Shown: positions 1 through 64,000 of the stretch, one piece after another
Position numbering within the stretch: the first letter of the stretch is position 1
How the letters are laid out: every line of letters begins with the position of its first letter
NCBI GenBank assembly: GCA_016938735.1
Contig: JAFGUB010000015.1
Location: 4,806 to 68,805, forward strand
DNA from: Campylobacterales bacterium
GTDB lineage: Bacteria > Campylobacterota > Campylobacteria > Campylobacterales > Sulfurimonadaceae
DNA length: 64,000 nucleotides
Direction of reading: 5' to 3'
Translations under genes and position numbers: made by a program
Notes under the pieces: model-generated
Seen by the model: only the letters and a program-made list of their open reading frames with translations
Told to the model about the DNA's origin: nothing
The model's database searches: none

Positions 1-2
1 GT

Positions 3-644
3 GGATACTGGATCATCGGCGACGCCCATGGCTGTTATTACACCGTTTTGGAGCTGATCGAGGCCATCGGAACGGATGATGGGCTGATCTTCACCGGCGA
101 CCTCGTCGATCGCGGATCGCACAGCCGCGCACTCGTGGGTATGGTGAAAGAGCGCGGCTACGGCTGCGTTATGGGCAACCACGAGCTGATGATGTTGCGC
201 CACTACGGTCACGCCGATGCCCCGCAGTGGGCGAGTTCCAAAGCGTGGGGCGGCGGCGCGACCATCAAGAGCTACGCCGGATTTGAGACGGAGCGCGAAG
301 CGCATCTGCGCTGGATCAAGTCACTGCCCTATTACCTGCTGCATGATCGGCTCTTTATCAGCCACGGCTTCGGGCTCCCCTACTTTGAACGCAAAGAGAC
401 TCCGCGCTACCGCGAACGGCTTGCATGGAGCCGTCTTGAAGAGCGCGATGCCAAAAGCGATTGGGAGGCGTTTGAAGCGTACGACCTCTTCAACGTCTTT
501 GGCCACACCGTCTACGATACGCCGCTAATGAGCGCTCAGTATGCGGGCATCGACACCGGATGCGCCTACGGACGGCGGCTCAGCGCCCTGCACTACCCTT
601 CACTCAAAACCTTGCATGTAAACGCCCATCGACTTGATCTGTGA
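3..644 (+). CDS. Metallophosphoesterase (PrpE/ApaH-like phosphatase), 5' end outside window
   Basis: The frame is open from nt 3 to the stop at 642-644. Translation GYWIIGDAHGC...GDLVDRG...GNHE carries the GDxHG, GDxxDR and GNHE metallophosphatase motifs. Track ORF 48..644 is the in-frame remainder. Confidence 0.75.
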   Translation, partial: GYWIIGDAHGCYYTVLELIEAIGTDDGLIFTGDLVDRGSHSRALVGMVKERGYGCVMGNHELMMLRHYGHADAPQWASSKAWGGGATIKSYAGFETEREAHLRWIKSLPYYLLHDRLFISHGFGLPYFERKETPRYRERLAWSRLEERDAKSDWEAFEAYDLFNVFGHTVYDTPLMSAQYAGIDTGCAYGRRLSALHYPSLKTLHVNAHRLDL

Positions 645-676
645 TGCGCTAAAATACACCTCTAAAAGGAGCCATT

Positions 677-901
677 ATGAGCGACATGATCCCCATCGAA
701 CAGTATGCGGCGGCTCAGCGCGTCAGTATCTATTCGGTCATCCAGAAGATCAATCGGGGCGAGCTGCAAGAGCATATCGAAACGGTTGAAGGGGTAAAAA
801 AGCGCTTTATTCTTCAGGCGCAACCTCAGCAGCACGACTACAAAGCGGCCTACGAAGCACTGCAAAAAGAGCTCGAAGCGCTCAAAGCCAAACAGCAATA
901 A
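677..901 (+). CDS. Small hypothetical protein, possible helix-turn-helix
   Basis: 74-aa ORF with AAAGGAG about 5 nt upstream of the ATG. Segment AAQRVSIYSVIQKINRGEL looks like an HTH. No family recognised. Confidence 0.4.
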   Translation: MSDMIPIEQYAAAQRVSIYSVIQKINRGELQEHIETVEGVKKRFILQAQPQQHDYKAAYEALQKELEALKAKQQ

Positions 902-911
902 AGCATCGACG

Positions 912-2240
912 ATGGAGCTTTTAGAGCGCATTTTTGGCATACGGTCTCGCCACTCGACCCTCTCAAACGAGCTGATCGGAGGAGTGAGCACCTACATGAC
1001 GCTCGCCTACATCCTCATCGTTCAGCCCATCGTTCTCTCGGCCGCCGGTATGGAGTTCGGCGCGGTACTCACGGCTACCGCGCTCGCCTCGGCGCTGGCT
1101 TGTTTTATCATGGGCTTTTACGCCAACTACCCCATCGCCCTCGCTCCCGCGATGGGTCACAACTTCTATTTTGCCTTTGCCGTCGTGCTGGGAATGGGGA
1201 TAGCCTGGCAAGAGGCACTGGCCGCCGTCTTTACGGCGGGCGTACTCTTTGTCGGGCTGACGCTGTTGGGGATTCGCCGCACGATCATGGATGCCCTGCC
1301 GCTCTCGCTGCTCAATGCCATCGGGGTGGGTATAGGACTGCTCATCGCTTTGGTGGGGCTGGAGTGGTCGGGGATCATCGTCGATGCCCAAGGCACCCTC
1401 GTGGGGCTAGGAGATCTCTCAAACGGTGCCACGCTGCTTTCGCTCTTTGGACTTGGCGGGCTTTCGATTCTCGCGGTGCGCGGTACGCGCGGTGCCATCT
1501 TGATCGCTATTGCCCTCAGCGCGCTTGCGGGGTTCGCATCGGGCCTTTTGGAGTACCGTGGGCTCTTTTCTGCGCCGCCTTCGCTCTCTCCCACCGCGTT
1601 TGCACTCGATTTTTCACTCTTTTGGAGCGCCGAGTTTTGGGTGATCGTAGCGGTTTTTATCTTTTTGGATCTCTTTGACACCATCGGCACCTTTGCCGCC
1701 GTTGCCCCCGAAGCGGGACTGACACGTTCTGACGGTACTCCCGATATCAGCAACAAAGCGATGCTCGCCGACAGCAGCGCTACGGTGATCGGCGCGCTAC
1801 TGGGCACCTCCACGATTACCTCGTACGTCGAAAGCGCTTCAGGCATCGCTGAGGGAGCACGCACAGGTCTTGCGGCCGTCGTAACGGGGGTGTTGCTGCT
1901 GCTAAGCCCGCTGCTCTATCCGCTGATCCAAAGCGTCGCGGGCGGGGTACAGGTCTCGCCCGCACTCACGCTCTACCCCGTAGCGGCGCCTGTTTTGATC
2001 TTCATCGGCGTCGTGATGATGAAGCGGGTACGCGGCATCGACTGGGAACGTATGAGCGAAGCGATACCCGCATTTTTGACGATTACGGTGATGATGCTCT
2101 CACTGAGCATCACGGAGGGAATCGCTTTTGGTATCATCAGCTACAGCCTGCTGAGCCTCTTTGAGCGCAGCACCAAAGTCCACATCCTTTTACATGTACT
2201 CGCGCTTATACTGCTTGGACGCTATCTTTTTCTGGTTTAA
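912..2240 (+). CDS. NCS2-family purine permease (AzgA/PbuG-like adenine/guanine/hypoxanthine transporter)
   Basis: 442-aa polytopic membrane protein. The N-terminal ELIGGVSTYMTLAYILIVQP block and overall hydrophobic pattern are typical of AzgA-type permeases. Confidence 0.8.
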   Translation: MELLERIFGIRSRHSTLSNELIGGVSTYMTLAYILIVQPIVLSAAGMEFGAVLTATALASALACFIMGFYANYPIALAPAMGHNFYFAFAVVLGMGIAWQEALAAVFTAGVLFVGLTLLGIRRTIMDALPLSLLNAIGVGIGLLIALVGLEWSGIIVDAQGTLVGLGDLSNGATLLSLFGLGGLSILAVRGTRGAILIAIALSALAGFASGLLEYRGLFSAPPSLSPTAFALDFSLFWSAEFWVIVAVFIFLDLFDTIGTFAAVAPEAGLTRSDGTPDISNKAMLADSSATVIGALLGTSTITSYVESASGIAEGARTGLAAVVTGVLLLLSPLLYPLIQSVAGGVQVSPALTLYPVAAPVLIFIGVVMMKRVRGIDWERMSEAIPAFLTITVMMLSLSITEGIAFGIISYSLLSLFERSTKVHILLHVLALILLGRYLFLV

Positions 2241-2835
2241 CAGCGCAGAGCAAAAAGATCGGATAGCCCCGTCCGCTCTCGCGTAGTACCGTGTGCGCGG
2301 TCTCGAACCTCACGTGCTCAAAACCCGCATCGGCGCAGAAAGACGCGAGTGCGTCACGTTGAAATCCGAAGTGAAAGACCCCGTCGTTGCCGTGGCTGTG
2401 AAAGGTGCCGTCTTCGGCGTCAAGATCACACAGCGCAATGAATCCGCCGGGATTGAGATGCTCGAAAAAGACCTTCATCAATTCGCGTGTATCCTCCACA
2501 TGGTGCAGCGCCATCGCGCTGACGATCCCGTCAAAATCCCCCTCCAGCGGATCGTGGAGAATGTTGCGGCAGTAGGGGGTGACCACCGCTTTGATCGACG
2601 CTTTTTGCTCCAGCTCGCCAAGCATTCCGGATGATACGTCCACGGCGGCGATACTGCGCACCAGCGGGGCGAGACGCTCGCTCAGCAGCCCCGTCCCTGC
2701 CCCAAAGTCCATCAGACGCATCGAAGGTCTGAGTGCGACATGGGTCTCTATGGCCTGCGCGATGGCACTGGAGAGGCGGGTACGGGTGTCGTTTTGGTCC
2801 CATGTTTTGGCCGCTTCGTCGAATCGTTTACTCAT
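2206..2835 (-). CDS. Class I SAM-dependent methyltransferase
   Basis: 209 aa with SAM-binding motif I LMDFGAGTGLLS and a downstream ALHHV block. It converges on and overlaps the permease 3' end. Confidence 0.75.
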   Translation of the reverse strand: MSKRFDEAAKTWDQNDTRTRLSSAIAQAIETHVALRPSMRLMDFGAGTGLLSERLAPLVRSIAAVDVSSGMLGELEQKASIKAVVTPYCRNILHDPLEGDFDGIVSAMALHHVEDTRELMKVFFEHLNPGGFIALCDLDAEDGTFHSHGNDGVFHFGFQRDALASFCADAGFEHVRFETAHTVLRESGRGYPIFLLCAVKPEKDSVQAV

Positions 2836-2938
2836 ATTGGCTCCTTAAAAATGATCGCGCATGATAGCCCAGTGAAGACTCCTGCAAGCTTACATGTAAG
2901 CCTTAGAAGATTATAATTGATTCAAAAAAAGGCTCTGT

Positions 2939-3493
2939 ATGCACTTTTTATGGCGCGCTGACAGCCACTTCAATCTGGCCAATCTTGTCACGATGATCAA
3001 TATCTCCGCCGGTCTGATCGCCGTTTACATGATTACGCAGCATCTCTTCGTCATCGCCATCGTCCTAGCATGGATCGGCGGTATTTGCGACATTATCGAC
3101 GGCAAAATCGCGCGGCGCTACAAGCTCTCCAACCCCTTTGGCATCCAGCTCGACTCTTTTGCCGACTTTCTCTCGTTTGTGCTTGTGCCCACCTTTTTGA
3201 TATTTGAGACCGTCTACGCTTCGGTAGAGTTTCCGGCACTCATTGTCTGCGCGGGGGTAAGCATCTACTACGTCATCTCCGGTCTGCGCCGTCTCATCGC
3301 TTTTAATCTAGGCAGCGTGAGCGGCGAAGTGGCCCGCTACTTTGTCGGTGTCCCTACGCCGCTGGGGGCGATTTTGCTCTGGCTGGTTTATCTGGGCTTT
3401 ATCTACGGCCTCATCCCGCAAGCAGGCGTGATGGCGCTGATGGTGGCCATCGGCTACCTGCTCAACTCCAAACTCAAAATCCCCCATCCCTAA
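2939..3493 (+). CDS. CDP-alcohol phosphatidyltransferase family protein
   Basis: 184-aa membrane protein. DIIDGKIARR...FGIQLDSFADFLS matches D(x)2DG(x)2AR...G(x)3D(x)3D. Confidence 0.7.
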   Translation: MHFLWRADSHFNLANLVTMINISAGLIAVYMITQHLFVIAIVLAWIGGICDIIDGKIARRYKLSNPFGIQLDSFADFLSFVLVPTFLIFETVYASVEFPALIVCAGVSIYYVISGLRRLIAFNLGSVSGEVARYFVGVPTPLGAILLWLVYLGFIYGLIPQAGVMALMVAIGYLLNSKLKIPHP

Positions 3494-3502
3494 GGAGCAC
3501 TT

Positions 3503-4204
3503 ATGAAAGAGGTCCTCAAAAATTTCACAATCCTCTACGTCGAAGATGAAGAGCCGGTGCGTAAAGCTGCCGCTGAGTATCTGCGCCGCATGTGCAAAGA
3601 GGTGCTCGAAGCCAAAGACGGCAAAGAGGCGATTGTGCTGTGGAAGAGCCACCACCCCGACATCATCATCACCGACATCAACATGCCCCGCCTGAGCGGC
3701 ATCGATATGGCCCGCTACATCCGCGCTCAAGATACCCAAACCCAGATCATCATCGCCACGGCCCACGCCGATACGGAGTACCTGATGGAGGCGGTGGAGC
3801 TGCAGCTGGTCAAATACCTCATCAAACCCATCACCAAAGAGAAGCTCATCGGCGCACTGGAGCAGTCGGTCAAACTCACCGAAAACAAGTCCAAATTCTC
3901 TATTTCGCTCTCCGATGAGTGCCGCTACAACGCCTTTACCCAAAGCGTTACATGTAACGACGTCGAGATCAAACTGACCAAAAATGAGCGCCTATTTATG
4001 GATCTGCTCGCCCACTACCACACCCGCGTCGTACGCTATGAGGAGATCGAATCGGCCATCTGGCCCTATGAGGGGATGAGCCAAGACGCTATCCGCTCCT
4101 TGGTGCGCGGTCTGCGCAAAAAGGTCCCTGAGCGCTGCATCGAAAATATCTCCGGCGTCGGCTACAAACTCAATCTTTACGATGCTTCGGAACCACAATC
4201 CTAA
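3503..4204 (+). CDS. Response regulator, receiver plus OmpR/PhoB-type winged helix
   Basis: 233 aa. Receiver motifs are LYVEDEE, DIIITDINMP and KP. C-terminal LTKNERLFMDLL...GVGYKL forms a winged helix. TAAGGAG lies upstream of the ATG. Confidence 0.85.
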   Translation: MKEVLKNFTILYVEDEEPVRKAAAEYLRRMCKEVLEAKDGKEAIVLWKSHHPDIIITDINMPRLSGIDMARYIRAQDTQTQIIIATAHADTEYLMEAVELQLVKYLIKPITKEKLIGALEQSVKLTENKSKFSISLSDECRYNAFTQSVTCNDVEIKLTKNERLFMDLLAHYHTRVVRYEEIESAIWPYEGMSQDAIRSLVRGLRKKVPERCIENISGVGYKLNLYDASEPQS

Positions 4205-6077
4205 AACAGGCGCCCTGCGCATCGTTGTAGGCTTCAAGCCGGCCCCCAAGATGCCCCTCGACGATGGTTTTGGACATGTACAGCCCCAAGCCCGTCCCCT
4301 GTGAAGCCGATTTAGTGGAGAAGTAGGGATCAAAAATACGCGGCAAAATCTCCTCGCCGATCCCTCCGGCATTGTCGCACACCTCGATAATGCACGCCTC
4401 TTCCTCTTCAAAGCTGCGCGCCCGCACGATAGGCACCGCCACATCGCGCTCGATCAAGACCTCTTTGGCATTTTTGAGCAAATTGAGCACCACCTGCATC
4501 AGCTCGTTACGGTAGAGCTCTAGCGACGTATGCGAAGCGTAGCTTACATGTAAGGCGATAGCGTCCACCTCAAAGGTCTGCTCAATGAGCGGCAGGGTCT
4601 GCGAGAGCACCTCCGATAGGGTCGTCTGGCTACGCGCCTTGTCGGGACGGAAATAGTTACGAAAATCATCGATGGTCTGCGACATAAACTCCAGCAGCCG
4701 TGTCCCCTCGCGCAGCTTATCCTCCATATACTGCGGGGTAAGTTCCTTGTACTCGTACGCCCCTTCGATGTTCATAAAGACATACGAGAGCTGATTGAGC
4801 GGCTGACGCCACTGATGCGCGATCATCGAGATCATGTCCCCCATTTCAGCCATTTTCGACTGCTGAATCAGCATCTTCTCTTTCTCTTGATGCTGAAATA
4901 GTGCCTCTTTGATCCGCTCCTCCAGCGACGCATTGAGTTCACGCAACTTCTGCTCGCGGTCGCGCAGTTTACGCTGATAGAGCAAAAAGAGCTTACTGGT
5001 GTGACGGGAGATCATCAGCGAGATCACGATACTGACCAAACTGATCATAAATGCACCGAAGATGATGCGCAGCATCTCCTGATCGATCCGCCGCTCCAGC
5101 CGCTTTTGGCTCTCAATCAGCCCCGTATCAAATCCGGAGTGTTCAAAACCGTACACCAACGTCCAGCCAAAGGGCTCAAAGTGCTTTACATGTACCATCG
5201 CATGCTGTCCTTCGATCTCGAACCACTCCTTTTGAGGCTCCTGCGCCATGCGATAGCGCATCTCGGCGTCGATATACCGCTCCGCACTGCCCGAGCGATA
5301 AGGCATCCGATCCTGCTCCAATACGGCAATAAAACCGCTGCGCTCATTGGGGAAAGAGCGGATCATCTCGATCATCCGCTTTTTAAGCGCCGATCTGGCC
5401 GCTTCGATCGCCATTGCACTCCCAAAAAACCACTCGTAAGGGCCGAAATTGCGCACATAGTGAATCTCCTCACCGACCGCTTCACTCCATCTGGTTTTGA
5501 TAAACCCCGCACCGCGCTTACGCGCCGTCTGTATCTGCTCCAGGACGATCGCGCGACCATCCGCGTCCACAAAATCAATAATATTGCCACTTGGCAAAGA
5601 GGGCTCCGCAGACAAGATCGTGTTGCCCTGATAGTCGGTGATACGGATGGAGTTGCGCTGCGTCCCCTCCCACACCATCCGCCGTAGCGAATCAACGATA
5701 TGACGCTGAATCACCGCTTCATGCGAGATATTTTGGTACTTTTCATGAATATACAAGGCCGTATCATAAGCCAGATCAACACGGCTTTTGAGCGTACTGC
5801 GGATACCCACTTCAAGATGCGCCTCTTCATACTCAAGCATCTGAACGGTCTGCTTGATCCAGTTCTCGCTTTGAAGCTGTCTGGTGGCGATGTAGGCTTT
5901 GAGATTGCGCTGCTGCTCGTCATGGTACGTTTCGCGAATACGCTTGACATAAAGATAGGTAGCCACCCCAACCACCAGCAACACGCTAAAAAGCGGCGTC
6001 AGCAGGATCAACTTGGCGATAGAGCGCTCCGAAATACGCATCATAGATTCTCTTTGGGCAAAATCAATCGCGCCCAT
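4170..6077 (-). CDS. Membrane sensor histidine kinase
   Basis: 635-aa ORF with TM segments, a coiled coil, H-box MIAHQWRQPL and HATPase_c blocks NLLKNA, DNAGGI, GTGLGLYMS. The 3' end overlaps the convergent regulator gene by 35 nt. The true start may be the internal MMRISERS (about 6044), because the ATG at 6077 is embedded in a TATAAT-like box. Confidence 0.85.
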   Translation of the reverse strand: MGAIDFAQRESMMRISERSIAKLILLTPLFSVLLVVGVATYLYVKRIRETYHDEQQRNLKAYIATRQLQSENWIKQTVQMLEYEEAHLEVGIRSTLKSRVDLAYDTALYIHEKYQNISHEAVIQRHIVDSLRRMVWEGTQRNSIRITDYQGNTILSAEPSLPSGNIIDFVDADGRAIVLEQIQTARKRGAGFIKTRWSEAVGEEIHYVRNFGPYEWFFGSAMAIEAARSALKKRMIEMIRSFPNERSGFIAVLEQDRMPYRSGSAERYIDAEMRYRMAQEPQKEWFEIEGQHAMVHVKHFEPFGWTLVYGFEHSGFDTGLIESQKRLERRIDQEMLRIIFGAFMISLVSIVISLMISRHTSKLFLLYQRKLRDREQKLRELNASLEERIKEALFQHQEKEKMLIQQSKMAEMGDMISMIAHQWRQPLNQLSYVFMNIEGAYEYKELTPQYMEDKLREGTRLLEFMSQTIDDFRNYFRPDKARSQTTLSEVLSQTLPLIEQTFEVDAIALHVSYASHTSLELYRNELMQVVLNLLKNAKEVLIERDVAVPIVRARSFEEEEACIIEVCDNAGGIGEEILPRIFDPYFSTKSASQGTGLGLYMSKTIVEGHLGGRLEAYNDAQGACFRIVVPKHRKD

Positions 6078-6106
6078 TATAACCCAAAGTCATCTTTGGT
6101 TATAAT
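6077..6106. promoter_or_regulatory. Inverted repeat TTATAACCCAAAG-tcat-CTTTGGTTATAA with back-to-back TATAAT-like boxes in the kinase/serS divergent region
   Basis: Left arm 6077-6089 and right arm 6094-6105 are complementary apart from one extra C. TATAAT at 6101-6106 faces serS and the reverse-strand TATAAT at 6076-6081 faces the kinase gene. A TTACATGTAA copy follows at 6115-6124. Confidence 0.3.
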
Positions 6107-6135
6107 CCAAGCCATTACATGTAAGCAGGAACCGC

Positions 6136-7380
6136 ATGATCGATCTTAAACTTCTACAAAAAGATTTCGACGCCATCTCAGGCGCGCTTAGCCGCAAAAA
6201 AGTAGACGCAACGCTCATCGAAGCACTCAAAGAGAAAAACGAAGCCCTCAAATCCGCCAAAGCCGCCTACGAACGCGCCCAAGCCGCCCAAAACGAAATG
6301 AGCAAGCAGTTCGGTCTCTACAAAAAAGAGGGCAAAGATACCGCGCAGCTCAAAGCCACGCTGGATGAAAACAAAAACCAAATCACCCGCTTGCTAGAAG
6401 AGCAGCGCGAAGCCGAAGCGGCGCTCGATACGCTGGCCATGAGTATCCCCAACCTTCCCGACGCAGACGTGCCCTATGGCCAAAGCGACACAGACAACGT
6501 CGAGCTACGCCGCGTCCTTGAGCCGCGCCGCTTCGACTTCACCCCCAAGGAGCACTGGGAACTGGCCGAGCACAACGGCTGGATCGATTTTGAACGCGGC
6601 GTCAAAGTGGCCAAAAGCCGCTTTAGCGTCACCTACGACATGGGGGCAAGACTCGAGCGTGCGCTGATCAACTTCATGCTCGATTTCAACCGGGCGCGCG
6701 GTTTTACCGAAATCAGCGTCCCTTCGCTGGTCAACCGCCGCACCCTGGAAGGGACGGGACAGCTGCCCAAATTTGAAGATGATCTTTTTAAAGTCGAAGG
6801 TGAAGAGCTCTTCTTGATCCCCACCGCCGAAGTGCCGCTCACCAACCTCTACCAAGACGAAATTTTAGAGTCCGAATCCCTGCCGCTGCTGATGACCGGC
6901 TACACCTCTTGCTTTCGTAAAGAGGCAGGCTCCGCCGGACGCGACACGCGCGGCATGATCCGCCAGCATCAGTTTCATAAAGTTGAACTGGTCGCCATCA
7001 CGACCCAAGAGCAGAGCGAGGCGGTCTTTGAGCAGATGGTACAGTGCGCTTCGGATCTGCTGAGCGCCCTTGAACTACCGCACCGGCTCATGCAGCTCTG
7101 CAGCGGCGATCTGGGCTTCTCCGCCGCGCGTACCGTTGATCTGGAGGTGTGGCTGCCGGGGCAGAACTGCTACCGTGAGATCAGCTCCGTCTCCAACACC
7201 CGCGACTTTCAGGCCAGACGCGCACGCATCCGCTACAAAGAGGGGGGCAAAAACATCCTCGCGCACACCCTCAACGGCTCTTCACTCGCTGTGGGGCGTA
7301 CTATGGTGGCCATTATGGAAAACTTCCAAAACAGCGACGGCTCCATCACCCTTCCGAGCGTACTGCAGCGCTACCTCTAA
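6136..7380 (+). CDS. serS: Seryl-tRNA synthetase
   Basis: 414 aa with an N-terminal coiled-coil arm. Class II core blocks are [24 protein letters not shown] and GSSLAVGRT. Confidence 0.95.
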
Positions 7381-7392
7381 AGCGAGCAACAG

Positions 7393-9726
7393 GTGGCACA
7401 AGAAGAGGAGATTATCATCATCGATGAGGCCGATCCTTCGGCCCCAAAAAGCGAGATCTCCGACGCTCCATCTGATGAAGAGGTGTTCAAGCGCAAGAAA
7501 AAACTCCTTTTGCTGATTGGTGGTGCCTTGATCGCACTTTTACTGATCATCGTCATCGTGCTGCTCATCTTCCGCTTGACGTCCAAAAGTGCTGCGACGA
7601 CGCAAGACATTGAAACACTCGGCGAAGAGTTCACCCAAAAAGCGCCCCAAGAGCTCCCCGCCTCACAACTTGAAAAGATGATTACCCGTGCCAATTTTCT
7701 TTATAGTAACGGCAACCAGATCGAAGCACTCAAGCTCTATGAAAAAATCGCCGTCTACTCCGAGGCGATTTCGCAATACAATCTCGGCGTAGCCCAGCTC
7801 AAAGAGGGCGAATATACCAAAGCACTGTACAACTTCAAACAGGCCATCAGCAAGGGTGAACACCGCTGTGTCAGCGCACTTAATGCGGCCGTCTGCTCGC
7901 TCTACCTCAACGATCATCAGAATTTTCGCTACTACATCGACATGGCGCACGCTTTTTTGCCTTATGAGTCCGGTTCGCCGCTTTACAGCTACTATTTTGC
8001 GTTAATCAACTATTACAAAGAGCACTACCTCGAAGCGCTGAGCGCACTGTTGCACCCTTCGTCCCAAGAGTATCCAAACGAGCGCTCAAACTTGCAAGCA
8101 AAAATTGACACCCTTTTTGGCAATTATCATCAAGCCATCGCCTCTCTTGAACCCATGAAATCGGAACAAAATGCTTTAATGCTGGGTTCTTTGTACGCAA
8201 ATATTGGCGATCTCACCCTGGCCAAAGAGCATCTACTTCAAGCTGTTCAGGAGGAGCCGGACAATTTAAGCGCGGCACTTTTTCTGACCTACGTCTATCT
8301 CAAATCCGGTCTTCACGATGATGCCGGAAAATTGCTGCGCTCACTGGGTGAACGATTTGGCGAAGCGCTCTATACGCAATATCCCATTCAAACCTATCTG
8401 CATCAAGACAAGTTTGAACCCGATAGAGTCCAAAACGCTTTTCGCGCTCAGATGAAACGCTCCCGTGTTATCCACTATCAGCAGATTTTCTATTTCGCAC
8501 CCTACAAAGTCTTTAACGCAGAACAGACCATCAGCTATATCCGTAAAGGCAACGCCAATATATACATTGACGACATCTCCTCCGCCAAAGAGTATTTACA
8601 AAAATCGACCCAAACGTCCAGTATCAATTACGGCATCGCACAGGGGATACAAAAGGCGCTGCTCTTCCGTCTTGATGAAGCCAACTCCATCTTTCTTGCA
8701 CTACATGAACAAAATCCGCGCCACTCGATTCTCAATTACAATCTAGCACTCAGCTTTGCCCAAAAAGGGGATCTCGTCAATGCCCATAACTACTTTCTCA
8801 AATCCTATTACCTTGACGCCAACAACTATATGGCAGGTATTTTCGCCATCATGAGCGCGGAACTTATCAATCAGGTGAACCCCAAGCTCGTCAGTATCAT
8901 CAAAGAGAATCTATCTCATGAAGAGGATAGCGAGGAGTTTGAGCTCTATCGTGCTTTGTTCAATTTCTCCCAGAATAATTTCGTTGCCACCCTGCCATGG
9001 CTTGAGAAGCAGTATAAAGAGCGCCCGTTGTATCTTGTACTGAACCATCTCATTGCTAGAGAAGTGGGGCGTGACACGGCTGCGCTGCAAGCGGCAGAAA
9101 AACTCAAAAATCGTCAAAACAGAGATATCCTGCCACACCTGATCTACGCCAATGCAAAATATGACTTATTAGCAACCAAAGACTATGCGAAAGCCCTCCT
9201 TAGCTATCTGCAAGAACAGTCGCTGAGTATGGAAGATCTTGAATTCGGTCCCTATCTAACCCGCCATCTCTATACCCAGGCAGCGCTCATGACCGGCACC
9301 ATACACCCGCTTAGAGTAATGCTTGAAAAAGACCTTGAAACGACAACCCAAAACCCAACCAGCCTCATCCAGGCTCTGGCCATGGTATCGCTCTACGATC
9401 AGCAGTTTGAAAATGCCTATCTGCTCTACAATCAACTCATCGACACCTACAAAGTGCTTGACTCACAAACCCTTTTTCTAGGTGCTATCGCCTCTATAGG
9501 CTCCGATCACCCAGCAAATGCCATCGCCCTGCTGGAGCTCGCAAAGCTTAAAAATCCAAATAACAAAGAGAGCCGTTTCGTCTTAGGCATGCTCTACCTG
9601 CAAAGCAAAAATGCAGAGGGAGCCGCCATTCAATTTCAACACATCGGTAACAGTGGGTTTATTTCTGATTTTATCAATTTCGAAATTGACACAAAAAAGA
9701 TGCTACTAAATAGACCGGGCACCTAG
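7393..9726 (+). CDS. Large membrane-anchored TPR-repeat protein
   Basis: 777 aa from a GTG. Acidic N-terminus, one TM helix (LLLLIGGALIALLLIIVIVLLIF), then many TPR-like A/L/Y-rich repeats. Visibly lower GC than its neighbours. Confidence 0.6.
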   Translation: MAQEEEIIIIDEADPSAPKSEISDAPSDEEVFKRKKKLLLLIGGALIALLLIIVIVLLIFRLTSKSAATTQDIETLGEEFTQKAPQELPASQLEKMITRANFLYSNGNQIEALKLYEKIAVYSEAISQYNLGVAQLKEGEYTKALYNFKQAISKGEHRCVSALNAAVCSLYLNDHQNFRYYIDMAHAFLPYESGSPLYSYYFALINYYKEHYLEALSALLHPSSQEYPNERSNLQAKIDTLFGNYHQAIASLEPMKSEQNALMLGSLYANIGDLTLAKEHLLQAVQEEPDNLSAALFLTYVYLKSGLHDDAGKLLRSLGERFGEALYTQYPIQTYLHQDKFEPDRVQNAFRAQMKRSRVIHYQQIFYFAPYKVFNAEQTISYIRKGNANIYIDDISSAKEYLQKSTQTSSINYGIAQGIQKALLFRLDEANSIFLALHEQNPRHSILNYNLALSFAQKGDLVNAHNYFLKSYYLDANNYMAGIFAIMSAELINQVNPKLVSIIKENLSHEEDSEEFELYRALFNFSQNNFVATLPWLEKQYKERPLYLVLNHLIAREVGRDTAALQAAEKLKNRQNRDILPHLIYANAKYDLLATKDYAKALLSYLQEQSLSMEDLEFGPYLTRHLYTQAALMTGTIHPLRVMLEKDLETTTQNPTSLIQALAMVSLYDQQFENAYLLYNQLIDTYKVLDSQTLFLGAIASIGSDHPANAIALLELAKLKNPNNKESRFVLGMLYLQSKNAEGAAIQFQHIGNSGFISDFINFEIDTKKMLLNRPGT

Positions 9727-10445
9727 CGCATCAGTTTGTGTCGGCTGTAAATGGTATAAACGGCGCGAATCGGGCCATAAAAAAGATACAAGCACAAAAG
9801 TAGCGCCAAAACCTCAATCGGATAGAGCAACACCAAAGAAGCCGTCAAAAGAAAAACAACCAATGTTCGCATAAAGTGAATGGAGTAGCGATCGATCTTT
9901 TTAAAGCTAGGATAACGTATGTTGCTGACCATCAACAAAGAGACTGCCATCATCATCACCATTAAAGTTGCTTTAAAAGAACCTGTTAGTGCGTATTTTT
10001 CTAGAAAAAGAACGGTAATCGATAAAAAAACTGCAGCCGTAGGAATAGGTACGCCGATAAAGACGGAGGGCTCCGTCTTCGCATTCATGACATTAAAACG
10101 TGCTAAACGAATGGCACCAAACATTACAAACAGAGCACACACAATAATACCCAATCGCCCGAAATCATGTGCGGCGTAGTTGTACATCAAAACAGCAGGT
10201 GCGGCACTAAACGCAATCACATCGGCCAAGGAATCAAATTCGACGCCGAACTGACTCGTCGTATGGGTCAATTGGGCGACGCGTCCATCTAAACCATCAA
10301 AAACCAGTGCCAAAAAGATCATCCATGCGGCGCTTGCGTAATCGCTCTCCATAGAAAAAACCATACTAAAGACACCCGAAAAAATAGAGGCTGCCGTAAA
10401 AAAATTCGGAATGAGATAAGCCGCCTTGGGCGGTCGGGTATTCAT
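9723..10445 (-). CDS. pssA: CDP-diacylglycerol--serine O-phosphatidyltransferase
   Basis: 240-aa membrane protein. DGLDGRVAQ...FGVEFDSLADVIAF is the CDP-alcohol transferase motif. It lies next to ftsH as in Helicobacter/Campylobacter. Confidence 0.85.
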   Translation of the reverse strand: MNTRPPKAAYLIPNFFTAASIFSGVFSMVFSMESDYASAAWMIFLALVFDGLDGRVAQLTHTTSQFGVEFDSLADVIAFSAAPAVLMYNYAAHDFGRLGIIVCALFVMFGAIRLARFNVMNAKTEPSVFIGVPIPTAAVFLSITVLFLEKYALTGSFKATLMVMMMAVSLLMVSNIRYPSFKKIDRYSIHFMRTLVVFLLTASLVLLYPIEVLALLLCLYLFYGPIRAVYTIYSRHKLMR

Positions 10446-10449
10446 TAAA

Positions 10450-12402
10450 CTACTCTCGACGGTGTTCGTTGTCTTCTTGGTGCTGCTTCTCTTTAGCGCT
10501 CAGCTCTTGCAAACGCGTCGGCATTCCAGACTCTTTTTCAAAAGCCTCAATTATGTCGCGCACCTGTCGACCGGTGATATTCTCTTTGGCATAAAGCAGC
10601 TCTACCATCGACTCAATCGCACCCCGATAGAGCTCAAGACGCGCCTTTACCAGCTCGTAGTGCTCCGCAAGAGAAGATTTAATAAAGTCGTCCATCGCCT
10701 TGGCCATAGACTCACTGTACTCGCGGCTCGACTGCATTCCGCCGCCTAGGAAGGATTGACGCTGTTTTTCTAGCACCATCAAGCCGGCGACGTCACTCAT
10801 GCCGTACACTTGAACCATCGCTTTGATGATATCGGTTGCGCGCTCCAAATCATTTCCGGCTCCGGTGGAGATCTCACCGATAAAGACCTCTTCGGCCGCG
10901 CGTCCGCCCAGCAATACATCTACCTCAGCCCAAAGTTCATGGCGCTGCATCAGATATTTATTCTCTTCAGGTGTGTTGAGGGTATAACCCAGAGCAGCCA
11001 ATCCACGCGGTACAATCGAGACCTTGGAGACCCGTTTCGCGCCTTTGGTGGTCTCCGCCATAAGCGCATGACCACTCTCATGGTAGGCAACGATACGCTT
11101 CTCTTTTTCGTCGATACGGCGGCTCTTTTTAGCCAGACCGGCAATGGCGCGCTCCACTGATTCGCGCAGATCGCTCTGTTTGACCCACTTCTGATTTTTA
11201 CGACCGGCAAGCAGTGCGGCCTCATTGATGACATTCGCCAGATCAGCTCCTGCTAGTCCCGCAGTAAGGCGCGCGATCTCTTCAATATCGACATCGTCAC
11301 CCACCTTGATATCACGTACATGTACCTTCAAAATAGCGATGCGCCCTTCAAAATCGGGCTTATCCACCAAGACCTGACGGTCAAAACGACCCGGGCGCAA
11401 AAGTGCCGGATCCAGCACCTCAGGACGATTGGTTGCCGCCAGGATGATAATCGGCGTATCGGTACCAAAGCCGTCCATCTCCGCAAGCAGCTGATTGAGC
11501 GTTTGTTCACGCTCGTCATTGCCGCCCATCATGCCGTTGGCCGCGCGGCTTTTTCCGATGGCATCGATCTCGTCGATAAAGATGATCGAAGGCGCATCTT
11601 TTTTAGCCTGCTCAAACAGATCACGCACGCGCGCCGCACCGACACCGACGAACATCTCAATAAAACTCGATCCCGAGACTGAGAAAAACGGTACGTCCGC
11701 TTCGCCGGCAACCGCCTTTGCCAGAAGAGTTTTACCCGTTCCCGGGCTTCCGACGAGCAAAACACCCTTGGGAATCTTGGCGCCAAGTTCAACATAGCGA
11801 TCGGGGTATTTGAGAAAATCGACGATCTCTAAAACTTCCTCTTTGGCTTCATCCGCTCCGGCAACGTCATCGAACTTGGTTTTTGGCTTTTCGGAGTTAA
11901 TAAGCTTCTTCGCATTCCCCATCCCCAAAATGCCTCCGCCCATGCTCTTTTGCATCCGTCCGGCAAAAAACATCCAGATGGCAATAATGATCAAAAACGG
12001 CAATAGCCATCCGAACATCTCGGTAAACCAGTTGGTTTCGGAAAAACCGCTGTAATCGATCTTCTTTTCATCCAGCAGAGGAATCAGAGCATCATCCACG
12101 CCCACTTTACGCGCAACATACGCTGTACGCATCCCCTCTTCATTGCCCATGGCGCGAATCAGCGTCTGACCTATGGCTACTTTTTCAATCTGTCCCGATT
12201 CGATTTTCTTTTTGAGCTCAGCATAACTCACCTCTTGTGTTCGGACATTTTGTTGTCCGCTCATCTGAGAGCCGCCCACACCGGAATTTTCTCCGATCAA
12301 CGCCTTAAAGAGCATAATGATAACAATCGAGAAAATCGCAAATGTGACAAGCGGATTTTTATTGAAAAAATTGTCTTCTTTTTTCGGTTCGGGGGCGCTC
12401 AT
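10450..12402 (-). CDS. ftsH: ATP-dependent zinc metalloprotease FtsH
   Basis: 650 aa with Walker A GSPGTGKT, Walker [10 protein letters not shown] and zinc site HESGH. N-terminal TM helices are present. Confidence 0.95.
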
Positions 12403-12412
12403 TGTACGTCCT

Positions 12413-13246
12413 TTATAATAGTTTTTCGCTCAATACCAAAGTCACCCATTCATCTTGCGCTATACGGTCGAGAGGGGCATAATCACTATATTTTTTGAGC
12501 ACTTTATCTTCGTATTTATCTAAAATGCCTGAGAGAATCAAAACCCCTGAGGGCTTTAATATCTTCTTCAAATCAGAGGCGATCATCACTAAAACATCGG
12601 CTACGATATTGGCGATCACGACATCATAAAGCGACGGCGCTATAGCAGCCGAGCCTTCCCATAGATGATCAAACTCGATTGCGTTGCGCTGCAGATTTTC
12701 TTTCGTACTCTCAATAGAGAACCCATCGGTGTCGCAGGCATCGACGCGAGCACCCAACTTGGCTGCCGCAATGCCTAAAATACCGCTGCCGCACCCCACA
12801 TCAATGACCGACACTTCGGGTTTGACATATTTTGCGATCGCTTCAAGGCAGGTGGAGGTGGTGGCGTGATGACCGGTACCAAAAGCCAAAGAGGGATCGA
12901 TCACGATATTCAGCGCCTGTTGTTTGGGCTCAAACCATGTCGGATGGATATAAAAAGGGCCCACACCGACCGGTTCGATGCTCTGTTGATACGCCCTGAT
13001 CCAATCCTCATTTTGGTGACGCTCTAGGATCAGTTCAACATCAATCGGCGTCGCGAGCGCTTTTTGCAGTGCTTCGGCAAACTGTTCAACGCCCCAACTG
13101 ATAGTCTCAAGCTCCTCTTCACTGCGAATCACAAACGCATCATCAAGCTCTTCATATCCGACGGGAACCGTATCGTCTAGAAAATCTCTGAAAAGATCAA
13201 AATGGGATGACGGGCGTACCGTCAAGGCATAGTAAAATTCCTGCAT
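12413..13246 (-). CDS. prmA: Ribosomal protein L11 methyltransferase
   Basis: 277 aa with the PrmA fold. SAM motif VIDVGCGSGILGIAA. The ftsH-prmA-cheY order is conserved. Confidence 0.9.
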   Translation of the reverse strand: MQEFYYALTVRPSSHFDLFRDFLDDTVPVGYEELDDAFVIRSEEELETISWGVEQFAEALQKALATPIDVELILERHQNEDWIRAYQQSIEPVGVGPFYIHPTWFEPKQQALNIVIDPSLAFGTGHHATTSTCLEAIAKYVKPEVSVIDVGCGSGILGIAAAKLGARVDACDTDGFSIESTKENLQRNAIEFDHLWEGSAAIAPSLYDVVIANIVADVLVMIASDLKKILKPSGVLILSGILDKYEDKVLKKYSDYAPLDRIAQDEWVTLVLSEKLL

Positions 13247-13249
13247 CGA

Positions 13250-13621
13250 TCAGTCGGTGCCGAGCACTGCGCCGAGCTTCTCTTTGAGGACTTGGGGGGT
13301 GAAAGGTTTGACGATGTAGTTATTGACGCCCGCTTTAAGCGCTGTGATGACTTCCGCTTTTCCGCCTTCAGTCGTAACCATGATGATAGGAAGGTCTTTA
13401 AATCTTGCATCGGCGCGCACTTTTTTGACCAGCTCCAATCCGTTCATCTCCGGCATGTTCCAGTCTGTAATCAGCATCCCGATGTCAGGATTGGTATCGA
13501 GGACATTCCAGCCCTGCACGCCGTCCTCGCCCTCTAGCACATCGTTGTACCCCAAGCGCGAAAGGGTATTTTTGATGATACGTCGCATGGTCGAACTGTC
13601 ATCTACAACCACTAGTTTCAA
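13250..13621 (-). CDS. cheY: Chemotaxis response regulator CheY
   Basis: 123-aa single receiver domain with VVDDSSTMRR, DWNMPEMNG (acceptor Asp) and IVKPF. Confidence 0.9.
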   Translation of the reverse strand: MKLVVVDDSSTMRRIIKNTLSRLGYNDVLEGEDGVQGWNVLDTNPDIGMLITDWNMPEMNGLELVKKVRADARFKDLPIIMVTTEGGKAEVITALKAGVNNYIVKPFTPQVLKEKLGAVLGTD

Positions 13622-13688
13622 GTCATGTCCTTTACGTTCTATCTGTGTAAGTGCGGCAATAATAGCAAATTCTTACTTTGCGCTTTCT

Positions 13689-14411
13689 TTAAAATAGAGC
13701 CCTAAGATCGATGGTTCCCTCATAGAAAGCTTTACCGATGATGACACCGCCCACTTCGCCCGTCGCACGTAATGCCTCGATGTCACGGTTGTCGCGCACG
13801 CCGCCGCTGGCGATGGTCATCACGCCGCTTGCGCGGGCGATCTCAAGCGTAAAATCGACGTTCACGCCGCTGAGTGTTCCATCTTTAGAAACGTCAGTGC
13901 AAATGATTGCCTCCACCCCAGCATCGGCAAAGGCGCGGGCAAGATCCGTAGCGCGCATACTGCTAAGCTCCCCCCACCCTTCAACCGCAACAAAGCCGTC
14001 GATGGCATCAATGCCGACGGCAATAGGGTATTTGGCTGCCATCGCTTTGACGAATTCCGGGTCTTTCACCGCAATAGAGCCTAAAATGATACGGTCGATA
14101 CCCAGATCAAGATAGCGTTTGATCGTCGCTTCGTCGCGGATACCTCCGCCAAGTTCAAGCTTTACATGTACATGTTTACGGATCAGTTCGATCTGCTCTA
14201 AATTCTTGGGCTCCCCCGCAAACGCGCCGTTGAGATCGACCAGATGCACCCATCTTGAGCCCATCTGCGCGAACGACTCCGCCAACCGCCAGGGCTCATC
14301 GGAGTAGATTTTGGCACTCTCCATCAGCCCTTTGGTCAGCCGCACGGCCTTTCCGTCTTTTAAATCGATTGCCGGCAATATCTCCACATCCGCTCCTTTA
14401 CAGCGATACAA
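13689..14411 (-). CDS. hisA: ProFAR isomerase HisA
   Basis: [16 protein letters not shown]-terminus followed by GGGIR and ASGGV phosphate-binding blocks. The real start may be the GTG giving VEILPAIDL (about 14387). Confidence 0.9.
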
Positions 14412-15009
14412 AATTCTTTAAAATGGCCAAACCGTTTCGGTGGCTCTTTTCAGGGTGGGGCTGAATCCCCAAAACGTTCTCATGTGCGACTGCGCTGGTG
14501 AAGCGGTAGCCGTACTCGCTCTCGCCGATGCTCTCTTTGGGATCACTGCACACGGCGTGATAGGAGTGGACGAAGTAGAGATAGTGCGCTTCATCAAGCC
14601 CCCCAAAGAGCGGATGTTCCTGCGTAAACATACGGTTCCAGCCCATGTGCGGTACTTTGAGCGGATGGGCAAAACGCGCCGCATCAAAAGCCTGCACATG
14701 CCCTTTGACAAGCCCCAAGCCCTCATGCGTTCCAAATTCACTCGAGGACTCAAAAAGCAGTTGCATCCCCAGGCAGATCCCGAGCATCCACTTGCCGCTT
14801 CGGGCGTATTCGCGAAGCGCCTCGTCCATGCCGCTGGTGCGCAGGTGATCCATCGCATCGCCAAACGCTCCGACTCCGGGCAAAACGATACGCTCGTACT
14901 GCGCCAAACGGTGCGGATCGGACTCGACGCGAAGATCGCATCCAAGCTGTGCAAAGGCATTTTTGACGCTTGAGAGGTTGCCGATATTGTAGTCGACGAT
15001 GGCTATCAT
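14398..15009 (-). CDS. hisH: Imidazole glycerol phosphate synthase, glutaminase subunit HisH
   Basis: 203 aa with LPGVGAFG, nucleophile block GICLGMQ and GIQPHPEKS. Confidence 0.9.
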
Positions 15010-15085
15010 AAGGACTCTTTACATGTAACTTTGGAGGCGGATTATAACACCCCGTGCTTTAATCATCCATGCGATATAGTGGCAC

Positions 15086-16078
15086 ATGCCAAACAGTTCA
15101 CCGCGTATCGCCATCATCCGACTCAGCGCCCTTGGCGACATCGTCAACAGCGCCGTCGTGTTGCAACTCATCAAACTGCATCTTCCGAACGCGCGCATTA
15201 CATGGATCGTCGAAGAGGCGTTTGCTCCGCTGCTGGAGCATCATCCGATGCTTGAAAAGGTGGTGGCCCTGCCGATGAAGCGGCTCAAAAAAGAGCGCAG
15301 CCCCAAAGTGCTCGCTACCATCGTCTCCACCCTCAGACGACTCGGACCGTATGATCACGTTATCGATATGCAGGGGCTGCTCAAATCGGCCATCGTCGGG
15401 CGTTTGTGCGGTGCTCGCCTGCACGGATTCGACCGCCGCTCCATCAAAGAGCGCGCCGCTTCGTATCTCTATGCCTCACACAGCGCGATTGCCTACGAAG
15501 CCAATATCATCACCCGCAACTGCCGCGTCGTCGCCGATGCGCTGGGCTTTACATGTAACCCCGAAGAGATTGCGCAAAAAGAGCCTCTCTTTCCGACGGT
15601 AGCACTACGAAAGCCGCTTTTTGAAGGGGTCAATATCGCCATCGTCATCGGTGCCTCATGGCCCTCAAAACGCTACCCTAACCACAAAATCGTCTCACTG
15701 TGCGAAGCGCTCCCGCATCCTTGCCATCTCGTATGGGGGACGCCGCAGGAGTACGACGACGCACTGTGGATCGCCGCACAATGCCCGAACGCCCATGTCG
15801 CGCCGAAGATGGATCTGGCGCAACTTGTGAGTTTTATCGCCGCGTGCGACCTCACCATCGGCAACGACACCGGCCCGACCCACATGGCCTGGGCCATGAA
15901 CCGCGCTTCGATCACCCTTTTTGGCCCCACGTCAGGGCGTATGATCGGGCTCACCCCGCACAACATCGCCATCGAAGCCAGAAGCGACGTCGATGTGCGC
16001 CGCATCGATCGGCACGACCGCTCCATTATGACCATCGAGGTAGAGAGCATCGTACACCGCGCGCTGGAGCTGCTGTGA
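15086..16078 (+). CDS. waaC: Lipopolysaccharide heptosyltransferase I (GT9)
   Basis: 330 aa with N-terminal RIAIIRLSALGDIV and C-terminal GNDTGPTHMA blocks, typical of WaaC/RfaC. Followed by lpxL as in Campylobacter. Confidence 0.8.
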   Translation: MPNSSPRIAIIRLSALGDIVNSAVVLQLIKLHLPNARITWIVEEAFAPLLEHHPMLEKVVALPMKRLKKERSPKVLATIVSTLRRLGPYDHVIDMQGLLKSAIVGRLCGARLHGFDRRSIKERAASYLYASHSAIAYEANIITRNCRVVADALGFTCNPEEIAQKEPLFPTVALRKPLFEGVNIAIVIGASWPSKRYPNHKIVSLCEALPHPCHLVWGTPQEYDDALWIAAQCPNAHVAPKMDLAQLVSFIAACDLTIGNDTGPTHMAWAMNRASITLFGPTSGRMIGLTPHNIAIEARSDVDVRRIDRHDRSIMTIEVESIVHRALELL

Positions 16079-16962
16079 TTCTGTTTCGGCTCTATCTGGT
16101 CTTGGAGTGGATTTTGATGCGCTTGCCTAGAGCCGCGCGTAAAGGTTTTTTCACCTTTTTAGGCGACGCGGCTTACCATCTCGATCCCAAACACCGCCGC
16201 GTCATCGCACAAAACGTCCGCTTCACCCTTGGCGACGTAAGCGACGCACAGCTACGACGTATCGGGCGCTACTGTTACCGCAACCTGATGCTCTCCGCGC
16301 TGCAGATCATGGAGAACCGCCGCAATACCCGCGACGATCTGGCCTTACATGTACGTTTTCAAAACCGCTCCTACGTCGATGACGCCCTTGCAAAGGGGCG
16401 CAAAATCGTCTTTATCTCCGCGCATTACGGCAACTGGGAACTGGGTGCTACGGCGCTCAGCGCCCTGATCACCCCGACCCACGCGGTCTATAAGGCACTC
16501 AGTAACCCCCATTTCGACCGCTATCTGCTGGAGTCCCGCTCGAAGCTTGGAATGCGGATGGTCGAGAAACACGGTGCCATCAAACAGATGACACGGGCGA
16601 TCAAAAACGGTGAAAGCGTCTCGTTTCTGATCGATCAAAATACCTCCAAACGCGAAGGCATCGAAGTGACGTTTTTTGGCCAAAAGGCCAGACAAAGCGC
16701 CGCGCCCGCCTATCTGGCCCGAAAATACGACGCGCTCATCATCCCGCTCTTTATCGATACGCAAAATGAGGAAGCGTACGTCATCACGTTTGAAACGCCG
16801 CTGGAGGTGGCCCATAGCGATGACGCCGAACGTGACATCCTTGAGACCACGCAGGCGCTGAGTGACCTGATCGAGCGCATGATCCGCCGTGAACCGAAGT
16901 TCTGGTTTTGGTGTCACCGCCGGTTTAAGAGCGAACACCCAGAAATTTACAGAGCCTCGTAA
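16075..16962 (+). CDS. lpxL: Lipid A biosynthesis lauroyl/myristoyl acyltransferase (LpxL/HtrB family)
   Basis: GTG at 16075 overlaps the waaC stop (GTGA). The 295-aa product starts VILFRLYL and carries the SAHYGNWE acyltransferase block. The upstream part of track ORF 15700..16962 lies inside waaC and is rejected. Confidence 0.8.
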   Translation: MILFRLYLVLEWILMRLPRAARKGFFTFLGDAAYHLDPKHRRVIAQNVRFTLGDVSDAQLRRIGRYCYRNLMLSALQIMENRRNTRDDLALHVRFQNRSYVDDALAKGRKIVFISAHYGNWELGATALSALITPTHAVYKALSNPHFDRYLLESRSKLGMRMVEKHGAIKQMTRAIKNGESVSFLIDQNTSKREGIEVTFFGQKARQSAAPAYLARKYDALIIPLFIDTQNEEAYVITFETPLEVAHSDDAERDILETTQALSDLIERMIRREPKFWFWCHRRFKSEHPEIYRAS

Positions 16963-17627
16963 CGGCGCTTAAGCCCTGCATAGAGCACTTCGGGGCTCAT
17001 CTGTGCGTCGCTCTCCCAAAGCTGTTTCATCACCGCGTTGTCTTCAAGACCGTTCCAAATTTTGACGTAATGGCCCTCTTTGTAGCCGTGGTCTTGACGG
17101 AACTGGTTAAGGATGTTTTTGCCCACATAGAGCCGATAAAGCGTCGCCATATCAAGCTTGGTAAGGCGGCAAAGCTCGAAAAAGTCAAAAAGCAGTTTGG
17201 TGAGGCTTGCCCTGATCTCCAGCGCGTCGCGCATCACCGCCTCGATGGTGATAAGAATCAGCATCTCCTCCTCAAAGGCTTCAAGCGGCTCTTGTAACAG
17301 CTCGAAGTTGGGCATCTGAGCGATCTGCTCGGCAAGTGTTTCGATGGAGCCTAGCTTGTTGGTTTTATAGGTTTCAAGCGCGAACGACATCACGAAATGC
17401 CACACGTCCACCACCTCGATCTGCAAGTTGTCGTAGTCGGGTTGGGCGTCGATGTTTTTCCAATGCTTCCACGCAAAACAGTCGATCATCTCGGCACACT
17501 CCATGTAGATACACCGCTTCCAGTTGATCTTCTTGCCGTTTTTGGTCGTTCCGACCTCCCAGTTGATCCCGTTGGTGGCATCGTTGAGCTGCTGCTGCAG
17601 CTTGAGCATCGTGCGTAACTTATCCAT
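16947..17627 (-). CDS. dut: Dimeric (all-alpha) dUTP diphosphatase
   Basis: 226 aa. Blocks INWKRCIYMECAEMIDCFAWKHWK and VDVWHFVMSF match the dimeric dUTPase family used by Campylobacter. Confidence 0.8.
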   Translation of the reverse strand: MDKLRTMLKLQQQLNDATNGINWEVGTTKNGKKINWKRCIYMECAEMIDCFAWKHWKNIDAQPDYDNLQIEVVDVWHFVMSFALETYKTNKLGSIETLAEQIAQMPNFELLQEPLEAFEEEMLILITIEAVMRDALEIRASLTKLLFDFFELCRLTKLDMATLYRLYVGKNILNQFRQDHGYKEGHYVKIWNGLEDNAVMKQLWESDAQMSPEVLYAGLKRRYEAL

Positions 17628-19152
17628 GCATCTCCTTCAAAAATTGTTGTATCCGCTCTTTAAACAGCGTCGCGCGCAAGGCTTTGGGCATCTGCGCGTC
17701 AAAAACGCTTCCCTCACGCAGGGGCTTAGCCCCCATCAAAACCGTTTTGGCGCGCGAACCGATCTTGTCGCGCACCTGCCGCACAAAACTCTCCGCACTC
17801 ACACCGCGCAATGCCTCATCTACCAGTATGAGCGTCACGGGATGCTTTTGCATCCAGGCAAACGCTTTCGCAGTATCGACATAGACCTGCGCTTCGATCG
17901 GCAAGGCGATCTGCGCGAAGAGCGATTTGAGCGTAAATGCCTCGTCCATATCGGCAGCTACAGCCACCACGCAGTCGCGCGTCATGCTCTCAAGGTAGTC
18001 ATAGAGTTTGAAAAGTTCGCGCTGTTCAGAGGAGATCTTCTCGGGGTCGAGCGAATTAAGATAGTATTTCAGATAGGTTTTGGAGGAGAAATCGCCCTGA
18101 ATGTGCGAGTGCTCGAAGAAGCGCTGAATCGCCTTGGACTTTTGCGCCTGCATCCAAAGCTGCTCGTCAAAGAGGTAGGCCTGAGCATCCAAAATGGTCA
18201 AAATCTGCTCGCGGTACGCTTTGGAAGCGGCGTGAAACACCTCGAAAAACGGCTCCTTGTAACTCTGCTCAAACGAGAGCATCAACTCCAGATCGTGATG
18301 GTAGATCTCATCAAGCGTCGCCATCATGTGTACCGTATCGACATAATCCGATTTGAGCTTTTTGTGCTCCTCACTGAGTTCATCATAGACCGGAGAGCTG
18401 CGCAGCGTGCGCTCTAAGACCGCCTCTTTTTCGGCAATGATTTCAGCCAGTTTCACCTCCGCATCGCGCAAACCGGCAAGCTTGGCGAAGGTGAGCGATG
18501 ACTCCTCGCGTACCTGTACATACTCCTCTTGGCGCACCAAAAAGACCTTCTCAAAAGCGATCTCCGGGTAGGTCGCCTTGGATTTGTAGTCGTCATACAC
18601 GGCGCTCATCTGCAGCAGATCGTCGCGCATCATTTTGATTTTGGGCGTCACGAAGTGCAGATCGAGTTCGGTGAGGTTGTTATACATCGTGAAGAGAAAG
18701 CGGCGCATTTTGAGAAAATCAAGCCGATATTTGGCGTCTCGGTAGCCGGTGCGCTCGTGGATGTCCTCTTCGATGTGCTTGAAGTACTGATCCACACACA
18801 CTTTGACGCTCACGCTAAGACGTATCTTATCGATGCTTCGGCGCCCCTTCTCCCACAGCGGCATGGAGCTGACCGGCGCTGTGGGTTGCGGCGCTGAAGG
18901 AGCGGAGGCATTTTTGGCGGGGGCTATGGAGGTAACGACCCCCTCCTCCACCTTACATGTAACCTCCATCGCCAAAGCGGGCAAAAGCTCGAAATCGTCC
19001 CACGAGGCGATCACAAATTCATACTTCTGACGCTCCAGGGTGATGACGATCCCTTTGCCGTCGTTTGGATTGTAAAAGAGGATTTTGGCACTGATTTGCA
19101 TAAAGCGGATTTTAACATACGCGGCTACAATTACCCGCATGAAACGCATCAA
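17620..19152 (-). CDS. Hypothetical protein with degenerate C-terminal receiver-like domain
   Basis: 510-aa ORF, with the probable start at MQISAKILFYNP (about 19098). The last ~120 aa (VAVAADMDEA...TLILVDEAL...VLMGAKP) resemble a receiver fold lacking clear acidic-pocket residues. No family recognised. Confidence 0.5.
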   Translation of the reverse strand: MMRFMRVIVAAYVKIRFMQISAKILFYNPNDGKGIVITLERQKYEFVIASWDDFELLPALAMEVTCKVEEGVVTSIAPAKNASAPSAPQPTAPVSSMPLWEKGRRSIDKIRLSVSVKVCVDQYFKHIEEDIHERTGYRDAKYRLDFLKMRRFLFTMYNNLTELDLHFVTPKIKMMRDDLLQMSAVYDDYKSKATYPEIAFEKVFLVRQEEYVQVREESSLTFAKLAGLRDAEVKLAEIIAEKEAVLERTLRSSPVYDELSEEHKKLKSDYVDTVHMMATLDEIYHHDLELMLSFEQSYKEPFFEVFHAASKAYREQILTILDAQAYLFDEQLWMQAQKSKAIQRFFEHSHIQGDFSSKTYLKYYLNSLDPEKISSEQRELFKLYDYLESMTRDCVVAVAADMDEAFTLKSLFAQIALPIEAQVYVDTAKAFAWMQKHPVTLILVDEALRGVSAESFVRQVRDKIGSRAKTVLMGAKPLREGSVFDAQMPKALRATLFKERIQQFLKEMHG

Positions 19153-19309
19153 CTGTATCCGCTGCCGCCACTACTTCGTCACCTGGGAAGCCGGACGTCC
19201 GCATGGCTGCAAAGCCTACGGTTTCAAATCACTCGCCCTCCCCTCCATCGTCGTCAAACAGTCCAGCGGCGCGGAGTGTAGCTTTTATGAGCCTAAGACG
19301 GCCACGTGA
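19139..19309 (+). CDS. Small Cys-rich conserved hypothetical protein
   Basis: The internal start MKRINCIRCRHYFVTWEAGRPHGCKAYGFKS gives a 56-aa zinc-ribbon-like protein. It is divergent from the 510-aa gene. Confidence 0.45.
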   Translation: MKRINCIRCRHYFVTWEAGRPHGCKAYGFKSLALPSIVVKQSSGAECSFYEPKTAT

Positions 19310-19700
19310 TTTTGGTACCGAAGCCCAGCGTATTGTCGGTCAGCTTCATGGCGCTTACATGTAAGCGCCAAAAGGTGGGACGCATCACGCGGGCGTAGCC
19401 AAAAGCGCGATAGTAGAGCGCCGCGTCCGCTTCGTCGTCGCTGCGCACCAATTCCCCTTTAAACTGCAGGCCCTGAATCTTCCCGACACTCTTCGTCTCT
19501 AGGGCAATCGCCCCCGCTACCTGCGGATTGGCCAAGGCGTTGCGCATGTGTTCGCTATTTGGATCGCTCGCAACGACAAAGAGCGCACGCTCGGGGTCAA
19601 AGACATAAAACAGCGTCGCGCACTGCGGCGCAGCGTCGTTACTTGTAGCGAGGGTAAGAATGTGGTGCTTGGCGATAAACGCCGCGATGCGCTCAGGCAT
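19293..19700 (-). CDS. Pyridoxamine 5'-phosphate oxidase family protein (YhbP-like)
   Basis: 135 aa. HHILTLATS...LFYVFD...IQGLQFKG fits the split-barrel FMN-binding fold pattern. Confidence 0.7.
   Translation of the reverse strand: MPERIAAFIAKHHILTLATSNDAAPQCATLFYVFDPERALFVVASDPNSEHMRNALANPQVAGAIALETKSVGKIQGLQFKGELVRSDDEADAALYYRAFGYARVMRPTFWRLHVSAMKLTDNTLGFGTKITWPS
19351..19368. repeat. 18-bp perfect palindrome GCGCTTACATGTAAGCGC (longest extended copy of the TTACATGTAA motif)
   Basis: Read directly from the sequence. It lies inside the PNPOx-family CDS, where it encodes ...RLHVSA... Confidence 0.95.
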
Positions 19701-20400
19701 CCAGATGCGCTTCGATCAAAGCGCCCAGCTCTTTGGCCGCTTCGACCGCCCCCTTTTGCATGAAGTGCGTAAAGTGCTCGTCGATGAAATAGCCAAAATA
19801 GCGCTCGCGGTTGGGGTTGATGAGGATCGAGCGCTCGAAGCGCTGCGCGATGGAGACGATGTCGATCACCTGACCGCTGGTGCCGACGGCCACAAAGCAG
19901 TCGCAAGTGTCCATCGCTTCGGCGATATGCCGATACATCGGCGCCGCTTCGCCGAACATCACGACATTGTGACGCACCTGCGCCGAGCCGCAATAGGGGC
20001 AAAGGTCATTCCCGTTTTGCGGTGCGTAGGCAACGTCCCACACCTCTTCACAGCGCTCGCAGCGCAGATCGCGCAGCGTGCCGTGTAGATGCACTACCTG
20101 CTTCACACCCGCTTTTTCCATCAGATCATCTACGTTTTGGGTCAGATGCACGATGCGATTACCGTATCGCCGCTCCAATCGTGTAAGCTCAAGGTGCATG
20201 GCGTTGGGCTGCTTGTCGCGCAAATCCTCACGCCGTGCATTGTAAAAGCGCGTCACCAGATCCCGATCGGCTTGCCACCCCTGCGTCGAGCATACCTGCA
20301 TCACGTCATACTGTTCCCACAATCCGTCGTGGTCACGGAAGGTGGAAATACCACTTTGCGCCGAGAGCCCCGCGCCGCTAAGCACCAGCACCCGACGCAT
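19693..20400 (-). CDS. cobB: NAD-dependent protein deacylase (Sir2 family)
   Basis: 235 aa with GAGLSAQSGISTFRD, Zn-ribbon cysteines CERC...CPYC and the HG catalytic block. Confidence 0.9.
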   Translation of the reverse strand: MRRVLVLSGAGLSAQSGISTFRDHDGLWEQYDVMQVCSTQGWQADRDLVTRFYNARREDLRDKQPNAMHLELTRLERRYGNRIVHLTQNVDDLMEKAGVKQVVHLHGTLRDLRCERCEEVWDVAYAPQNGNDLCPYCGSAQVRHNVVMFGEAAPMYRHIAEAMDTCDCFVAVGTSGQVIDIVSIAQRFERSILINPNRERYFGYFIDEHFTHFMQKGAVEAAKELGALIEAHLDA

Positions 20401-20633
20401 CAGCGCAGCGCCTCGATGTAGCGCTCCAGCAGATCACCGTCGCTAATAGCGCGTTTTTGCATCATCGCGCTTGAGAGCGGATCTTCCCTGAGCCACTCAA
20501 AAAGCCGATGCGCATCCGTGACGTTGTAGTAACTGCGCATAAAACCGATGAGCAATCCGAAATTGTCCAGCTTCTTGGGGTTAAGATGCTCTTGTTTGTA
20601 CTGTTTAAACTCGTCCCAGTTAATCGTTGCCAT
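20400..20633 (-). CDS. Hypothetical 77-aa protein
   Basis: The ORF's stop is adjacent to the cobB start. No recognisable motif. Confidence 0.4.
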   Translation of the reverse strand: MATINWDEFKQYKQEHLNPKKLDNFGLLIGFMRSYYNVTDAHRLFEWLREDPLSSAMMQKRAISDGDLLERYIEALR

Positions 20634-20704
20634 GGGCGCAAGGGTAGCATATCTGCTCTAAAAACAATCGCTATAATGACGCCCACATTTTTGAAAGGAG
20701 CAAG

Positions 20705-21679
20705 ATGCGCCCTCTTTGGTTGCTGCTGATTGCCCTTAGCCTTAGCGCTCAGGAGCATCACTTCAAGATCACACAACATTTCGCCATCGCACGCGACGCG
20801 GTCCGTCTGTGGATTCCGCTGCCGATGCGCACCGCTTATCAGCACTTCGGCGATCTGAAGGTATCGGGCAATTTCGCCTCTCAACAGCTCCAAGAAGGAG
20901 AGGCGCCGACGCTTTATCTCGCTTTTGAAGGCAGCGAAGCCAACGCTACGATCAGCTTCACGGTGGCGACGACGGATCGCTACGGCCCAACGCAAAGCGA
21001 TGAGAACGTCTCGCGCTTTTTGCTTCCCAGCACCCACATCCGCACCGACGGCATCGTGGCGCAAAAGGCGCACAGCATCACCCAAGGCGCACAAAGCCCC
21101 GCCGAAAAAGCGTCGCGCATCTTCGAGTGGATCGTTCAAAACATGTTCCGCGACCCAAAGGTGCGCGGCTGCGGTCTTGGCGACGCCGCCGCGACGCTGG
21201 AATCGGGCTATTTAGGCGGCAAATGCGCGGATGTGAGCGCCGTCTTTGTGGCGCTGCTGCGCGCAAGCGGCATACCCGCCCGCGAAGTATTCGGCATCCG
21301 CGCCGCGCCGTCGCGCTACGCCAAAGCCTACGGCGCAGAGGGTGACATCACCGCCGCGCAGCACTGCCGTGGCGAATACTACCTCGAAGATCAAGGGTGG
21401 ATTCCCGCCGATCCTGGCGACGTGACCAAGCTGATTTTGGTCGAAAATTTAGAGCGCAACGCCTCGAGGGTGCGCGAAGAGGCCGCACGCCAATCAAAGA
21501 GCTGGGAGATGAACTGATTTGCCTACAACCACGCACGCGACCTCATCCTCTCACCCCGCCCGATTCAATACCCCCTCTCGATCTTCTCCTACCCCTACGC
21601 CGAATCGGGTGATGAACCGCTCGATTTTTACAACGCCCGTGATTTTTCCTACCGCATCGTCTCGGAAGTGCTGCGATGA
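20705..21679 (+). pseudogene. Transglutaminase-like lipoprotein interrupted by an in-frame TGA at 21515-21517
   Basis: The signal peptide and Cys-His-Asp core (GKCADVS...HCRGEYY...ADP) lie in ORF 20705..21517. The same frame stays open after the TGA (FAYNHARDLILSPRP...DFSYRIVSEVLR) and ends at 21677-21679, overlapping the next ATG as ATGA. Confidence 0.7.
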
Positions 21680-21981
21680 GGAGCGAGTGGCTGGGGCTTG
21701 GGGCGCTCTTTTCGGCGCTGCTTGCCCTCTCATGCTGCGGCAGCGCCCTTCTTTTTTTGCTCTTTGGGGTTTCATTCGCATGGCTGGGGGCACTAGAGGC
21801 GCTTGCGCCGTACCGCATCTATTTTGAGCTGCTCGCGCTGACGCTGCTGGCTTGGGCGTGGATTCGGCTCTACCGCCGCCGCGCCTGCGCACTTGGCCGC
21901 AAAAGGACGGTCTTTTTTCTCAGCCTCATCACCCTCACACTCGGCGTCTTGCTCGCGCTGCCTTATCTGCCGTGGGCATGA
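21676..21981 (+). CDS. MerT-like membrane transport protein
   Basis: 101 aa with three hydrophobic helices. A CC pair sits in the first helix (ALLALSCCGSALL), as in mercuric transporter MerT. Confidence 0.6.
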   Translation: MRSEWLGLGALFSALLALSCCGSALLFLLFGVSFAWLGALEALAPYRIYFELLALTLLAWAWIRLYRRRACALGRKRTVFFLSLITLTLGVLLALPYLPWA

Positions 21982-22247
21982 TGAAGCTGCTTTTGCTGCT
22001 GCCGCTGGGGCTTTGGGCGCAGACGCTGAGCCTCTACGAAGTGCCCAAAATGCACTGCCCTCTCTGTACGGTCGCCATTAAAAAGAGCCTGCTCTCGCTT
22101 GAAGGGGTAGAGCAGGCGCAGGTACGTCTGGCCACCAAAGAGGCACATATCATCCACGACGACGCCATCGATGATGCGACGCTCAAAGCCGCCATAGAGC
22201 GTGTCGGCTACGAAGGGATTCTGCGCGAACGCACGGCGCTCCCCTGA
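21978..22247 (+). CDS. Periplasmic heavy-metal-associated (MerP-like) protein
   Basis: The start ATGATG overlaps the MerT-like stop. Signal peptide MMKLLLLLPLGLWA is followed by an HMA fold with the MHCPLC metal site. Confidence 0.6.
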   Translation: MMKLLLLLPLGLWAQTLSLYEVPKMHCPLCTVAIKKSLLSLEGVEQAQVRLATKEAHIIHDDAIDDATLKAAIERVGYEGILRERTALP

Positions 22248-22310
22248 TGCTGCCTATTATTTCATCCGCACGCCAAAGCGATCCCTACCGAATCCCCCTA
22301 TAATGAGCTC

Positions 22311-22955
22311 ATGCAGCCACTCTATCTTCAAACCCTCCGACGCGCCGACTATATCGATGCCATCGCTCAGATCGACGATGCGCCCACCCGCCGCTTCGCC
22401 GATCAGGCGCTGGCGTGGTGGGATCGCCACTACAGTTGGCGTGATGGCGGGTGTGTGGCGTTGTGCGATGTGCAGGGGGTGCATCTGTGCTACCTCTTTA
22501 GCGTGATTGATCGCTACCATGACTATCTCTCCATCCACAACCTCTTCACCCCTTATGCGATGCGTCGCCACGGCTATGCCAAAGTCCTGCTCTCCCTTAT
22601 CTTTGATCGGGCCAATGCCTTACATGTAAAGCGTTTTCGTCTGACGGGTATCTCCGAATCGCTCGATTTTTACCTCTCGCTGGGATGTCTGTTTTGGGGT
22701 GTGACGCACTGCGGAGACTACTATTGCGACCTGCCGATGCCGACATCAGGGCTTGAAGGGCTGGATGCAAGCCTCTTTGAGCGCTCCAACGCCCTACTGC
22801 TGGGCAGCCGCGCCGCAGCCATATTTGCCAAACTAGACGCCAGCCACGCGCACCTCTCTGCAGCCAAGCAGGCGCTGATCGAAGCCGATTGTCTGAAGAT
22901 GGAGTCACGCTACCGCTATACGTCGCTACGCGATTTCAACGCCTTCGTGCTATAG
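22311..22955 (+). CDS. Hypothetical protein, possible GNAT-like acetyltransferase fold
   Basis: 214 aa. The AMRRHGYAKVLLSLIF block is weakly reminiscent of GNAT motif A. Low certainty. Confidence 0.4.
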   Translation: MQPLYLQTLRRADYIDAIAQIDDAPTRRFADQALAWWDRHYSWRDGGCVALCDVQGVHLCYLFSVIDRYHDYLSIHNLFTPYAMRRHGYAKVLLSLIFDRANALHVKRFRLTGISESLDFYLSLGCLFWGVTHCGDYYCDLPMPTSGLEGLDASLFERSNALLLGSRAAAIFAKLDASHAHLSAAKQALIEADCLKMESRYRYTSLRDFNAFVL

Positions 22956-22962
22956 TAGGCAC

Positions 22963-24036
22963 ATGGAAAAATTATCGTTTCGTCGTCTACTCTTTAACCT
23001 GATGACATCAGGCATTCCTACCGATGAGCCGCTGCAGATTCGCAGATTGATGTTGCTCAATGCCTTTTTGATGATCGGCATCTTCGCCTTTAGTTTTTTT
23101 GCTCTGCTCAACATGCTTGAAGCGGAGCGCTATGTGATCGCCGCTCTGGATTTTGGCGGAGCGGCACTCTTTTCGTTCGGTTTTGCCGATCTTCGCTACA
23201 CCCGCAAGGAAAGCCGCGCACGGGCCATCGGGGCGACGGCACTGGTGCTGTTTATGGTGCTCTTCATGCCCTACAACCAAAACCACGATTTCGGGCTGAT
23301 CTGGACGATTTTTCCGCCTATTTTTCTCATCTCGCTTTATGGCCATGAGCGGGGACTTCGATGGTCGCTGCTCTATTACGGGGTGCTGTTCACGCTGGGG
23401 ATTTGGGGGCTGTTTCGGTGGGAGAACCCCGATTGGAACCTCATTGCGCTGATGCGCTTCATCGTCGCCTCGTTGGTCTTGCTGCTGGTCGTGTACGTGA
23501 CCGAATACGCCTTTGAACGGATGCAGCGCAATCTTGAGCGCCTCTCGATCATCGATCCGCTCACGGGGCTTTACAACCGCCGCAAAATCGACACCCTGCT
23601 CTCACAGGCGCTTGAAGAGTCGCTGCGCCACAACGCCCCCTTCTCGCTCTGCATTCTCGATATCGACAACTTCAAACAGATCAACGATACCTTCGGCCAC
23701 GTCGTGGGCGACCGCGTACTCCAACAGCTCTCCGCGCTGCTGCAAAACGAGCTTCGAACGCTCGATACCGTGGGGCGCTGGGGCGGGGAGGAGTTTATTA
23801 TCATTATGCGCCGCTGCGGCACCAAAGAGGCGCTTATGGTGCTTGAGCGCCTGCGCGCACACATCGAAACGTACCCTTTTGAATCGGCGCTCAAAGTGAC
23901 CTGCAGTTTCGGTCTACACGGCGTGATGCAGGGCAGCGGCGACAAGCAGCAGCTCATCTCCTGCGCCGACCGCGCCCTCTACAGCGCCAAATCAGAGGGC
24001 AAAAATCGCGTCGCGCTCTACGCTCCAGCCGCCTAA
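22963..24036 (+). CDS. Membrane-bound diguanylate cyclase (GGDEF domain)
   Basis: 357 aa. About 5 TM helices, then DPLTGLYNRR...DIDNFKQINDTFGH...GRWGGEEF (GGEEF active site). Confidence 0.85.
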   Translation: MEKLSFRRLLFNLMTSGIPTDEPLQIRRLMLLNAFLMIGIFAFSFFALLNMLEAERYVIAALDFGGAALFSFGFADLRYTRKESRARAIGATALVLFMVLFMPYNQNHDFGLIWTIFPPIFLISLYGHERGLRWSLLYYGVLFTLGIWGLFRWENPDWNLIALMRFIVASLVLLLVVYVTEYAFERMQRNLERLSIIDPLTGLYNRRKIDTLLSQALEESLRHNAPFSLCILDIDNFKQINDTFGHVVGDRVLQQLSALLQNELRTLDTVGRWGGEEFIIIMRRCGTKEALMVLERLRAHIETYPFESALKVTCSFGLHGVMQGSGDKQQLISCADRALYSAKSEGKNRVALYAPAA

Positions 24037-24037
24037 A

Positions 24038-24193
24038 TCAGTTCCAGATAATCTCTTCGATCACACTGGCCGCCGCCGCGATACACACGTAAGACGCTTC
24101 AAAACTGAGCATCGCTTCGTCACTCTCTTCGAAGTGGTGCAGGTAGTGGTTAAACCCGAACTCTTCAAGTTCAATGATCTCGGATGATTGCAT
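24038..24193 (-). CDS. Small acidic hypothetical protein (51 aa)
   Basis: AGGAGG lies 6 nt upstream of the internal ATG (MQSSEIIELEEFGF...). The longer track ORF to 24286 lacks an RBS. Confidence 0.25.
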   Translation of the reverse strand: MQSSEIIELEEFGFNHYLHHFEESDEAMLSFEASYVCIAAAASVIEEIIWN

Positions 24194-24345
24194 GGGATGC
24201 CTCCTAAAATAAGATAACCTCCTTAGAGCATTTCTTGTTCGCGCTTTTTTGCCCTGCAAACGGTAGCTTTTTGCATTTTGCGACAATTTTGTCGCTATAG
24301 GCTTACATGTAGAACACTATTTGCAATCAACCGCCTGAAATGCAA

Positions 24346-24403
24346 TCGTCGCCGCTTTTGGGTATGATATGCCAATTTATCCTATCTAAAGAGACGACGT
24401 GCC
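24346..24403 (+). promoter_or_regulatory. nuoA promoter/leader module (copy A of a duplicated ~80-bp element)
   Basis: TCGTCGCCGCTTTTGGGTATGATA contains a TATGAT -10-like box at 24363-24368. AAAGAGACGACGTGCC contains an RBS-like AAAGAGA plus the nuoA GTG at 24399. It is repeated at 38887-38944. Confidence 0.4.
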
Positions 24404-24758
24404 TTCGAACCTCCTGCTCGCCTCCGCCATCATTGCACTGCTGGTGATCGCCCTGCCGATTCTGTTTCACCTCACGCGCTACCTCGGCGCGCGTGAGGAC
24501 AACACCCGCAAAAACGAACCCTACGAGAGCGGCGTGCGCCTCACCCACCGCGACGCGTATGACAGCTTCAACATCCGTTTTTACACCGTAGGGATCATCT
24601 TTTTGCTTTTTGACGTGGAGGTGCTCTTTATGTTTCCGTGGGCGCTGAACCTGCGCGAGCTGGGGCTTTTTGCGATGATGGAGATGTTTGTCTTTATGGC
24701 TCTGCTCATTGCGGGGCTGATCTATGTCTATAAATCAAAGGTGCTCCAATGGACGTAA
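24399..24758 (+). CDS. nuoA: NADH-quinone oxidoreductase subunit A
   Basis: 119 aa from a GTG, with 3 TM helices and the NEPYESG block. Confidence 0.9.
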
Positions 24759-25279
24759 GTAACCATCTTTTAGGGGATGCCATCATCACCACACGCCTTG
24801 AGGCGGTGATCGACTGGGGACGTCAAAGCTCGCTTTGGCCGATGGTCTTTGACACGGCGTGCTGCGCCATCGAGTTTATGGCGGCGGCGGCGAGTCGCTA
24901 CGACGTTTCGCGTTTTGGGGCGGAGGTGCTGCGCTTCTCACCCCGCCAGGCCGATCTGCTGCTGGTTGCGGGCACCATCAGCTACAAGCAAGCCCCTATT
25001 TTGAAGATGATCTATGATCAGATGCCCCAGCCCAAATGGGTGATCGCTATGGGCGCGTGCGCTTCTAGCGGCGGCTTTTATGATAACTACACCACGCTTC
25101 AAGGCATTGACGAGATCGTCCCCGTGGATGTTTATATCGCAGGTTGTCCGCCGCGCCCCGAAGCGGTGCTCGATGCCATCGTGAAGATTCAGGAGAGTTT
25201 GTGGAAAGAGAGAGCGTGCGAAGAGCGCCACGCGGGGTTCAAGGGGCGGTTTGATGATGAGGCGCTAACTCAGCTCTAA
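24749..25279 (+). CDS. nuoB: NADH-quinone oxidoreductase subunit B
   Basis: 176 aa. Cluster N2 ligand blocks are [14 protein letters not shown] and GCPPRPE. It overlaps nuoA by 10 nt. Confidence 0.95.
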
Positions 25280-28200
25280 GGCGATCATCTCGGCCTGTTT
25301 GAGCACCGTTTCGGTCGCCAGTGCTTGCATGTCGGGCGGATAGCCGAACTGACGCAGCACCCTTTTGACGGCGATTTTGAGTTTTGCCCGTACGCTCTCT
25401 TTGATCGTCCAGTCGATGCTGGCATTTTCGCGCACCTTTTGGGTGAGCACCACGGCCAGCTCGCGCAGCACCTCTTTGCTCATCAGCTCTTTTGCACTCT
25501 CATTGTTTGCCACTGCCGTGTAAAAAGCGTACTCAAAATCCGTAAGGCCCAACTCACGCGGCTCTTGATCCATAGCCTGAATCTCTTTGCCGAGGTGGAT
25601 CAGCTCATCGATCACTTCCACCGCCGTGATGATTTTGTTGTGGTATCTTTTGATCGAATCTTCCAGCATCTGCATCAGCGATTTGCTTTGCACCAGATTG
25701 GTTTTTGATCTGGTTTTGATCTCGTCGCCCAGCAGTTTTTTGAGCACCTCAAGCGCGATATTTTTATGCTTCATATTTTTGACTTCCAGCAAAAACTCCT
25801 CTGAAAGTATCGAGATATCGGGCTTTTTGATCCCGCTTGCGTCAAAAATATCGATGACCTGCTCGGTGATGAGCGCTTTATCGATCACCTGACGAATCGT
25901 TGTCTCAATCTCTTCATCGCTTCGATCACCTGAGGGCTCAAACTTCACAAGACGCGCCTTGACGGCCTGAAAAAAGGCCACCTCGTCTTTGGCATCCATC
26001 GCCTGATCGTGCGGAATGGCGATGGCAAAGGCGCTTGAGAGCGCGTTTACCTCTTTGATGTACCTTTTTTTGCCCTCTTCGAGCCCTAAAATATGCTCTT
26101 CGGCTTCTAGTATCAGAGATAACTTTCCTCTTGTATCTTGCTCAAAGTAGTGCTCATACGCAAACCCGTGATACATCTGCGCAACGATTTCAAGTTTTTC
26201 CAGCATCAGCGCCACGGCCTTCTCCTGCGCCAGTGCGGGATCACCCCTGCCGCCGCTGTCGCTGTAAAACGAGAGCGCCGTTTTAAGATCGCTTGCAATG
26301 CCCAGATAGTCCACCACCAGCCCGCCCGGCTTGTCGCCATGCACCCGATTGACCCGCGCGATGGCCTGCATGAGGTTGTGCCCGCGCATGGGCTTGTCGA
26401 TGTAGAGCGTGTGCATTGAGGGCGCGTCAAAGCCCGTGAGCCACATATCGCGCACGATCACAAGGCGCAGCGGGTCATGATCGTCTTTCATGCGGCTCGC
26501 CAGGGCGCGTCTTTGCTCTTTGGTGGTGTGGTGTTTGGCCAGCGCCGCACCATCGGCACTGCTTGAGGTCATGATCACCTTGATGACCCCCTGACTCAAA
26601 TCATCGCTATGCCACGCAGGGCGCAGCGCGACAATCTCATCATACAGCGCAACGGCGATGCGGCGGCTCATGGAGACGATCATCCCCTTGCCCGCAAAGA
26701 CCTCCTGACGCAGTTCAAAGTGCGCGACGATATCGGCGGCGACCTCCTTGATGCGGTTGGCACTCCGATGAGGGCTTCTAGGCGCGTCCATTTCGCTTTA
26801 GCCTTCTGGCTCTCGTCTAGCTCCGATAGCTCCTCATCAAGCGCATGTACCAGCTCCTTGCCTTCCGCACTGAGGTTGATCTTTGCCAATCGGCTCTCGT
26901 AGTAGATCTTGACCGTTGCGCCGTCTTCGACCGCTTGGGCGATGTCGTAGATGTCCACATAATCCCCAAAGACCGCAGGCGTGTTGACGTCGCTGCTCTC
27001 AATCGGCGTGCCCGTAAACCCCAGATAGGTAGCATTGGGCAGGGCGTCGCGCAGATATTTGGCAAACCCGTAGGTGATCTCGCCCGTGTTTTTGTCTATT
27101 TTGGCGCGAAATCCGTACTGCGTGCGGTGGGCTTCATCGGCGATCACCACGATGTTGCGCCGATTTGAGAGCCGCTCATAGACGTTGCCCTCTTCAGGGG
27201 CGAACTTTTGAATGGTAGTGAAGATTACGCCGCCGCTTGCGACGCCCAGCTTCTCTTTGAGTTCGCTTCGCGTCTCGATCTGCACGGGTTCTTGTCTGAG
27301 CAGATTGGCGCAGCTTGCGAAGGTCTCAAAAAGCTGATCGTCGAGATCGTTTCTGTCGGTGATGACCAGCACGGTGGGGTTATCCAGCGCCAGAACGATT
27401 TTGCCCGTATAAAAGAGCATCGAAAGCGATTTGCCGCTCCCTTGCGTGTGCCATACGACCCCGCCTTTTTGATCTCCGCCTTCGCCGGCGGCTTTGAGCG
27501 TTCTCTCTACCGCTTTGTTGACGGCGTAGTATTGGTGATAGGCGGCGAGTTTTTTGACCGTCTCGATGGTGACGATGCCGTTTACATCCTCTTTTTTTGA
27601 TTGCTCAAAGACGATAAAACTACGCACCAGATCGAGCAGCACATGGGGCTGGAGCATCCCATTGATCAGGGTCTCTAGCTGCGGCGTCAGTCTGGAAACT
27701 TCGCTCACGCCGTCGCTGCTCTTCCACGCCATGTAGCGGCTAAGCCCCGCGCTGATTGTTCCCGCTTTGGCCTCGCAGCCGTCGCTGATGACACAAAAAG
27801 CGTTGTAGGTAAAGAGTGAGGGAATGAGCGATTTGTAGGTGCCGATCTGCTGGTGCGCGGAGGCGATGGTGGCGTTTTCGCCGGCGGCGTTTTTGAGCTC
27901 CATCACCACCAGCGGCAGACCGTTGACAAAAAGGATGATGTCGGGGCGTTTTTGATGGCCGTTTTCAATCATCGTGAATTGATTGACAACGACAAAATCA
28001 TTGCTATTCACATCGTCAAAATCTACCAGATGCACGATCTCGCCGCGCGTGATCCCCTCGCGCTGCACATCGACCTTGACCCCCTCCACCAAGAGCTTGT
28101 GAAAGGTCTCGTTGTCGCGCAGCAGTTCGCTTGATTTGATGCGCTCAAGTTGCTTGATGGCATCTTGCAGAGCGCTTACATGTAAGGAGGGGTTGATTTT

Positions 28201-28344
28201 TTCCAACGCGCCTAGCAGCCTCTCTTTGAGCAGAACCTCTTCATAGTTTCGCTCAAGATCGGGAGCGTACATGTAAGCGTAACCAAGCTGCTCAAAAAGC
28301 TCGATTGCGTAGAGTTCTATCTCATTTTCGGTGATTTTAGTCAT
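25265..28344 (-). pseudogene. hsdR: Type I restriction enzyme R subunit, split by a frameshift near 26760-26770
   Basis: The N-terminal ORF (26680..28359; likely start MTKITENEIE at 28344) has the DEAH box IADEAHRTQYG. The C-terminal ORF (25265..26791) has helicase motif [10 protein letters not shown]. The frames join as ...TRLEALIG / [13 protein letters not shown] with a 1-nt offset. Confidence 0.85.
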
Positions 28345-29288
28345 TTGTTCACTTCCCAATATCCGGATTTCAGGCTCCCGACTCTCTTGATAGCGCCTTC
28401 GTCTTTGAGCTTTTTGATCACTTTTTTGACCCCTGACTCGCTCATGGAGAGTTTCCCCATGAGCTCATTGATGGTAATGCGGCTGTTGTCTTTCATCAGT
28501 GCCAAAACTTTTTGATCACTTTTATAGTTACTTTTCTGGTCACTTTTGAGCGTATTGGCGATAGACTCCAAAATCATCTCAAGCATAAACTCGATAAACG
28601 GCGTGCTCTCTCCAAGAGCCGTGGACTCTTCTATGGCTTTATAGTACGCTTCTTGATGCTCCCTTACGATGCTTTCGGTCGGTAAAAGTGCAAAAATCGG
28701 ATTGAAGCTATGTAAAATCACACTTTGCCAAAGTCGCCCGATTCGACCGTTGCCGTCACCAAACGGATGAATAAACTCAAACTCATAGTGAAAGATGCAC
28801 GATTTCAAAAGCATATGCTCATCACTCGCTTTGAGCCATGCAAAAAGATCATCCATCAAATCATTTATCCTATTTGGCTGCGGGGCAATATGCGCTCCGA
28901 CGGATACATTGACGCTTCTAAACGTTCCTGCCGTCGTGAGTATCTCGCCCATCAAGATTTTATGTGCAAGCAACAGATCATTTAAGTCATCATACCTATA
29001 CGCTTCGAGTTTATCATAGGCTTTTATTGCGCCGTTGACTTCGGCAAGCTCTTTGAGTGTTCCTAAAACTCTTTTGCCATCCAAAATAGCGGTAATTTTT
29101 TCCTCACCCAGAAAATTACCCTCTATCTCCAAAGTACCCGCTAATGTTTTGATGCGGTTCTTTTTTCGTAGCATCGGGCTTACTTTTGTAGCGCCGCCAA
29201 CTTGAAGCTTGGTAAGTTCTTCACTGATTTGAGTAGAGAGTTTTAATATTTTTGAGGTTATTTTGTAGGGTGGGGTGTAGTTATTCAT
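28341..29288 (-). CDS. Fic family protein with C-terminal winged-helix domain
   Basis: 315 aa with Fic motif HPFGDGNGRIGR. The C-terminal block NSRITINELMGKLSMSESGVKKVIKKLKDEG is MarR-like. Its stop overlaps the hsdR ATG (ATGA). Confidence 0.85.
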   Translation of the reverse strand: MNNYTPPYKITSKILKLSTQISEELTKLQVGGATKVSPMLRKKNRIKTLAGTLEIEGNFLGEEKITAILDGKRVLGTLKELAEVNGAIKAYDKLEAYRYDDLNDLLLAHKILMGEILTTAGTFRSVNVSVGAHIAPQPNRINDLMDDLFAWLKASDEHMLLKSCIFHYEFEFIHPFGDGNGRIGRLWQSVILHSFNPIFALLPTESIVREHQEAYYKAIEESTALGESTPFIEFMLEMILESIANTLKSDQKSNYKSDQKVLALMKDNSRITINELMGKLSMSESGVKKVIKKLKDEGAIKRVGSLKSGYWEVNK

Positions 29289-30163
29289 TTTAGCCTCCCC
29301 AAAACGTCCAAAGCTCCCATCTCAAAGCGTGAAAACGCAAACCACTTTTTACCCAAGTCTTTCAAGCTTGCTCCGATATGGTAAATCTCTTGTTGGTCTA
29401 TGATCAAAAACCTATCATGAGCTTTTTTAAACTCTATGAGTTCTAGGTTTTGGTATTGCGCGCAGTACTTATGATAGTCAAGACGGAGCTGTTTTGAGAT
29501 GGTTTGCGTGTAGATTTTTATCTTTACATGTAAGTATTTGCTAAAGAGGGTAAAAACGGTGTCGTCTATGTAGTTGTCGATGAGCACCACTTCGTTTTTG
29601 GCACCCCCTAACAGCTCATTGACAAAAGCATACGCATCGTAAATCTGCCCGTCGTAGAAGATTCCATGTTTTGGTCGTATTGAGCTGTTTTCAAGGCCAT
29701 TTGAGATGTTTGCTACTTGTGATTTGAGTAGCGATACATCATTTTCTAGCTCTTTAAACCGTTCATGAGTGATTTTTTCGGAGTTGATGACATAGCCGTT
29801 TTGTACATAACTTGCGAGTACTGATGTTGCCCATTTTCTAAACTTTGTGGCGGTTATGGAATTAACTCTATAGCCGATAGAGATAATCATATCGAGGTTG
29901 TAATGCTCCAAGTTTCGCTCAACCATCCTATTACCTTCATTTTGAACTGTCAAGAAAAACTTGATAGTTGCGTCTTTGTCTAACTCATTGTCTTTGTATA
30001 TACGATTGACATGAAGGCTAATGTTTTGTTTTGTCACACCAAACAACTCGCCAAGTTGTTTTTGCGTCAGCCAAATAGTATTGTGGTTCACCGAAACATT
30101 CAGCTCTTGCTCACCGTCATTGTATATGACTACATTATGGCTTGGTATGGTTAGCTCATTCAT
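29285..30163 (-). CDS. RhuM-family protein
   Basis: 292 aa. LTQKQLGELFGVTKQNISLHVNRIY...ISIGYRVNSITATKFRKWAT is the RhuM signature region. It overlaps the Fic gene by 4 nt. Confidence 0.85.
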   Translation of the reverse strand: MNELTIPSHNVVIYNDGEQELNVSVNHNTIWLTQKQLGELFGVTKQNISLHVNRIYKDNELDKDATIKFFLTVQNEGNRMVERNLEHYNLDMIISIGYRVNSITATKFRKWATSVLASYVQNGYVINSEKITHERFKELENDVSLLKSQVANISNGLENSSIRPKHGIFYDGQIYDAYAFVNELLGGAKNEVVLIDNYIDDTVFTLFSKYLHVKIKIYTQTISKQLRLDYHKYCAQYQNLELIEFKKAHDRFLIIDQQEIYHIGASLKDLGKKWFAFSRFEMGALDVLGRLK

Positions 30164-30205
30164 CGCTTGCCTTTGGTTTGGTCATTTTAGGCTACCTTGC
30201 TTTGC

Positions 30206-30237
30206 TTACATGTAACGAAAGAAAAGCTTACATGTAA
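30206..30237. repeat. Two TTACATGTAA copies 22 bp apart (CTTACATGTAAC ... CTTACATGTAAT)
   Basis: Exact 10-mers at 30206-30215 and 30228-30237. They lie in the gap between rhuM and the AT-rich block. Confidence 0.95.
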
Positions 30238-30268
30238 TGCGGGGTTTGAATGATTGGTGGTGGTCATA

Positions 30269-30802
30269 TTATTTCCTGACTCCGTTTTCCTTGTCATCAA
30301 ATAAGCTTCTTTGATGTTCTTCTACCCATTTTTGATATTTTCGTTTTTTTCCAGCTTCTCGAAGTTTCAGTTTCCCGAGCTCTAGTTCTTGTGTTCCAAA
30401 TACTTGTAGCAGTCTATAACTTCTACTTTTCTCATCGCCAAATTCATCAAAAGTAATTTTTATTTCGAGATGGCAATTTATCAATGAACCATTAGAAAAT
30501 TTATGCTTTCCTTCAATAACCTCTTGTTTGAATTTTGAATCCGCCATACTAAAATCAATTTTTTCATTTTTGTATCTACCTCTCCAGTTATATTTCCCCT
30601 CTTTCAAAACTGGTGAAATTATTTCTATCATGGCATCGTCATCTTCTGACATAGTTGTGTCATCATGCAAAATAAAGCTTTTAAAATCTTTTCTCTCAAC
30701 TATATATTCATCTGCATCATCCTCTAAACTTCTATACCCTATCTTTTCTACTTTTTCATAAGCATCAATTTTTTTGTAAAAGTTTGAAATATATTTTTGC
30801 AC
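30269..30802 (-). CDS. Hypothetical protein (177 aa), very low GC
   Basis: Clean ORF in the AT-rich block downstream of the RloC-like gene. Lys/Glu-rich. No family recognised. Confidence 0.5.
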   Translation of the reverse strand: MQKYISNFYKKIDAYEKVEKIGYRSLEDDADEYIVERKDFKSFILHDDTTMSEDDDAMIEIISPVLKEGKYNWRGRYKNEKIDFSMADSKFKQEVIEGKHKFSNGSLINCHLEIKITFDEFGDEKSRSYRLLQVFGTQELELGKLKLREAGKKRKYQKWVEEHQRSLFDDKENGVRK

Positions 30803-30835
30803 GAGTTTATCATTGAGCTTTTTCTCTATTTGTTC

Positions 30836-31192
30836 TTATAGCTCTAAAGTTTTTTGTTGATTGTCTAACTCTAAATTTTGAAGTGTTGCTTCTTTGATTT
30901 TTTTATCTAAGGCTTCTGCTTGAGTATTTCTAGTAGCATAGTGAGTGATAATATCATTCAAAGCAGGTGATAAATAATGCAATGTAGGCAATACAATAGC
31001 CAATATTTCAATTAATCCGCCCTCTTGATAAGCTTCCGTTTCGATTTTTAACTCACTGTCTAAAAGCTCACCTATCCTTTTGACTGCTTCAAGAAAATCT
31101 TTTTCAGCCTTATTTCTCACAAAAGCATTCATAGCATGTGAGTTATCTTTTAGGTAATAATGAAGTTCAAATTTTTGAGTTAAGTTATTCAT
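30836..31192 (-). CDS. Hypothetical helical protein (118 aa), very low GC
   Basis: The start MNNLTQ at 31192 overlaps the RloC-like stop by 8 nt (ATGAATAA). The C-terminus is predicted helical/coiled. No family recognised. Confidence 0.5.
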   Translation of the reverse strand: MNNLTQKFELHYYLKDNSHAMNAFVRNKAEKDFLEAVKRIGELLDSELKIETEAYQEGGLIEILAIVLPTLHYLSPALNDIITHYATRNTQAEALDKKIKEATLQNLELDNQQKTLEL

Positions 31193-33380
31193 TAATAACT
31201 CCAATTTCAATATTCATCATTTTATTAAAATGTTTGATATTGCCTGATTCTTCAAAAATTTGTTTAAATGCTTCTTTAAATAAACTTACATCTATTTCTT
31301 TAACATCTGATATATTTATTTGGTCAGAATGAGACTCTCTATCAATGTATCTTAAAAAAGCACCGTATTTTATAGAATCAAGTTTATTTACTGATTCTTT
31401 CATCTTTTCATTGTCAATAAATCCAAAAAAATTCTCAAGTATATTTCGCATTGCATTTGCCAAAATATTGTCATGAGCGTTTCCATTTTCATGGTCTTTG
31501 AGTATTTTCCAATAAGCCTGATAATCATTTTGTATTTCATCTTGTAGCATTTCTAAAATTAAAGAAGATTTATCATTGCCTCTAACTATTCTAAAAAGCT
31601 TTTTATCCTTTTTATTGTGTATCTTACAAAGCTCATGAAAAAAATACATGCTATGAGTTAGTACAAAAACTTGTAAATAATTTTGACTTTCAAAAAATTC
31701 TTTTTTTGTAAGTTGTGCAACATTAAAAATATAATTATGCGATAAGCTTGATATTGGATCATCTATTACAACAATTTTATTTTTAATCTCTTCTGTTTCG
31801 CTTTCTTTTCCTTTGCAAAGTTCCACAAAGTAAAGAAAGCTTATTATCATTTTTTCACCTTCGCTTAACGATTTAAATTCTGGTTTACTTTCATTCTCCC
31901 TTACAATTCTGTAAAACTTATCTTCAAAAGGCTTTATCTCAAAACCATGCAACCCAAGCAAGGCTAATTGATAGTTAATTAATTCTATAACTTTTTCAAT
32001 ATTGATTGTTTTATCTTGATTTTCTTTGATAACATCTCTTTGAGCTTTTATATCATCTTTGATTTTTTGAAGTGCTAAATTTACCTTTGCTTCTTCTTTT
32101 TCTAAATCTTTTAAATCTTTTTCATATGACGAAATATGTACATCGTACTCCCATCTCATTATTTCCCAAAATTCTTTCTTTATAATCTCTTTAACATTTT
32201 TTTTATTTTTTATTTTTTCATTATGCTGCGTCATTTCTTGATTGATTTTTTCTACAAGTTCATTAAAGTTTTTCAATGCTTGACTAGAACCTTGAAGAGT
32301 CACTTTATTGCTTGGAAGTTTTATTTTATTGTCGATTGCAGTTATATTTTGAGATAAAACTGTAAGCAGTTTTGTATGTAAGCTTTCAAGTTCTATTTTT
32401 ACAGCATTTACATAATCATTTACTAAAAATGAGTCTATAGATGGAATATTATTTTTGATTGTCTCATATTTAGATTTTATTCCTTTCAATAAATTAATCT
32501 TATCCTCGTAAGTTTTATCAAAGTAGTTTTTTATCTCATCAGCTAAATTTTTTGTAACAGTTTCTTGTTGACAAAATGGGCAACTTGTGGCTTCATTTAT
32601 CTCATCTGGTAAATAGCCTAGACCCAGTTTTACCCAATCAGAATTTTGAAATTTTTCTATTAAACTTGCAACTGTACTATCTTTATTTCCTACAATAACT
32701 TCATCAAAAATACTGTTGTTTTCAAGTTCAATTACGCCACTTAAAACAATTTTTTGGAGAGGGTCTAAACTAATAGCATCATCACCTTCAATTTTTGAAA
32801 TCTCTTTTTTTAAATCATCTGTTGTTTTTGTAGGTTTAGTCAATGGCTTTACTAATGATTTAATATGATTAAATAGTGCATCTTTACTGCCTTTAACACC
32901 TTCTAAACAATAATCTAAAATTCTATCTCCACCGCTAAAGGTTGTTTTTATATTCCATATTTTTTCAGTCGCTTCTGACAATTTCTTTTTTTTCTTGCCA
33001 TTAGCTCCGTTTATTTCGTCTAGTTCTATTTTTTTTGCTTTTTCTTGAGTTTCTAATTTGTCAATTTCAGCTTTTGCATTTTTTACATTTTCTTCTGCTG
33101 TAACATTTGGCTCTGATATTGTAAAAACACCTTTTAAATCTTCTTTTTCATAAAAGTTTTCATTAATAAATTCTTGATTGTACACCAGTATTTTTGCTGT
33201 TTCTCCACCAGAAATTGAACAATCATTAAATTTACTATTGTTTTTATTTTTTAAAAAGTTTGATAAAGTTGTTTTTCCTGTTCCGTTTAGTCCATAAACA
33301 AGGTTTATTTTTTTATCTGTATTGAGTGTTCTTTCGCTTCTATAACTAGCGACATTTTTTAGTTTTATTAAAGTAATCAT
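31185..33380 (-). CDS. RloC/PrrC-like ABC-type ATPase (AAA_13 architecture), putative anticodon nuclease
   Basis: 731 aa with Walker A GLNGTGKTT and a long Lys/Glu-rich coiled-coil insert carrying CPFCQQ (zinc-hook-like CxxC). ABC signature SLSEGEK, Walker B IVVIDDPISSLS and H-loop VLTHS follow. The C-terminal R-x3-E (RNILENF) plus ESHSD resemble the PrrC nuclease triad. The gene is embedded in an hsd locus. Confidence 0.7.
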   Translation of the reverse strand: MITLIKLKNVASYRSERTLNTDKKINLVYGLNGTGKTTLSNFLKNKNNSKFNDCSISGGETAKILVYNQEFINENFYEKEDLKGVFTISEPNVTAEENVKNAKAEIDKLETQEKAKKIELDEINGANGKKKKKLSEATEKIWNIKTTFSGGDRILDYCLEGVKGSKDALFNHIKSLVKPLTKPTKTTDDLKKEISKIEGDDAISLDPLQKIVLSGVIELENNSIFDEVIVGNKDSTVASLIEKFQNSDWVKLGLGYLPDEINEATSCPFCQQETVTKNLADEIKNYFDKTYEDKINLLKGIKSKYETIKNNIPSIDSFLVNDYVNAVKIELESLHTKLLTVLSQNITAIDNKIKLPSNKVTLQGSSQALKNFNELVEKINQEMTQHNEKIKNKKNVKEIIKKEFWEIMRWEYDVHISSYEKDLKDLEKEEAKVNLALQKIKDDIKAQRDVIKENQDKTINIEKVIELINYQLALLGLHGFEIKPFEDKFYRIVRENESKPEFKSLSEGEKMIISFLYFVELCKGKESETEEIKNKIVVIDDPISSLSHNYIFNVAQLTKKEFFESQNYLQVFVLTHSMYFFHELCKIHNKKDKKLFRIVRGNDKSSLILEMLQDEIQNDYQAYWKILKDHENGNAHDNILANAMRNILENFFGFIDNEKMKESVNKLDSIKYGAFLRYIDRESHSDQINISDVKEIDVSLFKEAFKQIFEESGNIKHFNKMMNIEIGVINE

Positions 33381-34552
33381 ATCTCCACCCTTGCTTCCCC
33401 ACTCAACAGCTTTGGCAAGAGTGTATCTCGCAAGTTTTCAAGGGTTTGGATTTGTTTCGTATTGCTTTCTATTTTTGTGAAATATGGTTTCATCTCTTCT
33501 TCAAATTCCTTTACTGTTTTTTCATTCGGTAGAGTGATATTGTGTTCTTGGAATGTCTTTGTAGTAATAGTATCAAAAACACTGCCGTATGCAGCGGCTT
33601 GGAGCTCTTCCACTGAGTGTGAAATCAAAAGATATGTGAAAAAATAGCAGTCCTTAAATTTCGGCAAAACACCATAATTTGACTGGCTAAACGCCATAGG
33701 CTCCGCGAGTAAGCAATATTTCCCCACTGTTCCTCTAGCACTAATCACTGTGGCATATTTTGGTAAAAGCTTTGCCGAACTTTTTTCTAATCCCGTCTGT
33801 GTAATTGTTTTTTCTGTTTTGTGAATAAAACCTTTGTGATGCGAAGATATATCTCCTCCTGCCAACCATCCAATGCTCCCATCCCAATATTCCGCAACCG
33901 TAGTTTTTGGTGTACCCCCACCAACAAGAATAATGCTATCAAAAAGGCTTTGATCCTCCCACTCCTCTTTTGCTTCTTCGATAAACCATTGTCTAAAAAG
34001 CGTTTGGGCGAGGGATTCTAGGGTGTGGTTTTGGCGATGGAGAAGGTCTATCTTATCATCGAGGCTACTTAATACTTCTGCTATTGCTTTTTGTTCTTCA
34101 AGAGGTGGAAGGGAAATATCAATTTCATCAAATGTTGTTCTTGTTATGGTGTCAAATACTCCACCGTGAGATATTTGTATTAATTGATTTACTGTATCTT
34201 TTAAAAGGTAAAAAATATAATCATTTGTAGATTCATTTTCTTTTGCTCTAACTCCGTAACAAGATTGATTAAAAGTCATAGGTTTATCAAGCATTGCTAA
34301 AGCTCCAACAGTTCCACGAGCTGAAATGATTATGTCATTTTCTTGAAGTAGTTTTGTACTACTGTTTTTAAGTCCTTCTTCTGTTATAGTTTTTTCAGTT
34401 TTTGAAACATATTTTTTGCCAGTGTTAAAATCTACAACTGAAAGCCAAGGGATATCTCCATTCCAATATTCAGAAATAGCAGTTTTAGGAGTTCCACCTC
34501 CAATAATTTCTATTACCTCCCCCAACTTACACTCTCTCCAACTACTCATCAC
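33377..34552 (-). CDS. hsdS: Type I restriction-modification specificity subunit
   Basis: 391 aa. It has two target-recognition halves, each with GGGTPKT...ISARGTVG blocks, separated by conserved helical spacers. Confidence 0.85.
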   Translation of the reverse strand: MMSSWRECKLGEVIEIIGGGTPKTAISEYWNGDIPWLSVVDFNTGKKYVSKTEKTITEEGLKNSSTKLLQENDIIISARGTVGALAMLDKPMTFNQSCYGVRAKENESTNDYIFYLLKDTVNQLIQISHGGVFDTITRTTFDEIDISLPPLEEQKAIAEVLSSLDDKIDLLHRQNHTLESLAQTLFRQWFIEEAKEEWEDQSLFDSIILVGGGTPKTTVAEYWDGSIGWLAGGDISSHHKGFIHKTEKTITQTGLEKSSAKLLPKYATVISARGTVGKYCLLAEPMAFSQSNYGVLPKFKDCYFFTYLLISHSVEELQAAAYGSVFDTITTKTFQEHNITLPNEKTVKEFEEEMKPYFTKIESNTKQIQTLENLRDTLLPKLLSGEARVEI

Positions 34553-35234
34553 TCACCGCCTTTCTCACCCGCTCCATCAGCCCGAAGCTCTGCTCTTCTA
34601 GTAGTGAAAATGCAAACCACTTTTTGCCAAGGTCTTTGAGGGTTGATTCGTCGATATAGTTGTCTATAAGAACGATTGAACTTTTGGCTTTTTTGACAAG
34701 CTCACTCACGAGTGCATACGCATCAAAAATCTGCCCGTCGAAAAAGACGCCCTGTTTGGGGGTGGTGGATCTATTTTCAAGTGCATTTAGCACCGATTCT
34801 AGCTTTTGATTGGTCTGTTTTTGGTCTAGTTCAAGTTTTTCTACTCTTTGAAAAAGTGAAGCGTTCTGGAGGAGGTACTTGCGCATCTTGACGAAACTGT
34901 TGATGATATTGATGCTGGTTTGGATTGCCGTATCGCTTCGCAAGACTGCCGAGAGCATAGATACGCCTTGTTCGGTGAAGACATAAGGCAAAGCTGACGA
35001 ATGCTTGAGAGGTTGCAACCGGTCGCAATTTGCGACCAGTTCATTTTTTTCACTTTCATTTAACTGAAATCTAAACTCCTCGGGGAATCTCTCAATATTT
35101 CTTTTGACCTGTTCACCAAGTCTTTTTGGCTCCACACCGTACAGCTCCGCCAAATCTCTATCGATCATTACTTGCACACCGCGAATCGTAAAGATTTTGT
35201 GTTCGATGTTTTGCTGTATGCTCATTTCACTCAT
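34542..35234 (-). CDS. ORF6N (KilA-N-like) domain protein with truncated RhuM-type C-terminal module
   Basis: From MSEMSIQQNIEHKIFTIRGVQVMIDRDLAELYGVEPKRLGEQVKRN (ORF6N signature). The C-terminus matches the RhuM paralog tail but carries an internal deletion. Confidence 0.7.
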   Translation of the reverse strand: MSEMSIQQNIEHKIFTIRGVQVMIDRDLAELYGVEPKRLGEQVKRNIERFPEEFRFQLNESEKNELVANCDRLQPLKHSSALPYVFTEQGVSMLSAVLRSDTAIQTSINIINSFVKMRKYLLQNASLFQRVEKLELDQKQTNQKLESVLNALENRSTTPKQGVFFDGQIFDAYALVSELVKKAKSSIVLIDNYIDESTLKDLGKKWFAFSLLEEQSFGLMERVRKAVSDE

Positions 35235-36306
35235 CACCCACCCCCTCAAAATCATCTTCTAATTCCGCTTCTATTTGTTCCATGCTAGGAAGTGAGGATT
35301 GATACTCTTTGGGCAAGATCTCCATGAGTTCATATTCACTGACGCCTAAAGGCTTGTTGACATCTTTGAGCGCATACTCTACCACTACATTGTTTTTTGA
35401 TTTACAGATAAGTATGCCTATGGTCGGGTTGTCATTTTGATCTTTTAGCTCACCGTCGATTGCGCTCGTATAAAAGCTCAATTTTCCGGCAAACTCAAGC
35501 TTAAACTCACTCACTTTTAGCTCTACCACTACATAACATTTGAGCTTGATGTGATAAAAAAGCAAATCGATCCTAAACTCATCACCGCCAACGACAAGCT
35601 TATATTGTCTGCCGACAAAGGCAAATCCACTTCCAAGCTCTAGTAAAAACTTTGTAATGTTCTCTGTCAAAGCGTTTTCCAGCTCTCTCTCTTGATAGCC
35701 TTGCGTGAGGGTCAAGAAATCAAAGTTATAGGGATCTTTTGTGATCTCTTTTGCCAAGTCCGATTGAAGCGGTGGAAGTGTAGCCTCAAAGTTTGTGATA
35801 GCTTTGCCCTCTCTGGCGTAAAGATTTGTCTCTATTTGATGAATGAGCACATTTCTGCTGATACCGTTTTTGATGGTGTTTTGCACATAATAGAGAGCTT
35901 CTTGGGTGCTTTTGCACTTTTGGATGATGGCGATATTGTGCCCCCAAGGGATTTGTAAAACTTGCGAAACAACTTGTTTCGTATTTGTAACTTCCATTTG
36001 CGAAACAACTTGTTTCCAAAATAGATACCACTTTCTGATCAACTCTAAATTTCTTTTTGAAAACCCTTTTATATCTGGAAACTCTGCACTTAAGTCCTTG
36101 CTTAGTTGTTGCAAAAATCCGCTTCCCCAAGTGCTACTTTTTTGCTTTTCTACTATTTTACTTCCAAGATTCCAATAAAACTCCAGTAAAGCGCTATTTA
36201 TCTGTATGGAGGCTTTTATTTGCGAGCTTTGAAACCTTTGTTTTATCTCATTTAGCCACTCTTTATATTCTGTATTCAAAGAATTTTGAAGTTGTGTATT
36301 ACTCAT
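35227..36306 (-). CDS. YhcG/DUF1016-family PD-(D/E)XK nuclease-like protein
   Basis: From MSNTQLQ at 36306. The C-terminal block FRIDLLFYHIKLKCYVVVELKV has the D...ExK pattern. Confidence 0.75.
   Translation of the reverse strand: MSNTQLQNSLNTEYKEWLNEIKQRFQSSQIKASIQINSALLEFYWNLGSKIVEKQKSSTWGSGFLQQLSKDLSAEFPDIKGFSKRNLELIRKWYLFWKQVVSQMEVTNTKQVVSQVLQIPWGHNIAIIQKCKSTQEALYYVQNTIKNGISRNVLIHQIETNLYAREGKAITNFEATLPPLQSDLAKEITKDPYNFDFLTLTQGYQERELENALTENITKFLLELGSGFAFVGRQYKLVVGGDEFRIDLLFYHIKLKCYVVVELKVSEFKLEFAGKLSFYTSAIDGELKDQNDNPTIGILICKSKNNVVVEYALKDVNKPLGVSEYELMEILPKEYQSSLPSMEQIEAELEDDFEGVGDE
35962..36016. repeat. In-frame 36-bp tandem duplication carrying two GAAACAA-C-TTGTTTC hairpin-capable units
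   Basis: TTGCGAAACAACTTGTTTC occurs at 35962-35980 and again at 35998-36016. In the protein it encodes QVVSQ...QVVSQ. Confidence 0.8.
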
Positions 36307-37300
36307 CACCCACCGCCTCAAGGAGTCTTTGAAACTCTTCTTTGTTGGGCAGTACGGTGAGATATTTGCTGGCAAATATTTGGTTGTTGTCTCGTGGAAG
36401 GGTCATCTCTACAAGGGCTTTACTTTTGTCTTTGCACAAGATAATGCCCACCGTCGGGGCTTCGTCCTCTTGTTTTTCGACGCGGTCAAAGTAGTTGACA
36501 TACATCATCATCTGCCCGATGTCTTGATGTTTGAGTTCACCGATTTTGAGGTCTATGAGGACAAAACAATGCAAAAGGCGATTGTAAAATACCAAATCCA
36601 CCGCAAAGTGCTTTTCATCGATAGTAAGGCGTTTTTGTCTGGCGACAAAAGTAAAGCCTTTGCCAAGCTCCAGCAAAAATGCCTCTAGCTTATCGATGAG
36701 CTTTTGTTCTAAGTCGCTCTCAGAGTAGCTTGATAGCACGGGAAGTCCCACAAATTCGAGTATGTACGGGTCTTTTATGAGGTCTTGCACGGTTTCGATG
36801 ATATGCCCTTTTTGCGAAAGCTCTTTGACTTTTGTTTTGTCGATACTCAGGCTTAGCCGCTCATACAGCCCTGTGTCAAACTGCCTTTTGAGCTCTTTGA
36901 GCGTCCAGCCATTTTGTGCAGATTCTACCTCATAAAAATTTCGCTCATCTTCGCCGGTTATGCGAGACAAAAAGATGTAGTGGGAGTAGCTGAGGCTAAA
37001 TTGGTGAGACGCCGTCTCACTTTTTGAATAAGCCAAATAAAACCGTCTCATATTTTTGAGGTTATCTATTGAAAATCCACTGCCAAACTCCCTTGTAAGC
37101 TCATGTGAGAGATTTTTGATCAGCCCTTTGCCATACTCCGCCCTAGCTTCTCCGCCCTGCTCCTCTTCAACAATGCGCCGTCCTATCTCCCAGTAGGTTT
37201 GGGTCATGGTGGTATTGATGGTTTGGTAGATGCTGTTTCTGGCTTTTTGGAGAAGCTCTTTGATATCCGATACAAAATGGGTGTTTGAAAGATTACTCAT
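36299..37300 (-). CDS. YhcG/DUF1016-family PD-(D/E)XK nuclease-like protein
   Basis: 333 aa with N-terminal [30 protein letters not shown]...[14 protein letters not shown] and C-terminal [26 protein letters not shown]. Confidence 0.8.
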
Positions 37301-38813
37301 CCCCCACCGCCAAATTCACCTTCGCCAAATTTGCCAAAATACGCTCATTGAGCGCTTGTTCTTCCCTCATCTGCTCTTGAAGCGTTACATGTAAAGACTC
37401 AAACCGCTCTTTGAAATCAAACTCATCTTCCACATCTTCAAGCCCCACGTAGCGCCCGGGCGTGAGTACATAGTTAAGCTCTCGCACCTCTTGAAGGCTT
37501 GCGCTTTTGCAAAAGCCTTTGATGTCCTCATAGCGCACACTTTTGACCTTCCACTCATGATAGGTCTGCGCGATTTTGTCGGTATCTTTGGGGCTTAGCT
37601 CTTTAGTGCGGCGGTTGATGAGATGGCCCAGATTGCGCGCATCGATGAAGAGTATATCTTGCGTGGTGCGTCCGCGTTTCATAAACCAGAGCGAAGCGGG
37701 AATCTGGGTGTTGAGAAAGAGCTTTGCGGGCAGGTTCACGATGCAGTCAACAAGATTGGCCTCAATCAGCGCCTTGCGGATCTCCCCTTCGCCGCTGGTG
37801 TTGCTCGTGAGGCTCCCTTTTGCCAGAACAAACCCCGCCGTGCCTGTGGGTGCGAGGTGATACAAAAAGTGCTGTATCCACGCATAGTTGGCGTTGCCCG
37901 CAGGCGGTGCGCCGTATTGCCATCGGCCATCACTGCGCAGCAGCTCGCCGCTCCAGTCAGAGACGTTAAAGGGCGGATTGGCGATGATGAAGTCCGCTTT
38001 GAGGTCTTTGTGGGCATCGCTTAAAAATGAGCCTTCGTTGTTCCATTTAACCTGGCTAGAGTCGATGCCGCGAATGGCAAGGTTCATGCGGGCCAGCCGC
38101 CATGTGGTCTGGTTGGACTCTTGGCCGTAGATGGAGATGTCGTTGATGCGCCCTTGATGCTCCAGCACAAACTTTTCGCTCTGCACAAACATCCCGCCGC
38201 TGCCGCAACAGGGGTCAAACACGCGCCCCTTGTAAGGTTCTAGCATCTTCACCAGCAGTTCTACAACGCTTTTGGGCGTGTAAAACTGACCGCCCTGTTT
38301 GCCCTCGGCCAGCGCAAATTCACCCAGAAAATACTCAAACACATGCCCCAGCACATCAGCGCTGCGCGCTTTGGCATCACCCAGCGCGATATTGCCGATC
38401 AGATCGATCAGCCCGCCAAGCGCCTTGGCATCAAGATTGTCGCGGGCGTAGACCTTGGGCAGCACCCCTTTGAGCGTCGCGTTTTCACGCTCGATGGCGT
38501 CCATCGCTTCATCAACGAGCTTGCCGATGTGGGGGAGCTTGGCGCTGCCTTGCAGGGTGCTCCAGCGCGCGTTTTGCGGCACAAAAAAGACGTTTTCGGC
38601 GGCGTATTCGTCTTTGTCTTCGGGGTCGGCACCCTGATCAATCTGTGAGCGCAGCGTTACATGTAAAGCTTCAAAACTATCAGAGATGTATTTAAGAAAA
38701 ACCAGCCCCAGCACGACATGCTTGTATTCGGCGGCGTCGATGTTTTTGCGCAGCTTGTCGGCGGCTTTCCAAAGGGCGGTTTCAAGGGATTCTAGCGAAG
38801 CGGATTTGGCCAT
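37293..38813 (-). CDS. hsdM: Type I restriction-modification methyltransferase subunit
   Basis: From [22 protein letters not shown] (ATG at 38813). SAM motif DPCCGSGGM and catalytic NPPFN are present. The track ORF extension to 39017 crosses the promoter repeat and the nuoC start and is rejected. Confidence 0.9.
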
Positions 38814-38886
38814 AAGAGATGTTTCCGTGTGTGTTTTTGAAGCATAGATTGTAGCCAAAAGTTGATCCCCACACCTTGAAATCCAT

Positions 38887-38944
38887 TCGTCGCGGCTTTT
38901 GGGTATGATAGTGGCAATTTTTACCGACAAAGAGACGACGTGCC
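38887..38944 (+). promoter_or_regulatory. Copy B of the nuoA promoter/leader module, placed in front of nuoC
   Basis: TCGTCGCGGCTTTTGGGTATGATA has 1 mismatch to copy A, with TATGAT at 38904-38909. AAAGAGACGACGTGCC is exact. The GTG at 38940 opens an 11-codon remnant, [11 protein letters not shown], whose TGA overlaps the nuoC ATG (ATGA). Confidence 0.45.
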
Positions 38945-38971
38945 CCAAAATCTCCCGATACGGATTGATGG

Positions 38972-39208
38972 ATGAGTGAAGTACCCTACAGCGATCTTTT
39001 TGCCCACGCACAGTCACTCAAAAGCGAAGGCTACACCCTCCTACTCGACATCGTAGGCATCGATTACCTCTACCTGCCGCGCAAAGAAGCCAAGCGTTTT
39101 GGGGTGATCTACCATCTGCGCCATGGGGATTTCGACCGTGTGGTTTCTTTACATGTAAGCGTGAACGAAGATGAGCCGATAAGTAGCCTGTCCCCTTTAT
39201 TTAGATAA
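38972..39208 (+). pseudogene. nuoC: nuoC 5' fragment, terminated by a TAA created inside a tandem duplication
   Basis: The 78 codons encode a NuoC-like N-terminus (LLLDIVGIDYL...YHL). The stop at 39206-39208 lies in the duplicated copy of GATAAGTAGCC... Confidence 0.75.
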
Positions 39209-39241
39209 GTAGCCTGTCCCCTTTATTTGTCCCCTTTATTT
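39178..39241 (+). repeat. Nested tandem duplication (25 nt + A + 25 nt + 13 nt) inside nuoC
   Basis: GATAAGTAGCCTGTCCCCTTTATTT occurs at 39178-39202 and 39204-39228, followed by GTCCCCTTTATTT at 39229-39241. The net insertion is 39 nt, which is in frame. Confidence 0.9.
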
Positions 39242-40624
39242 GAGAGTGCGGATTGGTTGGAGCGGGAGGTGTTTGATCAGTTTGGGCTGCGTTTTAGCGG
39301 CCATCCCAACCTCAAACGTGTGCTCAACCATGAGGAGTTTATCGGCCATCCGCTGCGCAAAGATTATGCCATTACCAAAGGCCAATACTGCACCCAGACT
39401 CAGGATTTGATGGATGAGATGGCGCCGCTGCTTACATGTAAGCATCTGGATATGGAGCGTGACAACCTTATGCTGCTCAACCTCGGCCCCTCACACCCCG
39501 CCAGCCACGGCACGCTGCGCACCCTTGTGGCGCTTGACGGCGAAGAGATCAAGGCGGGGGTGAGCGAGATCGGCTATCTGCACCGGGGCTTTGAGAAGTC
39601 GTGCGAAAACCACACCTATAACCAGATCGTCCCCTACACCGACCGGCTCAACTACTGCTCGGCGCTCATGAACAACATCGGTTTTTGCAAGGCGGTAGAG
39701 GAGATGATGGGCATCAAGCTGCCGGATCGTGGGATCTTTATCCGTGTGATCCTAAGTGAGCTTTCGCGCATTATCGACCACCTCGTCTGCCTCGCGGCGG
39801 GGCTGCTGGATATGGGGGCGCAGACCAACTACTGGTACCTCTTCAACCCGCGCGGGCTGGCCTATGACTTTCTCAGCCGCCTTACGGGGGCGCGGCTCAC
39901 CAACTCTTTTATGCGCATCGGCGGCATGGCGCACGATCTGCACGCGGGGTGGGAAGCGGAGCTAGAAAGCGTGCTGCGCTCGGTCGAGAGTGGCGTGGAT
40001 GAGAGCCTGCGCATGAGTGAGCACAACCGCATTTTTATCGACCGAACCCAAAATGTCTCGTGTGTGAGTGGGGAGCGGGCAGTGAACATGGGCTGGAGCG
40101 GCCCCAATCTACGTGCGTGCGGCGTCGCGTACGATCTACGTTTTGCCGCGCCTTATGACTACTACGACACCTTTGATTTTTCGATGGTCGTAGGCTCTTC
40201 GGGGGACACCTATGATCGGCTGATGGTGCGCTTTGAAGAGATCAAAGAGAGCCTCAGCATCATTCGTCAGGCCATAAAACGCATCCCTCAAGGAGCGGTC
40301 AGCGTTGCCGATCACGCCGTGACGCTGCCTAGCAAAAGCGCCGTTTATGGCACGATTGAAGGGGCGATGAATCAGTTTAAACTTATCTTCGAGGGGGTCA
40401 AAGTGCCCAAAGGAACCCACTACGGCGCCACCGAAGCGGCCAACGGCGAGCTGGGATTTACCATCATCAGTGATGGCAGCGGCACGCCCTACCGCGTGAA
40501 AGTCCGTGCGCCCAGTTTCATCCACATGGCAAGCTACCCCAAGATCATCGAAGGAAGCCAAATCGGCGATGCTATTTTGACACTTGGAAGCCTCAATATC
40601 ATTGCCGGGGAGATGGATCGATAA
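39227..40624 (+). CDS. nuoD: NuoC C-terminal part fused to NuoD (NuoCD), downstream of the duplication
   Basis: The 465-aa ORF uses TTG in the track. [18 protein letters not shown] is the NuoC core. After a linker, [14 protein letters not shown] onward is full-length NuoD. Confidence 0.85.
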
Positions 40625-41094
40625 TGTTTACCTTTACGCCCCAAAACCTCCAAAAGATCGAAGCGCTAAAAAGCCGCTACCCCTCCCCCAACGCCCTAGC
40701 CCTGCCGCTGCTGTGGATGGTGCAGGAGCAAGAGGGCACTATCAGCCTAGAGGCGATGGAGGCCGCCGCCCCCTTTTGCGACCTACCCCCCATCGAACTC
40801 TACCGCATCGCCACCTTTTACACGATGTTCAAGCTCGCCCCCACAGGCCGCCACCACATACAGCTGTGCAAAACCCTCTCGTGTGCTCTGTGCGGCAAAG
40901 CGGAGATTTTGGCGCATCTGCAAGAGCGCCTCGGCATCGGTGTGGGCGAGATGACTCCCGATGGGCGCTTTAGCCTGGAGCAGGTGGAGTGCTTGGGCTC
41001 CTGCGGCACCGCGCCCGTGATGCAGATCAACGACGTCAATTTTGAAAACCTCACCCCCAAAAAGATTGATGAGATTTTAAAGGCACTGTCATGA
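40624..41094 (+). CDS. nuoE: NADH-quinone oxidoreductase subunit E
   Basis: 156 aa. The 2Fe-2S cysteines lie in CKTLSCALCG...CLGSCGTAPV. Confidence 0.9.
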   Translation: MFTFTPQNLQKIEALKSRYPSPNALALPLLWMVQEQEGTISLEAMEAAAPFCDLPPIELYRIATFYTMFKLAPTGRHHIQLCKTLSCALCGKAEILAHLQERLGIGVGEMTPDGRFSLEQVECLGSCGTAPVMQINDVNFENLTPKKIDEILKALS

Positions 41095-42329
41095 GAGACG
41101 CACGTATCGTCAGCCGCCGCTTTGAGCTTCCCCAAAGCCACACCCTCGAAGTGGCTCGTGCGCACGGAGCCTATACGCGACTAAGCGAGGCCTTCGATAA
41201 AACCCCTTCCGAGCTGATCGAGATCATCGATCAAAGCGGCCTGCGCGGCAAAGGGGGCGGGGGTGCCGGTGCGGGGGAGAAGTGGAAACTGATGCTGCCA
41301 CACGATCCTCGCCCCAAATACCTCGCGGTCAACTGCGACGAATCGGAACCCGGCACCTTCAAAGACCGTCAAATCATCACCAAAGATCCCCATCTGCTGA
41401 TTGAGGGGATCATCCTCACCTGCTACGCGATTGGGGCGCGCGCGGCTTATATCTACATTCGCGGCGAATACCGTGCGCATCAGCAGATTTTGCAAGCCGC
41501 GATTGATGAAGCCGAAGCGGCGGGGCTCTTACATGTAAAGGGTGCGCCGCTCCTCATCACCGTCCATCGCGGCGCGGGGGCTTACATCTGCGGCGAAAAA
41601 TCGGCGCTGCTCGAATCCATGGAGGGCAAACGGGGCCATCCGCGCCTCAAGCCCAAACAAAAAGAGTGCGAGTGGTATTTTGGCAACCCCACGCTGGTCA
41701 ACAACGTCGAAACCATCGCGTCCGTCCCCTTCATCCTCTATGAAGGTGCAGCGGCGTACCGCAGCTTCGGTACGGAAAAAAGCCCCGGCACCCTGCTCTT
41801 TGCCCTAAGCGGCCACGTGCAGCGCCCCGGCGTCTATGAGGCGGAGTTTGGCACCTCGATGATGGCGTACATTGAGCACTTCGGCGGCGGCATACGCAAA
41901 GGCAAAAAGCTCAAAGCGGTGATCCCCGGCGGCGCTTCGACGGCGGTGCTCACGGCGCAGGAAGCTCTTGAAGCGTGTCTGGATTATGAGAGTATGCAGA
42001 GCTTGTATAGCGCACTGGGCACGGGCGGTATGATCGTGATGGATGAGGATACCGATATGGTCTTGGCACTCAAAAACCTGCTGGAGTTTTACCGCCACGA
42101 GAGCTGCGGACAGTGTACGCCCTGTCGTGAGGGCACGGGGCTGGCCGATACCCTGCTATCGCGCGTGCTGGAGGGGCACGGCAACACTGGCGATATCGAC
42201 AAACTGCTCGAACTCGCCTCCACGATGGATGGTCAAACCATCTGCGTCTTCGCTCCGGCGGTCGCCATCGTGATTCGCGGCTTTTTGCTCAAGTTTAGAA
42301 GCGAATTTGAAGCGAGGATGCACGCATGA
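41091..42329 (+). CDS. nuoF: NADH-quinone oxidoreductase subunit F
   Basis: 412 aa with the GLRGKGGGGAG FMN/NADH site and the ESCGQCTPCREG 4Fe-4S site. Confidence 0.95.
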   Translation: MRDARIVSRRFELPQSHTLEVARAHGAYTRLSEAFDKTPSELIEIIDQSGLRGKGGGGAGAGEKWKLMLPHDPRPKYLAVNCDESEPGTFKDRQIITKDPHLLIEGIILTCYAIGARAAYIYIRGEYRAHQQILQAAIDEAEAAGLLHVKGAPLLITVHRGAGAYICGEKSALLESMEGKRGHPRLKPKQKECEWYFGNPTLVNNVETIASVPFILYEGAAAYRSFGTEKSPGTLLFALSGHVQRPGVYEAEFGTSMMAYIEHFGGGIRKGKKLKAVIPGGASTAVLTAQEALEACLDYESMQSLYSALGTGGMIVMDEDTDMVLALKNLLEFYRHESCGQCTPCREGTGLADTLLSRVLEGHGNTGDIDKLLELASTMDGQTICVFAPAVAIVIRGFLLKFRSEFEARMHA

Positions 42330-43591
42330 TCGAGATTTTTGTGAACGATCAGAGCTTACATGTAAACGAAGGAGTGCTGCTGATCGAAGCACTGATTCAA
42401 AACCGCATCGACATCCCCTACTTTTGCTACCACGAAGCGCTGGGGATGGATGGGAATTGCCGCATGTGCATGGTGGGCATCGAAGGGCAAAAACGCCCGC
42501 AAATCGCCTGCGACACCATCGTCAAAGCGGGGATGCGGGTGCACACTACGGGGGAGCGCATCGAAGATGTACGGCGGCGGATTTTGGAGCTCGAACTCGT
42601 CAACCACCCCGTCGATTGCCCCATCTGCGATCAGGCGGGCGAGTGCAAGCTGCAGGACTTTTATATGGATTACGGGCTTTATGATAGTGCCGTGAGCAAG
42701 GGTGAAAAAGTGCACGGTGCCAAACACGTCGATCTGGGCGCTAACGTCATGCTCGATCAGGAGCGCTGCGTGCTCTGCGCACGCTGCACGCGCTTTACAT
42801 GTAACATCACCAAAACCCATGAGCTGGGCATCATCGGACGGGGCGATCACGCCCGCATCAGCACCATGCCGGGCCGTAAGCTCTCCAACCCCTACGCCAT
42901 GAACGTGGTCGATCTCTGCCCCGTGGGGGCGCTCACAAGCAAAGATTTTCGCTTCGCCCAGCGTGTCTGGTTTCTTAGCTCCACCCCTTCGGTCTGTCAC
43001 AGCTGCGCGAAGGGGTGCAATATCTTCATCGATCACAACGCCCCCAAATACCAAAAAGAGCGCATCTACCGCTTCCGCCCTCGCCGCAACGACGCGGTGA
43101 ATGGACATTTTATCTGCGACGCGGGACGGCTGAGCTACAAAAGCTTAAACGACCACCGCCTTACATGTAACAACCCTGACGCAATGGATCGTGCCAAAGC
43201 GCTCATCCAAGCAGCGCACAATATCGCGCTGCTCGTCGATGCCAACCTCTACTGTGAGCAGCTCGACGCGCTGGTCGCTTTTGCGCAGCGCATCGGCGCA
43301 CAGCTCTACTGCCCCAACCAATGCTACTACGATGAGGGCTTCGGCGATGAGTGGCTCAGACGCCCTTGGCGCGCGGCCAATCTGGCCCATATCAACACGC
43401 TAGGCATCACACAAAGCACGCCAAGCGAAGCGCACGATCTGATCATCAGCTTCAACCACCCTGACCTAAGTAGCCTTACATGTAAGCATAAAATCGCCTT
43501 CTCGACCCATGAGGGCGTAGAAGCCGACGTGGTTTTGGCGCTGCGCTCATGGGCGGAGGAGGCGGGAACGCTGATCAATATCACGGCATAG
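42326..43591 (+). CDS. nuoG: NADH-quinone oxidoreductase subunit G (short form)
   Basis: 421 aa with CYHEALGMDGNCRMC, HPVDCPICDQAGEC, CVLCARCTRF and CPVGALT Fe-S blocks. The molybdopterin-like part is strongly shortened. A 3' frameshift is possible (see findings). Confidence 0.85.
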   Translation: MIEIFVNDQSLHVNEGVLLIEALIQNRIDIPYFCYHEALGMDGNCRMCMVGIEGQKRPQIACDTIVKAGMRVHTTGERIEDVRRRILELELVNHPVDCPICDQAGECKLQDFYMDYGLYDSAVSKGEKVHGAKHVDLGANVMLDQERCVLCARCTRFTCNITKTHELGIIGRGDHARISTMPGRKLSNPYAMNVVDLCPVGALTSKDFRFAQRVWFLSSTPSVCHSCAKGCNIFIDHNAPKYQKERIYRFRPRRNDAVNGHFICDAGRLSYKSLNDHRLTCNNPDAMDRAKALIQAAHNIALLVDANLYCEQLDALVAFAQRIGAQLYCPNQCYYDEGFGDEWLRRPWRAANLAHINTLGITQSTPSEAHDLIISFNHPDLSSLTCKHKIAFSTHEGVEADVVLALRSWAEEAGTLINITA

Positions 43592-43658
43592 CGCAGCACT
43601 GCCCTCAGACCCTGCAAAGCGATCTGAACACGCTTGAAGCTTATCTCAAGGCGCTCTT

Positions 43659-44954
43659 ATGAGTACCGCCGCGCTGATCGTTACCCTTGGCTCCGTCGTG
43701 CTCGCCGCGCTACTCGCACTCATGATGATCCCCGTGCTGGTGTGGCTGGAGCGGCGCATTGCGGGGCTGATCCAAGACCGCGTGGGGCCCAACCGCACCA
43801 ACATTATGGGCTTTCGCCTCGGCGGCGTGATCCAATCTTTTGCCGACGTGATCAAGCTGGTCTTTAAAGAGGAGTACTACCCCGGCCACATCCAAACGGG
43901 CCGCGCGCTTTACATCCTCGCCCCCGCCATCACCTTTAGCGCCGCGCTGCTGGCCTTTATGACCATCCCTTTTGCCGACACGTTACATGTAAGCGGTGAA
44001 GCGCTGCGTATTCAGGCGCTGCCGGTCGATTACGGCATCTTGTGGTACCTCGCCATCGGGGCGCTGGGGATCATCGGCGTGCTCTTTGGCGGCTGGCTGA
44101 GCCACAACAAATACGCCCTGCTTGGCACCCAGCGCGCGGGCTCCATGGGGCTGAGCTACGAACTGCCGCTGGGTCTTGCGGTGGTCTCGATGCTGCTGAC
44201 GTACAACACCATCGATTTTAATGCGATGGTGGCATGGCAGACCCAAACGGTGCTTGGGTTTTTACCCGCGTGGGGGGTGGTGGTGCAGCCGCTCGCCTTC
44301 ATCCTCTTTAGCGTCGCGCTCTTTGCCGAAACCAATCGCGCCCCCTTTAACGTCGTCGAAGGGGAGAGCGAGATCGTCTCGGGCCACATGACGGAGTTTT
44401 CGGCGATGAAATTCGCCCTCTATTTTATGGGCGAGTATATCGCCATGAACTCCGCCGCCGCCGTGATTATCACGATGTTTTTTGGCGGCTATCAGCTCCC
44501 CTATCTCTCCAGCGCAGAGCTGATCGAATCCTTTGGGACGTTTAGCCTCGCTTTGATGGTGATCACCCCCCTGATCATCTACGCCTTTATCCGCTGGATG
44601 CGCCGCAACAACGATGTGCGCTCCACGCTGAGCCATGATGGCGGGCGGCGCTTTGAAGCGCGGGTACTCACCATCGTACTGCTCATCAAGCTGGTGGTGT
44701 TGGAGCTGATTTTCGCCTACTTCGCCTTTGCGCAGCCCTCCGCGCTGCAGACACAAATAGCGGTCGCGGTGGTGCAGATCGCCGTTTTTATCGTGAAATT
44801 GATGCTCTTTAACATCTTCTTCATCGTCGTGCGCTGGACGCTGCCGCGCTTTCGTTTTGATCAGGTGCAGCGGCTTGGGTGGTACTACCTGCTGCCGCTT
44901 GGGCTACTCAATATCTTTATCACGGCCATCGTGATTGTGGGGGTGGGATCATGA
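43659..44954 (+). CDS. nuoH: NADH-quinone oxidoreductase subunit H
   Basis: 431-aa polytopic protein with the LERRIAGLIQDRVGPNR N-terminal block. Confidence 0.9.
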   Translation: MSTAALIVTLGSVVLAALLALMMIPVLVWLERRIAGLIQDRVGPNRTNIMGFRLGGVIQSFADVIKLVFKEEYYPGHIQTGRALYILAPAITFSAALLAFMTIPFADTLHVSGEALRIQALPVDYGILWYLAIGALGIIGVLFGGWLSHNKYALLGTQRAGSMGLSYELPLGLAVVSMLLTYNTIDFNAMVAWQTQTVLGFLPAWGVVVQPLAFILFSVALFAETNRAPFNVVEGESEIVSGHMTEFSAMKFALYFMGEYIAMNSAAAVIITMFFGGYQLPYLSSAELIESFGTFSLALMVITPLIIYAFIRWMRRNNDVRSTLSHDGGRRFEARVLTIVLLIKLVVLELIFAYFAFAQPSALQTQIAVAVVQIAVFIVKLMLFNIFFIVVRWTLPRFRFDQVQRLGWYYLLPLGLLNIFITAIVIVGVGS

Positions 44955-45448
44955 AAATCCGCGTCGTGCAGCGCCACGGAACTGCGCTGAAAGACCGACT
45001 CTACCTCCCCGCCATCTGGCAAGGGCTCAAGATCACCGCCACGCATCTGCTCAAAAACGTCGGCGACATCAAAAGCGTCGATGTGCTCGAATACCCCGAA
45101 GAGCAGCCCAGCGACATCACCAACCGCTACCGTGGGCTGCACCGCCTCACGCACCGAGAAGACGGCAGCGTACGCTGCGTGGCGTGTTACATGTGCGCCA
45201 CGGCCTGCCCGGCGGGCTGTATCTTTATCGAGGCCGCAGAACGTACCGACGGCGTCGATGAGAAGATGCCTTCTCGTTTTGCCATCGATACGCTCGAATG
45301 CGTCTTTTGCGGCTACTGCGTCGAAGCCTGCCCCTGTGACGCCATCCGCATGGACACCGGAATTTTCTCGCTGATCGGCTCACGGCGTGAGGATTTTGTG
45401 CTCGAAAAAGAGCAACTACTCGCCCATAAAGGAGCCTTTGATGAGTGA
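44951..45448 (+). CDS. nuoI: NADH-quinone oxidoreductase subunit I
   Basis: The ATG overlaps the nuoH stop (ATGA). There are two ferredoxin motifs, CVACYMCATACP and CVFCGYCVEACP. Confidence 0.9.
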   Translation: MKIRVVQRHGTALKDRLYLPAIWQGLKITATHLLKNVGDIKSVDVLEYPEEQPSDITNRYRGLHRLTHREDGSVRCVACYMCATACPAGCIFIEAAERTDGVDEKMPSRFAIDTLECVFCGYCVEACPCDAIRMDTGIFSLIGSRREDFVLEKEQLLAHKGAFDE

Positions 45449-45947
45449 ATCGATCATCTTTTACGTTTTGGCGCTTTTTCTCATCGGCGGCGCATCGGGG
45501 ATGATCACCGCGCGGCGCACCATCTTTAGCGCCGCTTCGTTTATGCTCGCCATGATCGCCCTTGCCGGAATGTTCGCGCTGCTAAACCAGAGCTTTCTCT
45601 TTTTGGCGCAACTGCTCGTGGCGGTAGGGGCGATCATCACGCTCTCGATGCTGGTGATCGTCTCGGTCAATATCTCTGAGCGCTACATCCCCAAAGAGCC
45701 GCATCTGGGGCGCGATCTTTTGCTGGGCGTAGTGATCGCCGCGCCCATCGTCGCACTCATCATCACGGCGCTGCGCACCCATTTTGCCGCCTCCTTCGCC
45801 CCGATACCCGACACCTTCGGCACCTTAGCCTCCATCGGCGCGACCCTTTTTGCCTCATGGGTGCTCCCTTTTGAGCTGATCAGTCTGCTGCTGCTCGCCG
45901 CGCTCATCGGCGCTGTGGTCATCTCGCGCAAAGGGGAGCGCTCATGA
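45441..45947 (+). CDS. nuoJ: NADH-quinone oxidoreductase subunit J
   Basis: The ATG at 45441 overlaps the nuoI stop by 8 nt. About 168 aa with 5 TM helices, in the position between nuoI and nuoK. Confidence 0.85.
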   Translation: MSESIIFYVLALFLIGGASGMITARRTIFSAASFMLAMIALAGMFALLNQSFLFLAQLLVAVGAIITLSMLVIVSVNISERYIPKEPHLGRDLLLGVVIAAPIVALIITALRTHFAASFAPIPDTFGTLASIGATLFASWVLPFELISLLLLAALIGAVVISRKGERS

Positions 45948-46251
45948 GCCCGCTGCACTTTTTACTCCTTGGCACCCTGCTCTTTGGCATCGGTCTGGTG
46001 GGTGTGATCGCCAGACGCAATCTCTTTGTGGTCTATATGTCCATCGAACTGATGCTCAGCGCCGTCAATCTGCTGCTCGCCACCTTTTCGCGCATTCGCG
46101 GCGATGAGGGCGGCGCGGTGCTCTCACTGCTGCTGATTGCCGTGATTGCGGCTGAAGCGGCGATCTTTTTAGCGATGATCATTGCTCTGTTTCGCGCCAA
46201 ACGCAGCATCGACGCGCACGACTTTACGCAGCTTTCTCAGGAGCACAACGC

Positions 46252-46255
<4 letters not shown>
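45944..46255 (+). CDS. nuoK: NADH-quinone oxidoreductase subunit K
   Basis: 103 aa with 3 TM helices and a conserved Glu in the helices (SIELML, AAEAA). Confidence 0.9.
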
Positions 46256-48116
<1,861 letters not shown>

Positions 48117-48117
<1 letters not shown>

Positions 48118-49562
48118 TGGATACCGTGCTAAGCTGGATCATCTTTATGCCCCTGCTGGGCATGGCGCTGGGCGGCGTGCTGCGTGCCTCGCTGAATCTG
48201 CTGCGGCTTTTGGCTTTTGGCTCATCGCTGCTGGTGCTCGCACTCGCGCTGGCGCTGGCGTGGCACTTCGATGCGGATGCGGGAATGCAGTTTGTCATGA
48301 TCGCGCCGTGGATCAAGAGCTACGGCGTCACCTACTACGTGGGGGTCGATGCCTTTTCGCTCATTTTGGTGCTGATCATCGCGCTGCTGATGCCGCTGCT
48401 CTATCTTTACATGTACCGCGAAGCGCGTCACGGTTACTGGTATCTGATGATGGCGCTGCAAACGGGGGTGATGGGCGCGGCGCTTTCGCTGGATCTGATG
48501 CTCTTTTATCTTTTTTGGGAGACGATGCTTTTGCCCGTGTTTATCATGATCGGGCGCTACGGCAGCAACAACCACCCCTTTTATGCGATGAAACTGCTGG
48601 TGATGACGGTCTTTGGCTCGATGGCCATGCTGCTCAGCATCCTCTACATGGGGTACGGTTTCTACGCCGAGCACGGATTTTGGAGCTTCGCGCTTAGCGA
48701 TTTGGCCCAAGACTCGCACGGGGCTCTGGTGGCGGCGGGCTTTTTGCTCGCCTTTGCCATCAAGATCCCCTTGCCGCTCTTTCACACCTGGATGGCGGGC
48801 AGCTACGGCTCTGCGCCCACACCGGCGGTGGTGATCATGTCTTCGGTGATGGCGAAGCTCGGCGCGTACGGCTTGTGGCGTTTTGGCTTCTCACTCTTTG
48901 AAGGGAGCCTGCACCACTTTGAGCCTTACCTCATCGCACTCGCCCTCTTTGGACTGCTCTTTTTTGCCCTGCACGCCGTGATGGAGCGCGATTTACGCCG
49001 TATGTTCGCCTACTCTTCAGGTTCGCACCTCTCGCTCATCGCTCTAGGCATCATGATCCAAAACCACTATGGCCTCTCCGGTGCGCTCTACCTCATCGCC
49101 ACCCACGCCCTCGCCTCGGCGGGGATCTTCTTGATGATCGGGCTGATCTTCGCGCGTGTGCGCACGCTGGAGATAGCCCAGCTCGGCGGCATCGCACAAT
49201 CGGCGCCGAAATTTGCCTTTTTCTTCGCTTTTTTTGCGCTGTGTATCGCGGGGGTGCCGGGCACCGGTGGTTTTGTCGCGGAGCTACTGATCATCATCGG
49301 TGCGTTTGAGTATGGCTTAGCTACGGGCGTGCTCGCCGCCACCACCATACTGGCGGCGATCCTCTTTATCTTCTGGATGCTTCAGCGCGTGCTTTTCGGG
49401 CCGCAAAGCCGTCAAACCGAAGGCTTTGTCGATCTGGGTGCGCGTGAAGTGGCGATGCTTGCCCCGTTGGTGCTTTTACTACTGCTCAGCGGGATTGCGC
49501 CGAACCTCTTTACGCCGCTTTTTGAACCTTCGCTCGCCTTGATGCTAGGAGGCCGCCCGTGA
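48117..49562 (+). CDS. nuoM: NADH-quinone oxidoreductase subunit M
   Basis: The ATG overlaps the nuoL TAA (TAATG). The alternative ATG is at 48105. It is an antiporter-like subunit with the FYLFWETMLLPVF block. Confidence 0.9.
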
Positions 49563-51040
49563 TCTATGAGCTCTTTTTGATTTTGCCGATGATGCTGATC
49601 GTTCTAGGAGCGCTGATGCTCATGCTGCTCAGCCACCGCGAAGCACCGCTAAACCGCAACATGCTGAGCGTGCTGATCCTTGCACTTGCGTTTGGCCTCA
49701 CCCTCTCGCGTCTGGGCGAAGCGCACAGCGTTTTTGTCTTTGAGGCCATCTTTGGGCGCAGTTTCATCGTCGATAGCTTCTCTACCCTCTTTGATCTGAT
49801 GATACTCGGCGGCGCAATGCTCACCCTGCTCATCAACCACGACTACTTCAAAAGCCGCCACTACTTTGATGGCGACTTCTTCGCGCTGGTGCTCTTTGCG
49901 GTGTTCGGGATGATGGCGCTCTCTCACGCGCATGAGCTGATCAGCGCCTTTATCTCGCTGGAGATCGCCAGCCTCAGCATCTACGCGCTGGTAGGCTACA
50001 ACAGTGACAACCCAAAAAGCCGCGAAGCGATGATGAAATATGTGGTGCTCGGCTCGCTCGCGGGGGCTTTGTTTATGCTGGGCCTGGCGCTGATCTACGG
50101 CGCGACGGGTTCTACTGAATTGGGAGCGATTGCCGCACACATCGCTGCGCACCCCCAAGACGCACACACGATGCTCATCATCGGCGGCTTTTTCGTGATG
50201 GTGACACTTTTCTTTAAGATCGGCGCCGTCCCTTTTCACGCTTGGGTCGTCGATGTCTACCACGGTGCACCGCTGCCGGTGACCATGCTGATGGCCTCAA
50301 CGTTTAAAATCGCCCTCTTTGCCGTGATCTTGCGGATCTACCTAGGCGACTTCGCCGCGCTGGGCGATTTTTGGTCACTGCCGCTGCAGATACTGTGTGT
50401 GCTTACCCTGATTGGCGGCTCATTTTTGGCCCTCTCCCAATCCAACATCAAGCGGATGCTCGCCGGCTCTTCGGTGGTGCATGCGGGTTATATGCTCATC
50501 GCCCTCAATGCGATCACGCTGGGAAATTTTAATGCCTCTGAGTCCATTCTTTTTTATCTTATGAGCTACTTTATCAGCTCCGTTGGGGCCTTCGGGATAC
50601 TAAGCTTTTTGGCCGCACACGAGCACAAACAGCTCACATTTGAAGACTTCAAAGGCTTTGGCTACAGCCACCCCTATCTTGCGGCGATGATGAGCATCTT
50701 CATGCTCTCGCTGGCGGGCTTTCCCTCGACCATCGGCTTTTTGGGCAAATTCTATATCTTCACCGGAGCCATCGAAGCGGGGCAGATCGCTTTGGCCGCA
50801 CTTGGGATCTTTGTCGCGTTTGTGTCGATCTTTTATTACTTCAGACTGATTGCGACGATGTACTTTTACGACACCCCAAAAACAGAGCAACACTTTGGTT
50901 TTGATACGACAACGGTATTGATTTTATTGATGGCGATTTTAAGTATTTGGGGCGGAATCGGTACGGCGCTGCTGCCCTACCTGCCGACGCCAGACGCGCT
51001 GATCGAGCTCTCCCGCCACGCGATTACCAGCCTCGATTAG
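49559..51040 (+). CDS. nuoN: NADH-quinone oxidoreductase subunit N
   Basis: 493 aa from a GTG overlapping the nuoM stop. It is an antiporter-like subunit and the last gene of the cluster. Confidence 0.9.
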   Translation: MIYELFLILPMMLIVLGALMLMLLSHREAPLNRNMLSVLILALAFGLTLSRLGEAHSVFVFEAIFGRSFIVDSFSTLFDLMILGGAMLTLLINHDYFKSRHYFDGDFFALVLFAVFGMMALSHAHELISAFISLEIASLSIYALVGYNSDNPKSREAMMKYVVLGSLAGALFMLGLALIYGATGSTELGAIAAHIAAHPQDAHTMLIIGGFFVMVTLFFKIGAVPFHAWVVDVYHGAPLPVTMLMASTFKIALFAVILRIYLGDFAALGDFWSLPLQILCVLTLIGGSFLALSQSNIKRMLAGSSVVHAGYMLIALNAITLGNFNASESILFYLMSYFISSVGAFGILSFLAAHEHKQLTFEDFKGFGYSHPYLAAMMSIFMLSLAGFPSTIGFLGKFYIFTGAIEAGQIALAALGIFVAFVSIFYYFRLIATMYFYDTPKTEQHFGFDTTTVLILLMAILSIWGGIGTALLPYLPTPDALIELSRHAITSLD

Positions 51041-51456
51041 AGGCGGCGGTCCAGCACTGTTTCGTCCTGGATACGCGCATCGGGAGTGGCTTTGGCGACG
51101 TCAAGAATCTGAGAAAGCCGCCCTAAAACGATCTGCACGGAGTTGGAAGGGTCAAAAAGATCAATCGCGATAGCGCTGCTGCGGTCGTTGAAGTAGTTGT
51201 CAAGGTTGAGCAATAAATTTTGCGACGCTTTGTAGGCATTGGCGGCATTGGTGTGGGCAAACACGATAAAGTAGTGGTGCGCATCATAGCGCACAAACTG
51301 ATCAGAAAGGCGTAAATAGCGCGCCAGCGTCTCGACACCGAGTGCTCCATGATGATACAGCAGTGCAAAAGCGGTCTCTACCTTGTACCGCTGATAGGTG
51401 TAATAACTTCGGTTAATCTGCACCCGAATCCGGTTGGGAATCTAATCATCCATCAT
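51037..51456 (-). pseudogene. Hypothetical protein gene with TAG at codon 5 after a strong SD-ATG
   Basis: AAGGAGGTG (51460-51468, minus strand) is followed 3 nt later by ATGATGGATGAT, then TAG (51442-51444). The same frame continues as IPNRIRVQINRSYY... (track ORF 51037..51423, GTG start without RBS). Confidence 0.45.
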
Positions 51457-51509
51457 GCGCACCTCCTTCTTATTGCGGGGATAATACCACAGTTCCCCGC
51501 GATTCTCAT

Positions 51510-52787
51510 TCATTGCGCCCAAAAATGGTAATTCATCACCATGCGTGCATGGTACGACGCCGCATCTTCCGCCGCGTCCTCCACACGGGCCGCTACGGCC
51601 ATCACGTCCCACGCCTCTTGATGCCCAAGGCTCACCATCAGATCGATCTCATCAATCTGCGCCTTTGTAGCGACGCCCGCAAAGCGCCCGTAACCAAGCA
51701 GCGCCTCGGCACTCCAGCCTTGAGCGAGCTCGGATGCCCAAACCACTGCGGTGTTGTAAGCAAGCGCTTCGCCTTCAACAGCGTCGATCGCCACCACCTC
51801 CATACTGGTCAGATAGGGACTACCGCCGATATACCCAAACGCCCCATGCTCAAAGGAGCGGTTCAACGCCGCATGAACGCTCAGCGCCGCACCTAAACCC
51901 ATGCGCAGCGCACCGCCGACGACCGAACCCTCCTGAGCGTGCGCAAGCGCTTTGCCGCTTGAACCGAAGGTGCTTGCCTGGATCGCCACAGAGCCTTCCA
52001 AGCCCGCCACATCGAAGCGCGCTTTGTGCTCCGCATAGAGCAGATCGGCAATATCCACAAAGCGGTACGCCCACAAAGAACTCATAGACTCCTCATGCAC
52101 TCCGTAGCGCACCCCCGCATAGAGCGCACCGCCCCTATCGCCGGAAGCTGCGAAGGTCTCGGCAACGGGTATAAAACGCTGCGTAGCGACACCGTTGCCC
52201 GATCCGGCCGAATCATGCACATACCCGGCGCGCCACCGCCACTGCTCGCCGGTGTGCGCCCACAGACTCACCGCGCTAAAGGCGTTGGGCATCATCACCC
52301 AGTCATCGCTGTCGATAAAGGGGGTATCGAAGGTTTGCCGCCCGATCAGCACCCTAAAGCCATCATGCCTATACCCCAGCGCCGCTTCACTGAGCTGCAC
52401 ATAAGCCTGACGATCAGGCTCCATCAGATAACTCATCGCCTCCTCGATCGGATCGCTTGACGCCATCGCATAGAGGATCGCCGATAGCTCGAATCCGCGG
52501 TAATTTTCGGTAATCAGATGCAGATGTCCGCCCGCCATCGCCACCGTTTGGCGCTTGCATGCCGAAGGCTCTTCCAAAAAAAGGCCGCCGCGCAGCGCCG
52601 AAGCGGAGTGCAGCCACGGCCTTTGCGCCGTCATCTCTTCGTGTACGCCCTGAACTTTGAACAGCGTCTCTTCGCCGCACGCCGATTGCCATAGAAGCAT
52701 TAGCGCCACGGCACCATACGCAAAAGCGTCAAAACGCAAACGCACCAACTCCAATACACTTGCGTTTACTTGTAAGGAGTGATTCAT
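51510..52787 (-). CDS. Hypothetical protein, possibly an outer-membrane beta-barrel/porin-like protein
   Basis: 425-aa ORF rich in alternating G/A/Y/S segments. The start codon is uncertain and no family is recognised with confidence. Confidence 0.35.
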   Translation of the reverse strand: MNHSLQVNASVLELVRLRFDAFAYGAVALMLLWQSACGEETLFKVQGVHEEMTAQRPWLHSASALRGGLFLEEPSACKRQTVAMAGGHLHLITENYRGFELSAILYAMASSDPIEEAMSYLMEPDRQAYVQLSEAALGYRHDGFRVLIGRQTFDTPFIDSDDWVMMPNAFSAVSLWAHTGEQWRWRAGYVHDSAGSGNGVATQRFIPVAETFAASGDRGGALYAGVRYGVHEESMSSLWAYRFVDIADLLYAEHKARFDVAGLEGSVAIQASTFGSSGKALAHAQEGSVVGGALRMGLGAALSVHAALNRSFEHGAFGYIGGSPYLTSMEVVAIDAVEGEALAYNTAVVWASELAQGWSAEALLGYGRFAGVATKAQIDEIDLMVSLGHQEAWDVMAVAARVEDAAEDAASYHARMVMNYHFWAQ

Positions 52788-52952
52788 GCTGTACCTTGGT
52801 GGAAAAATTCATACGGATATTGTAGGTAGCTGCCGCTGAAATCCAAGATACACTTAACCTATACGACGATGATCTCCAAAAAAAAGTATGACAGGGATAA
52901 GCTGCATCCGCAACACACACCCTGTTGATCGACTCTTTTTTACATCCTATTG

Positions 52953-54917
52953 TCAATAGCTCACCTTCAAACGTCCATCTTTGGCTGCTCCACTTGAAGC
53001 CCCCACCACTCCTTTGTCGCGAATAAAAGCAATAATCTCATTGCGATAGACTAAGTAGGTGTCGTGCATCTCTATTTGCGTCAGATCATATCCGGTCGGC
53101 CCACTTGGGTGGGCGGCACCTATTTTGGTACCGTTCCAATACTCAAATCCACCGCCGATATAGTTGCTAAAGGAGACGGTAAAAATCTGATTGAGCTGTT
53201 CATCGATGGGTTTCCCATGTAGCGTGATATTAATTGCATCAATGTCGTTGCGGCTGCTGCCCTTGATCTCGTAACGAAGTGCGCTCGAAAAGTGCAAAAA
53301 GCCCCAAGAGATAAATCCTGCCGTGTCGAAAGGTTGTCCCTCGGACGTTCTATCATCAGGCAACAAAACACGCTGAGCATTGCTGCGCACCATCGCTTTG
53401 ATTTGCGCGCCGCTCATCTGGGCAAGCTGAATCGAGTCGGCATAGGGCATAACACCATACCAATCTTGAAACGTGAGTTCTGAGGCTTCCGGCACCCCCG
53501 CAGAGAGACCCGAAGCGTTGAATACGGCAAAATCAATCATCTTTCCTTCGCTCCCAGGGAAGAGATGACTGCGCGCCACTACTGCATCATTCATAAAGTT
53601 GGCGATCGCACACTCTCCTACATAACGATCAGCAATCGTTTGCTCCGTACTGATAGCTTGATCATAAACAACCGAAGCGAGTCTCTCCGCTAGCTTGACG
53701 CTCAGCATCGCCATAATCGGATCGGTTACATTAATTTTGAAATCCATATCAATATCCGCATCGGTTTCATGCACCAAAGGATCATGTTTGCCGGCACGCT
53801 CTTCACGTGTTTTGATCGTGTAGAGTTTGGCATTGCCGAGCTCTAGGGTAGATGCATTGGCAGTGATTCTGAGGTTCGCCTCGATTTCACCGAGATATTT
53901 GCCGTTGGCACCGGCTTGAGCGATCAAAATCCCATTGACAATATTGTTCGCATCAATACCCGACGCATGGAGCACAGAGTGGGTATGGCCTCCAATGATG
54001 ATTACGGGTTTATCGCAAATCTCCGCAATACGTTGTGCCATATCGATATCGGCTGTTTCACTATCATGGCGAATCTGTCCGGTATCTCCGCCAAACCCTA
54101 CGTGAGAGAGAAGCAAAACCACATCGCTGTACTTGGCAACCACCGGTAGAATATTTTCAAGCGCATCCAGAGGATGGGTCACGATGCGGTCTGGGTCCTC
54201 TTCAGTCTTTTGTTTGGTCTCTGTATGCGTGGTGAGTCCGATCATACCGATGCGCACGCCTTTGGCCACACAGACGGCAGCCGGAACAACATGCGTGTAG
54301 TCAAGATAGCGTGAACCGCTGAGATTGGCTGAAAGCATCACCATATCAGAGTCGTTTGTGATCGATCGCGCCAAAAGCGCGGCACCTTTGTCAAGCTCAT
54401 GGTTGCCGATCGCGGCAGCGCAAAGCCCGAGCTTTGAATACATATGATAGGCCGAATCGATACGAAACGACTCCTCATCCCAGCCGCGCAACTCATCTAG
54501 AACATTACCTGTATGATCATCTCCGGCAGAGACAAACAGAACAATCTCATCCGATGCGGCGGATGCGTGTGCTTCACGATAGATCTTGGCCATCTGCGCC
54601 AAGCGGTTGGTATCCCCCTTGGAAGCGTGAGGGTCTACCATATGGTTGTGCATATCATTCAGGTGGAAAATACGCAGTTTTTTGGTGCCGTTGCTTAATG
54701 GGGCTTCGATCACTTTGCTGCCCTCAAAAGAGGCTTTGGTATATTTGTATTTTGACGGATTTCCTTCAAAACGGTACAAAGACTCTAAGGTGCTGGTGCT
54801 GTTTGGTGTCCCTTCGCGCACCGTAATCGCCCTTGACTCATCAGTGTCACCACAGCCTCCCGCCAACAAAACTACCGATGTGGCCATCGATAGTTTGATA
54901 AACTCTCTACGCTCCAT
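52953..54917 (-). CDS. Tat-exported bifunctional metallophosphatase / 5'-nucleotidase (UshA/SoxB superfamily)
   Basis: The start is taken at MERREFIKLSMATSVVLLAGGCG (twin-Arg signal plus lipobox). Metallophosphatase blocks are HLNDMHNH, GDDHTGN, GNHELD and GGHTHS. A C-terminal 5'-nucleotidase domain follows. Confidence 0.8.
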   Translation of the reverse strand: MERREFIKLSMATSVVLLAGGCGDTDESRAITVREGTPNSTSTLESLYRFEGNPSKYKYTKASFEGSKVIEAPLSNGTKKLRIFHLNDMHNHMVDPHASKGDTNRLAQMAKIYREAHASAASDEIVLFVSAGDDHTGNVLDELRGWDEESFRIDSAYHMYSKLGLCAAAIGNHELDKGAALLARSITNDSDMVMLSANLSGSRYLDYTHVVPAAVCVAKGVRIGMIGLTTHTETKQKTEEDPDRIVTHPLDALENILPVVAKYSDVVLLLSHVGFGGDTGQIRHDSETADIDMAQRIAEICDKPVIIIGGHTHSVLHASGIDANNIVNGILIAQAGANGKYLGEIEANLRITANASTLELGNAKLYTIKTREERAGKHDPLVHETDADIDMDFKINVTDPIMAMLSVKLAERLASVVYDQAISTEQTIADRYVGECAIANFMNDAVVARSHLFPGSEGKMIDFAVFNASGLSAGVPEASELTFQDWYGVMPYADSIQLAQMSGAQIKAMVRSNAQRVLLPDDRTSEGQPFDTAGFISWGFLHFSSALRYEIKGSSRNDIDAINITLHGKPIDEQLNQIFTVSFSNYIGGGFEYWNGTKIGAAHPSGPTGYDLTQIEMHDTYLVYRNEIIAFIRDKGVVGASSGAAKDGRLKVSY

Positions 54918-55014
54918 AACATGCCTCCTGAAAACAAAATGTGCAACCGTAGCATCCGCAAAGACTCTTTTTGGTCGCTTTTTTTCGTAATCGTAAAAAG
55001 CGACCGAATAGAGC

Positions 55015-55057
55015 TTACATGTAACTATTTTTTGTCTAAACCGTAGACTACATGTAA
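55015..55057. repeat. TTACATGTAA plus one-off copy CTACATGTAA, 33 bp apart, in a divergent intergenic region
   Basis: The exact copy is at 55015-55024 and the variant at 55048-55057. They lie between the 5'-nucleotidase start (54917) and the regulator start (55086). Confidence 0.95.
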
Positions 55058-55085
55058 CCTTGGGATGTGCTACAATCGCCCCATC

Positions 55086-55775
55086 ATGGAACATCGACAC
55101 CACACCATACTTAACCAAAGTCGAGTACTACTGGCAGAAGACAATTTAGAGGTAAGAGTTAAATTCGCCAAAATGCTCAGCCTCTTTTTTTGTGAAGTTA
55201 TAGAGGCAGCCAACGGTCGTGAAGCACTCGAATATTTTCATAGCAAAAAACCCGATGTCGTCATCACCGATGTGCGTATGCCGGAGACGGATGGCATCAC
55301 TTTGGTCCAAACGATTCGCAAAACTGACCGTGAAATCCCCATCATCATTACCAGCGCTTATAGTGACAAGGAGTATCTGCTTGAATCGACTCCCCTTTTA
55401 TTGGTCAACTATTTAATCAAGCCGATTCAGCATGCGCAGCTTCTTAGCTCACTAGAACAGTGTTCCGAACTGCTGCAGCAACGTAGACCGCTAGAGCCGA
55501 TTAGACTCACACCGCCATACATTTATGATGGTCTCAATAAGCGCATCTACCGCGCCGAACAAGAAATCAAGCTAACCCGAAAAGAGATTGCACTGATAGA
55601 GCTGCTCATCGAACATCGAGGTCGATTGCTCCATAAAGAGACGATCGAGAAACATCTCTATTCCAATGGAGAGGTACCCGCATCGGCAATCAAAAATATC
55701 ATGTTCAAACTGCGCCAAAAAATTGGAAACGAACTCATCGAAACCATTGATCAGCTTGGCTACACCATCGCATAA
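55086..55775 (+). CDS. Response regulator, OmpR/PhoB-type (paralog of 3503..4204)
   Basis: From MEHRHHTILNQSRVLLAEDN, with VVITDVRMP (acceptor Asp) and a C-terminal LTRKEIALIELL...QLGYTI winged helix. Confidence 0.85.
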   Translation: MEHRHHTILNQSRVLLAEDNLEVRVKFAKMLSLFFCEVIEAANGREALEYFHSKKPDVVITDVRMPETDGITLVQTIRKTDREIPIIITSAYSDKEYLLESTPLLLVNYLIKPIQHAQLLSSLEQCSELLQQRRPLEPIRLTPPYIYDGLNKRIYRAEQEIKLTRKEIALIELLIEHRGRLLHKETIEKHLYSNGEVPASAIKNIMFKLRQKIGNELIETIDQLGYTIA

Positions 55776-57664
55776 CGGGGTAAGTCAATCCTAAAACAGG
55801 CGCCGTTATCTACATTGTATGCCTCGATCTCCCCATGAAATTTTTCACGGATGATCAAACGGGACATATATAACCCCATCCCAGAAGAGCCTTTTTCTCC
55901 GCTGTATAATTCAAATATCTTCTCAATCGGTTCGATGGTAACTCCTCCGGCGTTATCACAAATCACAATGCGAACACACGATTCATAACTCTGAAGCACA
56001 ATGCGTAGTTGGGGCCCTGGGGTGTTGCGCATACGAAAGGCCTCTACACTGTTTTGAAAAATTGCCAATAAAACCTATGCGAAATAGTTACTCTGCCCAT
56101 GACAATGAATCGTCTCATCAAGCTCAAGCTTCAGCCCGACCTGTAGCAAATGACACGATGACTCAACCAACAACAACGCTCTTTTAATCGATTCGGCGGG
56201 TACGAACAGGTCACTTTTTCCCTCTTTGTAGAACTCCTCAAACGTCGTAATCGTCTGCGACATAAAAGCGACTAAGGCTTCATTGTTATTCAGCGTATCA
56301 CTCCACTGGCCCTGCTTAAGAACCTCCTTGAGGTACATCGTATTAAAATTCAGCTCACTGAGGGGTTGGCGCCATTGATGGGCGATCATACCGATCATCG
56401 CACCCATCTGTGCCATACGGCTCTGTTCAACGATCAGTTGGTGCTGTTGCTGATTCTGTTTTACCGCTTCATCAATGCGCAAAGCCAAATGCTGCTGATG
56501 TTCGGTCAAAGTGGCATTGGTCTCTTTGAGTTTATGCTCCATCGTGCGTTGACGATCAAGAAAATCATTGTAAATCCTAGCCAGTGCGCCAACTTCGTCG
56601 CGACTGCGCAACAGTCGAATATCATCAATCTTTTCGCCCTCTTGAATATGATAGAGCATCCTGCGAAAAGGACGGATAATCGTATACTCTAAAAGGATCA
56701 AAAAGAGCAGGAAAAAGAGAGAGCCAAATACCATCACATAAACAAAGTTTTCTCTAAGCTCTGCCAAAACCCTACTATAAAGGCGCGTATCAATACCGAT
56801 TTTAGCGATAATGGCCCAGCGATTGGGCTCTTCTTGAATGTAGGTGTAGAGCTCTGTCGTATGCTCATTTTGTATGAGATAGTCCTCCTTGTTTTGTGCG
56901 ACACGATGCACTCGCGACGCTTCTACATCATGAAAACGGCTCTGTTCTTGAAGATAGTACTGTTTGTTTGGTGCCGAGATATTGGGCATTTTATCGAGAC
57001 GCACCACATAGTTTTAAAAATCCGCGAAAACATCTACAGACTCTATCGGCGAATCAGTATAAGTGACGTGAATGCACTGCTGTTTGAGTGCGCTGATCTT
57101 CTCATCAAAAAAACCAAGCTCCAAAACACTCCCCGTTTTGGTATCTAGCACCCCATAACTATAGATGCGGTACTCCTTGGTCATCAAGTCAATCGATGGC
57201 ATACTCAAAACAATCATCTGATTGAGGCGTACCGATTCAATATCGCGCTTCGCTCCCGCAAGAGCATTCATATCTAATCCCATATCGAGCTGATAGGTGG
57301 TAGCTTCAACGCGATTGTCAGCATTGATCACAAAAAGATGCAGCTTGGTGTGGTTTGGAAGTTTTTGCTGAAGCCTAGTTTGAACATCAAAAAGATTACT
57401 CTGGGCACCACTTGCAAGCATAGCGCTTGCCGCTTCATGCAGTGCTCGATACTGGGCCGCCTGCTCCTCGACAAGAATCTGAATCATAGACTCACAGTGG
57501 GCAAATGTCTCTTGAATCCTATTTGTTGCTTCGGTAATCGTGGCGTCTTTGAGTAGGTCATAATGCTGTTTTGTCTGAGCATAATGACGATAAAAAGCCA
57601 AAGCCACCAGCATCATAAATAAAAGCTGCATCCAAAGAAACTTGGCTTTAAGCGTCATACGCAC
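55760..57664 (-). pseudogene. Sensor histidine kinase (paralog of 4170..6077) broken by two in-frame stops
   Basis: Three collinear ORFs lie in one frame. They are the sensor part (57014..57664), the HAMP/H-box part with MIAHQWRQPL (56075..57007) and the HATPase part with DNAGGV, GMGLYMS (55760..56068). They are separated by TAA at 57014-57016 and TAG at 56075-56077. Confidence 0.8.
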
Positions 57665-57678
57665 ACCTACATCTTATC

Positions 57679-58020
57679 TCACTCCAAAATCTCCCCGTCC
57701 ACATAGACCCATGCCCCTTTATAGCGGCGAAAACGGGAGCGTTCGTGATGGCGCAGGGTCTTGCCCTCTTGCTCATAAAAAGCGATGAACTCCACTTTGC
57801 CGACCTTATCTCCCTCTTTGCCTTGCGATACACCCAGAATCTCTAGCTCGGTATAGCGCACCTCCTCAAGTGTCTGCGCGATCTCGCGCTCCAAATGCTT
57901 GCTGCGGGTGTCCGGGTCGTGCGTACGCGCCAGATAGTCGATATCGCCACGCACAAAAGCGTCAAAACGCGAACGCATCAGCTCCAGTGCGGTAGGGCTT
58001 ACATGTAAGGCTTGGTTCAT
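57679..58020 (-). CDS. YchJ-family (UPF0225, NTF2-like) protein
   Basis: From MNQALHVSPTALELMRSRFDAFVRGDIDYL, typical of YchJ-like proteins. Confidence 0.7.
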   Translation of the reverse strand: MNQALHVSPTALELMRSRFDAFVRGDIDYLARTHDPDTRSKHLEREIAQTLEEVRYTELEILGVSQGKEGDKVGKVEFIAFYEQEGKTLRHHERSRFRRYKGAWVYVDGEILE

Positions 58021-58098
58021 GGGGCACCTTGATCGAGAAATACGTGCGGACATTGTAGGCACCTGAGGCTGAAAACCCTTACATGTAAGCCCATCCTC

Positions 58099-58785
58099 CT
58101 ACAACCCCACCTCAAAAATCAGCAGATGCGCCTCTTCAAGTGCTTCTAGATTCACGGCTTCGCCCTCGATCTGCGCTTCATCGCCACTGCGCAGCGTGAT
58201 CTCACCCAAACGCACCGCGCCGCTTGCCACCAGCATCAGCCTACCCCATCATGCAGCAGGTGCCTCCAGTACGATGCGCTGCTTGGGCTCCAAGATCAGC
58301 GAATCGATAGAGGCGTCTTGATCGATGGCGATGCCGCCCTCGCCCACCAGCCGCACGCACGTTCCGCGCTGCTCAAACGCATCAAAACGGCGCTGCTCGT
58401 AAGCGGGAGAGAGCCCTTTGGTTTTGGGGGAAATCCAGATCTGAAAAAGGTGCAGCGGCGTTTCACCCGCGTTGCGCTCGGAGTGGACGATGCCGCTGCC
58501 CGCGCGCATGAACTGCACCTCGTCGCGCCCGATGATGCCGCGATGCCCCTGATCGTCGGCGTGCTCTAGCTGCCCTTCAATCACCACCGTGATGATCTCC
58601 ATATCGCGGTGCGGGTGCATTCCAAAACCGCCGCCTTGCGCGATGATGTCGTCGTTGATGACACGCAGCGGCCCATAGCCCATACGCGCCCTATCGACAT
58701 AACGGTCAAAACTAAACGAAAAGCGGCTCTGCAGCCAGCCGTGATCGGCGCTACCGCGCGCGCTATGGGGGTGAATACGGATCAT
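58099..58785 (-). pseudogene. Pirin-family (YhhW-like) protein with in-frame TGA at 58249-58251
   Basis: The 178-aa ORF has the pirin cupin block GFGMHPHRDMEIITVVIEG...HSE. The same frame continues after the TGA for 49 codons (WGRLMLVASGAVRLGEITLRSGD...LLIFEVGL) to TAG at 58099-58101. This gives the usual ~228-codon length. Confidence 0.8.
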
Positions 58786-58815
58786 GGATACTCCTTGGGC
58801 CTATCTCAGCGCATT

Positions 58816-59268
58816 ATGGCAAAAAGTGCCGGTAAAAGGTACAATGCCGCTTCAAAAAACAAAAAACGGGGGCACGACTCTTTGGCTATTTTTGCGTTGC
58901 AGTCGCCTGCGGGCGGCTTTTTGGATGAAGATTTGGCGCACTTCAACAAGGGTTTTGATGAGTGGTGCGCACGGTTTGATACCTTTGAAGACGCCCGCAT
59001 CATCGCCGACAGCCTCCCCAAACGCAGCGAAGTCGAGATCGTCGAGATCACCCCGCTGAGCTACCCCAAATACTTTTTTCACCAGCTCCAAGGCACCATC
59101 TACGCCACCAAGGCAATCGACGTCGGGGTGCTGTGCATCGTCGAGCCGGTGATGGGGGCGCACTTTCGACTGGCCGTGTGCAACCTCTCCACCAAGCAAG
59201 TCCACCTGCTGCCCACACGTTACAAAAGTGCGCTGAGCGTCGAGAGCGCTTTTGCCGTCTTTATGTAA
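58816..59268 (+). CDS. Hypothetical protein (150 aa)
   Basis: The internal start MAKSAGKRYNAASKNKK is used. The upstream part of track ORF 58609..59268 is antisense to the pirin gene. No family recognised. Confidence 0.4.
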   Translation: MAKSAGKRYNAASKNKKRGHDSLAIFALQSPAGGFLDEDLAHFNKGFDEWCARFDTFEDARIIADSLPKRSEVEIVEITPLSYPKYFFHQLQGTIYATKAIDVGVLCIVEPVMGAHFRLAVCNLSTKQVHLLPTRYKSALSVESAFAVFM

Positions 59269-59287
59269 GCGCTAGAGCGCCTCGATA
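59269..59287. repeat. 19-bp direct repeat GCGCTAGAGCGCCTCGATA (copy 1; copy 2 at 63695-63713)
   Basis: The 19-mers match exactly. Copy 2 is the 3' end (stop plus last codons, ...YIEAL*) of the NadC/ModD-family gene, and copy 1 is an orphan. Confidence 0.85.
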
Positions 59288-59310
59288 AGCACCTTGTTAC
59301 ATGTAATCTT

Positions 59311-60264
59311 TCAATCGGTGAAACTCGGCACATAGGTTGTGTAGCTCACCTGCTGACCGACAGCGTCGTCGGCATAGACCGAACCCGCCTCGTTTTGCCA
59401 CACCGACACCGTAGTCCCTTCCGAACCGACCAGCCGAAGTTTAGTGCTCGTTTGTCCGTCTACCAAGCCGCTCTCGAGATACTGGTTTGAATTGAGCGCC
59501 ACCTTCCATTGCGGGGCGTTTAGGTTCATGGTCGTCTTAACGTAATAGAAGATGCCTTTGCTTTTGATCACTTCTCCAAAAAAGGCCACCGATCCAAGAT
59601 GTTTATCCGTAAAGGTCGCGTCCACGTCGTACTGTTGCGCATGCTGACCGTCCGAGAACGTCCCTTTAAAAACGGTGAAGTAGCTCACGCCCGTGCATCC
59701 GTAGTAATGCTCCTGTTTGTAGCTTAGATCCATCAGCGTGTTTTCGTTGTAGGTCAGATCAATATCGTTCCCCTCTCCGACCATTTTAAAACGAAAACCC
59801 TTTTCGATGGCTCCGGAGATACCGCGATAGCTTGCGTATTTGTCGGCTATATTGTATAGATAGGTGATATCTCTGGCATTCACGGTTCCGTGAAGGTAGA
59901 TACCAAGCGTGCCGAAGTTCATCTGGCACTTGTTAAAAACATGTTTACCGATCTGCTTCGTGGCATATTCGCTGTTGACGTAGGTGATATCGATTGTCCC
60001 GCCGTCGTTACATGTAAGCTGCTCCGCCATACCGCTGAAATTTTCGTGCAACAGCTCAAAAATGCCGGGTAGATAGGTTGAAACGCTCATGATACCGTAA
60101 GCGCGGAATCCGTTTTCGGCATTGGCCTGCGCCAGCTTCAAACCACCTCCACCTCCACCTCCACCTCCACCTCCACCTCCATCACCATCACCGCCGCCTC
60201 CACCGCCTCCGCATCCCGAGATCGCAAAAACGGTCAATAGGGAGATCAACCACTTTTTCATCAT
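59311..60264 (-). CDS. Lipoprotein with poly-Gly/Asp linker
   Basis: Signal peptide plus lipobox (LLTVFAISGC), followed by GGGGGGGDGDGGGGGGGGGGGG, then a ~270-aa beta-rich domain. No family recognised. Confidence 0.7.
   Translation of the reverse strand: MMKKWLISLLTVFAISGCGGGGGGGDGDGGGGGGGGGGGGGLKLAQANAENGFRAYGIMSVSTYLPGIFELLHENFSGMAEQLTCNDGGTIDITYVNSEYATKQIGKHVFNKCQMNFGTLGIYLHGTVNARDITYLYNIADKYASYRGISGAIEKGFRFKMVGEGNDIDLTYNENTLMDLSYKQEHYYGCTGVSYFTVFKGTFSDGQHAQQYDVDATFTDKHLGSVAFFGEVIKSKGIFYYVKTTMNLNAPQWKVALNSNQYLESGLVDGQTSTKLRLVGSEGTTVSVWQNEAGSVYADDAVGQQVSYTTYVPSFTD
60143..60210 (-). repeat. Hexanucleotide/trinucleotide simple repeat (CCACCT)6 plus degenerate GGN-type tail, encoding the poly-Gly linker
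   Basis: CCACCT occurs six times at 60143-60178, followed by CCATCACCATCACCGCCGCCTCCACCGCCTCC. Confidence 0.9.
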
Positions 60265-60324
60265 ACCCTCCTCTTCTAGGTTTCTAATACAACGCTACTC
60301 CGGCGCGGCTTAATAAGATGTAAA

Positions 60325-60422
60325 GTCGAGATCACTCCGCCAAGCCACCAAAGCAATCGACGTCGGGGTGCTGTGTATCGTTGAACCGGTGATGGGGGCG
60401 CGCTTTTGCCGTTTTTATGTAT
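60325..60422 (+). repeat. Decayed partial copy of the 3' part of the 150-aa gene (source 59041-59268)
   Basis: GTCGAGATCAC[T/C]CCGC, a 59-bp block (60344-60402 versus 59104-59162, about 55/59 identical) and GCGCTTTTGCCGT[T/C]TTTATGTA are collinear. Internal deletions separate them. Confidence 0.8.
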
Positions 60423-60441
60423 GTCGCGTCGATTCCGCTCC

Positions 60442-61443
60442 TTAGGGTTGAAGCGCAAAGACCGAATCGAGCTGCGCTTCGCTGAGGCGCACGCCCATGA
60501 AATGCTCATAAAAGAGGCGTGCTTCACGGCGCACATCCACATCCGCAAAGCGTTCTGGATAGAGCTTCGTCGCCATCCAGAGTCGCCCCAGCGGTTGTTC
60601 CGGAGTGTAGTGCGTCCAGAAGTGAGCGCCCATCGGCACGATATAGACCGCCTTATTTTGTACCGCTTTGAGCAAGGCGAATTTCGGCTCACGGTAGGCC
60701 AGTGCCACATCCTGCGCCGACCAAACGAAAAGCACATCCGGATTCCACGCATAGAGCTGCTCTAGAGTGATGTTAACGTGTTCCATCGGAACCTGCGCCG
60801 CAACGGCTGTACCTCCCGCGTCACGAATCATCGTATTGGCCGTTGAGACCATCGGCAAATTGAGCTGCCCCAGCCGCAGATAGAGTGCGCTAGAGCGCTC
60901 TCCTTGGTACTCCGCCATCGCTTGATCGATACGCTCCCTGATCGACTTCTCCCATGCGCGGTAGCGCACGACGCGCTCTTGCATTCCGAAAAGTTGACCC
61001 AAAAAAGCGACGCTCTGATCAATGCTCCGCTCGCCTTGCCAGTTGATGACGGCGAAGGTATAACCGCGTTTTTGGAGCACATCCGCCGCCAGCGTGTCAT
61101 TCACCAGCGCCACGTCTACATGTAAGGTCGAGAGTTTTTCAAAATCGGGCGTCCAGTCAGGCGGATTACGCGACACCTGCGGACGGCTAAGCACCTTAGG
61201 ATCGAACCATTGTTGATGCTTCCAAAAGGGCATTTTAGAGAGCGGCGGCTCTGCGCCGTTGACGAGTGTATCGGCTTTGCCGAAGAGATAGATGAAGCTG
61301 TTGAGCGCCGGAGTACCGCCGACCGTGGCAACATGCCTGACGTCCGCAGGTACGATCACTTCGCGCCCCGCCCTATCGACCAGCATCCTGCTTTCTGCGG
61401 ACAACCACAGCGCTGCGCTTAGCAGCAGTATCAGCGCACGCAT
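60442..61443 (-). CDS. ABC transporter periplasmic substrate-binding protein (iron-siderophore/cobalamin type)
   Basis: 333 aa with a signal peptide. The PBP type 8-like pattern is RHVATVGGTPALNS...PDVLFVW. It is adjacent to the TonB-dependent receptor. Confidence 0.8.
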   Translation of the reverse strand: MRALILLLSAALWLSAESRMLVDRAGREVIVPADVRHVATVGGTPALNSFIYLFGKADTLVNGAEPPLSKMPFWKHQQWFDPKVLSRPQVSRNPPDWTPDFEKLSTLHVDVALVNDTLAADVLQKRGYTFAVINWQGERSIDQSVAFLGQLFGMQERVVRYRAWEKSIRERIDQAMAEYQGERSSALYLRLGQLNLPMVSTANTMIRDAGGTAVAAQVPMEHVNITLEQLYAWNPDVLFVWSAQDVALAYREPKFALLKAVQNKAVYIVPMGAHFWTHYTPEQPLGRLWMATKLYPERFADVDVRREARLFYEHFMGVRLSEAQLDSVFALQP

Positions 61444-61444
61444 A

Positions 61445-63547
61445 TCAGTAGTGCAGATTCAGGCTTGCCACGACCGAAAAGGGGGCACCCTGATAGTAGT
61501 TTGTCGATCCCGGACGGGTGTCGTCTAGGCTGTTGGCGACCACGCCGACATATTTTTGGTTGGCGAGATTTTGTACGGCCAGCGTCACTTCGGCATGTTG
61601 CGGATCGATCACATAAGCGCCCGTCAGATCCACCACCGCATACGGATGAACCGTCTCTTTGTTTTCGGCGTCTCCGAAACGTTCGCCGACATAACGCAGC
61701 ATCGGACTCAGACGCCACCCTTGCGCTTTGAACGTCAGCCCCACTTTTGCGCCGACACGCGCCACATCGGGAATCTGCTTGCCTTTTGAAGCGAGATAGC
61801 GATCACTTGATAGCAAGATATCCTCATCAAAGGCGAAGCGGTTGTAATAACCCGAGGCAAACATCCCCAGCGCCTTGGAGAGTATCAGGTTCAGCTCGGC
61901 TTCGGCACCCATCGAAGTGGCCGAAGCGTTGCTTTTGTAGTAGCTCAGCTCCAGCGCCGGATCGTAGACCGTCACCTGTTTATGATCGTACGCGCCGTAA
62001 AAGAGGCCCACTTTGGCACCGACCGTATCGTCTGCGTAGCGCACGAAGAGCTCGACGTTATCCGAAGTCTCAAGCTTGAGCTCATCCCAAAGATCCTGCA
62101 GCGATATTCCTGCGGCGGTGAATTTAGCGGTATTGGAGTTATAGACCGACCATAGCGGCCCCTGCCACGGATTGGCGAAATTACGGCTGTAACCGCCGCC
62201 TAGAATAAGCGCGGAGGAGAGATAGCGCTCAACGATCAGGCTTGGCAACACGACCGCTTCGTCGCTTGCATCGACCTGCATTCCGGCATACAGATGCGTC
62301 TGATCGAAGGCCACATCGTAACTGAGATAGGGTGAACTTGATACACGCTGATCGATATCGTTGAGCATGGCGATACTTTTGTACTCAAGCGAACCGTTGG
62401 GTTTGATTGCAAACATCTTGGTCATCTTCGGCGGCGGCGTACTCTCTAGGCTCTGATACCACCACCCCGCCAGAAGCGTGCCGCCCAAAAGCGGATACTC
62501 CGCCTCGACGAGTGCGCCGTAGGCCTCTTGCGTCTGATCAATGCGCTGAACCATTTTGTTGGAAGGGTTGCCCGTATAACGCTCTCCTTCGTTGCCGAAC
62601 ATGTAGGGTTTGAAGTGCAGCGTCGCCTCACCCAGCGTTACATGTAAGCCCGCTTTGAGGGCGTATTCGTCAAACGACTGTCGGTAAAAATCGTAATAAT
62701 TGATGTCCTCAGCCGCATTGCCGGTGAGTTTGGTGTTGTAATCTTTGGCATAATTTTAGGAGAGTGCTTTGGTTTGCGCATAGGTGAGCGGGCGGTACTC
62801 ATGTCGTTCAAAACGGTTGTAGGCACCGAAGAGATCCGCTTTGACCGTATCGCCGAGATCCCACTCGATCATCGCCGAGAAGTTGTCGCGTTTGATATCG
62901 CCCTCCCCGCGCCACTTCTCATTCGACGCGCGTGAACCGGAAGCAAACAGACCAAATCCGCCATAAACGCCGCTGTCCAGACGCAAAAAGAGTTTGTTGT
63001 AGCGATCCGAACCCAGCGCGGCGGAAAAGTGCGCCGACGGTACGGCGGATGGGTGCTGAATCTTCATATCCAGCGCTCCGGCGGTACTGCCCAGACCCAA
63101 AGCGCGGTTGACGGGGATGATGCCGTTGGCAAACGATACCCCCTCGATATTCTCACGATCTACGACGTAGCCCGATCCGCTCTGACCGACGTTAACCGCG
63201 AAAGGGACGCCGTCGATCGTCGTGGAGATGCGGCTGAATGTATCTCCTACCTGTCCGCGAACCCGTAGAATATTCTGATCGACGGTGAGCGCGTAGGGGT
63301 CATGCGTCTCGACGTTGACTGATGGCAGCATCAGCAAACTCTTAAAATAGTTGGTCGATGTCGTCGCTTGCAGGGTCTCTAGCATCTGCGCACTGACCGT
63401 ACGTTCCATCACGCCGTCACTGCCCGAAAACGGCTCTTGCAACGCTCCGCTGACACTCACCGGAGCAATCTCAACACTCTGAGCCTGCAGCAGTGTTGCG
63501 GCGACCAGAGAGCCAAAAGCCGCTCTGCTTACTGAAAATCCAAACAT
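61445..63547 (-). pseudogene. TonB-dependent outer-membrane receptor with in-frame TAA at 62756-62758
   Basis: The signal peptide and plug domain lie in ORF 62756..63547. The same frame continues after the TAA (NYAKDYNTKLTG...) into the barrel ORF 61445..62602. The total is about 700 codons. Confidence 0.8.
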
Positions 63548-63697
63548 ACCTTATCCTTGTATCTATTTTGATATAACGAATCATGCCCTAAATTAGGCTC
63601 TTTAAAAATAAACATCCCGCTTTTGAATGTTTAGTTTTTAACCAAACGGAGTGGCTTACATGTAACATGCGGAGAATGTCAGCGCATCACCAGGGCG

Positions 63698-64000
63698 CTA
63701 GAGCGCCTCGATATACACTTTCACGTCGCTACTAGGGGCGCCGTAGGGGGCGGAAGTGACGATGATGTCGGCTCCGCACGCCGCGTATTCGCGCACGTTT
63801 TGTAGGGTGATGCCGCCGGTGGCGATCAGTTTGAGATGGACGAACTCCGTCTGAAGCGCCTGCACGCTCTGACGCAAACGCTCAATCGGAAACTTCTCAA
63901 GCTGCAGAATGTCCGCGCCCATACGGGCGAATTTTTGGGCCTCTTCGAGCGAATGCACCTCAATAACCAGCGGTTTTTCGGGGGCGTGGCGCTTTACATG
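63698..64000 (-). CDS. NadC/ModD-family phosphoribosyltransferase, 3' part (5' end outside window)
   Basis: C-terminal blocks GADILQLEKF, LIATGGI and GADIIVTSAPY are typical of the QPRTase/ModD fold. The frame is open to the window edge. Confidence 0.7.
   Translation of the reverse strand, partial: HVKRHAPEKPLVIEVHSLEEAQKFARMGADILQLEKFPIERLRQSVQALQTEFVHLKLIATGGITLQNVREYAACGADIIVTSAPYGAPSSDVKVYIEAL

Follow-up and report, generated by a model that had tools for sequence, protein, structure and literature searches.

Type I restriction-modification (R-M) loci are known to harbour accessory and defence genes, and how these enter without breaking the coupling between hsdM and hsdS is unexplained in the literature we searched. 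This question is raised by the 64-kb stretch of DNA analysed here (hereafter the window), in which three genes foreign to the R-M core lie between hsdM and hsdS.

Organization of the hsd locus

Genes in the window were assigned from open reading frame (ORF) calls and Pfam matches. hsdM, hsdS and hsdR occur together in one locus, as in a type I R-M operon (Pfam), and all genes of the hsd chain are encoded on the minus strand (ORF calls, Pfam), as follows.

37293..38813, minus strand: hsdM, type I methyltransferase, 506 aa, first gene of the chain, C-terminus ..KVNLAVGDE (Pfam N6_Mtase 4e-109, HsdM_N 1e-24)
36299..37300, minus strand: cassette 1, yhcG-1, YhcG/DUF1016 PDDEXK nuclease, 333 aa, tail ..LLEAVGDE (Pfam YhcG_C 4e-58, residues 172-327 of 333, and DUF1016_N)
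35227..36306, minus strand: cassette 2, yhcG-2, YhcG/DUF1016 nuclease, 359 aa, tail ..EDDFEGVGDE (Pfam, BLASTP)
34542..35234, minus strand: cassette 3, ORF6N-domain protein, 230 aa, with an internal deletion, tail ..RKAVSDE (Pfam ORF6N 3e-30)
33377..34549, minus strand: hsdS, specificity subunit, 390 aa, two TRDs, end of the putatively coupled chain (Pfam Methylase_S 5e-55, two stretches)
25265..33380, minus strand: remaining hsd locus, with boundaries that lack the junction described below (Pfam), comprising the next four entries
31185-33380, minus strand: AAA_13 ATPase (Pfam), followed by two small ORFs
29285-30163, minus strand: RhuM-like gene, an ORF6N paralog of cassette 3 (Pfam)
28341-29288, minus strand: Fic (Pfam)
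26680-28359 and 25265-26791, minus strand: hsdR, split in two ORFs (Pfam HSDR_N, SWI2_SNF2, T1RH-like_C)

The HsdM protein is 80-86% identical to HsdMs from Campylobacterota metagenomes, and many Campylobacterota metagenome HsdMs end in ..V[IV][IV]D[EG] or ..AVGDE/AVSDE/AASDE. The two YhcG proteins share 29% identity (BLASTP), and P0121, a protein of a MAG annotated as Campylobacterales bacterium, matches the yhcG-1 product at 100% identity. Compared with its paralog at 29285-30163, the ORF6N cassette lacks ~45-60 residues between ..NYIDES and LKDLGKKWFAFS.

A junction repeated at four consecutive gene boundaries

A preliminary description of this DNA had claimed that one junction recurs at four consecutive boundaries of the chain, and the count proved exact. 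The sequence ACTCATCACCCACCGCC occurs with at most one mismatch exactly at the hsdM/yhcG-1, yhcG-1/yhcG-2, yhcG-2/ORF6N and ORF6N/hsdS boundaries, and a search of the 64-kb window allowing up to three mismatches returned these four matches only, all on the plus strand (36301-36317 without mismatch; 34544-34560, 35229-35245 and 37295-37311 with one each). By chance, 0.15 copies are expected, and none of 100 shuffles reached four. Read on the coding strand as GGCGGTGGGTGATGAGTRR, the junction comprises a Shine-Dalgarno (SD)-like GGnGGTG, a spacer of ~6 nt, and the ATG of the downstream gene inside the last codons and the stop codon of the upstream gene; GAT GAG TAA, the last two sense codons plus stop, also reads ATG AGT AA, the downstream start. 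The 8-nt start/stop overlaps (ATGAGTAA, ATGAGTAA, ATGAGTGA and ATGAGTAG) and the common pentapeptide tails, to which the same description had drawn attention, are likewise seen at all four boundaries: the upstream proteins end, in order, in ..AVGDE, ..AVGDE, ..GVGDE and ..AVSDE, and the downstream proteins start with MSN, MSN, MSE and MSS (MMSS if GTG is used). The four elements and their predicted duplex energies with the anti-SD sequence are listed here.

37293..37311, minus strand: J1, GGCGGTGGGGGATGAGTAA, hsdM stop and yhcG-1 start, 8-nt overlap, -9.6 kcal/mol
36299..36317, minus strand: J2, GGCGGTGGGTGATGAGTAA, overlap of yhcG-1 stop and yhcG-2 start, -11.8 kcal/mol
35227..35245, minus strand: J3, GGGGGTGGGTGATGAGTGA, overlap of yhcG-2 stop and ORF6N start, -15.4 kcal/mol
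34542..34560, minus strand: J4, GGCGGTGAGTGATGAGTAG, overlap of ORF6N stop and hsdS start, -13.3 kcal/mol

These energies (-9.6 to -15.4 kcal/mol) compare with a background mean of -4.0 and a 5th percentile of -9.8. No promoter-like or terminator-like sites were found at the four junctions. The hsdS/AAA_13 and RhuM/Fic boundaries of the same operon are coupled by other sequences with 4-nt overlaps, and the repeat is therefore not simply the generic junction of this organism.

Junction and cassette number in related loci

In the cassette-free loci L081, L166/167, L168 and L169, the same junction sequence ties hsdM straight to hsdS, in agreement with the earlier proposal that the junction derives from an original hsdM/hsdS overlap. 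In L082, two junction copies enclose a cassette remnant of 79 bp, and the reading frame of this remnant matches the tail of P0252, a YhcG2-type protein. L163, L164 and L165 each have a single YhcG1-type cassette, bearing the VGDE junction, between hsdM and hsdS; it brings its own junction there though the local hsdM tail differs. The variation in cassette number that the preliminary description had suggested looking for is thus present among the relatives, with zero (L081, L166-169), a remnant (L082), one (L163-165) or, in the window, three cassettes. J4 and the 5' end of hsdS match both the L168 junction, where hsdM meets hsdS without a cassette, and the second junction copy of L082, and the homology between YhcG1-type cassettes of different hsd loci ends directly past GATGAGTAA. 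Sequence comparison supports the view that hsdM and hsdS were ancestrally joined by this junction.

The nucleotide identity of hsdM to the recovered relatives is about 65-83%. Sliding-window comparison with six of them (identity 55-85%) revealed no clear recombination breakpoint at this level of only ~65-83% overall identity, and the GC3 of hsdM falls only modestly toward the 3' end. Neither a near-identical cassette in two loci nor a near-identical donor was found among the relatives recovered.

Two outcomes had been named as speaking against the initial reading, namely absence of the junction from homologous loci and a tail belonging to a longer common C-terminal domain. The junction is present in homologous loci, and the Pfam YhcG_C match stops short of the yhcG-1 tail. 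The core of YhcG1-type proteins ends in ..KLLE with variable tails beyond it: the 16 closest homologs of yhcG-1 end in [AEG]VGDE, others in SEDE, EEE or EDYE, and a copy beside McrBC, outside an hsd locus, ends in LLEEE and has no overlap. The YhcG2 core ends in ..IEA.L with or without the ..AVGDE extension, and the homologs of yhcG-2 either end in ..IEAKLDELEE or add 10-12 aa ending in [KE][AV]VGDE or VDDE. Judged from the sister lineages of both YhcG clades, which are without them, the junction tails are add-ons.

Duplicated hsdM tails in the wider family

HsdM is a conserved upstream anchor across many phyla (63-86% protein identity), and in other loci the genes most often inserted after hsdM are of the ORF6N/RhuM type. 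Near-repeats of the final 19 nt of hsdM (0-3 mismatches) are found in L024, L033, L034, L044, L046, L073, L082 and L099, always downstream and on the strand of hsdM itself. These hsdM-tail copies are 20-80 nt long, end exactly at the hsdS start and differ in sequence between clades. The retained hsdM 3' fragments measure 17-21 nt in the window and 20, 27, 46, 49 and ~80 nt in L033, L046, L034, L024 and L073, respectively, and L044 has a 160-bp tandem repeat (2.6 copies) spanning the hsdM/hsdS junction. A hsdM-tail match score of at least 13 was obtained for 10 of 66 insert-bearing loci, whereas each of the two controls gave 1 of 66. A clear duplicate is present in only 10-15% of the insert-bearing loci, and many insertions therefore manage without it. 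Among loci with directly adjoining genes, 42 of 46 have an hsdS start that overlaps the preceding stop; among those with inserts, 43 of 66 do. Outside the AVGDE-type clade, unambiguous hsdM-tail duplicates of 35-80 nt occur in the proteobacterial loci L024, L034 and L073 and in L165 (Campylobacterota); rather than being fused to the cassette protein, these long copies form separate remnants or mini-ORFs, which in L034 and L165 are putative relay ORFs of 20 codons consisting of the cassette junction plus the local hsdM tail. Such variable-length, clade-specific copies fit homology-driven duplication or exchange combined with selection for coupling, and not a sequence-specific site.

The similarity of the junctions could also reflect pure convergence, each gene having separately evolved an optimal SD and an overlapping start/stop, with no copying history and no role in recombination. 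Both HsdS (MSEW..) and many YhcG proteins (MSN..) natively start with ATGAGT, and since the SD and the ATGAGT start must be encoded, part of the G-x-D-E peptide identity is forced. Unrelated cassettes in many other phyla end in ..GGxDE, encoded by GGAGGnnnnGATGAGTGA, and the exact 17-mer recurs independently in unrelated viral genes as an SD plus start/stop junction (an in-frame stop follows 40 of 59 matches), so that part of the junction identity could be convergent. However, the copies in the window also agree at positions free of this constraint, namely the C of GGCGG, which is non-canonical, the 5-nt spacer (TGGGT) and, when the two yhcG junctions J2 and J3 are compared, 20 of 21 nt; unrelated loci differ at these positions. 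Moreover, the junctions of orthologous hsdM genes in relatives differ among themselves more than the four paralogous copies do, other coupled junctions of the same operon use different sequences, and in both YhcG families the tail is confined to particular clades. Considering also the unambiguous 35-80-nt duplicates mentioned above, we regard convergence as the sole cause as distinctly unlikely.

Proposed route of cassette insertion

We consider it probable that the repeated 17-19-mer is a translational-coupling module of the hsdM/hsdS family that was copied together with insertions. As part of this explanation, which is put forward as a whole at that level of confidence, the shared ..VGDE tail would be a by-product of encoding the module. 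Three apparently promoterless accessory genes, among them two distantly related YhcG nucleases, sit inside the hsdM/hsdS boundary, each closing with its own junction copy, so that a ribosome ending one gene could reinitiate on the next and hsdS would retain its native initiation region. The junction would be the initiation module of the downstream gene, copied at each insertion, selected for translational coupling, and would serve as a short homology arm. Both the actual coupling and the recombination route of the cassettes are what we infer from the DNA sequence.

In a first step, an insertion between hsdM and hsdS would survive when the 3' end of hsdM is duplicated ahead of hsdS. That this duplication results from homology-facilitated illegitimate recombination is our own suggestion, and it is not a documented typical outcome of that process. 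The reading frame of the insert may then fuse to the duplicated hsdM tail. In a third step, the gene-plus-junction unit could move to other hsd loci and stack via general recombination, with conserved hsdM as the long and the junction as the short homology arm; alternatively, a circle of junction plus gene might integrate Campbell-style. Finally, deletion would erode cassettes. Seen this way, the operon behaves as a small gene-cassette array, one that probably lacks a dedicated recombinase.

A more far-reaching version, which appears doubtful to us, is that the type I R-M operons of this widespread HsdM family are recombinase-independent gene-capture platforms, in which the hsdM 3' tail and the hsdS initiation region form a portable recombination site, and gene-plus-junction cassettes circulate between hsd loci, excise as circles, re-integrate, stack next to hsdM and are expressed by ribosome relay. 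If true, such a platform would functionally be an integron without an integrase.

The underlying rule would be that duplication of the hsdM tail and the hsdS initiation region makes an insert tolerable, the insert thereby inheriting an expression and recombination module. This rule would account for the odd C-terminal peptides common to unrelated proteins, predicts new R-M-associated defence genes as ORFs bounded by local hsdM-tail copies, and suggests a testable route of cassette exchange in naturally transformable Campylobacterota. For genome annotation, it cautions that 20-codon relay mini-ORFs and hsdM-tail remnants may be meaningful features.

Comparison with integrons and other known systems

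Like an integron, the locus contains promoterless single-gene units, co-oriented on the minus strand, beside a fixed platform, with a conserved element after each unit and a varying number of units. In an integron-like system, the 17-mer would be an attC/attI-like site, and gene-plus-site cassettes would be excised and inserted at hsdM/hsdS by a recombinase whose gene lies elsewhere in the genome. Such a system would explain the single conserved core at each cassette boundary, the occurrence of a discrete ATG-to-junction unit in different hsd loci and the different cassette numbers of relatives, and a Phage_integrase-family gene does lie 1 kb upstream of hsdM in L166/167. These loci, however, have the integrase gene yet no cassette. 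The recombinase that the preliminary description proposed to look for was found neither in the hsd locus of the window nor within ~10 kb on either side, where every ORF carries a different assignment (nuo genes, LPS genes, Sir2, GGDEF and others), so that neither an IntI tyrosine recombinase nor any other recombinase is present. Whereas attC sites are imperfect inverted repeats of 57-141 bp that form a hairpin, the 17-21-nt element (17-19 nt as a recombination site) shows no inverted repeat or palindrome, and its four flanks have no common fold or conserved hairpin. Other clades duplicate different local hsdM-tail sequences of 20-80 nt, which a sequence-specific enzyme would not do, and the matches on viral contigs are all single-copy with no hsd homologs nearby. 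Here, the element is a translation-initiation region within coding sequence, and expression would depend on a predicted ribosome relay and not on a Pc promoter alone. Of the attC-like behaviour suggested at the outset, the presence of a junction at each cassette and the varying cassette number are borne out, but an integrase, a hairpin and a fixed att site across clades were not found, so that the attC-like label fits only in part. A site-specific system is very unlikely.

It is highly improbable that the C-terminal peptide (or, elsewhere, the longer C-terminal helix of HsdM) acts as a tag for docking or degradation, through which accessory proteins would be recruited to the M2S1 methyltransferase or their stability co-regulated, as might be suggested by the pentapeptide common to four proteins and by the HsdM C-terminal helical region alongside a helical region of HsdS in a structural model (PMC3510504), because conservation is at the nucleotide level, includes synonymous positions and reaches the stop codon and the downstream start, the hsdM-tail copies of L024, L034, L073 and L165 are unfused, YhcG homologs that lack the tail work in other settings, and HsdM tails vary widely in the family (VIIDE, VKI, VGDE).

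The proposed coupling module has a precedent in EcoKI, for which hsdM-hsdS translational coupling has been proposed, the genes being co-transcribed and overlapping by a few bases in different frames (PMC3510504). The cassette-free relatives are similar in their 8-nt hsdM/hsdS overlap and the SD within the hsdM tail. However, the overlap in EcoKI is 1 nt and nothing is inserted there, whereas the junction of the window occurs four times with three foreign genes threaded in.

The rlo genes of C. jejuni were reportedly the subject of work by Miller et al. in 2005. The families of accessory (rlo-type) or defence genes in type I R-M loci that are also found in the window are DUF1016, RhuM, Fic and PrrC/RloC-like AAA_13, and members of DUF1016 and RhuM lying between core hsd genes have been documented (PMC9881135). 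The literature searched on accessory genes in type I R-M loci addresses gene content only, with no repeated junction or duplicated hsdM tail at cassette boundaries; the regularity of the repeated junction appears to be undescribed there, and it is mechanistically modest.

Orphan-module arrays formed through C-terminal displacement or homology-facilitated illegitimate recombination, such as Rhs/CDI orphan toxin-immunity modules and the T6SS effector-immunity arrays of V. cholerae (PMC5361080), also have a conserved upstream homology anchor with modules piling up downstream, and likewise keep 3' fragments of the anchor gene before displaced modules, usable as homology in later recombination. In contrast to these arrays, the fragment found here is the extreme end of hsdM plus the initiation region of the next gene, and instead of silent orphans the modules are whole accessory genes that stay in translational register. 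As expected of an anchor-based array, the hsdM 3' fragments are of variable length and lie in direct orientation downstream of hsdM.

Four copies of one junction in the hsd locus

A pattern search of the window with ACTCATCACCCACCGCC, allowing up to three mismatches, returned four matches in 64 kb, all on the plus strand and starting at 34544, 35229, 36301 and 37295, each with at most one mismatch. The expected number was 0.15, and none of the shuffles contained four copies. The coordinates and sequences given in the preliminary description, which had reported a 17-bp junction repeated at four gene boundaries, were exact. The copies (J1–J4) lie at the hsdM/yhcG-1, yhcG-1/yhcG-2, yhcG-2/ORF6N and ORF6N/hsdS boundaries, the three genes between hsdM and hsdS being referred to as cassettes:

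37293-38813, minus strand, hsdM (N6_Mtase and HsdM_N)
36299-37300, minus strand, first YhcG/DUF1016 nuclease (yhcG-1)
35227-36306, minus strand, second YhcG/DUF1016 nuclease (yhcG-2)
34542-35234, minus strand, ORF6N-domain gene
33377-34549, minus strand, hsdS
3' of hsdS: AAA_13 ATPase, two small ORFs, RhuM-like gene, Fic, split hsdR

On the coding strand, the boundary consensus reads GG(C/G)GGTG(G/A)G(T/G)GATGAGT(AA/GA/AG). The upstream proteins end in AVGDE, AVGDE, GVGDE and AVSDE, respectively, and the embedded ATG is the start of the downstream genes (MSN, MSN, MSE and MSS), resulting in an overlap of 8 nt. The two YhcG proteins share only 29% identity, while their junctions J2 and J3 match at 20 of 21 nt. 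The GC content is ~55% in hsdM, 36-45% in the cassettes, 34-40% in hsdS and 26-28% in the AAA_13 gene, and thus the shared junction sits in DNA of different origins.

Compared with the RhuM-like paralog at 29285-30163, the ORF6N cassette lacks ~45-60 residues between ..NYIDES and LKDLGKKWFAFS and is probably a decaying gene. Within yhcG-2, a perfect 19-nt direct repeat (TTGCGAAACAACTTGTTTC; 35962-36016, 36-nt spacing) duplicates the peptide KQVVSQ.

The junction as a translation-initiation element

In the window junctions, GGCGG or GGGGG is located 6 nt 5' of the ATG. Together with TG(G/A)GTGA, these motifs form duplexes of -9.6 to -15.4 kcal/mol with the conserved anti-SD of the 16S rRNA, compared to a mean of -4.0 kcal/mol and a 5th percentile of -9.8 for random 22-mers of the same locus. 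Scans of the locus detected neither a promoter or terminator nor an Rfam family match at the junctions. Hence, the element consists of an SD and a start codon inside the last codons and the stop of the preceding gene, which is the classic layout of translational coupling. Such coupling has been proposed for hsdM and hsdS of EcoKI (PMC3510504). The hsdS/AAA_13 and RhuM/Fic boundaries of the same operon are also coupled, by other sequences with ATGA overlaps.

Distribution of the junction among relatives

An exact-sequence look-up of the window HsdM retrieved no identical record. Protein-seeded scans of genome and metagenome contigs listed mostly distant hsdM loci (63-78% identical), a sample suited to testing generality and poor for strain-level variation. 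Most of the closest HsdM homologs among the matches listed (80-86% identity, from Campylobacterota metagenomes) end in ..V[IV][IV]D[EG], and a subclade has the C-terminus ..AVGDE, AVSDE or AASDE. In the related loci L081, L166/167, L168 and L169, hsdM is joined straight to hsdS by the window's junction (for example GGCGGTGGGTGATGAGTGAgtggagag and GGCGGCGAGCGATGAGTAGttggagagagtgtaagttggggg). On the 3' side of the junction, L168 and the ORF6N/hsdS boundary of the window have identical sequences, and J4 and hsdS therefore represent the ancestral boundary. Locus L082 contains two junction copies with 79 bp between them, and this spacer reads ..SGTKVPLPKEQVSEKAVGDE followed by a stop, matching the tail of the YhcG2-type protein P0252; it is a decayed cassette. 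The preliminary reading depended on the junction occurring in homologous loci, and it is indeed present in relatives (L081, L082 and L166-169).

A YhcG1-type gene with a VGDE tail lies between hsdM and hsdS in L163, L164 and L165. The hsdM of L163/L164 is of another type (tail ..AKIGFSV before the stop, ATGA overlap), and the cassette retains GGGG(T/G)T(T/A)GG(G/T)GATGAGTAA before a different hsdS. In the nucleotide alignment, the homology between these cassettes extends from the ATG to directly after GATGAGTAA.

A second variable slot lies between hsdS and hsdR and holds defence genes: KAP NTPase, HamA plus helicase and AAA_21 in L081; SMODS and SLATT in L166; KwaA in L168; HNH, KAP, QatB and TatD in L169; and AAA_13, two small ORFs, RhuM and Fic in the window (28341-33380). 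The hsdM-type junction is absent from the boundaries in this slot (L081, L166/167, L168, L169 and window). In locus L170 (276-827), hsdM is a 183-aa in-frame remnant, its N-terminus fused to the C-terminal ..NENLAKVLIDG and stop, that retains the 8-nt overlap onto yhcG; hsdS and a 1258-aa protein without a Pfam family on record follow.

The shared tail as an add-on

The Pfam YhcG_C match in the window yhcG-1 product (333 residues) stops at residue 327. In 120 YhcG1-type homologs, the core ends in a common 12-residue string, after which the tails vary: [AEG]VGDE occurs in the 16 closest homologs, and SEDE, EEE, EDYE and the like in the remaining ones. A YhcG1-type copy adjoining McrBC in Aliarcobacter (L174/175) ends in LLEEE, with no overlap. 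The YhcG2-type core ends in ..SSLPSIEEIEA.L (120 homologs); 40 of the 120 end at DELEE, and ~40 carry a 10-12-residue extension ending in [KE][AV]VGDE or VDDE. A longer C-terminal domain common to these proteins, considered in the preliminary description as an alternative source of the tail, is rejected because YhcG_C stops before the tail and the tails vary within both YhcG families; the YhcG tails are clade-variable add-ons outside Pfam YhcG_C.

In contigs L176-L183 (6001-8302), a YhcG2-type gene with the tail KVVDDE is coupled to a KAP NTPase gene via the junction-like GGTGGTGGATGATGAGTAA. This pair lies inside a cobalamin biosynthesis cluster without hsd genes, and therefore the coupled pair has moved out of the R-M context.

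That the ..LA[KR]VKI tails of ORF6N cassettes were wholly copied from hsdM was also rejected, because the native family C-terminus (..EMxxxxxLxRxK) already resembles this tail; among the cassettes with such tails, a clear hsdM copy was found in L033 only (20/21 nt).

Duplicated hsdM tails in other hsd loci

For 146 loci (L001-L162), the terminal 19 nt of hsdM were used as a query for extra copies within the locus. Copies with 0-3 mismatches were found only downstream and only on the same strand, in L024, L033 (two), L034, L044 (two), L046, L073, L082 and L099. An hsdS was identifiable in 112 loci, 66 of which carry at least 150 nt inserted after hsdM. When the terminal 80 nt of hsdM were compared with these inserts by ungapped matching, 10 of the 66 loci scored at least 13, compared to 1/66 in both controls. 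Strong matches (scores 20-41) stop precisely where hsdS starts. Different clades have different sequences in the duplicated piece (e.g., TGGCGAAGGTGAAGATATGA), and its length varies (20 nt in L033, 27 in L046, 46 in L034, 49 in L024 and ~80 in L073), and the inserts encode ORF6N, RhuM, YhcG or a HepT/MNT pair. L044 carries at 11480-11906 a tandem repeat of 2.6 copies (91% matches), the 160-bp unit of which covers the 3' end of hsdM and the 5' start of hsdS, indicating that the junction region itself is prone to duplication.

The cassettes of L034 and L165 have their own GATGAGT(G/A)A junction, at which a 20-codon mini-ORF begins (MSEQVRLNKAIAESLAKVKV and MSKQTVVVIKMNLAGLGYEI, respectively, each followed by a stop); the mini-ORF enters the local hsdM-tail copy and terminates on the hsdS start. 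Other than by selection for uninterrupted coupling, such a relay is difficult to account for. The hsdS start overlaps the upstream stop in 42 of 46 direct and 43 of 66 insert-bearing loci, and ..GGxDE ends before the stop, encoded by GGAGGnnnnGATGAGTGA, occur on unrelated cassettes across many phyla.

Copying, convergence and the route of insertion

Convergence, with pentapeptide and junction arising independently from SD and start constraints, could account for part of the pattern. D-E-stop is forced by ATGAGTRA, with which HsdS and many YhcG proteins natively begin (MS..), and the G/V-G of the pentapeptide is forced by the SD. Moreover, 59 viral contigs (L184-L242) each contain a single exact copy of the 17-mer GG(C/G)GGTG(A/G)GTGATGAGT, followed by an in-frame stop in 40. 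These 59 contigs contain no hsd, YhcG or ORF6N homologs; their 17-mer is a generic, convergent strong-SD plus start/stop-overlap junction of unrelated phage genes, and such single matches lend no support to cassettes riding on phages. However, positions left free by these constraints are likewise shared by the four copies of the window (the C in GGCGG and the 5-nt spacer TGGGT), J2 and J3 are nearly identical, and orthologous hsdM junctions among relatives diverge more than these four paralogous copies. In addition, the tail is clade-specific within each YhcG family, and the 35-80-nt hsdM-tail duplicates of other loci are unambiguous copies. Based on these sequence comparisons, we conclude that the junction was most plausibly copied and is maintained by selection acting on translation initiation.

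The label attC-like of the preliminary description, and with it an integron-like, site-specific system, is argued against by the absence of a recombinase from the hsd locus and ~10 kb either side, by the absence of an inverted repeat and a shared hairpin at the junctions (flank folding), and by duplicated hsdM tails that differ in length and sequence between loci; a fixed att site at the hsdM/hsdS boundary is unlikely.

The arrangement to be explained is hsdM tail, insert, hsdM tail copy and hsdS. It could result from Campbell-type integration of a circle bearing a piece of the hsdM 3' end, or from a double recombination event whose long arm lies in hsdM and whose short arm lies in the tail. 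An insert fused to the tail would then be a gene-plus-junction unit, which might be relocated and stacked in the same way. In a sliding-window nucleotide comparison with six relatives, hsdM was too divergent for any resolvable breakpoint. The cassette pattern resembles T6SS and Rhs/CDI arrays, for which homology-facilitated illegitimate recombination or C-terminal displacement has been held responsible (PMC5361080).

The finding is real and mechanistically unsurprising, and it provides a structural rule for threading accessory genes into type I operons that extends beyond the window. The rlo genes of C. jejuni were reportedly treated by Miller et al. in 2005. Documented precedents include DUF1016 and RhuM genes positioned between hsd core genes (PMC9881135) and the coupling proposed for hsdM and hsdS, and the incomplete literature searched yielded nothing on repeated junctions or on copies of the hsdM tail at the borders of cassettes.

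Further features of the window

The entire 13.7-kb hsd locus (minus strand) is inserted into a nuo operon, between nuoB (24749-25279) and nuoC (from 38973; region 24749-39000). The end of nuoB and the hsdR stop share 15 nt, and hsdR consists of two ORFs that overlap each other (26680-28359 and 25265-26791). The nuoC gene is broken by a tandem duplication at 39178-39241 (plus strand; GATAAGTAGCCTGTCCCCTTTATTT twice plus GTCCCCTTTATTT), whose 38 extra nt cause a frameshift and a stop, and the NuoC-NuoD frame resumes at 39227. Possible explanations of this interruption are a pseudogene, heterogeneity within the population or an error of the assembly.

The 10-bp palindrome TTACATGTAA occurs in 32 copies in 64 kb, compared to 0.04 expected (for example at 2890, 15019, 28176, 30206, 30228, 37385, 38657, 39149, 43983 and 63656), and accounts for 32 of the window's 48 ACATGT sites. 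The extended consensus is GC-TTACATGTAA-GC, with otherwise unrelated flanks. It lies within coding regions, including two sites in hsdM that encode LHVT where homologs differ, and has the appearance of an uptake-sequence-like motif or of a highly iterated palindrome.

Follow-up and report, generated by a model that had tools for sequence, protein, structure and literature searches.

How can a 14-gene respiratory operon survive an insertion that should silence the genes downstream of it? The nuo locus described here shows how this could happen. Within the 64-kb stretch of DNA analysed (the window), nuoA and nuoB are parted from nuoC and the genes that follow it by a 13.7 kb defence island lying exactly at the nuoB/nuoC junction, and a module made up of the putative nuoA promoter and the beginning of nuoA occurs twice, once in its native place (copy A) and once just before nuoC (copy B). 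The earlier note on this DNA had proposed that the distal nuo genes stand behind a copy of the operon promoter and a leader derived from nuoA. Homology between the two copies, conservation of copy A and the arrangement in island-free relatives all support that proposal, which we extend here with a chimeric nuoA'-'nuoB leader, the apparent loss of the nuoC Shine–Dalgarno (SD) sequence and the comparison with those relatives.

Both copies lie on the plus strand. Copy A (24335..24403), recognized by its sequence, by the repeat itself and by its conservation upstream of nuoA in the related loci L083-L094, L003 and L005, opens with (C)TGAAAT (24335-24341) and continues through TCGTCGC (24346-24352), the -10 hexamer TATGAT (24363-24368, inside TTTGGGTATGAT) and a predicted transcription start site (TSS) near 24375-24377 to the ribosome-binding site (RBS) and start block AAAGAGACGACGTGCC (24388-24403). 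Its counterparts in copy B (38876..38955) are TTGAAAT (38876-38882), TCGTCGC (38887-38893), TATGAT (38904-38909), a predicted TSS near 38916-38918 and the RBS/start block at 38929-38944, and the copy ends in the remains of nuoA codons 1-6. Read directly from the sequence, the two blocks singled out earlier as most alike, TCGTCGC[C/G]GCTTTTGGGTATGATA (24346-24369 and 38887-38910) and the exact AAAGAGACGACGTGCC, stand where they had been reported, and each has two matches in the 64-kb window, the former at ≤3 mismatches (0.00 expected) and the latter at ≤2 mismatches (0.03 expected). A repeat search of the window recovered the first of these as part of a 34-nt direct repeat with 91% identity (24336-24369 and 38877-38910). 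Because this repeat and the exact 16-nt block share the same offset of 14541, there is no net indel between them; they are separated by a diverged 18-nt spacer, and an ungapped comparison of 24336-24403 with 38877-38944 finds 51/68 positions identical. With gaps allowed the identity is 81% over 82 columns, in line with the roughly 80% with small indels that had been estimated by eye. The local alignment between the whole nuoA upstream region and the whole hsdM-nuoC spacer scores 82, compared with 17.4 ± 2.1 (maximum 25) for 300 shuffles. Taken alone, the similarity upstream of 24335/38876 lacks significance (p = 0.68), so we claim no extension 5' of -41. In an independent Logan assembly of run SRR13394436, two contigs, L001 and L002, match window positions 14749-25502 and 37975-46973 with 100% identity, so the two island junctions and copy B are not the artefact of one assembler.

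The upstream copy belongs with its gene. nuoA (24399..24758, plus strand) has a GTG start, a Pfam Oxidored_q4 domain (E = 9.8e-30) and an N-terminus that lines up with the starts of nuoA in relatives; nuoB (24749..25279, plus strand; Pfam Oxidored_q6) follows it. The module TTGAAATGCAATCGTnnnnGCTTTTGGGTATGATATGCCAATTT...AAAG(A/T)GACGACGTG lies upstream of nuoA in 12/12 close-relative loci (L083-L094). When two of these that carry different upstream genes, L086 and L090, are compared, homology starts exactly at TTGAAAT, which is also the point where the similarity between copy A and copy B starts. A skeleton of the module, TGAAA-N5-TCGT-N13-TAnnnT, is kept upstream of nuoA even in L003 and L005 (84-85% NuoA identity), the rest of the region having diverged. 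Throughout the 1.35 Mb of loci and the window, this skeleton occurs only upstream of nuoA and in copy B, the single exception, an AT-rich match in L071, being probably due to chance. The concern that the element might be a generic promoter module standing in front of many unrelated genes is likewise not borne out: the full module was seen only at nuoA and in copy B (window plus 1.35 Mb), copy B being its sole occurrence away from nuoA in the window and ~1.35 Mb of related loci. Judged by this conservation, copy A is the orthologous putative nuoA promoter and 5' region.

All genes of the island (25262..38875) lie on the minus strand. By their Pfam domains they comprise, in order of position, an hsdR split by a frameshift (25265-26791 and 26680-28359; HSDR_N, SWI2_SNF2 and T1RH-like_C), Fic (28341-29288), a RhuM-like gene (29285-30163), two ORFs with no Pfam match, an AAA_13 ATPase (31185-33380), hsdS with two copies of Methylase_S (33377-34549), ORF6N (34542-35234), two DUF1016/YhcG genes (35227-36306 and 36299-37300) and hsdM with HsdM_N and N6_Mtase (37293-38813). 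HsdR, HsdM and HsdS domains encoded together indicate a Type I restriction-modification (R-M) system. GC content is 26-45% in the island core (~28.5-37 kb) and ~51-57% in the flanks. No integrase, transposase or recombinase domain was found in the island by Pfam, in which the two ORFs mentioned above have no match. Four successive gene junctions within the island each repeat the hsdM/hsdS stop/start overlap. The junction motif, GATGAGTGAA, resembles the start of nuoC, and microhomology was considered as a cause of the insertion; this was rejected, as the two lie on opposite strands, and the resemblance is treated as coincidence. At the left junction the last six codons of nuoB (EALTQL) are new, running into the island and overlapping the 3' end of hsdR by 15 nt, while NuoB in relatives ends in RFDD or KLDD. 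A terminator scan found none after nuoB. Since every island gene is antisense to nuo, no island promoter reads into nuoC, and no gene co-directional with nuoC occurs for 13.7 kb upstream of it.

What the locus looked like before the island can be read from relatives. The 80 loci that a NuoCD scan of a genome collection returned all belong to Campylobacterota (Sulfurovum, Sulfurimonadaceae, Sulfurospirillum and others), the best of them being 87% identical; nuoA-nuoB-nuoCD-nuoE is contiguous in 73/76 loci with informative upstream sequence. The NuoCD search gave no match between 87% and 100% identity, a range in which its E-value cut-off would hide truncated proteins, and a scan of JGI metagenomes with the pattern GAAATSCAWTCGTNNNNGCTTTTGGGTATGATA gave 0 matches. 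Closer relatives were taken from members of the NuoA cluster. Among these, L090 and L086/L087 (~96-97% NuoA+B protein identity, 89-90% DNA identity) are island-free, and their nuoB and nuoC overlap (GATGACTGA). The island-free junction reads GGGCGGTTTGATGACTGA, with nuoB ending ...GGG CGG TTT GAT GAC TGA and nuoC starting at the embedded ATG (ATGACTGAA). The comparison with the nuoB-nuoC spacer of island-free relatives that the earlier note had called for thus finds overlapping genes with no promoter-like element between them. Comparison shows that the ancestral order was promoter-nuoA-nuoB-nuoCD..., and that the stop of nuoB overlapped the start of nuoC. Since the relatives are contiguous and island-free, the split, the island and copy B are derived in the lineage of the window, and the split and copy B go together with the island. 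Separate loci for nuoA and nuoCD are also found in Sulfurovum FS08-3 and AS07-7. Their upstream regions are unrelated (score 20 vs 18.7 ± 2), so promoter sharing is not general to split nuo loci; we considered these genomes as a second natural case, rejected them on this ground and use them as a negative control.

The right junction holds more than a promoter. As had been described, a remnant ORF opens at GTG 38940 and closes at TGA 38973-38975, overlapping the nuoC ATG (38972) as ATGA. This mini-ORF (38940..38975, plus strand) has 11 codons, made up of a nuoA head, a filler and a nuoB tail. The head, GTG CCC CAA AAT CTC CCG, had been likened to the N-terminus of the nuoA in the window; codons 2-6 of copy B set against copy A alone show no significant similarity (p = 0.70), and the match is better to nuoA of relatives, which begins GTGACCCCAAACCTCC where copy B has GTG-CCCCAAAATCTCC (GTG ACC CCA AAC CTC CTG in relatives is nearer to the head than is copy A). 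A filler of 3-5 nt (ATA) leads to the tail, CGG ATT GAT GGA TGA, which may be compared with R-F-D-D-stop in relatives. New here is that the last 15 nt of nuoB are duplicated before nuoC. The left copy, CGGTTTGATGATGAG (25247..25261, plus strand), lies at the left junction, the island beginning at 25262; the right copy, CGGATTGATGGATGAG (38961..38976, plus strand), lies directly before nuoC and differs from the left one by one substitution and one extra G. These short direct repeats flank the insert, each stops exactly at its own junction, and their alignment scores 11 (shuffles 5.15 ± 1.09; p = 0.0006). With the duplicated nuoB 3' end closing it, the remnant ORF is a fusion, nuoA'-'nuoB. To the right of the island, the P-nuoA-nuoB module (P, promoter) is thus represented a second time by both its ends, in the same order and orientation.

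Does copy B have the makings of a promoter? TATGAT lies 30 nt 5' of the GTG in both copies. Its extended context, TTTGGnTAnnAT, has 4 matches in the window where 0.3 are expected. A start codon follows each of them at 30-34 nt, the genes concerned being a serS-like gene, nuoA, hsdM (minus strand) and the mini-ORF. The hsdM match is a -10-like element, TTTGGCTACAAT (38848-38859, minus strand), and in the 158-nt hsdM-nuoC spacer the only plus-strand occurrence of the context is that of copy B. A generic sigma-70 scan (TTGACA-16/18-TATAAT) gave 0 sites at either copy; TTGAAA is present 22 nt 5' of the -10 element, with no TTGACA at 16-18 nt. Promoters of Campylobacterota often lack a -35 element. 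As the canonical scan is empty, the promoter call rests on the lineage-specific -10 context together with conservation. A sigma-54 promoter (GG-N10-GC around the -10) was rejected by inspection, its spacing fitting copy B only and not copy A. Also rejected was a structured RNA leader or riboswitch: there is no Rfam match at gathering score in 24000-39400, and the leaders fold no more stably than their shuffles (z = -0.37 for copy B, +0.79 for copy A).

Translation of nuoC appears to have changed as well. The SD-like AAGGGG of nuoC lies inside nuoB in relatives, and the duplex with the anti-SD at nuoC is predicted at -9.2 kcal/mol in L090 and L086, and at -5.6 in the window, where random 22-mers give -3.8 ± 2.9. 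In the window, the putative AAGGGG SD of nuoC is lost. The RBS shared by nuoA and the mini-ORF reaches -3.4 kcal/mol with the anti-SD, the level of random sequence, and native nuoA makes do with this same RBS. Because of a TGA at 38966-38968, nuoC has no alternative in-frame start further 5'. With its SD gone, nuoC would depend on the mini-ORF, whose stop shares the ATGA at 38972-38975 with the nuoC start, and nuoC translation is probably coupled to it.

Copy B has had time to drift. Its identity is 81% to copy A and 84% to the copies in L090 and L086, whereas the orthologous copies are 87-92% identical among themselves. It keeps ancestral states at ~5 positions that have changed in copy A, and has ~9 private changes plus indels. 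Being about equally distant from copy A and from the orthologues, copy B is either old or derived from a related lineage, and the duplication appears not to be recent. Its ~15 substitutions and 2 indels all spare the -10 block and the RBS/GTG block. All five sequences agree throughout the 16-nt -10 block, and copy B retains an intact 16-nt RBS/GTG block; the spacer has drifted. Conserved blocks beside a drifted spacer would fit continued selection on promoter and start function, a reading that is suggestive only because the blocks were defined from the same data.

The genes behind copy B carry a mixed record. The nuoC-nuoD fusion (38972..40624, plus strand; 538 codons without the insert) contains Complex1_49kDa and a Complex1_30kDa domain split over two ORFs. 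Tandem duplications of 26 nt and 13 nt at 39178-39242, found with TRF, add 39 nt and keep the frame, yet put an in-frame TAA at 39206-39208, so that two ORFs are read, one of 78 aa (38972-39208) and one of 465 aa with a TTG start (39227-40624). The 39-nt duplication with its TAA is also present in Logan contig L002. Complex I or the distal operon may consequently be impaired in this population, or ribosomes may start again at TTG 39227. The nuoE-N ORFs are all intact and carry the Pfam domains expected of them. The identity of NuoCD to outgroup L003 is 0.818 for the window and 0.803 and 0.818 for island-free relatives; by this measure, NuoCD evolution in the window is not accelerated relative to those relatives, which argues that the distal genes were expressed for most of the history of the lineage.

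Taken together, we think it probable that duplication of P-nuoAB, followed by an internal deletion, left behind copy B, which would now serve as the promoter of nuoC-N with a coupled mini-ORF. The island would have arrived with the duplication of the P-nuoAB segment, or at its join, and the redundant second nuoA-nuoB would then have been lost by the internal deletion. The proposed residue of that deletion is the promoter from about -41, the 5'UTR, the RBS, the GTG, ~6 nuoA codons, 3-5 filler bases and the last 15 nt of nuoB. Several routes besides internal deletion could lead to this structure, and an in-frame joint would arise at random with a chance of 1/3. Copy B would drive nuoC-N, and as it keeps the nuo-specific TGAAAT-N4-TCGT and the -10 region, the two half-operons are predicted to remain co-regulated. 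Ribosomes would load at the nuoA-derived start, translate the mini-ORF, stop at the TGA of ATGA and re-initiate at nuoC, the coupling substituting for the AAGGGG SD formerly inside nuoB. It had also been pointed out that recombination between copies A and B could delete the segment they flank; such a deletion, which we mention as speculation, would take out nuoAB.

The same structure could have been imported. A related donor strain in which the island stood directly upstream of nuoA, with hsdM divergent from it, might have supplied a fragment with the hsdR stop at one end and nuoA codon 6 at the other, integrated here with a 15-nt target duplication; copy B would then be a xenologous nuoA promoter, with its present function unchanged. 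The distances of copy B to copy A (81%) and to L090/L086 (84%), and the ~5 states that it has in common with the orthologues where copy A differs, would follow naturally from such an origin. The host-like GC content of hsdR and hsdM suggests a donor in the same GC-rich lineage, and the nuoB-tail repeats enclose the whole insert, as a target duplication would. An hsdM-nuoA adjacency was not found, however: close relatives have a GGDEF gene and a 51-aa ORF, or YqeY, upstream of nuoA, and 0/80 HsdM-encoding metagenome loci carry nuo, the best HsdM relative being 85% identical. Nor does the island encode an integrase or transposase that would make the 15-nt duplication, and we regard import as unlikely.

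Duplication and internal deletion of P-nuoAB, the history we prefer, gives copy B a role that it might not have. It could be an inert fossil, with nuoC-N either unexpressed as complex I decays or transcribed by read-through or from another start, and the in-frame TAA in nuoC, seen in an independent assembly too, the frameshift in hsdR and the want of a canonical -35/-10 promoter are what one would expect of it. Yet nuoE-N are intact and NuoCD has not accelerated, the changes in copy B all fall outside the -10 and RBS/GTG blocks, and read-through would find no co-directional gene in the 13.7 kb upstream of nuoC; on balance we hold an inert copy B to be very improbable. Least probable by far is convergence, in which a shared regulatory motif or a generic promoter consensus would have arisen twice. 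While TTTGGnTAnnAT is a general promoter feature here, found also at the serS-like gene and hsdM, and a T-rich stretch followed by TATGAT precedes other genes in L084 and L018, the ~70-nt identity covers positions outside any consensus and reaches through the start codon into the first codons, with a nuoB tail behind it. The full module is moreover confined to nuoA and copy B, and the independently split nuo loci of Sulfurovum FS08-3 have no upstream similarity in common. Alignment statistics (z ~30) effectively refute convergence.

The nuoB/nuoC junction drew attention in relatives as well. Two strains that are 98% identical, L084 and L090, differ at this point: L084 has an island here that is not the one described above, and retains a nuoC remnant of 14 codons. 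A search with the NuoC N-terminus for the right junction in the L084 lineage returned only the query itself. At the 5' end of nuoC in relatives lies a palindrome, TTACATGTAA, which is ~800-fold over-represented. The difference between L084 and L090, the repeated R-M junctions and TTACATGTAA point toward the junction as a recurrent landing site for defence cargo, at which insertion would be 'self-repairing' through a duplicative route that copies the junction and, if required, the 5' control module. We find this doubtful; if true, recurrent self-repairing insertion would let islands enter essential, coupled operons without polar damage.

Several parts of the locus have known counterparts. Genes called 'rlo' are the intervening cargo in hsd loci of Campylobacter jejuni, and the island resembles such Type I R-M loci of Campylobacterota in having hsdR-hsdS-hsdM interspersed with Fic, RhuM/ORF6N, DUF1016 and AAA_13. 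It differs from them in lying inside an essential respiratory operon, and in its internal cargo genes, each of which carries the hsdM/hsdS junction sequence again. The leader resembles ATGA termination-reinitiation coupling in that the mini-ORF stop overlaps the nuoC ATG, to which the nuoB/nuoC overlap in relatives (ATGACTGA) is equivalent. Unlike in the ancestral nuoB/nuoC coupling, the upstream cistron is an 11-codon chimeric remnant and the nuoB-internal SD is gone, the present coupling being predicted from the layout.

As in operon death by insertion, foreign genes interrupt the nuo operon and its halves stay close to each other. [quoted passage not shown] The text of that paper contains neither 'duplicat...' nor 'new promoter', and our locus suggests that co-expression of operon halves could survive through a copy of the original promoter. 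Energy-production operons, according to the same study, essentially never die (31 surviving vs 0 dead; PMC1480536), a pattern from which the split complex I operon described here departs. The locus thus offers a concrete model of how defence islands might colonise essential operons, and of why split operons might stay co-expressed.

The closest parallel is promoter capture, in which a rearrangement sets an existing native promoter before a promoter-less gene, typically by duplication and then deletion, homology at the joints being short or absent. Promoter-less or transferred genes have been activated experimentally in E. coli by promoter capture, duplication and/or deletion (PMC6614815, PMC11111574), and the citT duplication of the long-term evolution experiment is an example, as cited in PMC6614815. 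The nuo locus likewise has two homologous copies, one of them ancestral and the other standing before genes stripped of their promoter. It differs from the experimental cases in being natural and apparently old, with copies ~19% diverged; in that the promoter captured would be that of the operon itself, so that co-regulation would be kept; and in its chimeric 11-codon leader, through which a translation start and the stop/start overlap were kept as well. Provided that the predicted promoter is active, the nuo locus is a clear case of natural promoter capture, brought about by a known mechanism and involving no new class of element, in which the state before insertion is kept in close relatives.

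The junction between nuoB and nuoC is, judged from the sequences compared, polymorphic, occupied by differing islands with differing boundaries, because L084, a locus assembled in Logan from run SRR23905919, carries different cargo together with a nuoC remnant, while its close relative L090 is island-free. The two loci are ~98% identical over nuoAB. In L084 (1150-2261), whose sequence covers the nuoB-side boundary of its island, nuoB is followed by a nuoC remnant of 14-18 codons (MIECTCNNLLVHIE...), then by a T-rich, TATGAT-containing promoter-like sequence of its own, and then by a cargo gene. This gene encodes an AAA_21/AAA_15 ATPase, unlike the cargo of the island in the window.

Complex I genes are also fragmented in two cave genomes, those of Sulfurovum sp. 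FS08-3 and AS07-7 (nuoA loci L097/L100, nuoCD loci L018/L013), given that nuoA stands alone and nuoCD lies in a separate cluster. In both, the solitary nuoA has a DJ-1/PfpI gene on one side and a gene for diacylglycerol kinase on the other, and the cluster headed by nuoCD has its own conserved upstream region (...CCCCTTTTTTGATATGATTAGC...). Comparison of the upstream regions in these two genomes revealed no promoter common to the nuoA and nuoCD pieces.

Across the 64-kb window there are 32 copies of the palindrome TTACATGTAA against 0.04 expected, with an extended consensus of GC-TTACATGTAA-GC. Sites (e.g. 2890, 6115, 24303 with 9 of 10 bases matching, 38657, 39149 and 39432) fall in genes and intergenic regions alike, at ~0.5 per kb. 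The motif is missing from 72 of the 100 loci scanned; relatives whose loci carry it include L003, L005, L024-L026, L054, L055, L065, L086 and L090, and in some of these, several Sulfurospirillum loci among them, its density is similar to that of the window. In relatives, the nuoC 5' end bears the palindrome exactly where the island junction falls. A literature search returned nothing relevant to it; it may be an uptake-signal-like or a methylation-related motif.

Beyond this junction, nuoC itself contains a perfect 26-nt tandem duplication and a 13-nt tandem duplication (39178-39242). The 39 nt that these add altogether preserve the frame yet create an in-frame TAA at 39206-39208, so that the gene as read falls into an N-terminal ORF of 78 aa and a TTG-initiated NuoC'-NuoD ORF. 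The duplication sequence recurs in the independent assembly of the same run; possible readings of the interrupted nuoC are a pseudogene, a split gene and a variant within the population. At the opposite end of the island, hsdR is likewise found as two ORFs that overlap at 26680-26791, one (26680-28359) holding the N-terminal part and the other (25265-26791) the C-terminal part. This arrangement of reading frames indicates a frameshift, which could reflect either a genuine pseudogene or an error in the consensus. The nuoB junction lies 3 nt from the hsdR stop codon, and nuoB and the hsdR 3' end overlap convergently by 15 nt.

Within the island, two cargo genes, RhuM-like (29285-30163) and ORF6N (34542-35234), match each other in their 3' parts over DNA segments 47 and 90 nt long that are 74-81% identical (similarity regions 29329-29702 and 34604-34788; repeat families D2 and D11). 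This likeness suggests either a common C-terminal domain or recombination among island cargo genes. A more regular repetition, a ~16-nt GCGGTGGGTGATGAGT, is common to four successive gene junctions on the minus strand of the window: hsdM/DUF1016 (~37300), DUF1016/DUF1016 (~36306), DUF1016/ORF6N (~35234) and ORF6N/hsdS (~34549). The shared sequence forms repeat family D1. At all four, the C-terminus of the upstream protein reads (A/G)V(G/S)DE* and the downstream gene begins with an overlapping ATGAGT (M-S). On the evidence of these repeated ends, it looks as though cassette insertion placed the cargo genes between hsdM and hsdS, with the hsdM/hsdS stop/start overlap re-created each time. These cassette junctions resemble the nuoB/nuoC junction, being variations on the same theme of junction duplication.

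Follow-up and report, generated by a model that had tools for sequence, protein, structure and literature searches.

The nuoC part of a fused nuoCD gene, in a Campylobacterota genome from a freshwater metagenome, contains 39 inserted nucleotides that are in frame overall yet bring an internal TAA into the gene. The insertion is made of copies of a 25-nt unit, and this unit fits a terminal inverted repeat (TIR) of the TIRYT type, i.e., a TIRtron end belonging to the IS200-like Y1 HUH family. We estimate a probability of roughly 65% that a domesticated, intragenic transposon-end repeat was amplified locally and recently knocked out nuoCD. All coordinates refer to the window, meaning the whole 64-kb stretch of DNA that was analyzed.

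The nuoC array and its reading frame

As shown in Table 1, the site consists of two exact copies of the unit separated by a single A and followed by a partial third copy. The preliminary description of this DNA had reported a nested 39-nt repeat, a full unit and then a partial unit, and the sequence reads exactly so. Tandem Repeats Finder assigned the site a period of 26 nt (2.0 copies, 100%) with a score of 102, the highest in the window, and also a period of 13 nt (2.2 copies, 100%, score 56). The 22-mer AAGTAGCCTGTCCCCTTTATTT occurs at two places only in the 64-kb window, in units 1 and 2, where the chance expectation is none. The 26-nt period is off by one base, with A39203 facing G39229, and because the period fails at its last base, the sequence is not obtainable by a single clean slippage event. 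Its structure may be read either as two 25-nt copies with an untemplated A between them or as a 26-nt duplication that later underwent a G-to-A change. Direct copies of GTCCCCTTTATTT are located at 39190, 39216, and 39229. Since the first and third of these are 39 nt apart, an exact one-step reversion by deletion is possible.

Table 1. Coordinates of the open reading frames and repeat features at the nuoC site.
Feature	Position	Strand	Remarks
5' nuoC fragment (NuoC part of fused nuoCD), 78 aa, ending ...SPLFR-TAA	38972-39208	+	ORF list; tblastn with L202 NuoCD begins at 38972
Unit 1, GATAAGTAGCCTGTCCCCTTTATTT, 25 nt	39178-39202	+	Resident in-frame TIR copy coding (P)ISSLSPLF, in place of conserved NuoC IPSITSLF
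13-nt core GTAGCCTGTCCCC of unit 1	39183-39195	+	Complement GGGGACAGGCTAC includes GGGGWSAS
Single A between units	39203	+	Without template in flanks; interrupts 26-nt period (G at 39229)
Unit 2, exact repeat of unit 1	39204-39228	+	nuoC-specific 5' GAT included
In-frame TAA made by insertion	39206-39208	+	AGA codon directly before
13-nt core GTAGCCTGTCCCC of unit 2	39209-39221	+	Sequence match
Downstream ORF, TTG start, 465 aa, NuoC C-terminal part and entire NuoD	39227-40624	+	ORF list
Partial third unit GTCCCCTTTATTT, outer end of repeat, 13 nt	39229-39241	+	GAGAGT next

Read from the ATG at 38972, the frame ends in CCT TTA TTT AGA TAA, in which AGA is a rare Arg codon here (5 of the 185 Arg codons in nuo genes). 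The in-frame stop claimed earlier was thereby confirmed, as was the division of NuoC into a 78-aa fragment and a TTG-started protein comprising the NuoC C-terminal part and NuoD. The TTG restart had been described as lacking a ribosome binding site, and indeed no Shine-Dalgarno sequence precedes TTG 39227. Gene callers begin the downstream ORF instead at a GTG near 39269, giving a 451-aa product (P0002) with PF00329 and PF00346. Deleting 39203-39241 in silico, the removal that had been predicted to restore NuoC, yields a 537-aa fused NuoC-NuoD with a gapless alignment to homologues. Identity of the restored protein is 84% to the best homologue (P0001) and 67-80% to the next ~118 among the matches listed. 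All of the NuoCD homologues listed have both Complex1_30kDa and Complex1_49kDa, and those that are named are Campylobacterota. The presence of PF00329 and PF00346 in the homologues and in P0002, together with the nuoA-N operon context, identifies the gene as a NuoC/NuoD fusion. In an annotation, this locus shows a truncated 451-465-aa "NuoD", and metabolic reconstructions would miss the break or miscount a working complex I.

The same sequence is found outside of the window's own assembly. Every sampled 31-mer of the region is present in run X1, a freshwater metagenome. The Logan assembly of X1, which was built with k=31 independently of the window's assembly, contains an 8,999-nt contig (depth 16.3) matching 38600-39900 with 0 differences and 0 gaps. 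A k=31 path through the site requires words that join nuoC-specific flanks to inserted bases, as well as words that span A39203 and G39229. Because 31-mers span both of these bases, the two duplications reside on the same molecules. No alternative joint at the insertion was present among X1 contigs, although Logan contigs drop rare variants. Assembled contigs being the only source, a minority intact allele could exist in the population. A search with the junction region alone as query found no further sequencing runs.

The insertion was absent from relatives. None of 119 NuoCD homologues has the extra 13 codons, and the segment preceding the conserved W-x-ERE is equal in length in all 119. A relative in run X2, a wastewater metagenome, is represented by a 208-nt contig in which ~3% of aligned bases differ. 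This contig has unit 1 in single copy followed by GAAGCG GCGGATTGG, its frame is intact, and it reads LFEAADW. It lacks 39203-39247 and has 6 replacement bases instead, making it exactly 39 nt shorter. Given its absence from the homologues and from the X2 relative, the insertion is a derived state of the X1 strain.

The remainder of the operon is well preserved. The neighbors of nuoCD include nuoE, F, G, H, I, J, K, L, M, and N, with nuoA and nuoB located 13.7 kb upstream. Compared with the closest relative (L202), all other nuo genes align essentially end to end, with full-length alignments for nuoA, B, E, F, H, I, J, K, L, and M, and the sole difference is that nuoG is ~34 residues shorter. 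The lesion looks recent because the operon is otherwise free of decay. We infer that the most likely consequence is a recent loss of function of the complex I operon. The case resembles the ordinary disruption of a gene at a repeat that is unstable.

Several other features of this DNA were recorded. The nuoG gene (42326-43591) encodes 421 aa compared with 455-458 aa in the closest relatives, with the alignment spanning residues 1-427 of 455, and it is separated from nuoH by a 67-nt gap where these genes overlap in relatives. The short nuoG represents either a C-terminal truncation or natural variation. A low-GC island of ~13.7 kb lies between nuoB and nuoC (25259-38960; nuoB ends at 25279 and nuoC starts at 38972), in contrast to every relative examined, in which nuoB overlaps nuoCD by 8 nt. 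Its position means that the nuo operon is interrupted twice in this genome. GC content is 36-42% in the island versus 56-57% in nuo genes. The island carries hsdM, hsdS, and hsdR of a type I restriction-modification system, as well as genes for Fic, RhuM-like, and DUF1016-like proteins and a 731-aa ATPase. At its edges is an imperfect direct repeat, CGGTTTGATGATGAG (~25244) and CGGATTGATGGATGAG (~38957), and both bordering ORFs are intact. Two overlapping minus-strand ORFs of 559 and 508 aa (25265-26791 and 26680-28359) make up hsdR, which was apparently split by a frameshift away from any obvious homopolymer. The restriction subunit is probably inactive, and both hsdM and hsdS are intact.

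Farther downstream, the hexanucleotide CCACCT is repeated 6.5 times without imperfection at 60143-60181, within a minus-strand ORF (59311-60264). It codes for a poly-glycine linker just past the lipobox cysteine of a predicted lipoprotein. The frame would be kept at any copy number, and the length of this repeat could vary. A promoter scan of 38600-39400 returned no sigma-70-like site. Rfam at gathering thresholds had no match in the window and ARAGORN detected no tRNA, such that an RNA gene does not explain the nuoC site. Coverage at the nuoC site was zero in the metatranscriptome of the same study.

Identity and distribution of the unit

We scanned public collections for the 20-mer GTAGCCTGTCCCCTTTATTT by exact matching, so the true diversity is larger than reported here. 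Exact matches were found at 81 or more loci in species-representative genomes and at more than 120 metagenome loci, amounting to more than 195 distinct loci in more than ten phyla. Hosts include Omnitrophota, Elusimicrobia, Myxococcota, Aminicenantes, Nitrospirota, Eubacteriales, Scalindua, and many Campylobacterota, with a single isolate among them, Desulfoscipio geothermicus DSM 3669 (L041). Across 195 distinct instances, conservation is limited to ~24 nt, comprising an A-rich stretch, GTAGCCTGTCCCC, and a T-rich stretch, and the flanks vary on both sides. We rejected the possibility that the 20-mer is the end of one large conserved element, as nothing beyond ~24 nt is conserved in either direction. 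An origin from a sequencing adapter or spike-in was also rejected on account of the many flanks, the natural variants, the linkage to a transposase, and the isolate genome.

The commonest gene beside the repeat encodes an IS200-like Y1 transposase, which was present at 21 loci at a median distance of 55 nt. Its products are ~220-330 aa and match Pfam Y1_Tnp with E-values of 1e-11 to 1e-19. In at least 14 of the 21 loci, the Y1 gene is bracketed by GGGGACAGGCTAC on the left and GTAGCCTGTCCCC on the right, which makes these sequences terminal inverted repeats. TIRtrons have been defined as TIRYT genes flanked by TIRs with the motif GGGGWSAS, and the TIR families are found singly, as dimers, and in clusters (Di Nocera et al. 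2013, PMC3733652). TIRYT elements were later placed in subclass 2.1, with the GGGGWSAS consensus quoted (Quentin et al. 2018, PMC6006769). The nuoC units contain this motif, as the complement of both 39188-39195 and 39214-39221 is GGGGACAG. The unit therefore fits a TIRYT-type TIR.

With NCBIfam REP_Tyr_transpos (NF047646), the associated protein scored 66.2 bits against a cut-off of 80 and is thus not a RAYT equivalog by that model. In four members searched against Pfam at E ≤ 0.1, only Y1_Tnp was detected and the C-terminal HTH domains (Bac_DnaA_C, HTH_23, and HTH_28) were not, although the C-terminal parts are conserved among members without a Pfam assignment. The Y1 transposases beside the shared 20-mer (L001-L201) have only ~27-37% identity to a reference member. 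By this measure, the transposon end is unusually strongly conserved relative to its enzyme.

Within the 64-kb window, tblastn found no TIRYT/Y1 transposase gene, and no further copies of the repeat exist besides those at 39183 and 39209. Other genomes are multi-copy, with at least 8 copies in MAG SKS1.bin123. The present genome is a putative host of the element family. Among 200 repeat-bearing loci there were no matches to the nuoC flanks, which places the source genome and its close kin outside of those 200 loci. The exact 20-mer was not found in viral contigs, and in the literature the core sequence had no matches other than unrelated human and rat primers. One locus (L035, MAG contig JAJZPL010000059.1, ~10-23) opens with GCTCTTCCGATCT, which is the 3' terminus of an Illumina adapter, and the repeat comes directly after it. 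The start of that locus is untrimmed adapter at a contig end.

The nested form recurs elsewhere in the family. An inverted partner lies within 120 nt in 67 of the 195 instances and a direct tandem copy within 60 nt in 7, and 12-18 instances (~6-9%) are directly followed by a trailing partial copy of the outer end, 12-16 nt in length and ending in CCCCTTTATTT. The 5' part of the repeat is almost never repeated among these instances, and the breakpoints of partial copies cluster at CC/T/G/TCCCC. At a locus in a Nitratifractor MAG (L003), the sequence is identical to 39207-39241, a unit plus the 13-mer, at 35 of 35 positions. As the form of a full unit and then a partial one recurs, it is a property of the repeat family rather than a private scar. 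The earlier view of a native nuoC unit bearing a private slippage or repair scar is not supported, because the unit is a copy of a widespread TIR whose form recurs at unrelated loci.

Unit 1 also bears the marks of the repeat. Its codons ATA AGT AGC CTG TCC CCT TTA TTT are identical to the repeat at 24 of 24 nt, compared with 7-12 of 24 in five homologues. Just upstream of unit 1, the gene has one codon fewer than close homologues. We rejected chance likeness of native nuoC codons to the repeat, since homologues with SITPLF match at only 11-12 of 24 nt at the DNA level. Judged by this identity, unit 1 itself is derived from the element, and both the X1 and X2 strains carry it. Another in-frame case was observed in an Elusimicrobiales MAG (L060, JAQTOU010000004.1, ~1790-1860), in which an inverted doublet lies within a glycerate kinase gene. 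The doublet adds ~19 codons (IKGDGLLFSRKKSSLSPLFK), and Pfam Gly_kinase is still matched over the whole domain at 355 bits.

Formation of the array and alternative explanations

The order of events that we infer would begin in an ancestor shared by the X1 and X2 strains, where a solo TIR would have taken the place of about nine native codons and supplied eight similar ones in frame. The substitution of ISSLSPLF for IPSITSLF would have been tolerated. In the X1 strain, one more full copy would have been added locally in a 26-nt step that took along the nuoC-specific GAT. A 13-nt partial copy of the outer end would also have been added, for a total of +39 nt, and one base change would be required besides the 26-nt and 13-nt steps. 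The 26-nt step would shift the internal phase to AGA TAA, causing a premature stop after residue 78. The mechanism would most likely be misalignment (slippage or template switching) on the repeat while the DNA was being replicated or repaired. We favor local misalignment because unit 2 contains a copy of the nuoC-specific GAT, whereas the repeat elsewhere usually has AAAA or ATAAA as its 5' flank. However, A39203 argues against simple one-step slippage, and the sequence requires either a more complex templated event or two or more duplications together with a point change.

It is also conceivable, though in our assessment unlikely, that a transposase made the array. Specifically, a TIRYT (Y1 HUH) enzyme of the genome may have cleaved and religated single-stranded DNA at the repeat already in place, or may have inserted an adjoining copy. 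Y1 enzymes have been proposed to generate REP/TIR dimers and arrays (PMC3733652). Also in favor are the directionality of trailing partial copies toward the outer 3' end, their clustered breakpoints, and the identical 35-nt stretch of unit and 13-mer at the unrelated Nitratifractor locus. Yet the C-rich and T-rich end of the repeat could favor slippage equally well, and activity of the family is putative. The presence of GAT in unit 2, where the usual flank would be AAAA, points to local copying, and the Y1 transposase gene is absent from the window.

If the array instead expanded and contracted, possibly through a TIRYT Y1 enzyme acting on single-stranded DNA, it could toggle complex I as a reversible switch. 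The three direct copies of GTCCCCTTTATTT would permit exact one-step removal of the 39 nt, the remaining operon is intact, and copy number at the site is 1 versus 2.5 in two related strains. Those two alleles, however, come from different samples and from sequences differing at ~3% of aligned bases, and heterogeneity within the sample was not seen in X1 contigs, which hide rare variants. The forward event would need several steps, a point change among them, and the unit is far longer and its copies far fewer than in known contingency repeats. A switch is highly improbable on balance. If true, the array would represent a contingency locus of mobile-element origin within a core respiratory gene of a Campylobacterota population.

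The repeat is abundant in the X1 sample, raising the question of whether the array could be an assembly artefact. Many other X1 contigs with unrelated AT-rich flanks match 39181-39241. Tandem copies with a 24-nt period occur in a 921-nt contig, at a word depth of ~7,833, and in several AT-rich contigs at 22-31x. These contigs probably represent a collapsed repeat that is present in many copies in a different, AT-rich organism of the sample. An artefact would require that such abundant DNA tangled the assembly graph at the shared 22-mer while the true nuoC genome, at only ~16x, has a single unit. The abundant contigs nevertheless differ at the unit junction, where they lack G39204 and T39206, and consequently they cannot supply the 31-mers linking nuoC flanks to the insert. 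Moreover, two independent assemblies agree base for base, which answers the earlier concern about an assembly error and leaves it with a very slight chance. Least credible is that the gene still works, either as a split NuoC/NuoCD of 78 aa and 465 aa or by a ribosome hop from UUU 39200 to UUU 39239, despite matched UUA UUU take-off and landing codons flanking the insert, a rare AGA and then UAA after take-off, and intact nuo genes elsewhere, because a split NuoC has no known precedent, the TTG lacks a Shine-Dalgarno sequence, the stop is one codon from take-off rather than adjacent, and the predicted fold of 39160-39270 is no better than that of shuffles (z +1.27), a result that also speaks against a bypass or attenuator hairpin and makes hopping very unlikely.

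Comparison with known repeat systems

The repeat family resembles TIRtrons in having GGGGWSAS within its 13-nt core, in its inverted repeats around a Y1 gene at related loci, and in occurring as single copies, inverted dimers, and clusters. The nuoC copy differs from TIRtrons in being an in-frame solo end in a conserved respiratory gene, with no transposase nearby, and in having been tandemly amplified with a partial copy. An exact 20-mer shared across phyla beside ~27-37% identical proteins is a pattern not described in PMC3733652 or PMC6006769. This shared 20-mer may hold broader interest than the nuoC lesion itself does. It also offers a defined DNA substrate for biochemistry on TIRYT enzymes, the activity of which is putative.

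Parallels extend to the REP/RAYT systems of E. coli and Pseudomonas, which likewise link short repeats to a Y1 HUH transposase that is domesticated or IS-like. As in REPs, GTAG starts the core (39183-39186 and 39209-39212), and at other loci inverted doublets form hairpins followed by T runs. In contrast, the nuoC unit is not a palindrome and has no self-complementarity, with hairpins arising only from doublets elsewhere, and the associated Y1 protein falls below the REP_Tyr_transpos cut-off. The nuoC copy is intragenic where canonical REPs are extragenic. Furthermore, its repeat is common to several phyla, whereas REPs are usually species-specific.

Tandem duplications that cause loss of function can revert by RecA-independent deletion between short direct repeats. 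The nuoC array shares with them the direct repeats flanking extra DNA, and exact excision would restore nuoC. It differs in that the unit comes from a mobile element and in that more than one step was needed. The likeness to the bypass in T4 gene 60 does not hold, as the UUU match results incidentally from the duplication, the stop is one codon off, and a structure is not predicted.

In-frame intragenic repeats are known from Rickettsia RPEs and from intragenic REPs (reviewed in PMC3733652). Like these, the nuoC repeat is a short mobile repeat that was tolerated in frame, as exemplified by unit 1 and by the glycerate kinase doublet. Unlike these, the nuoC copy was later amplified and a stop was introduced, an outcome not described in PMC3733652 or PMC6006769. 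Two points are new, the residence of such a TIR within nuoC and the secondary amplification that made it an array with a stop; the mechanism is not new. A TIR would have become coding sequence of a conserved respiratory subunit and then made the gene a mutational hot spot, which renders nuoC a concrete example of such repeats shaping gene content.
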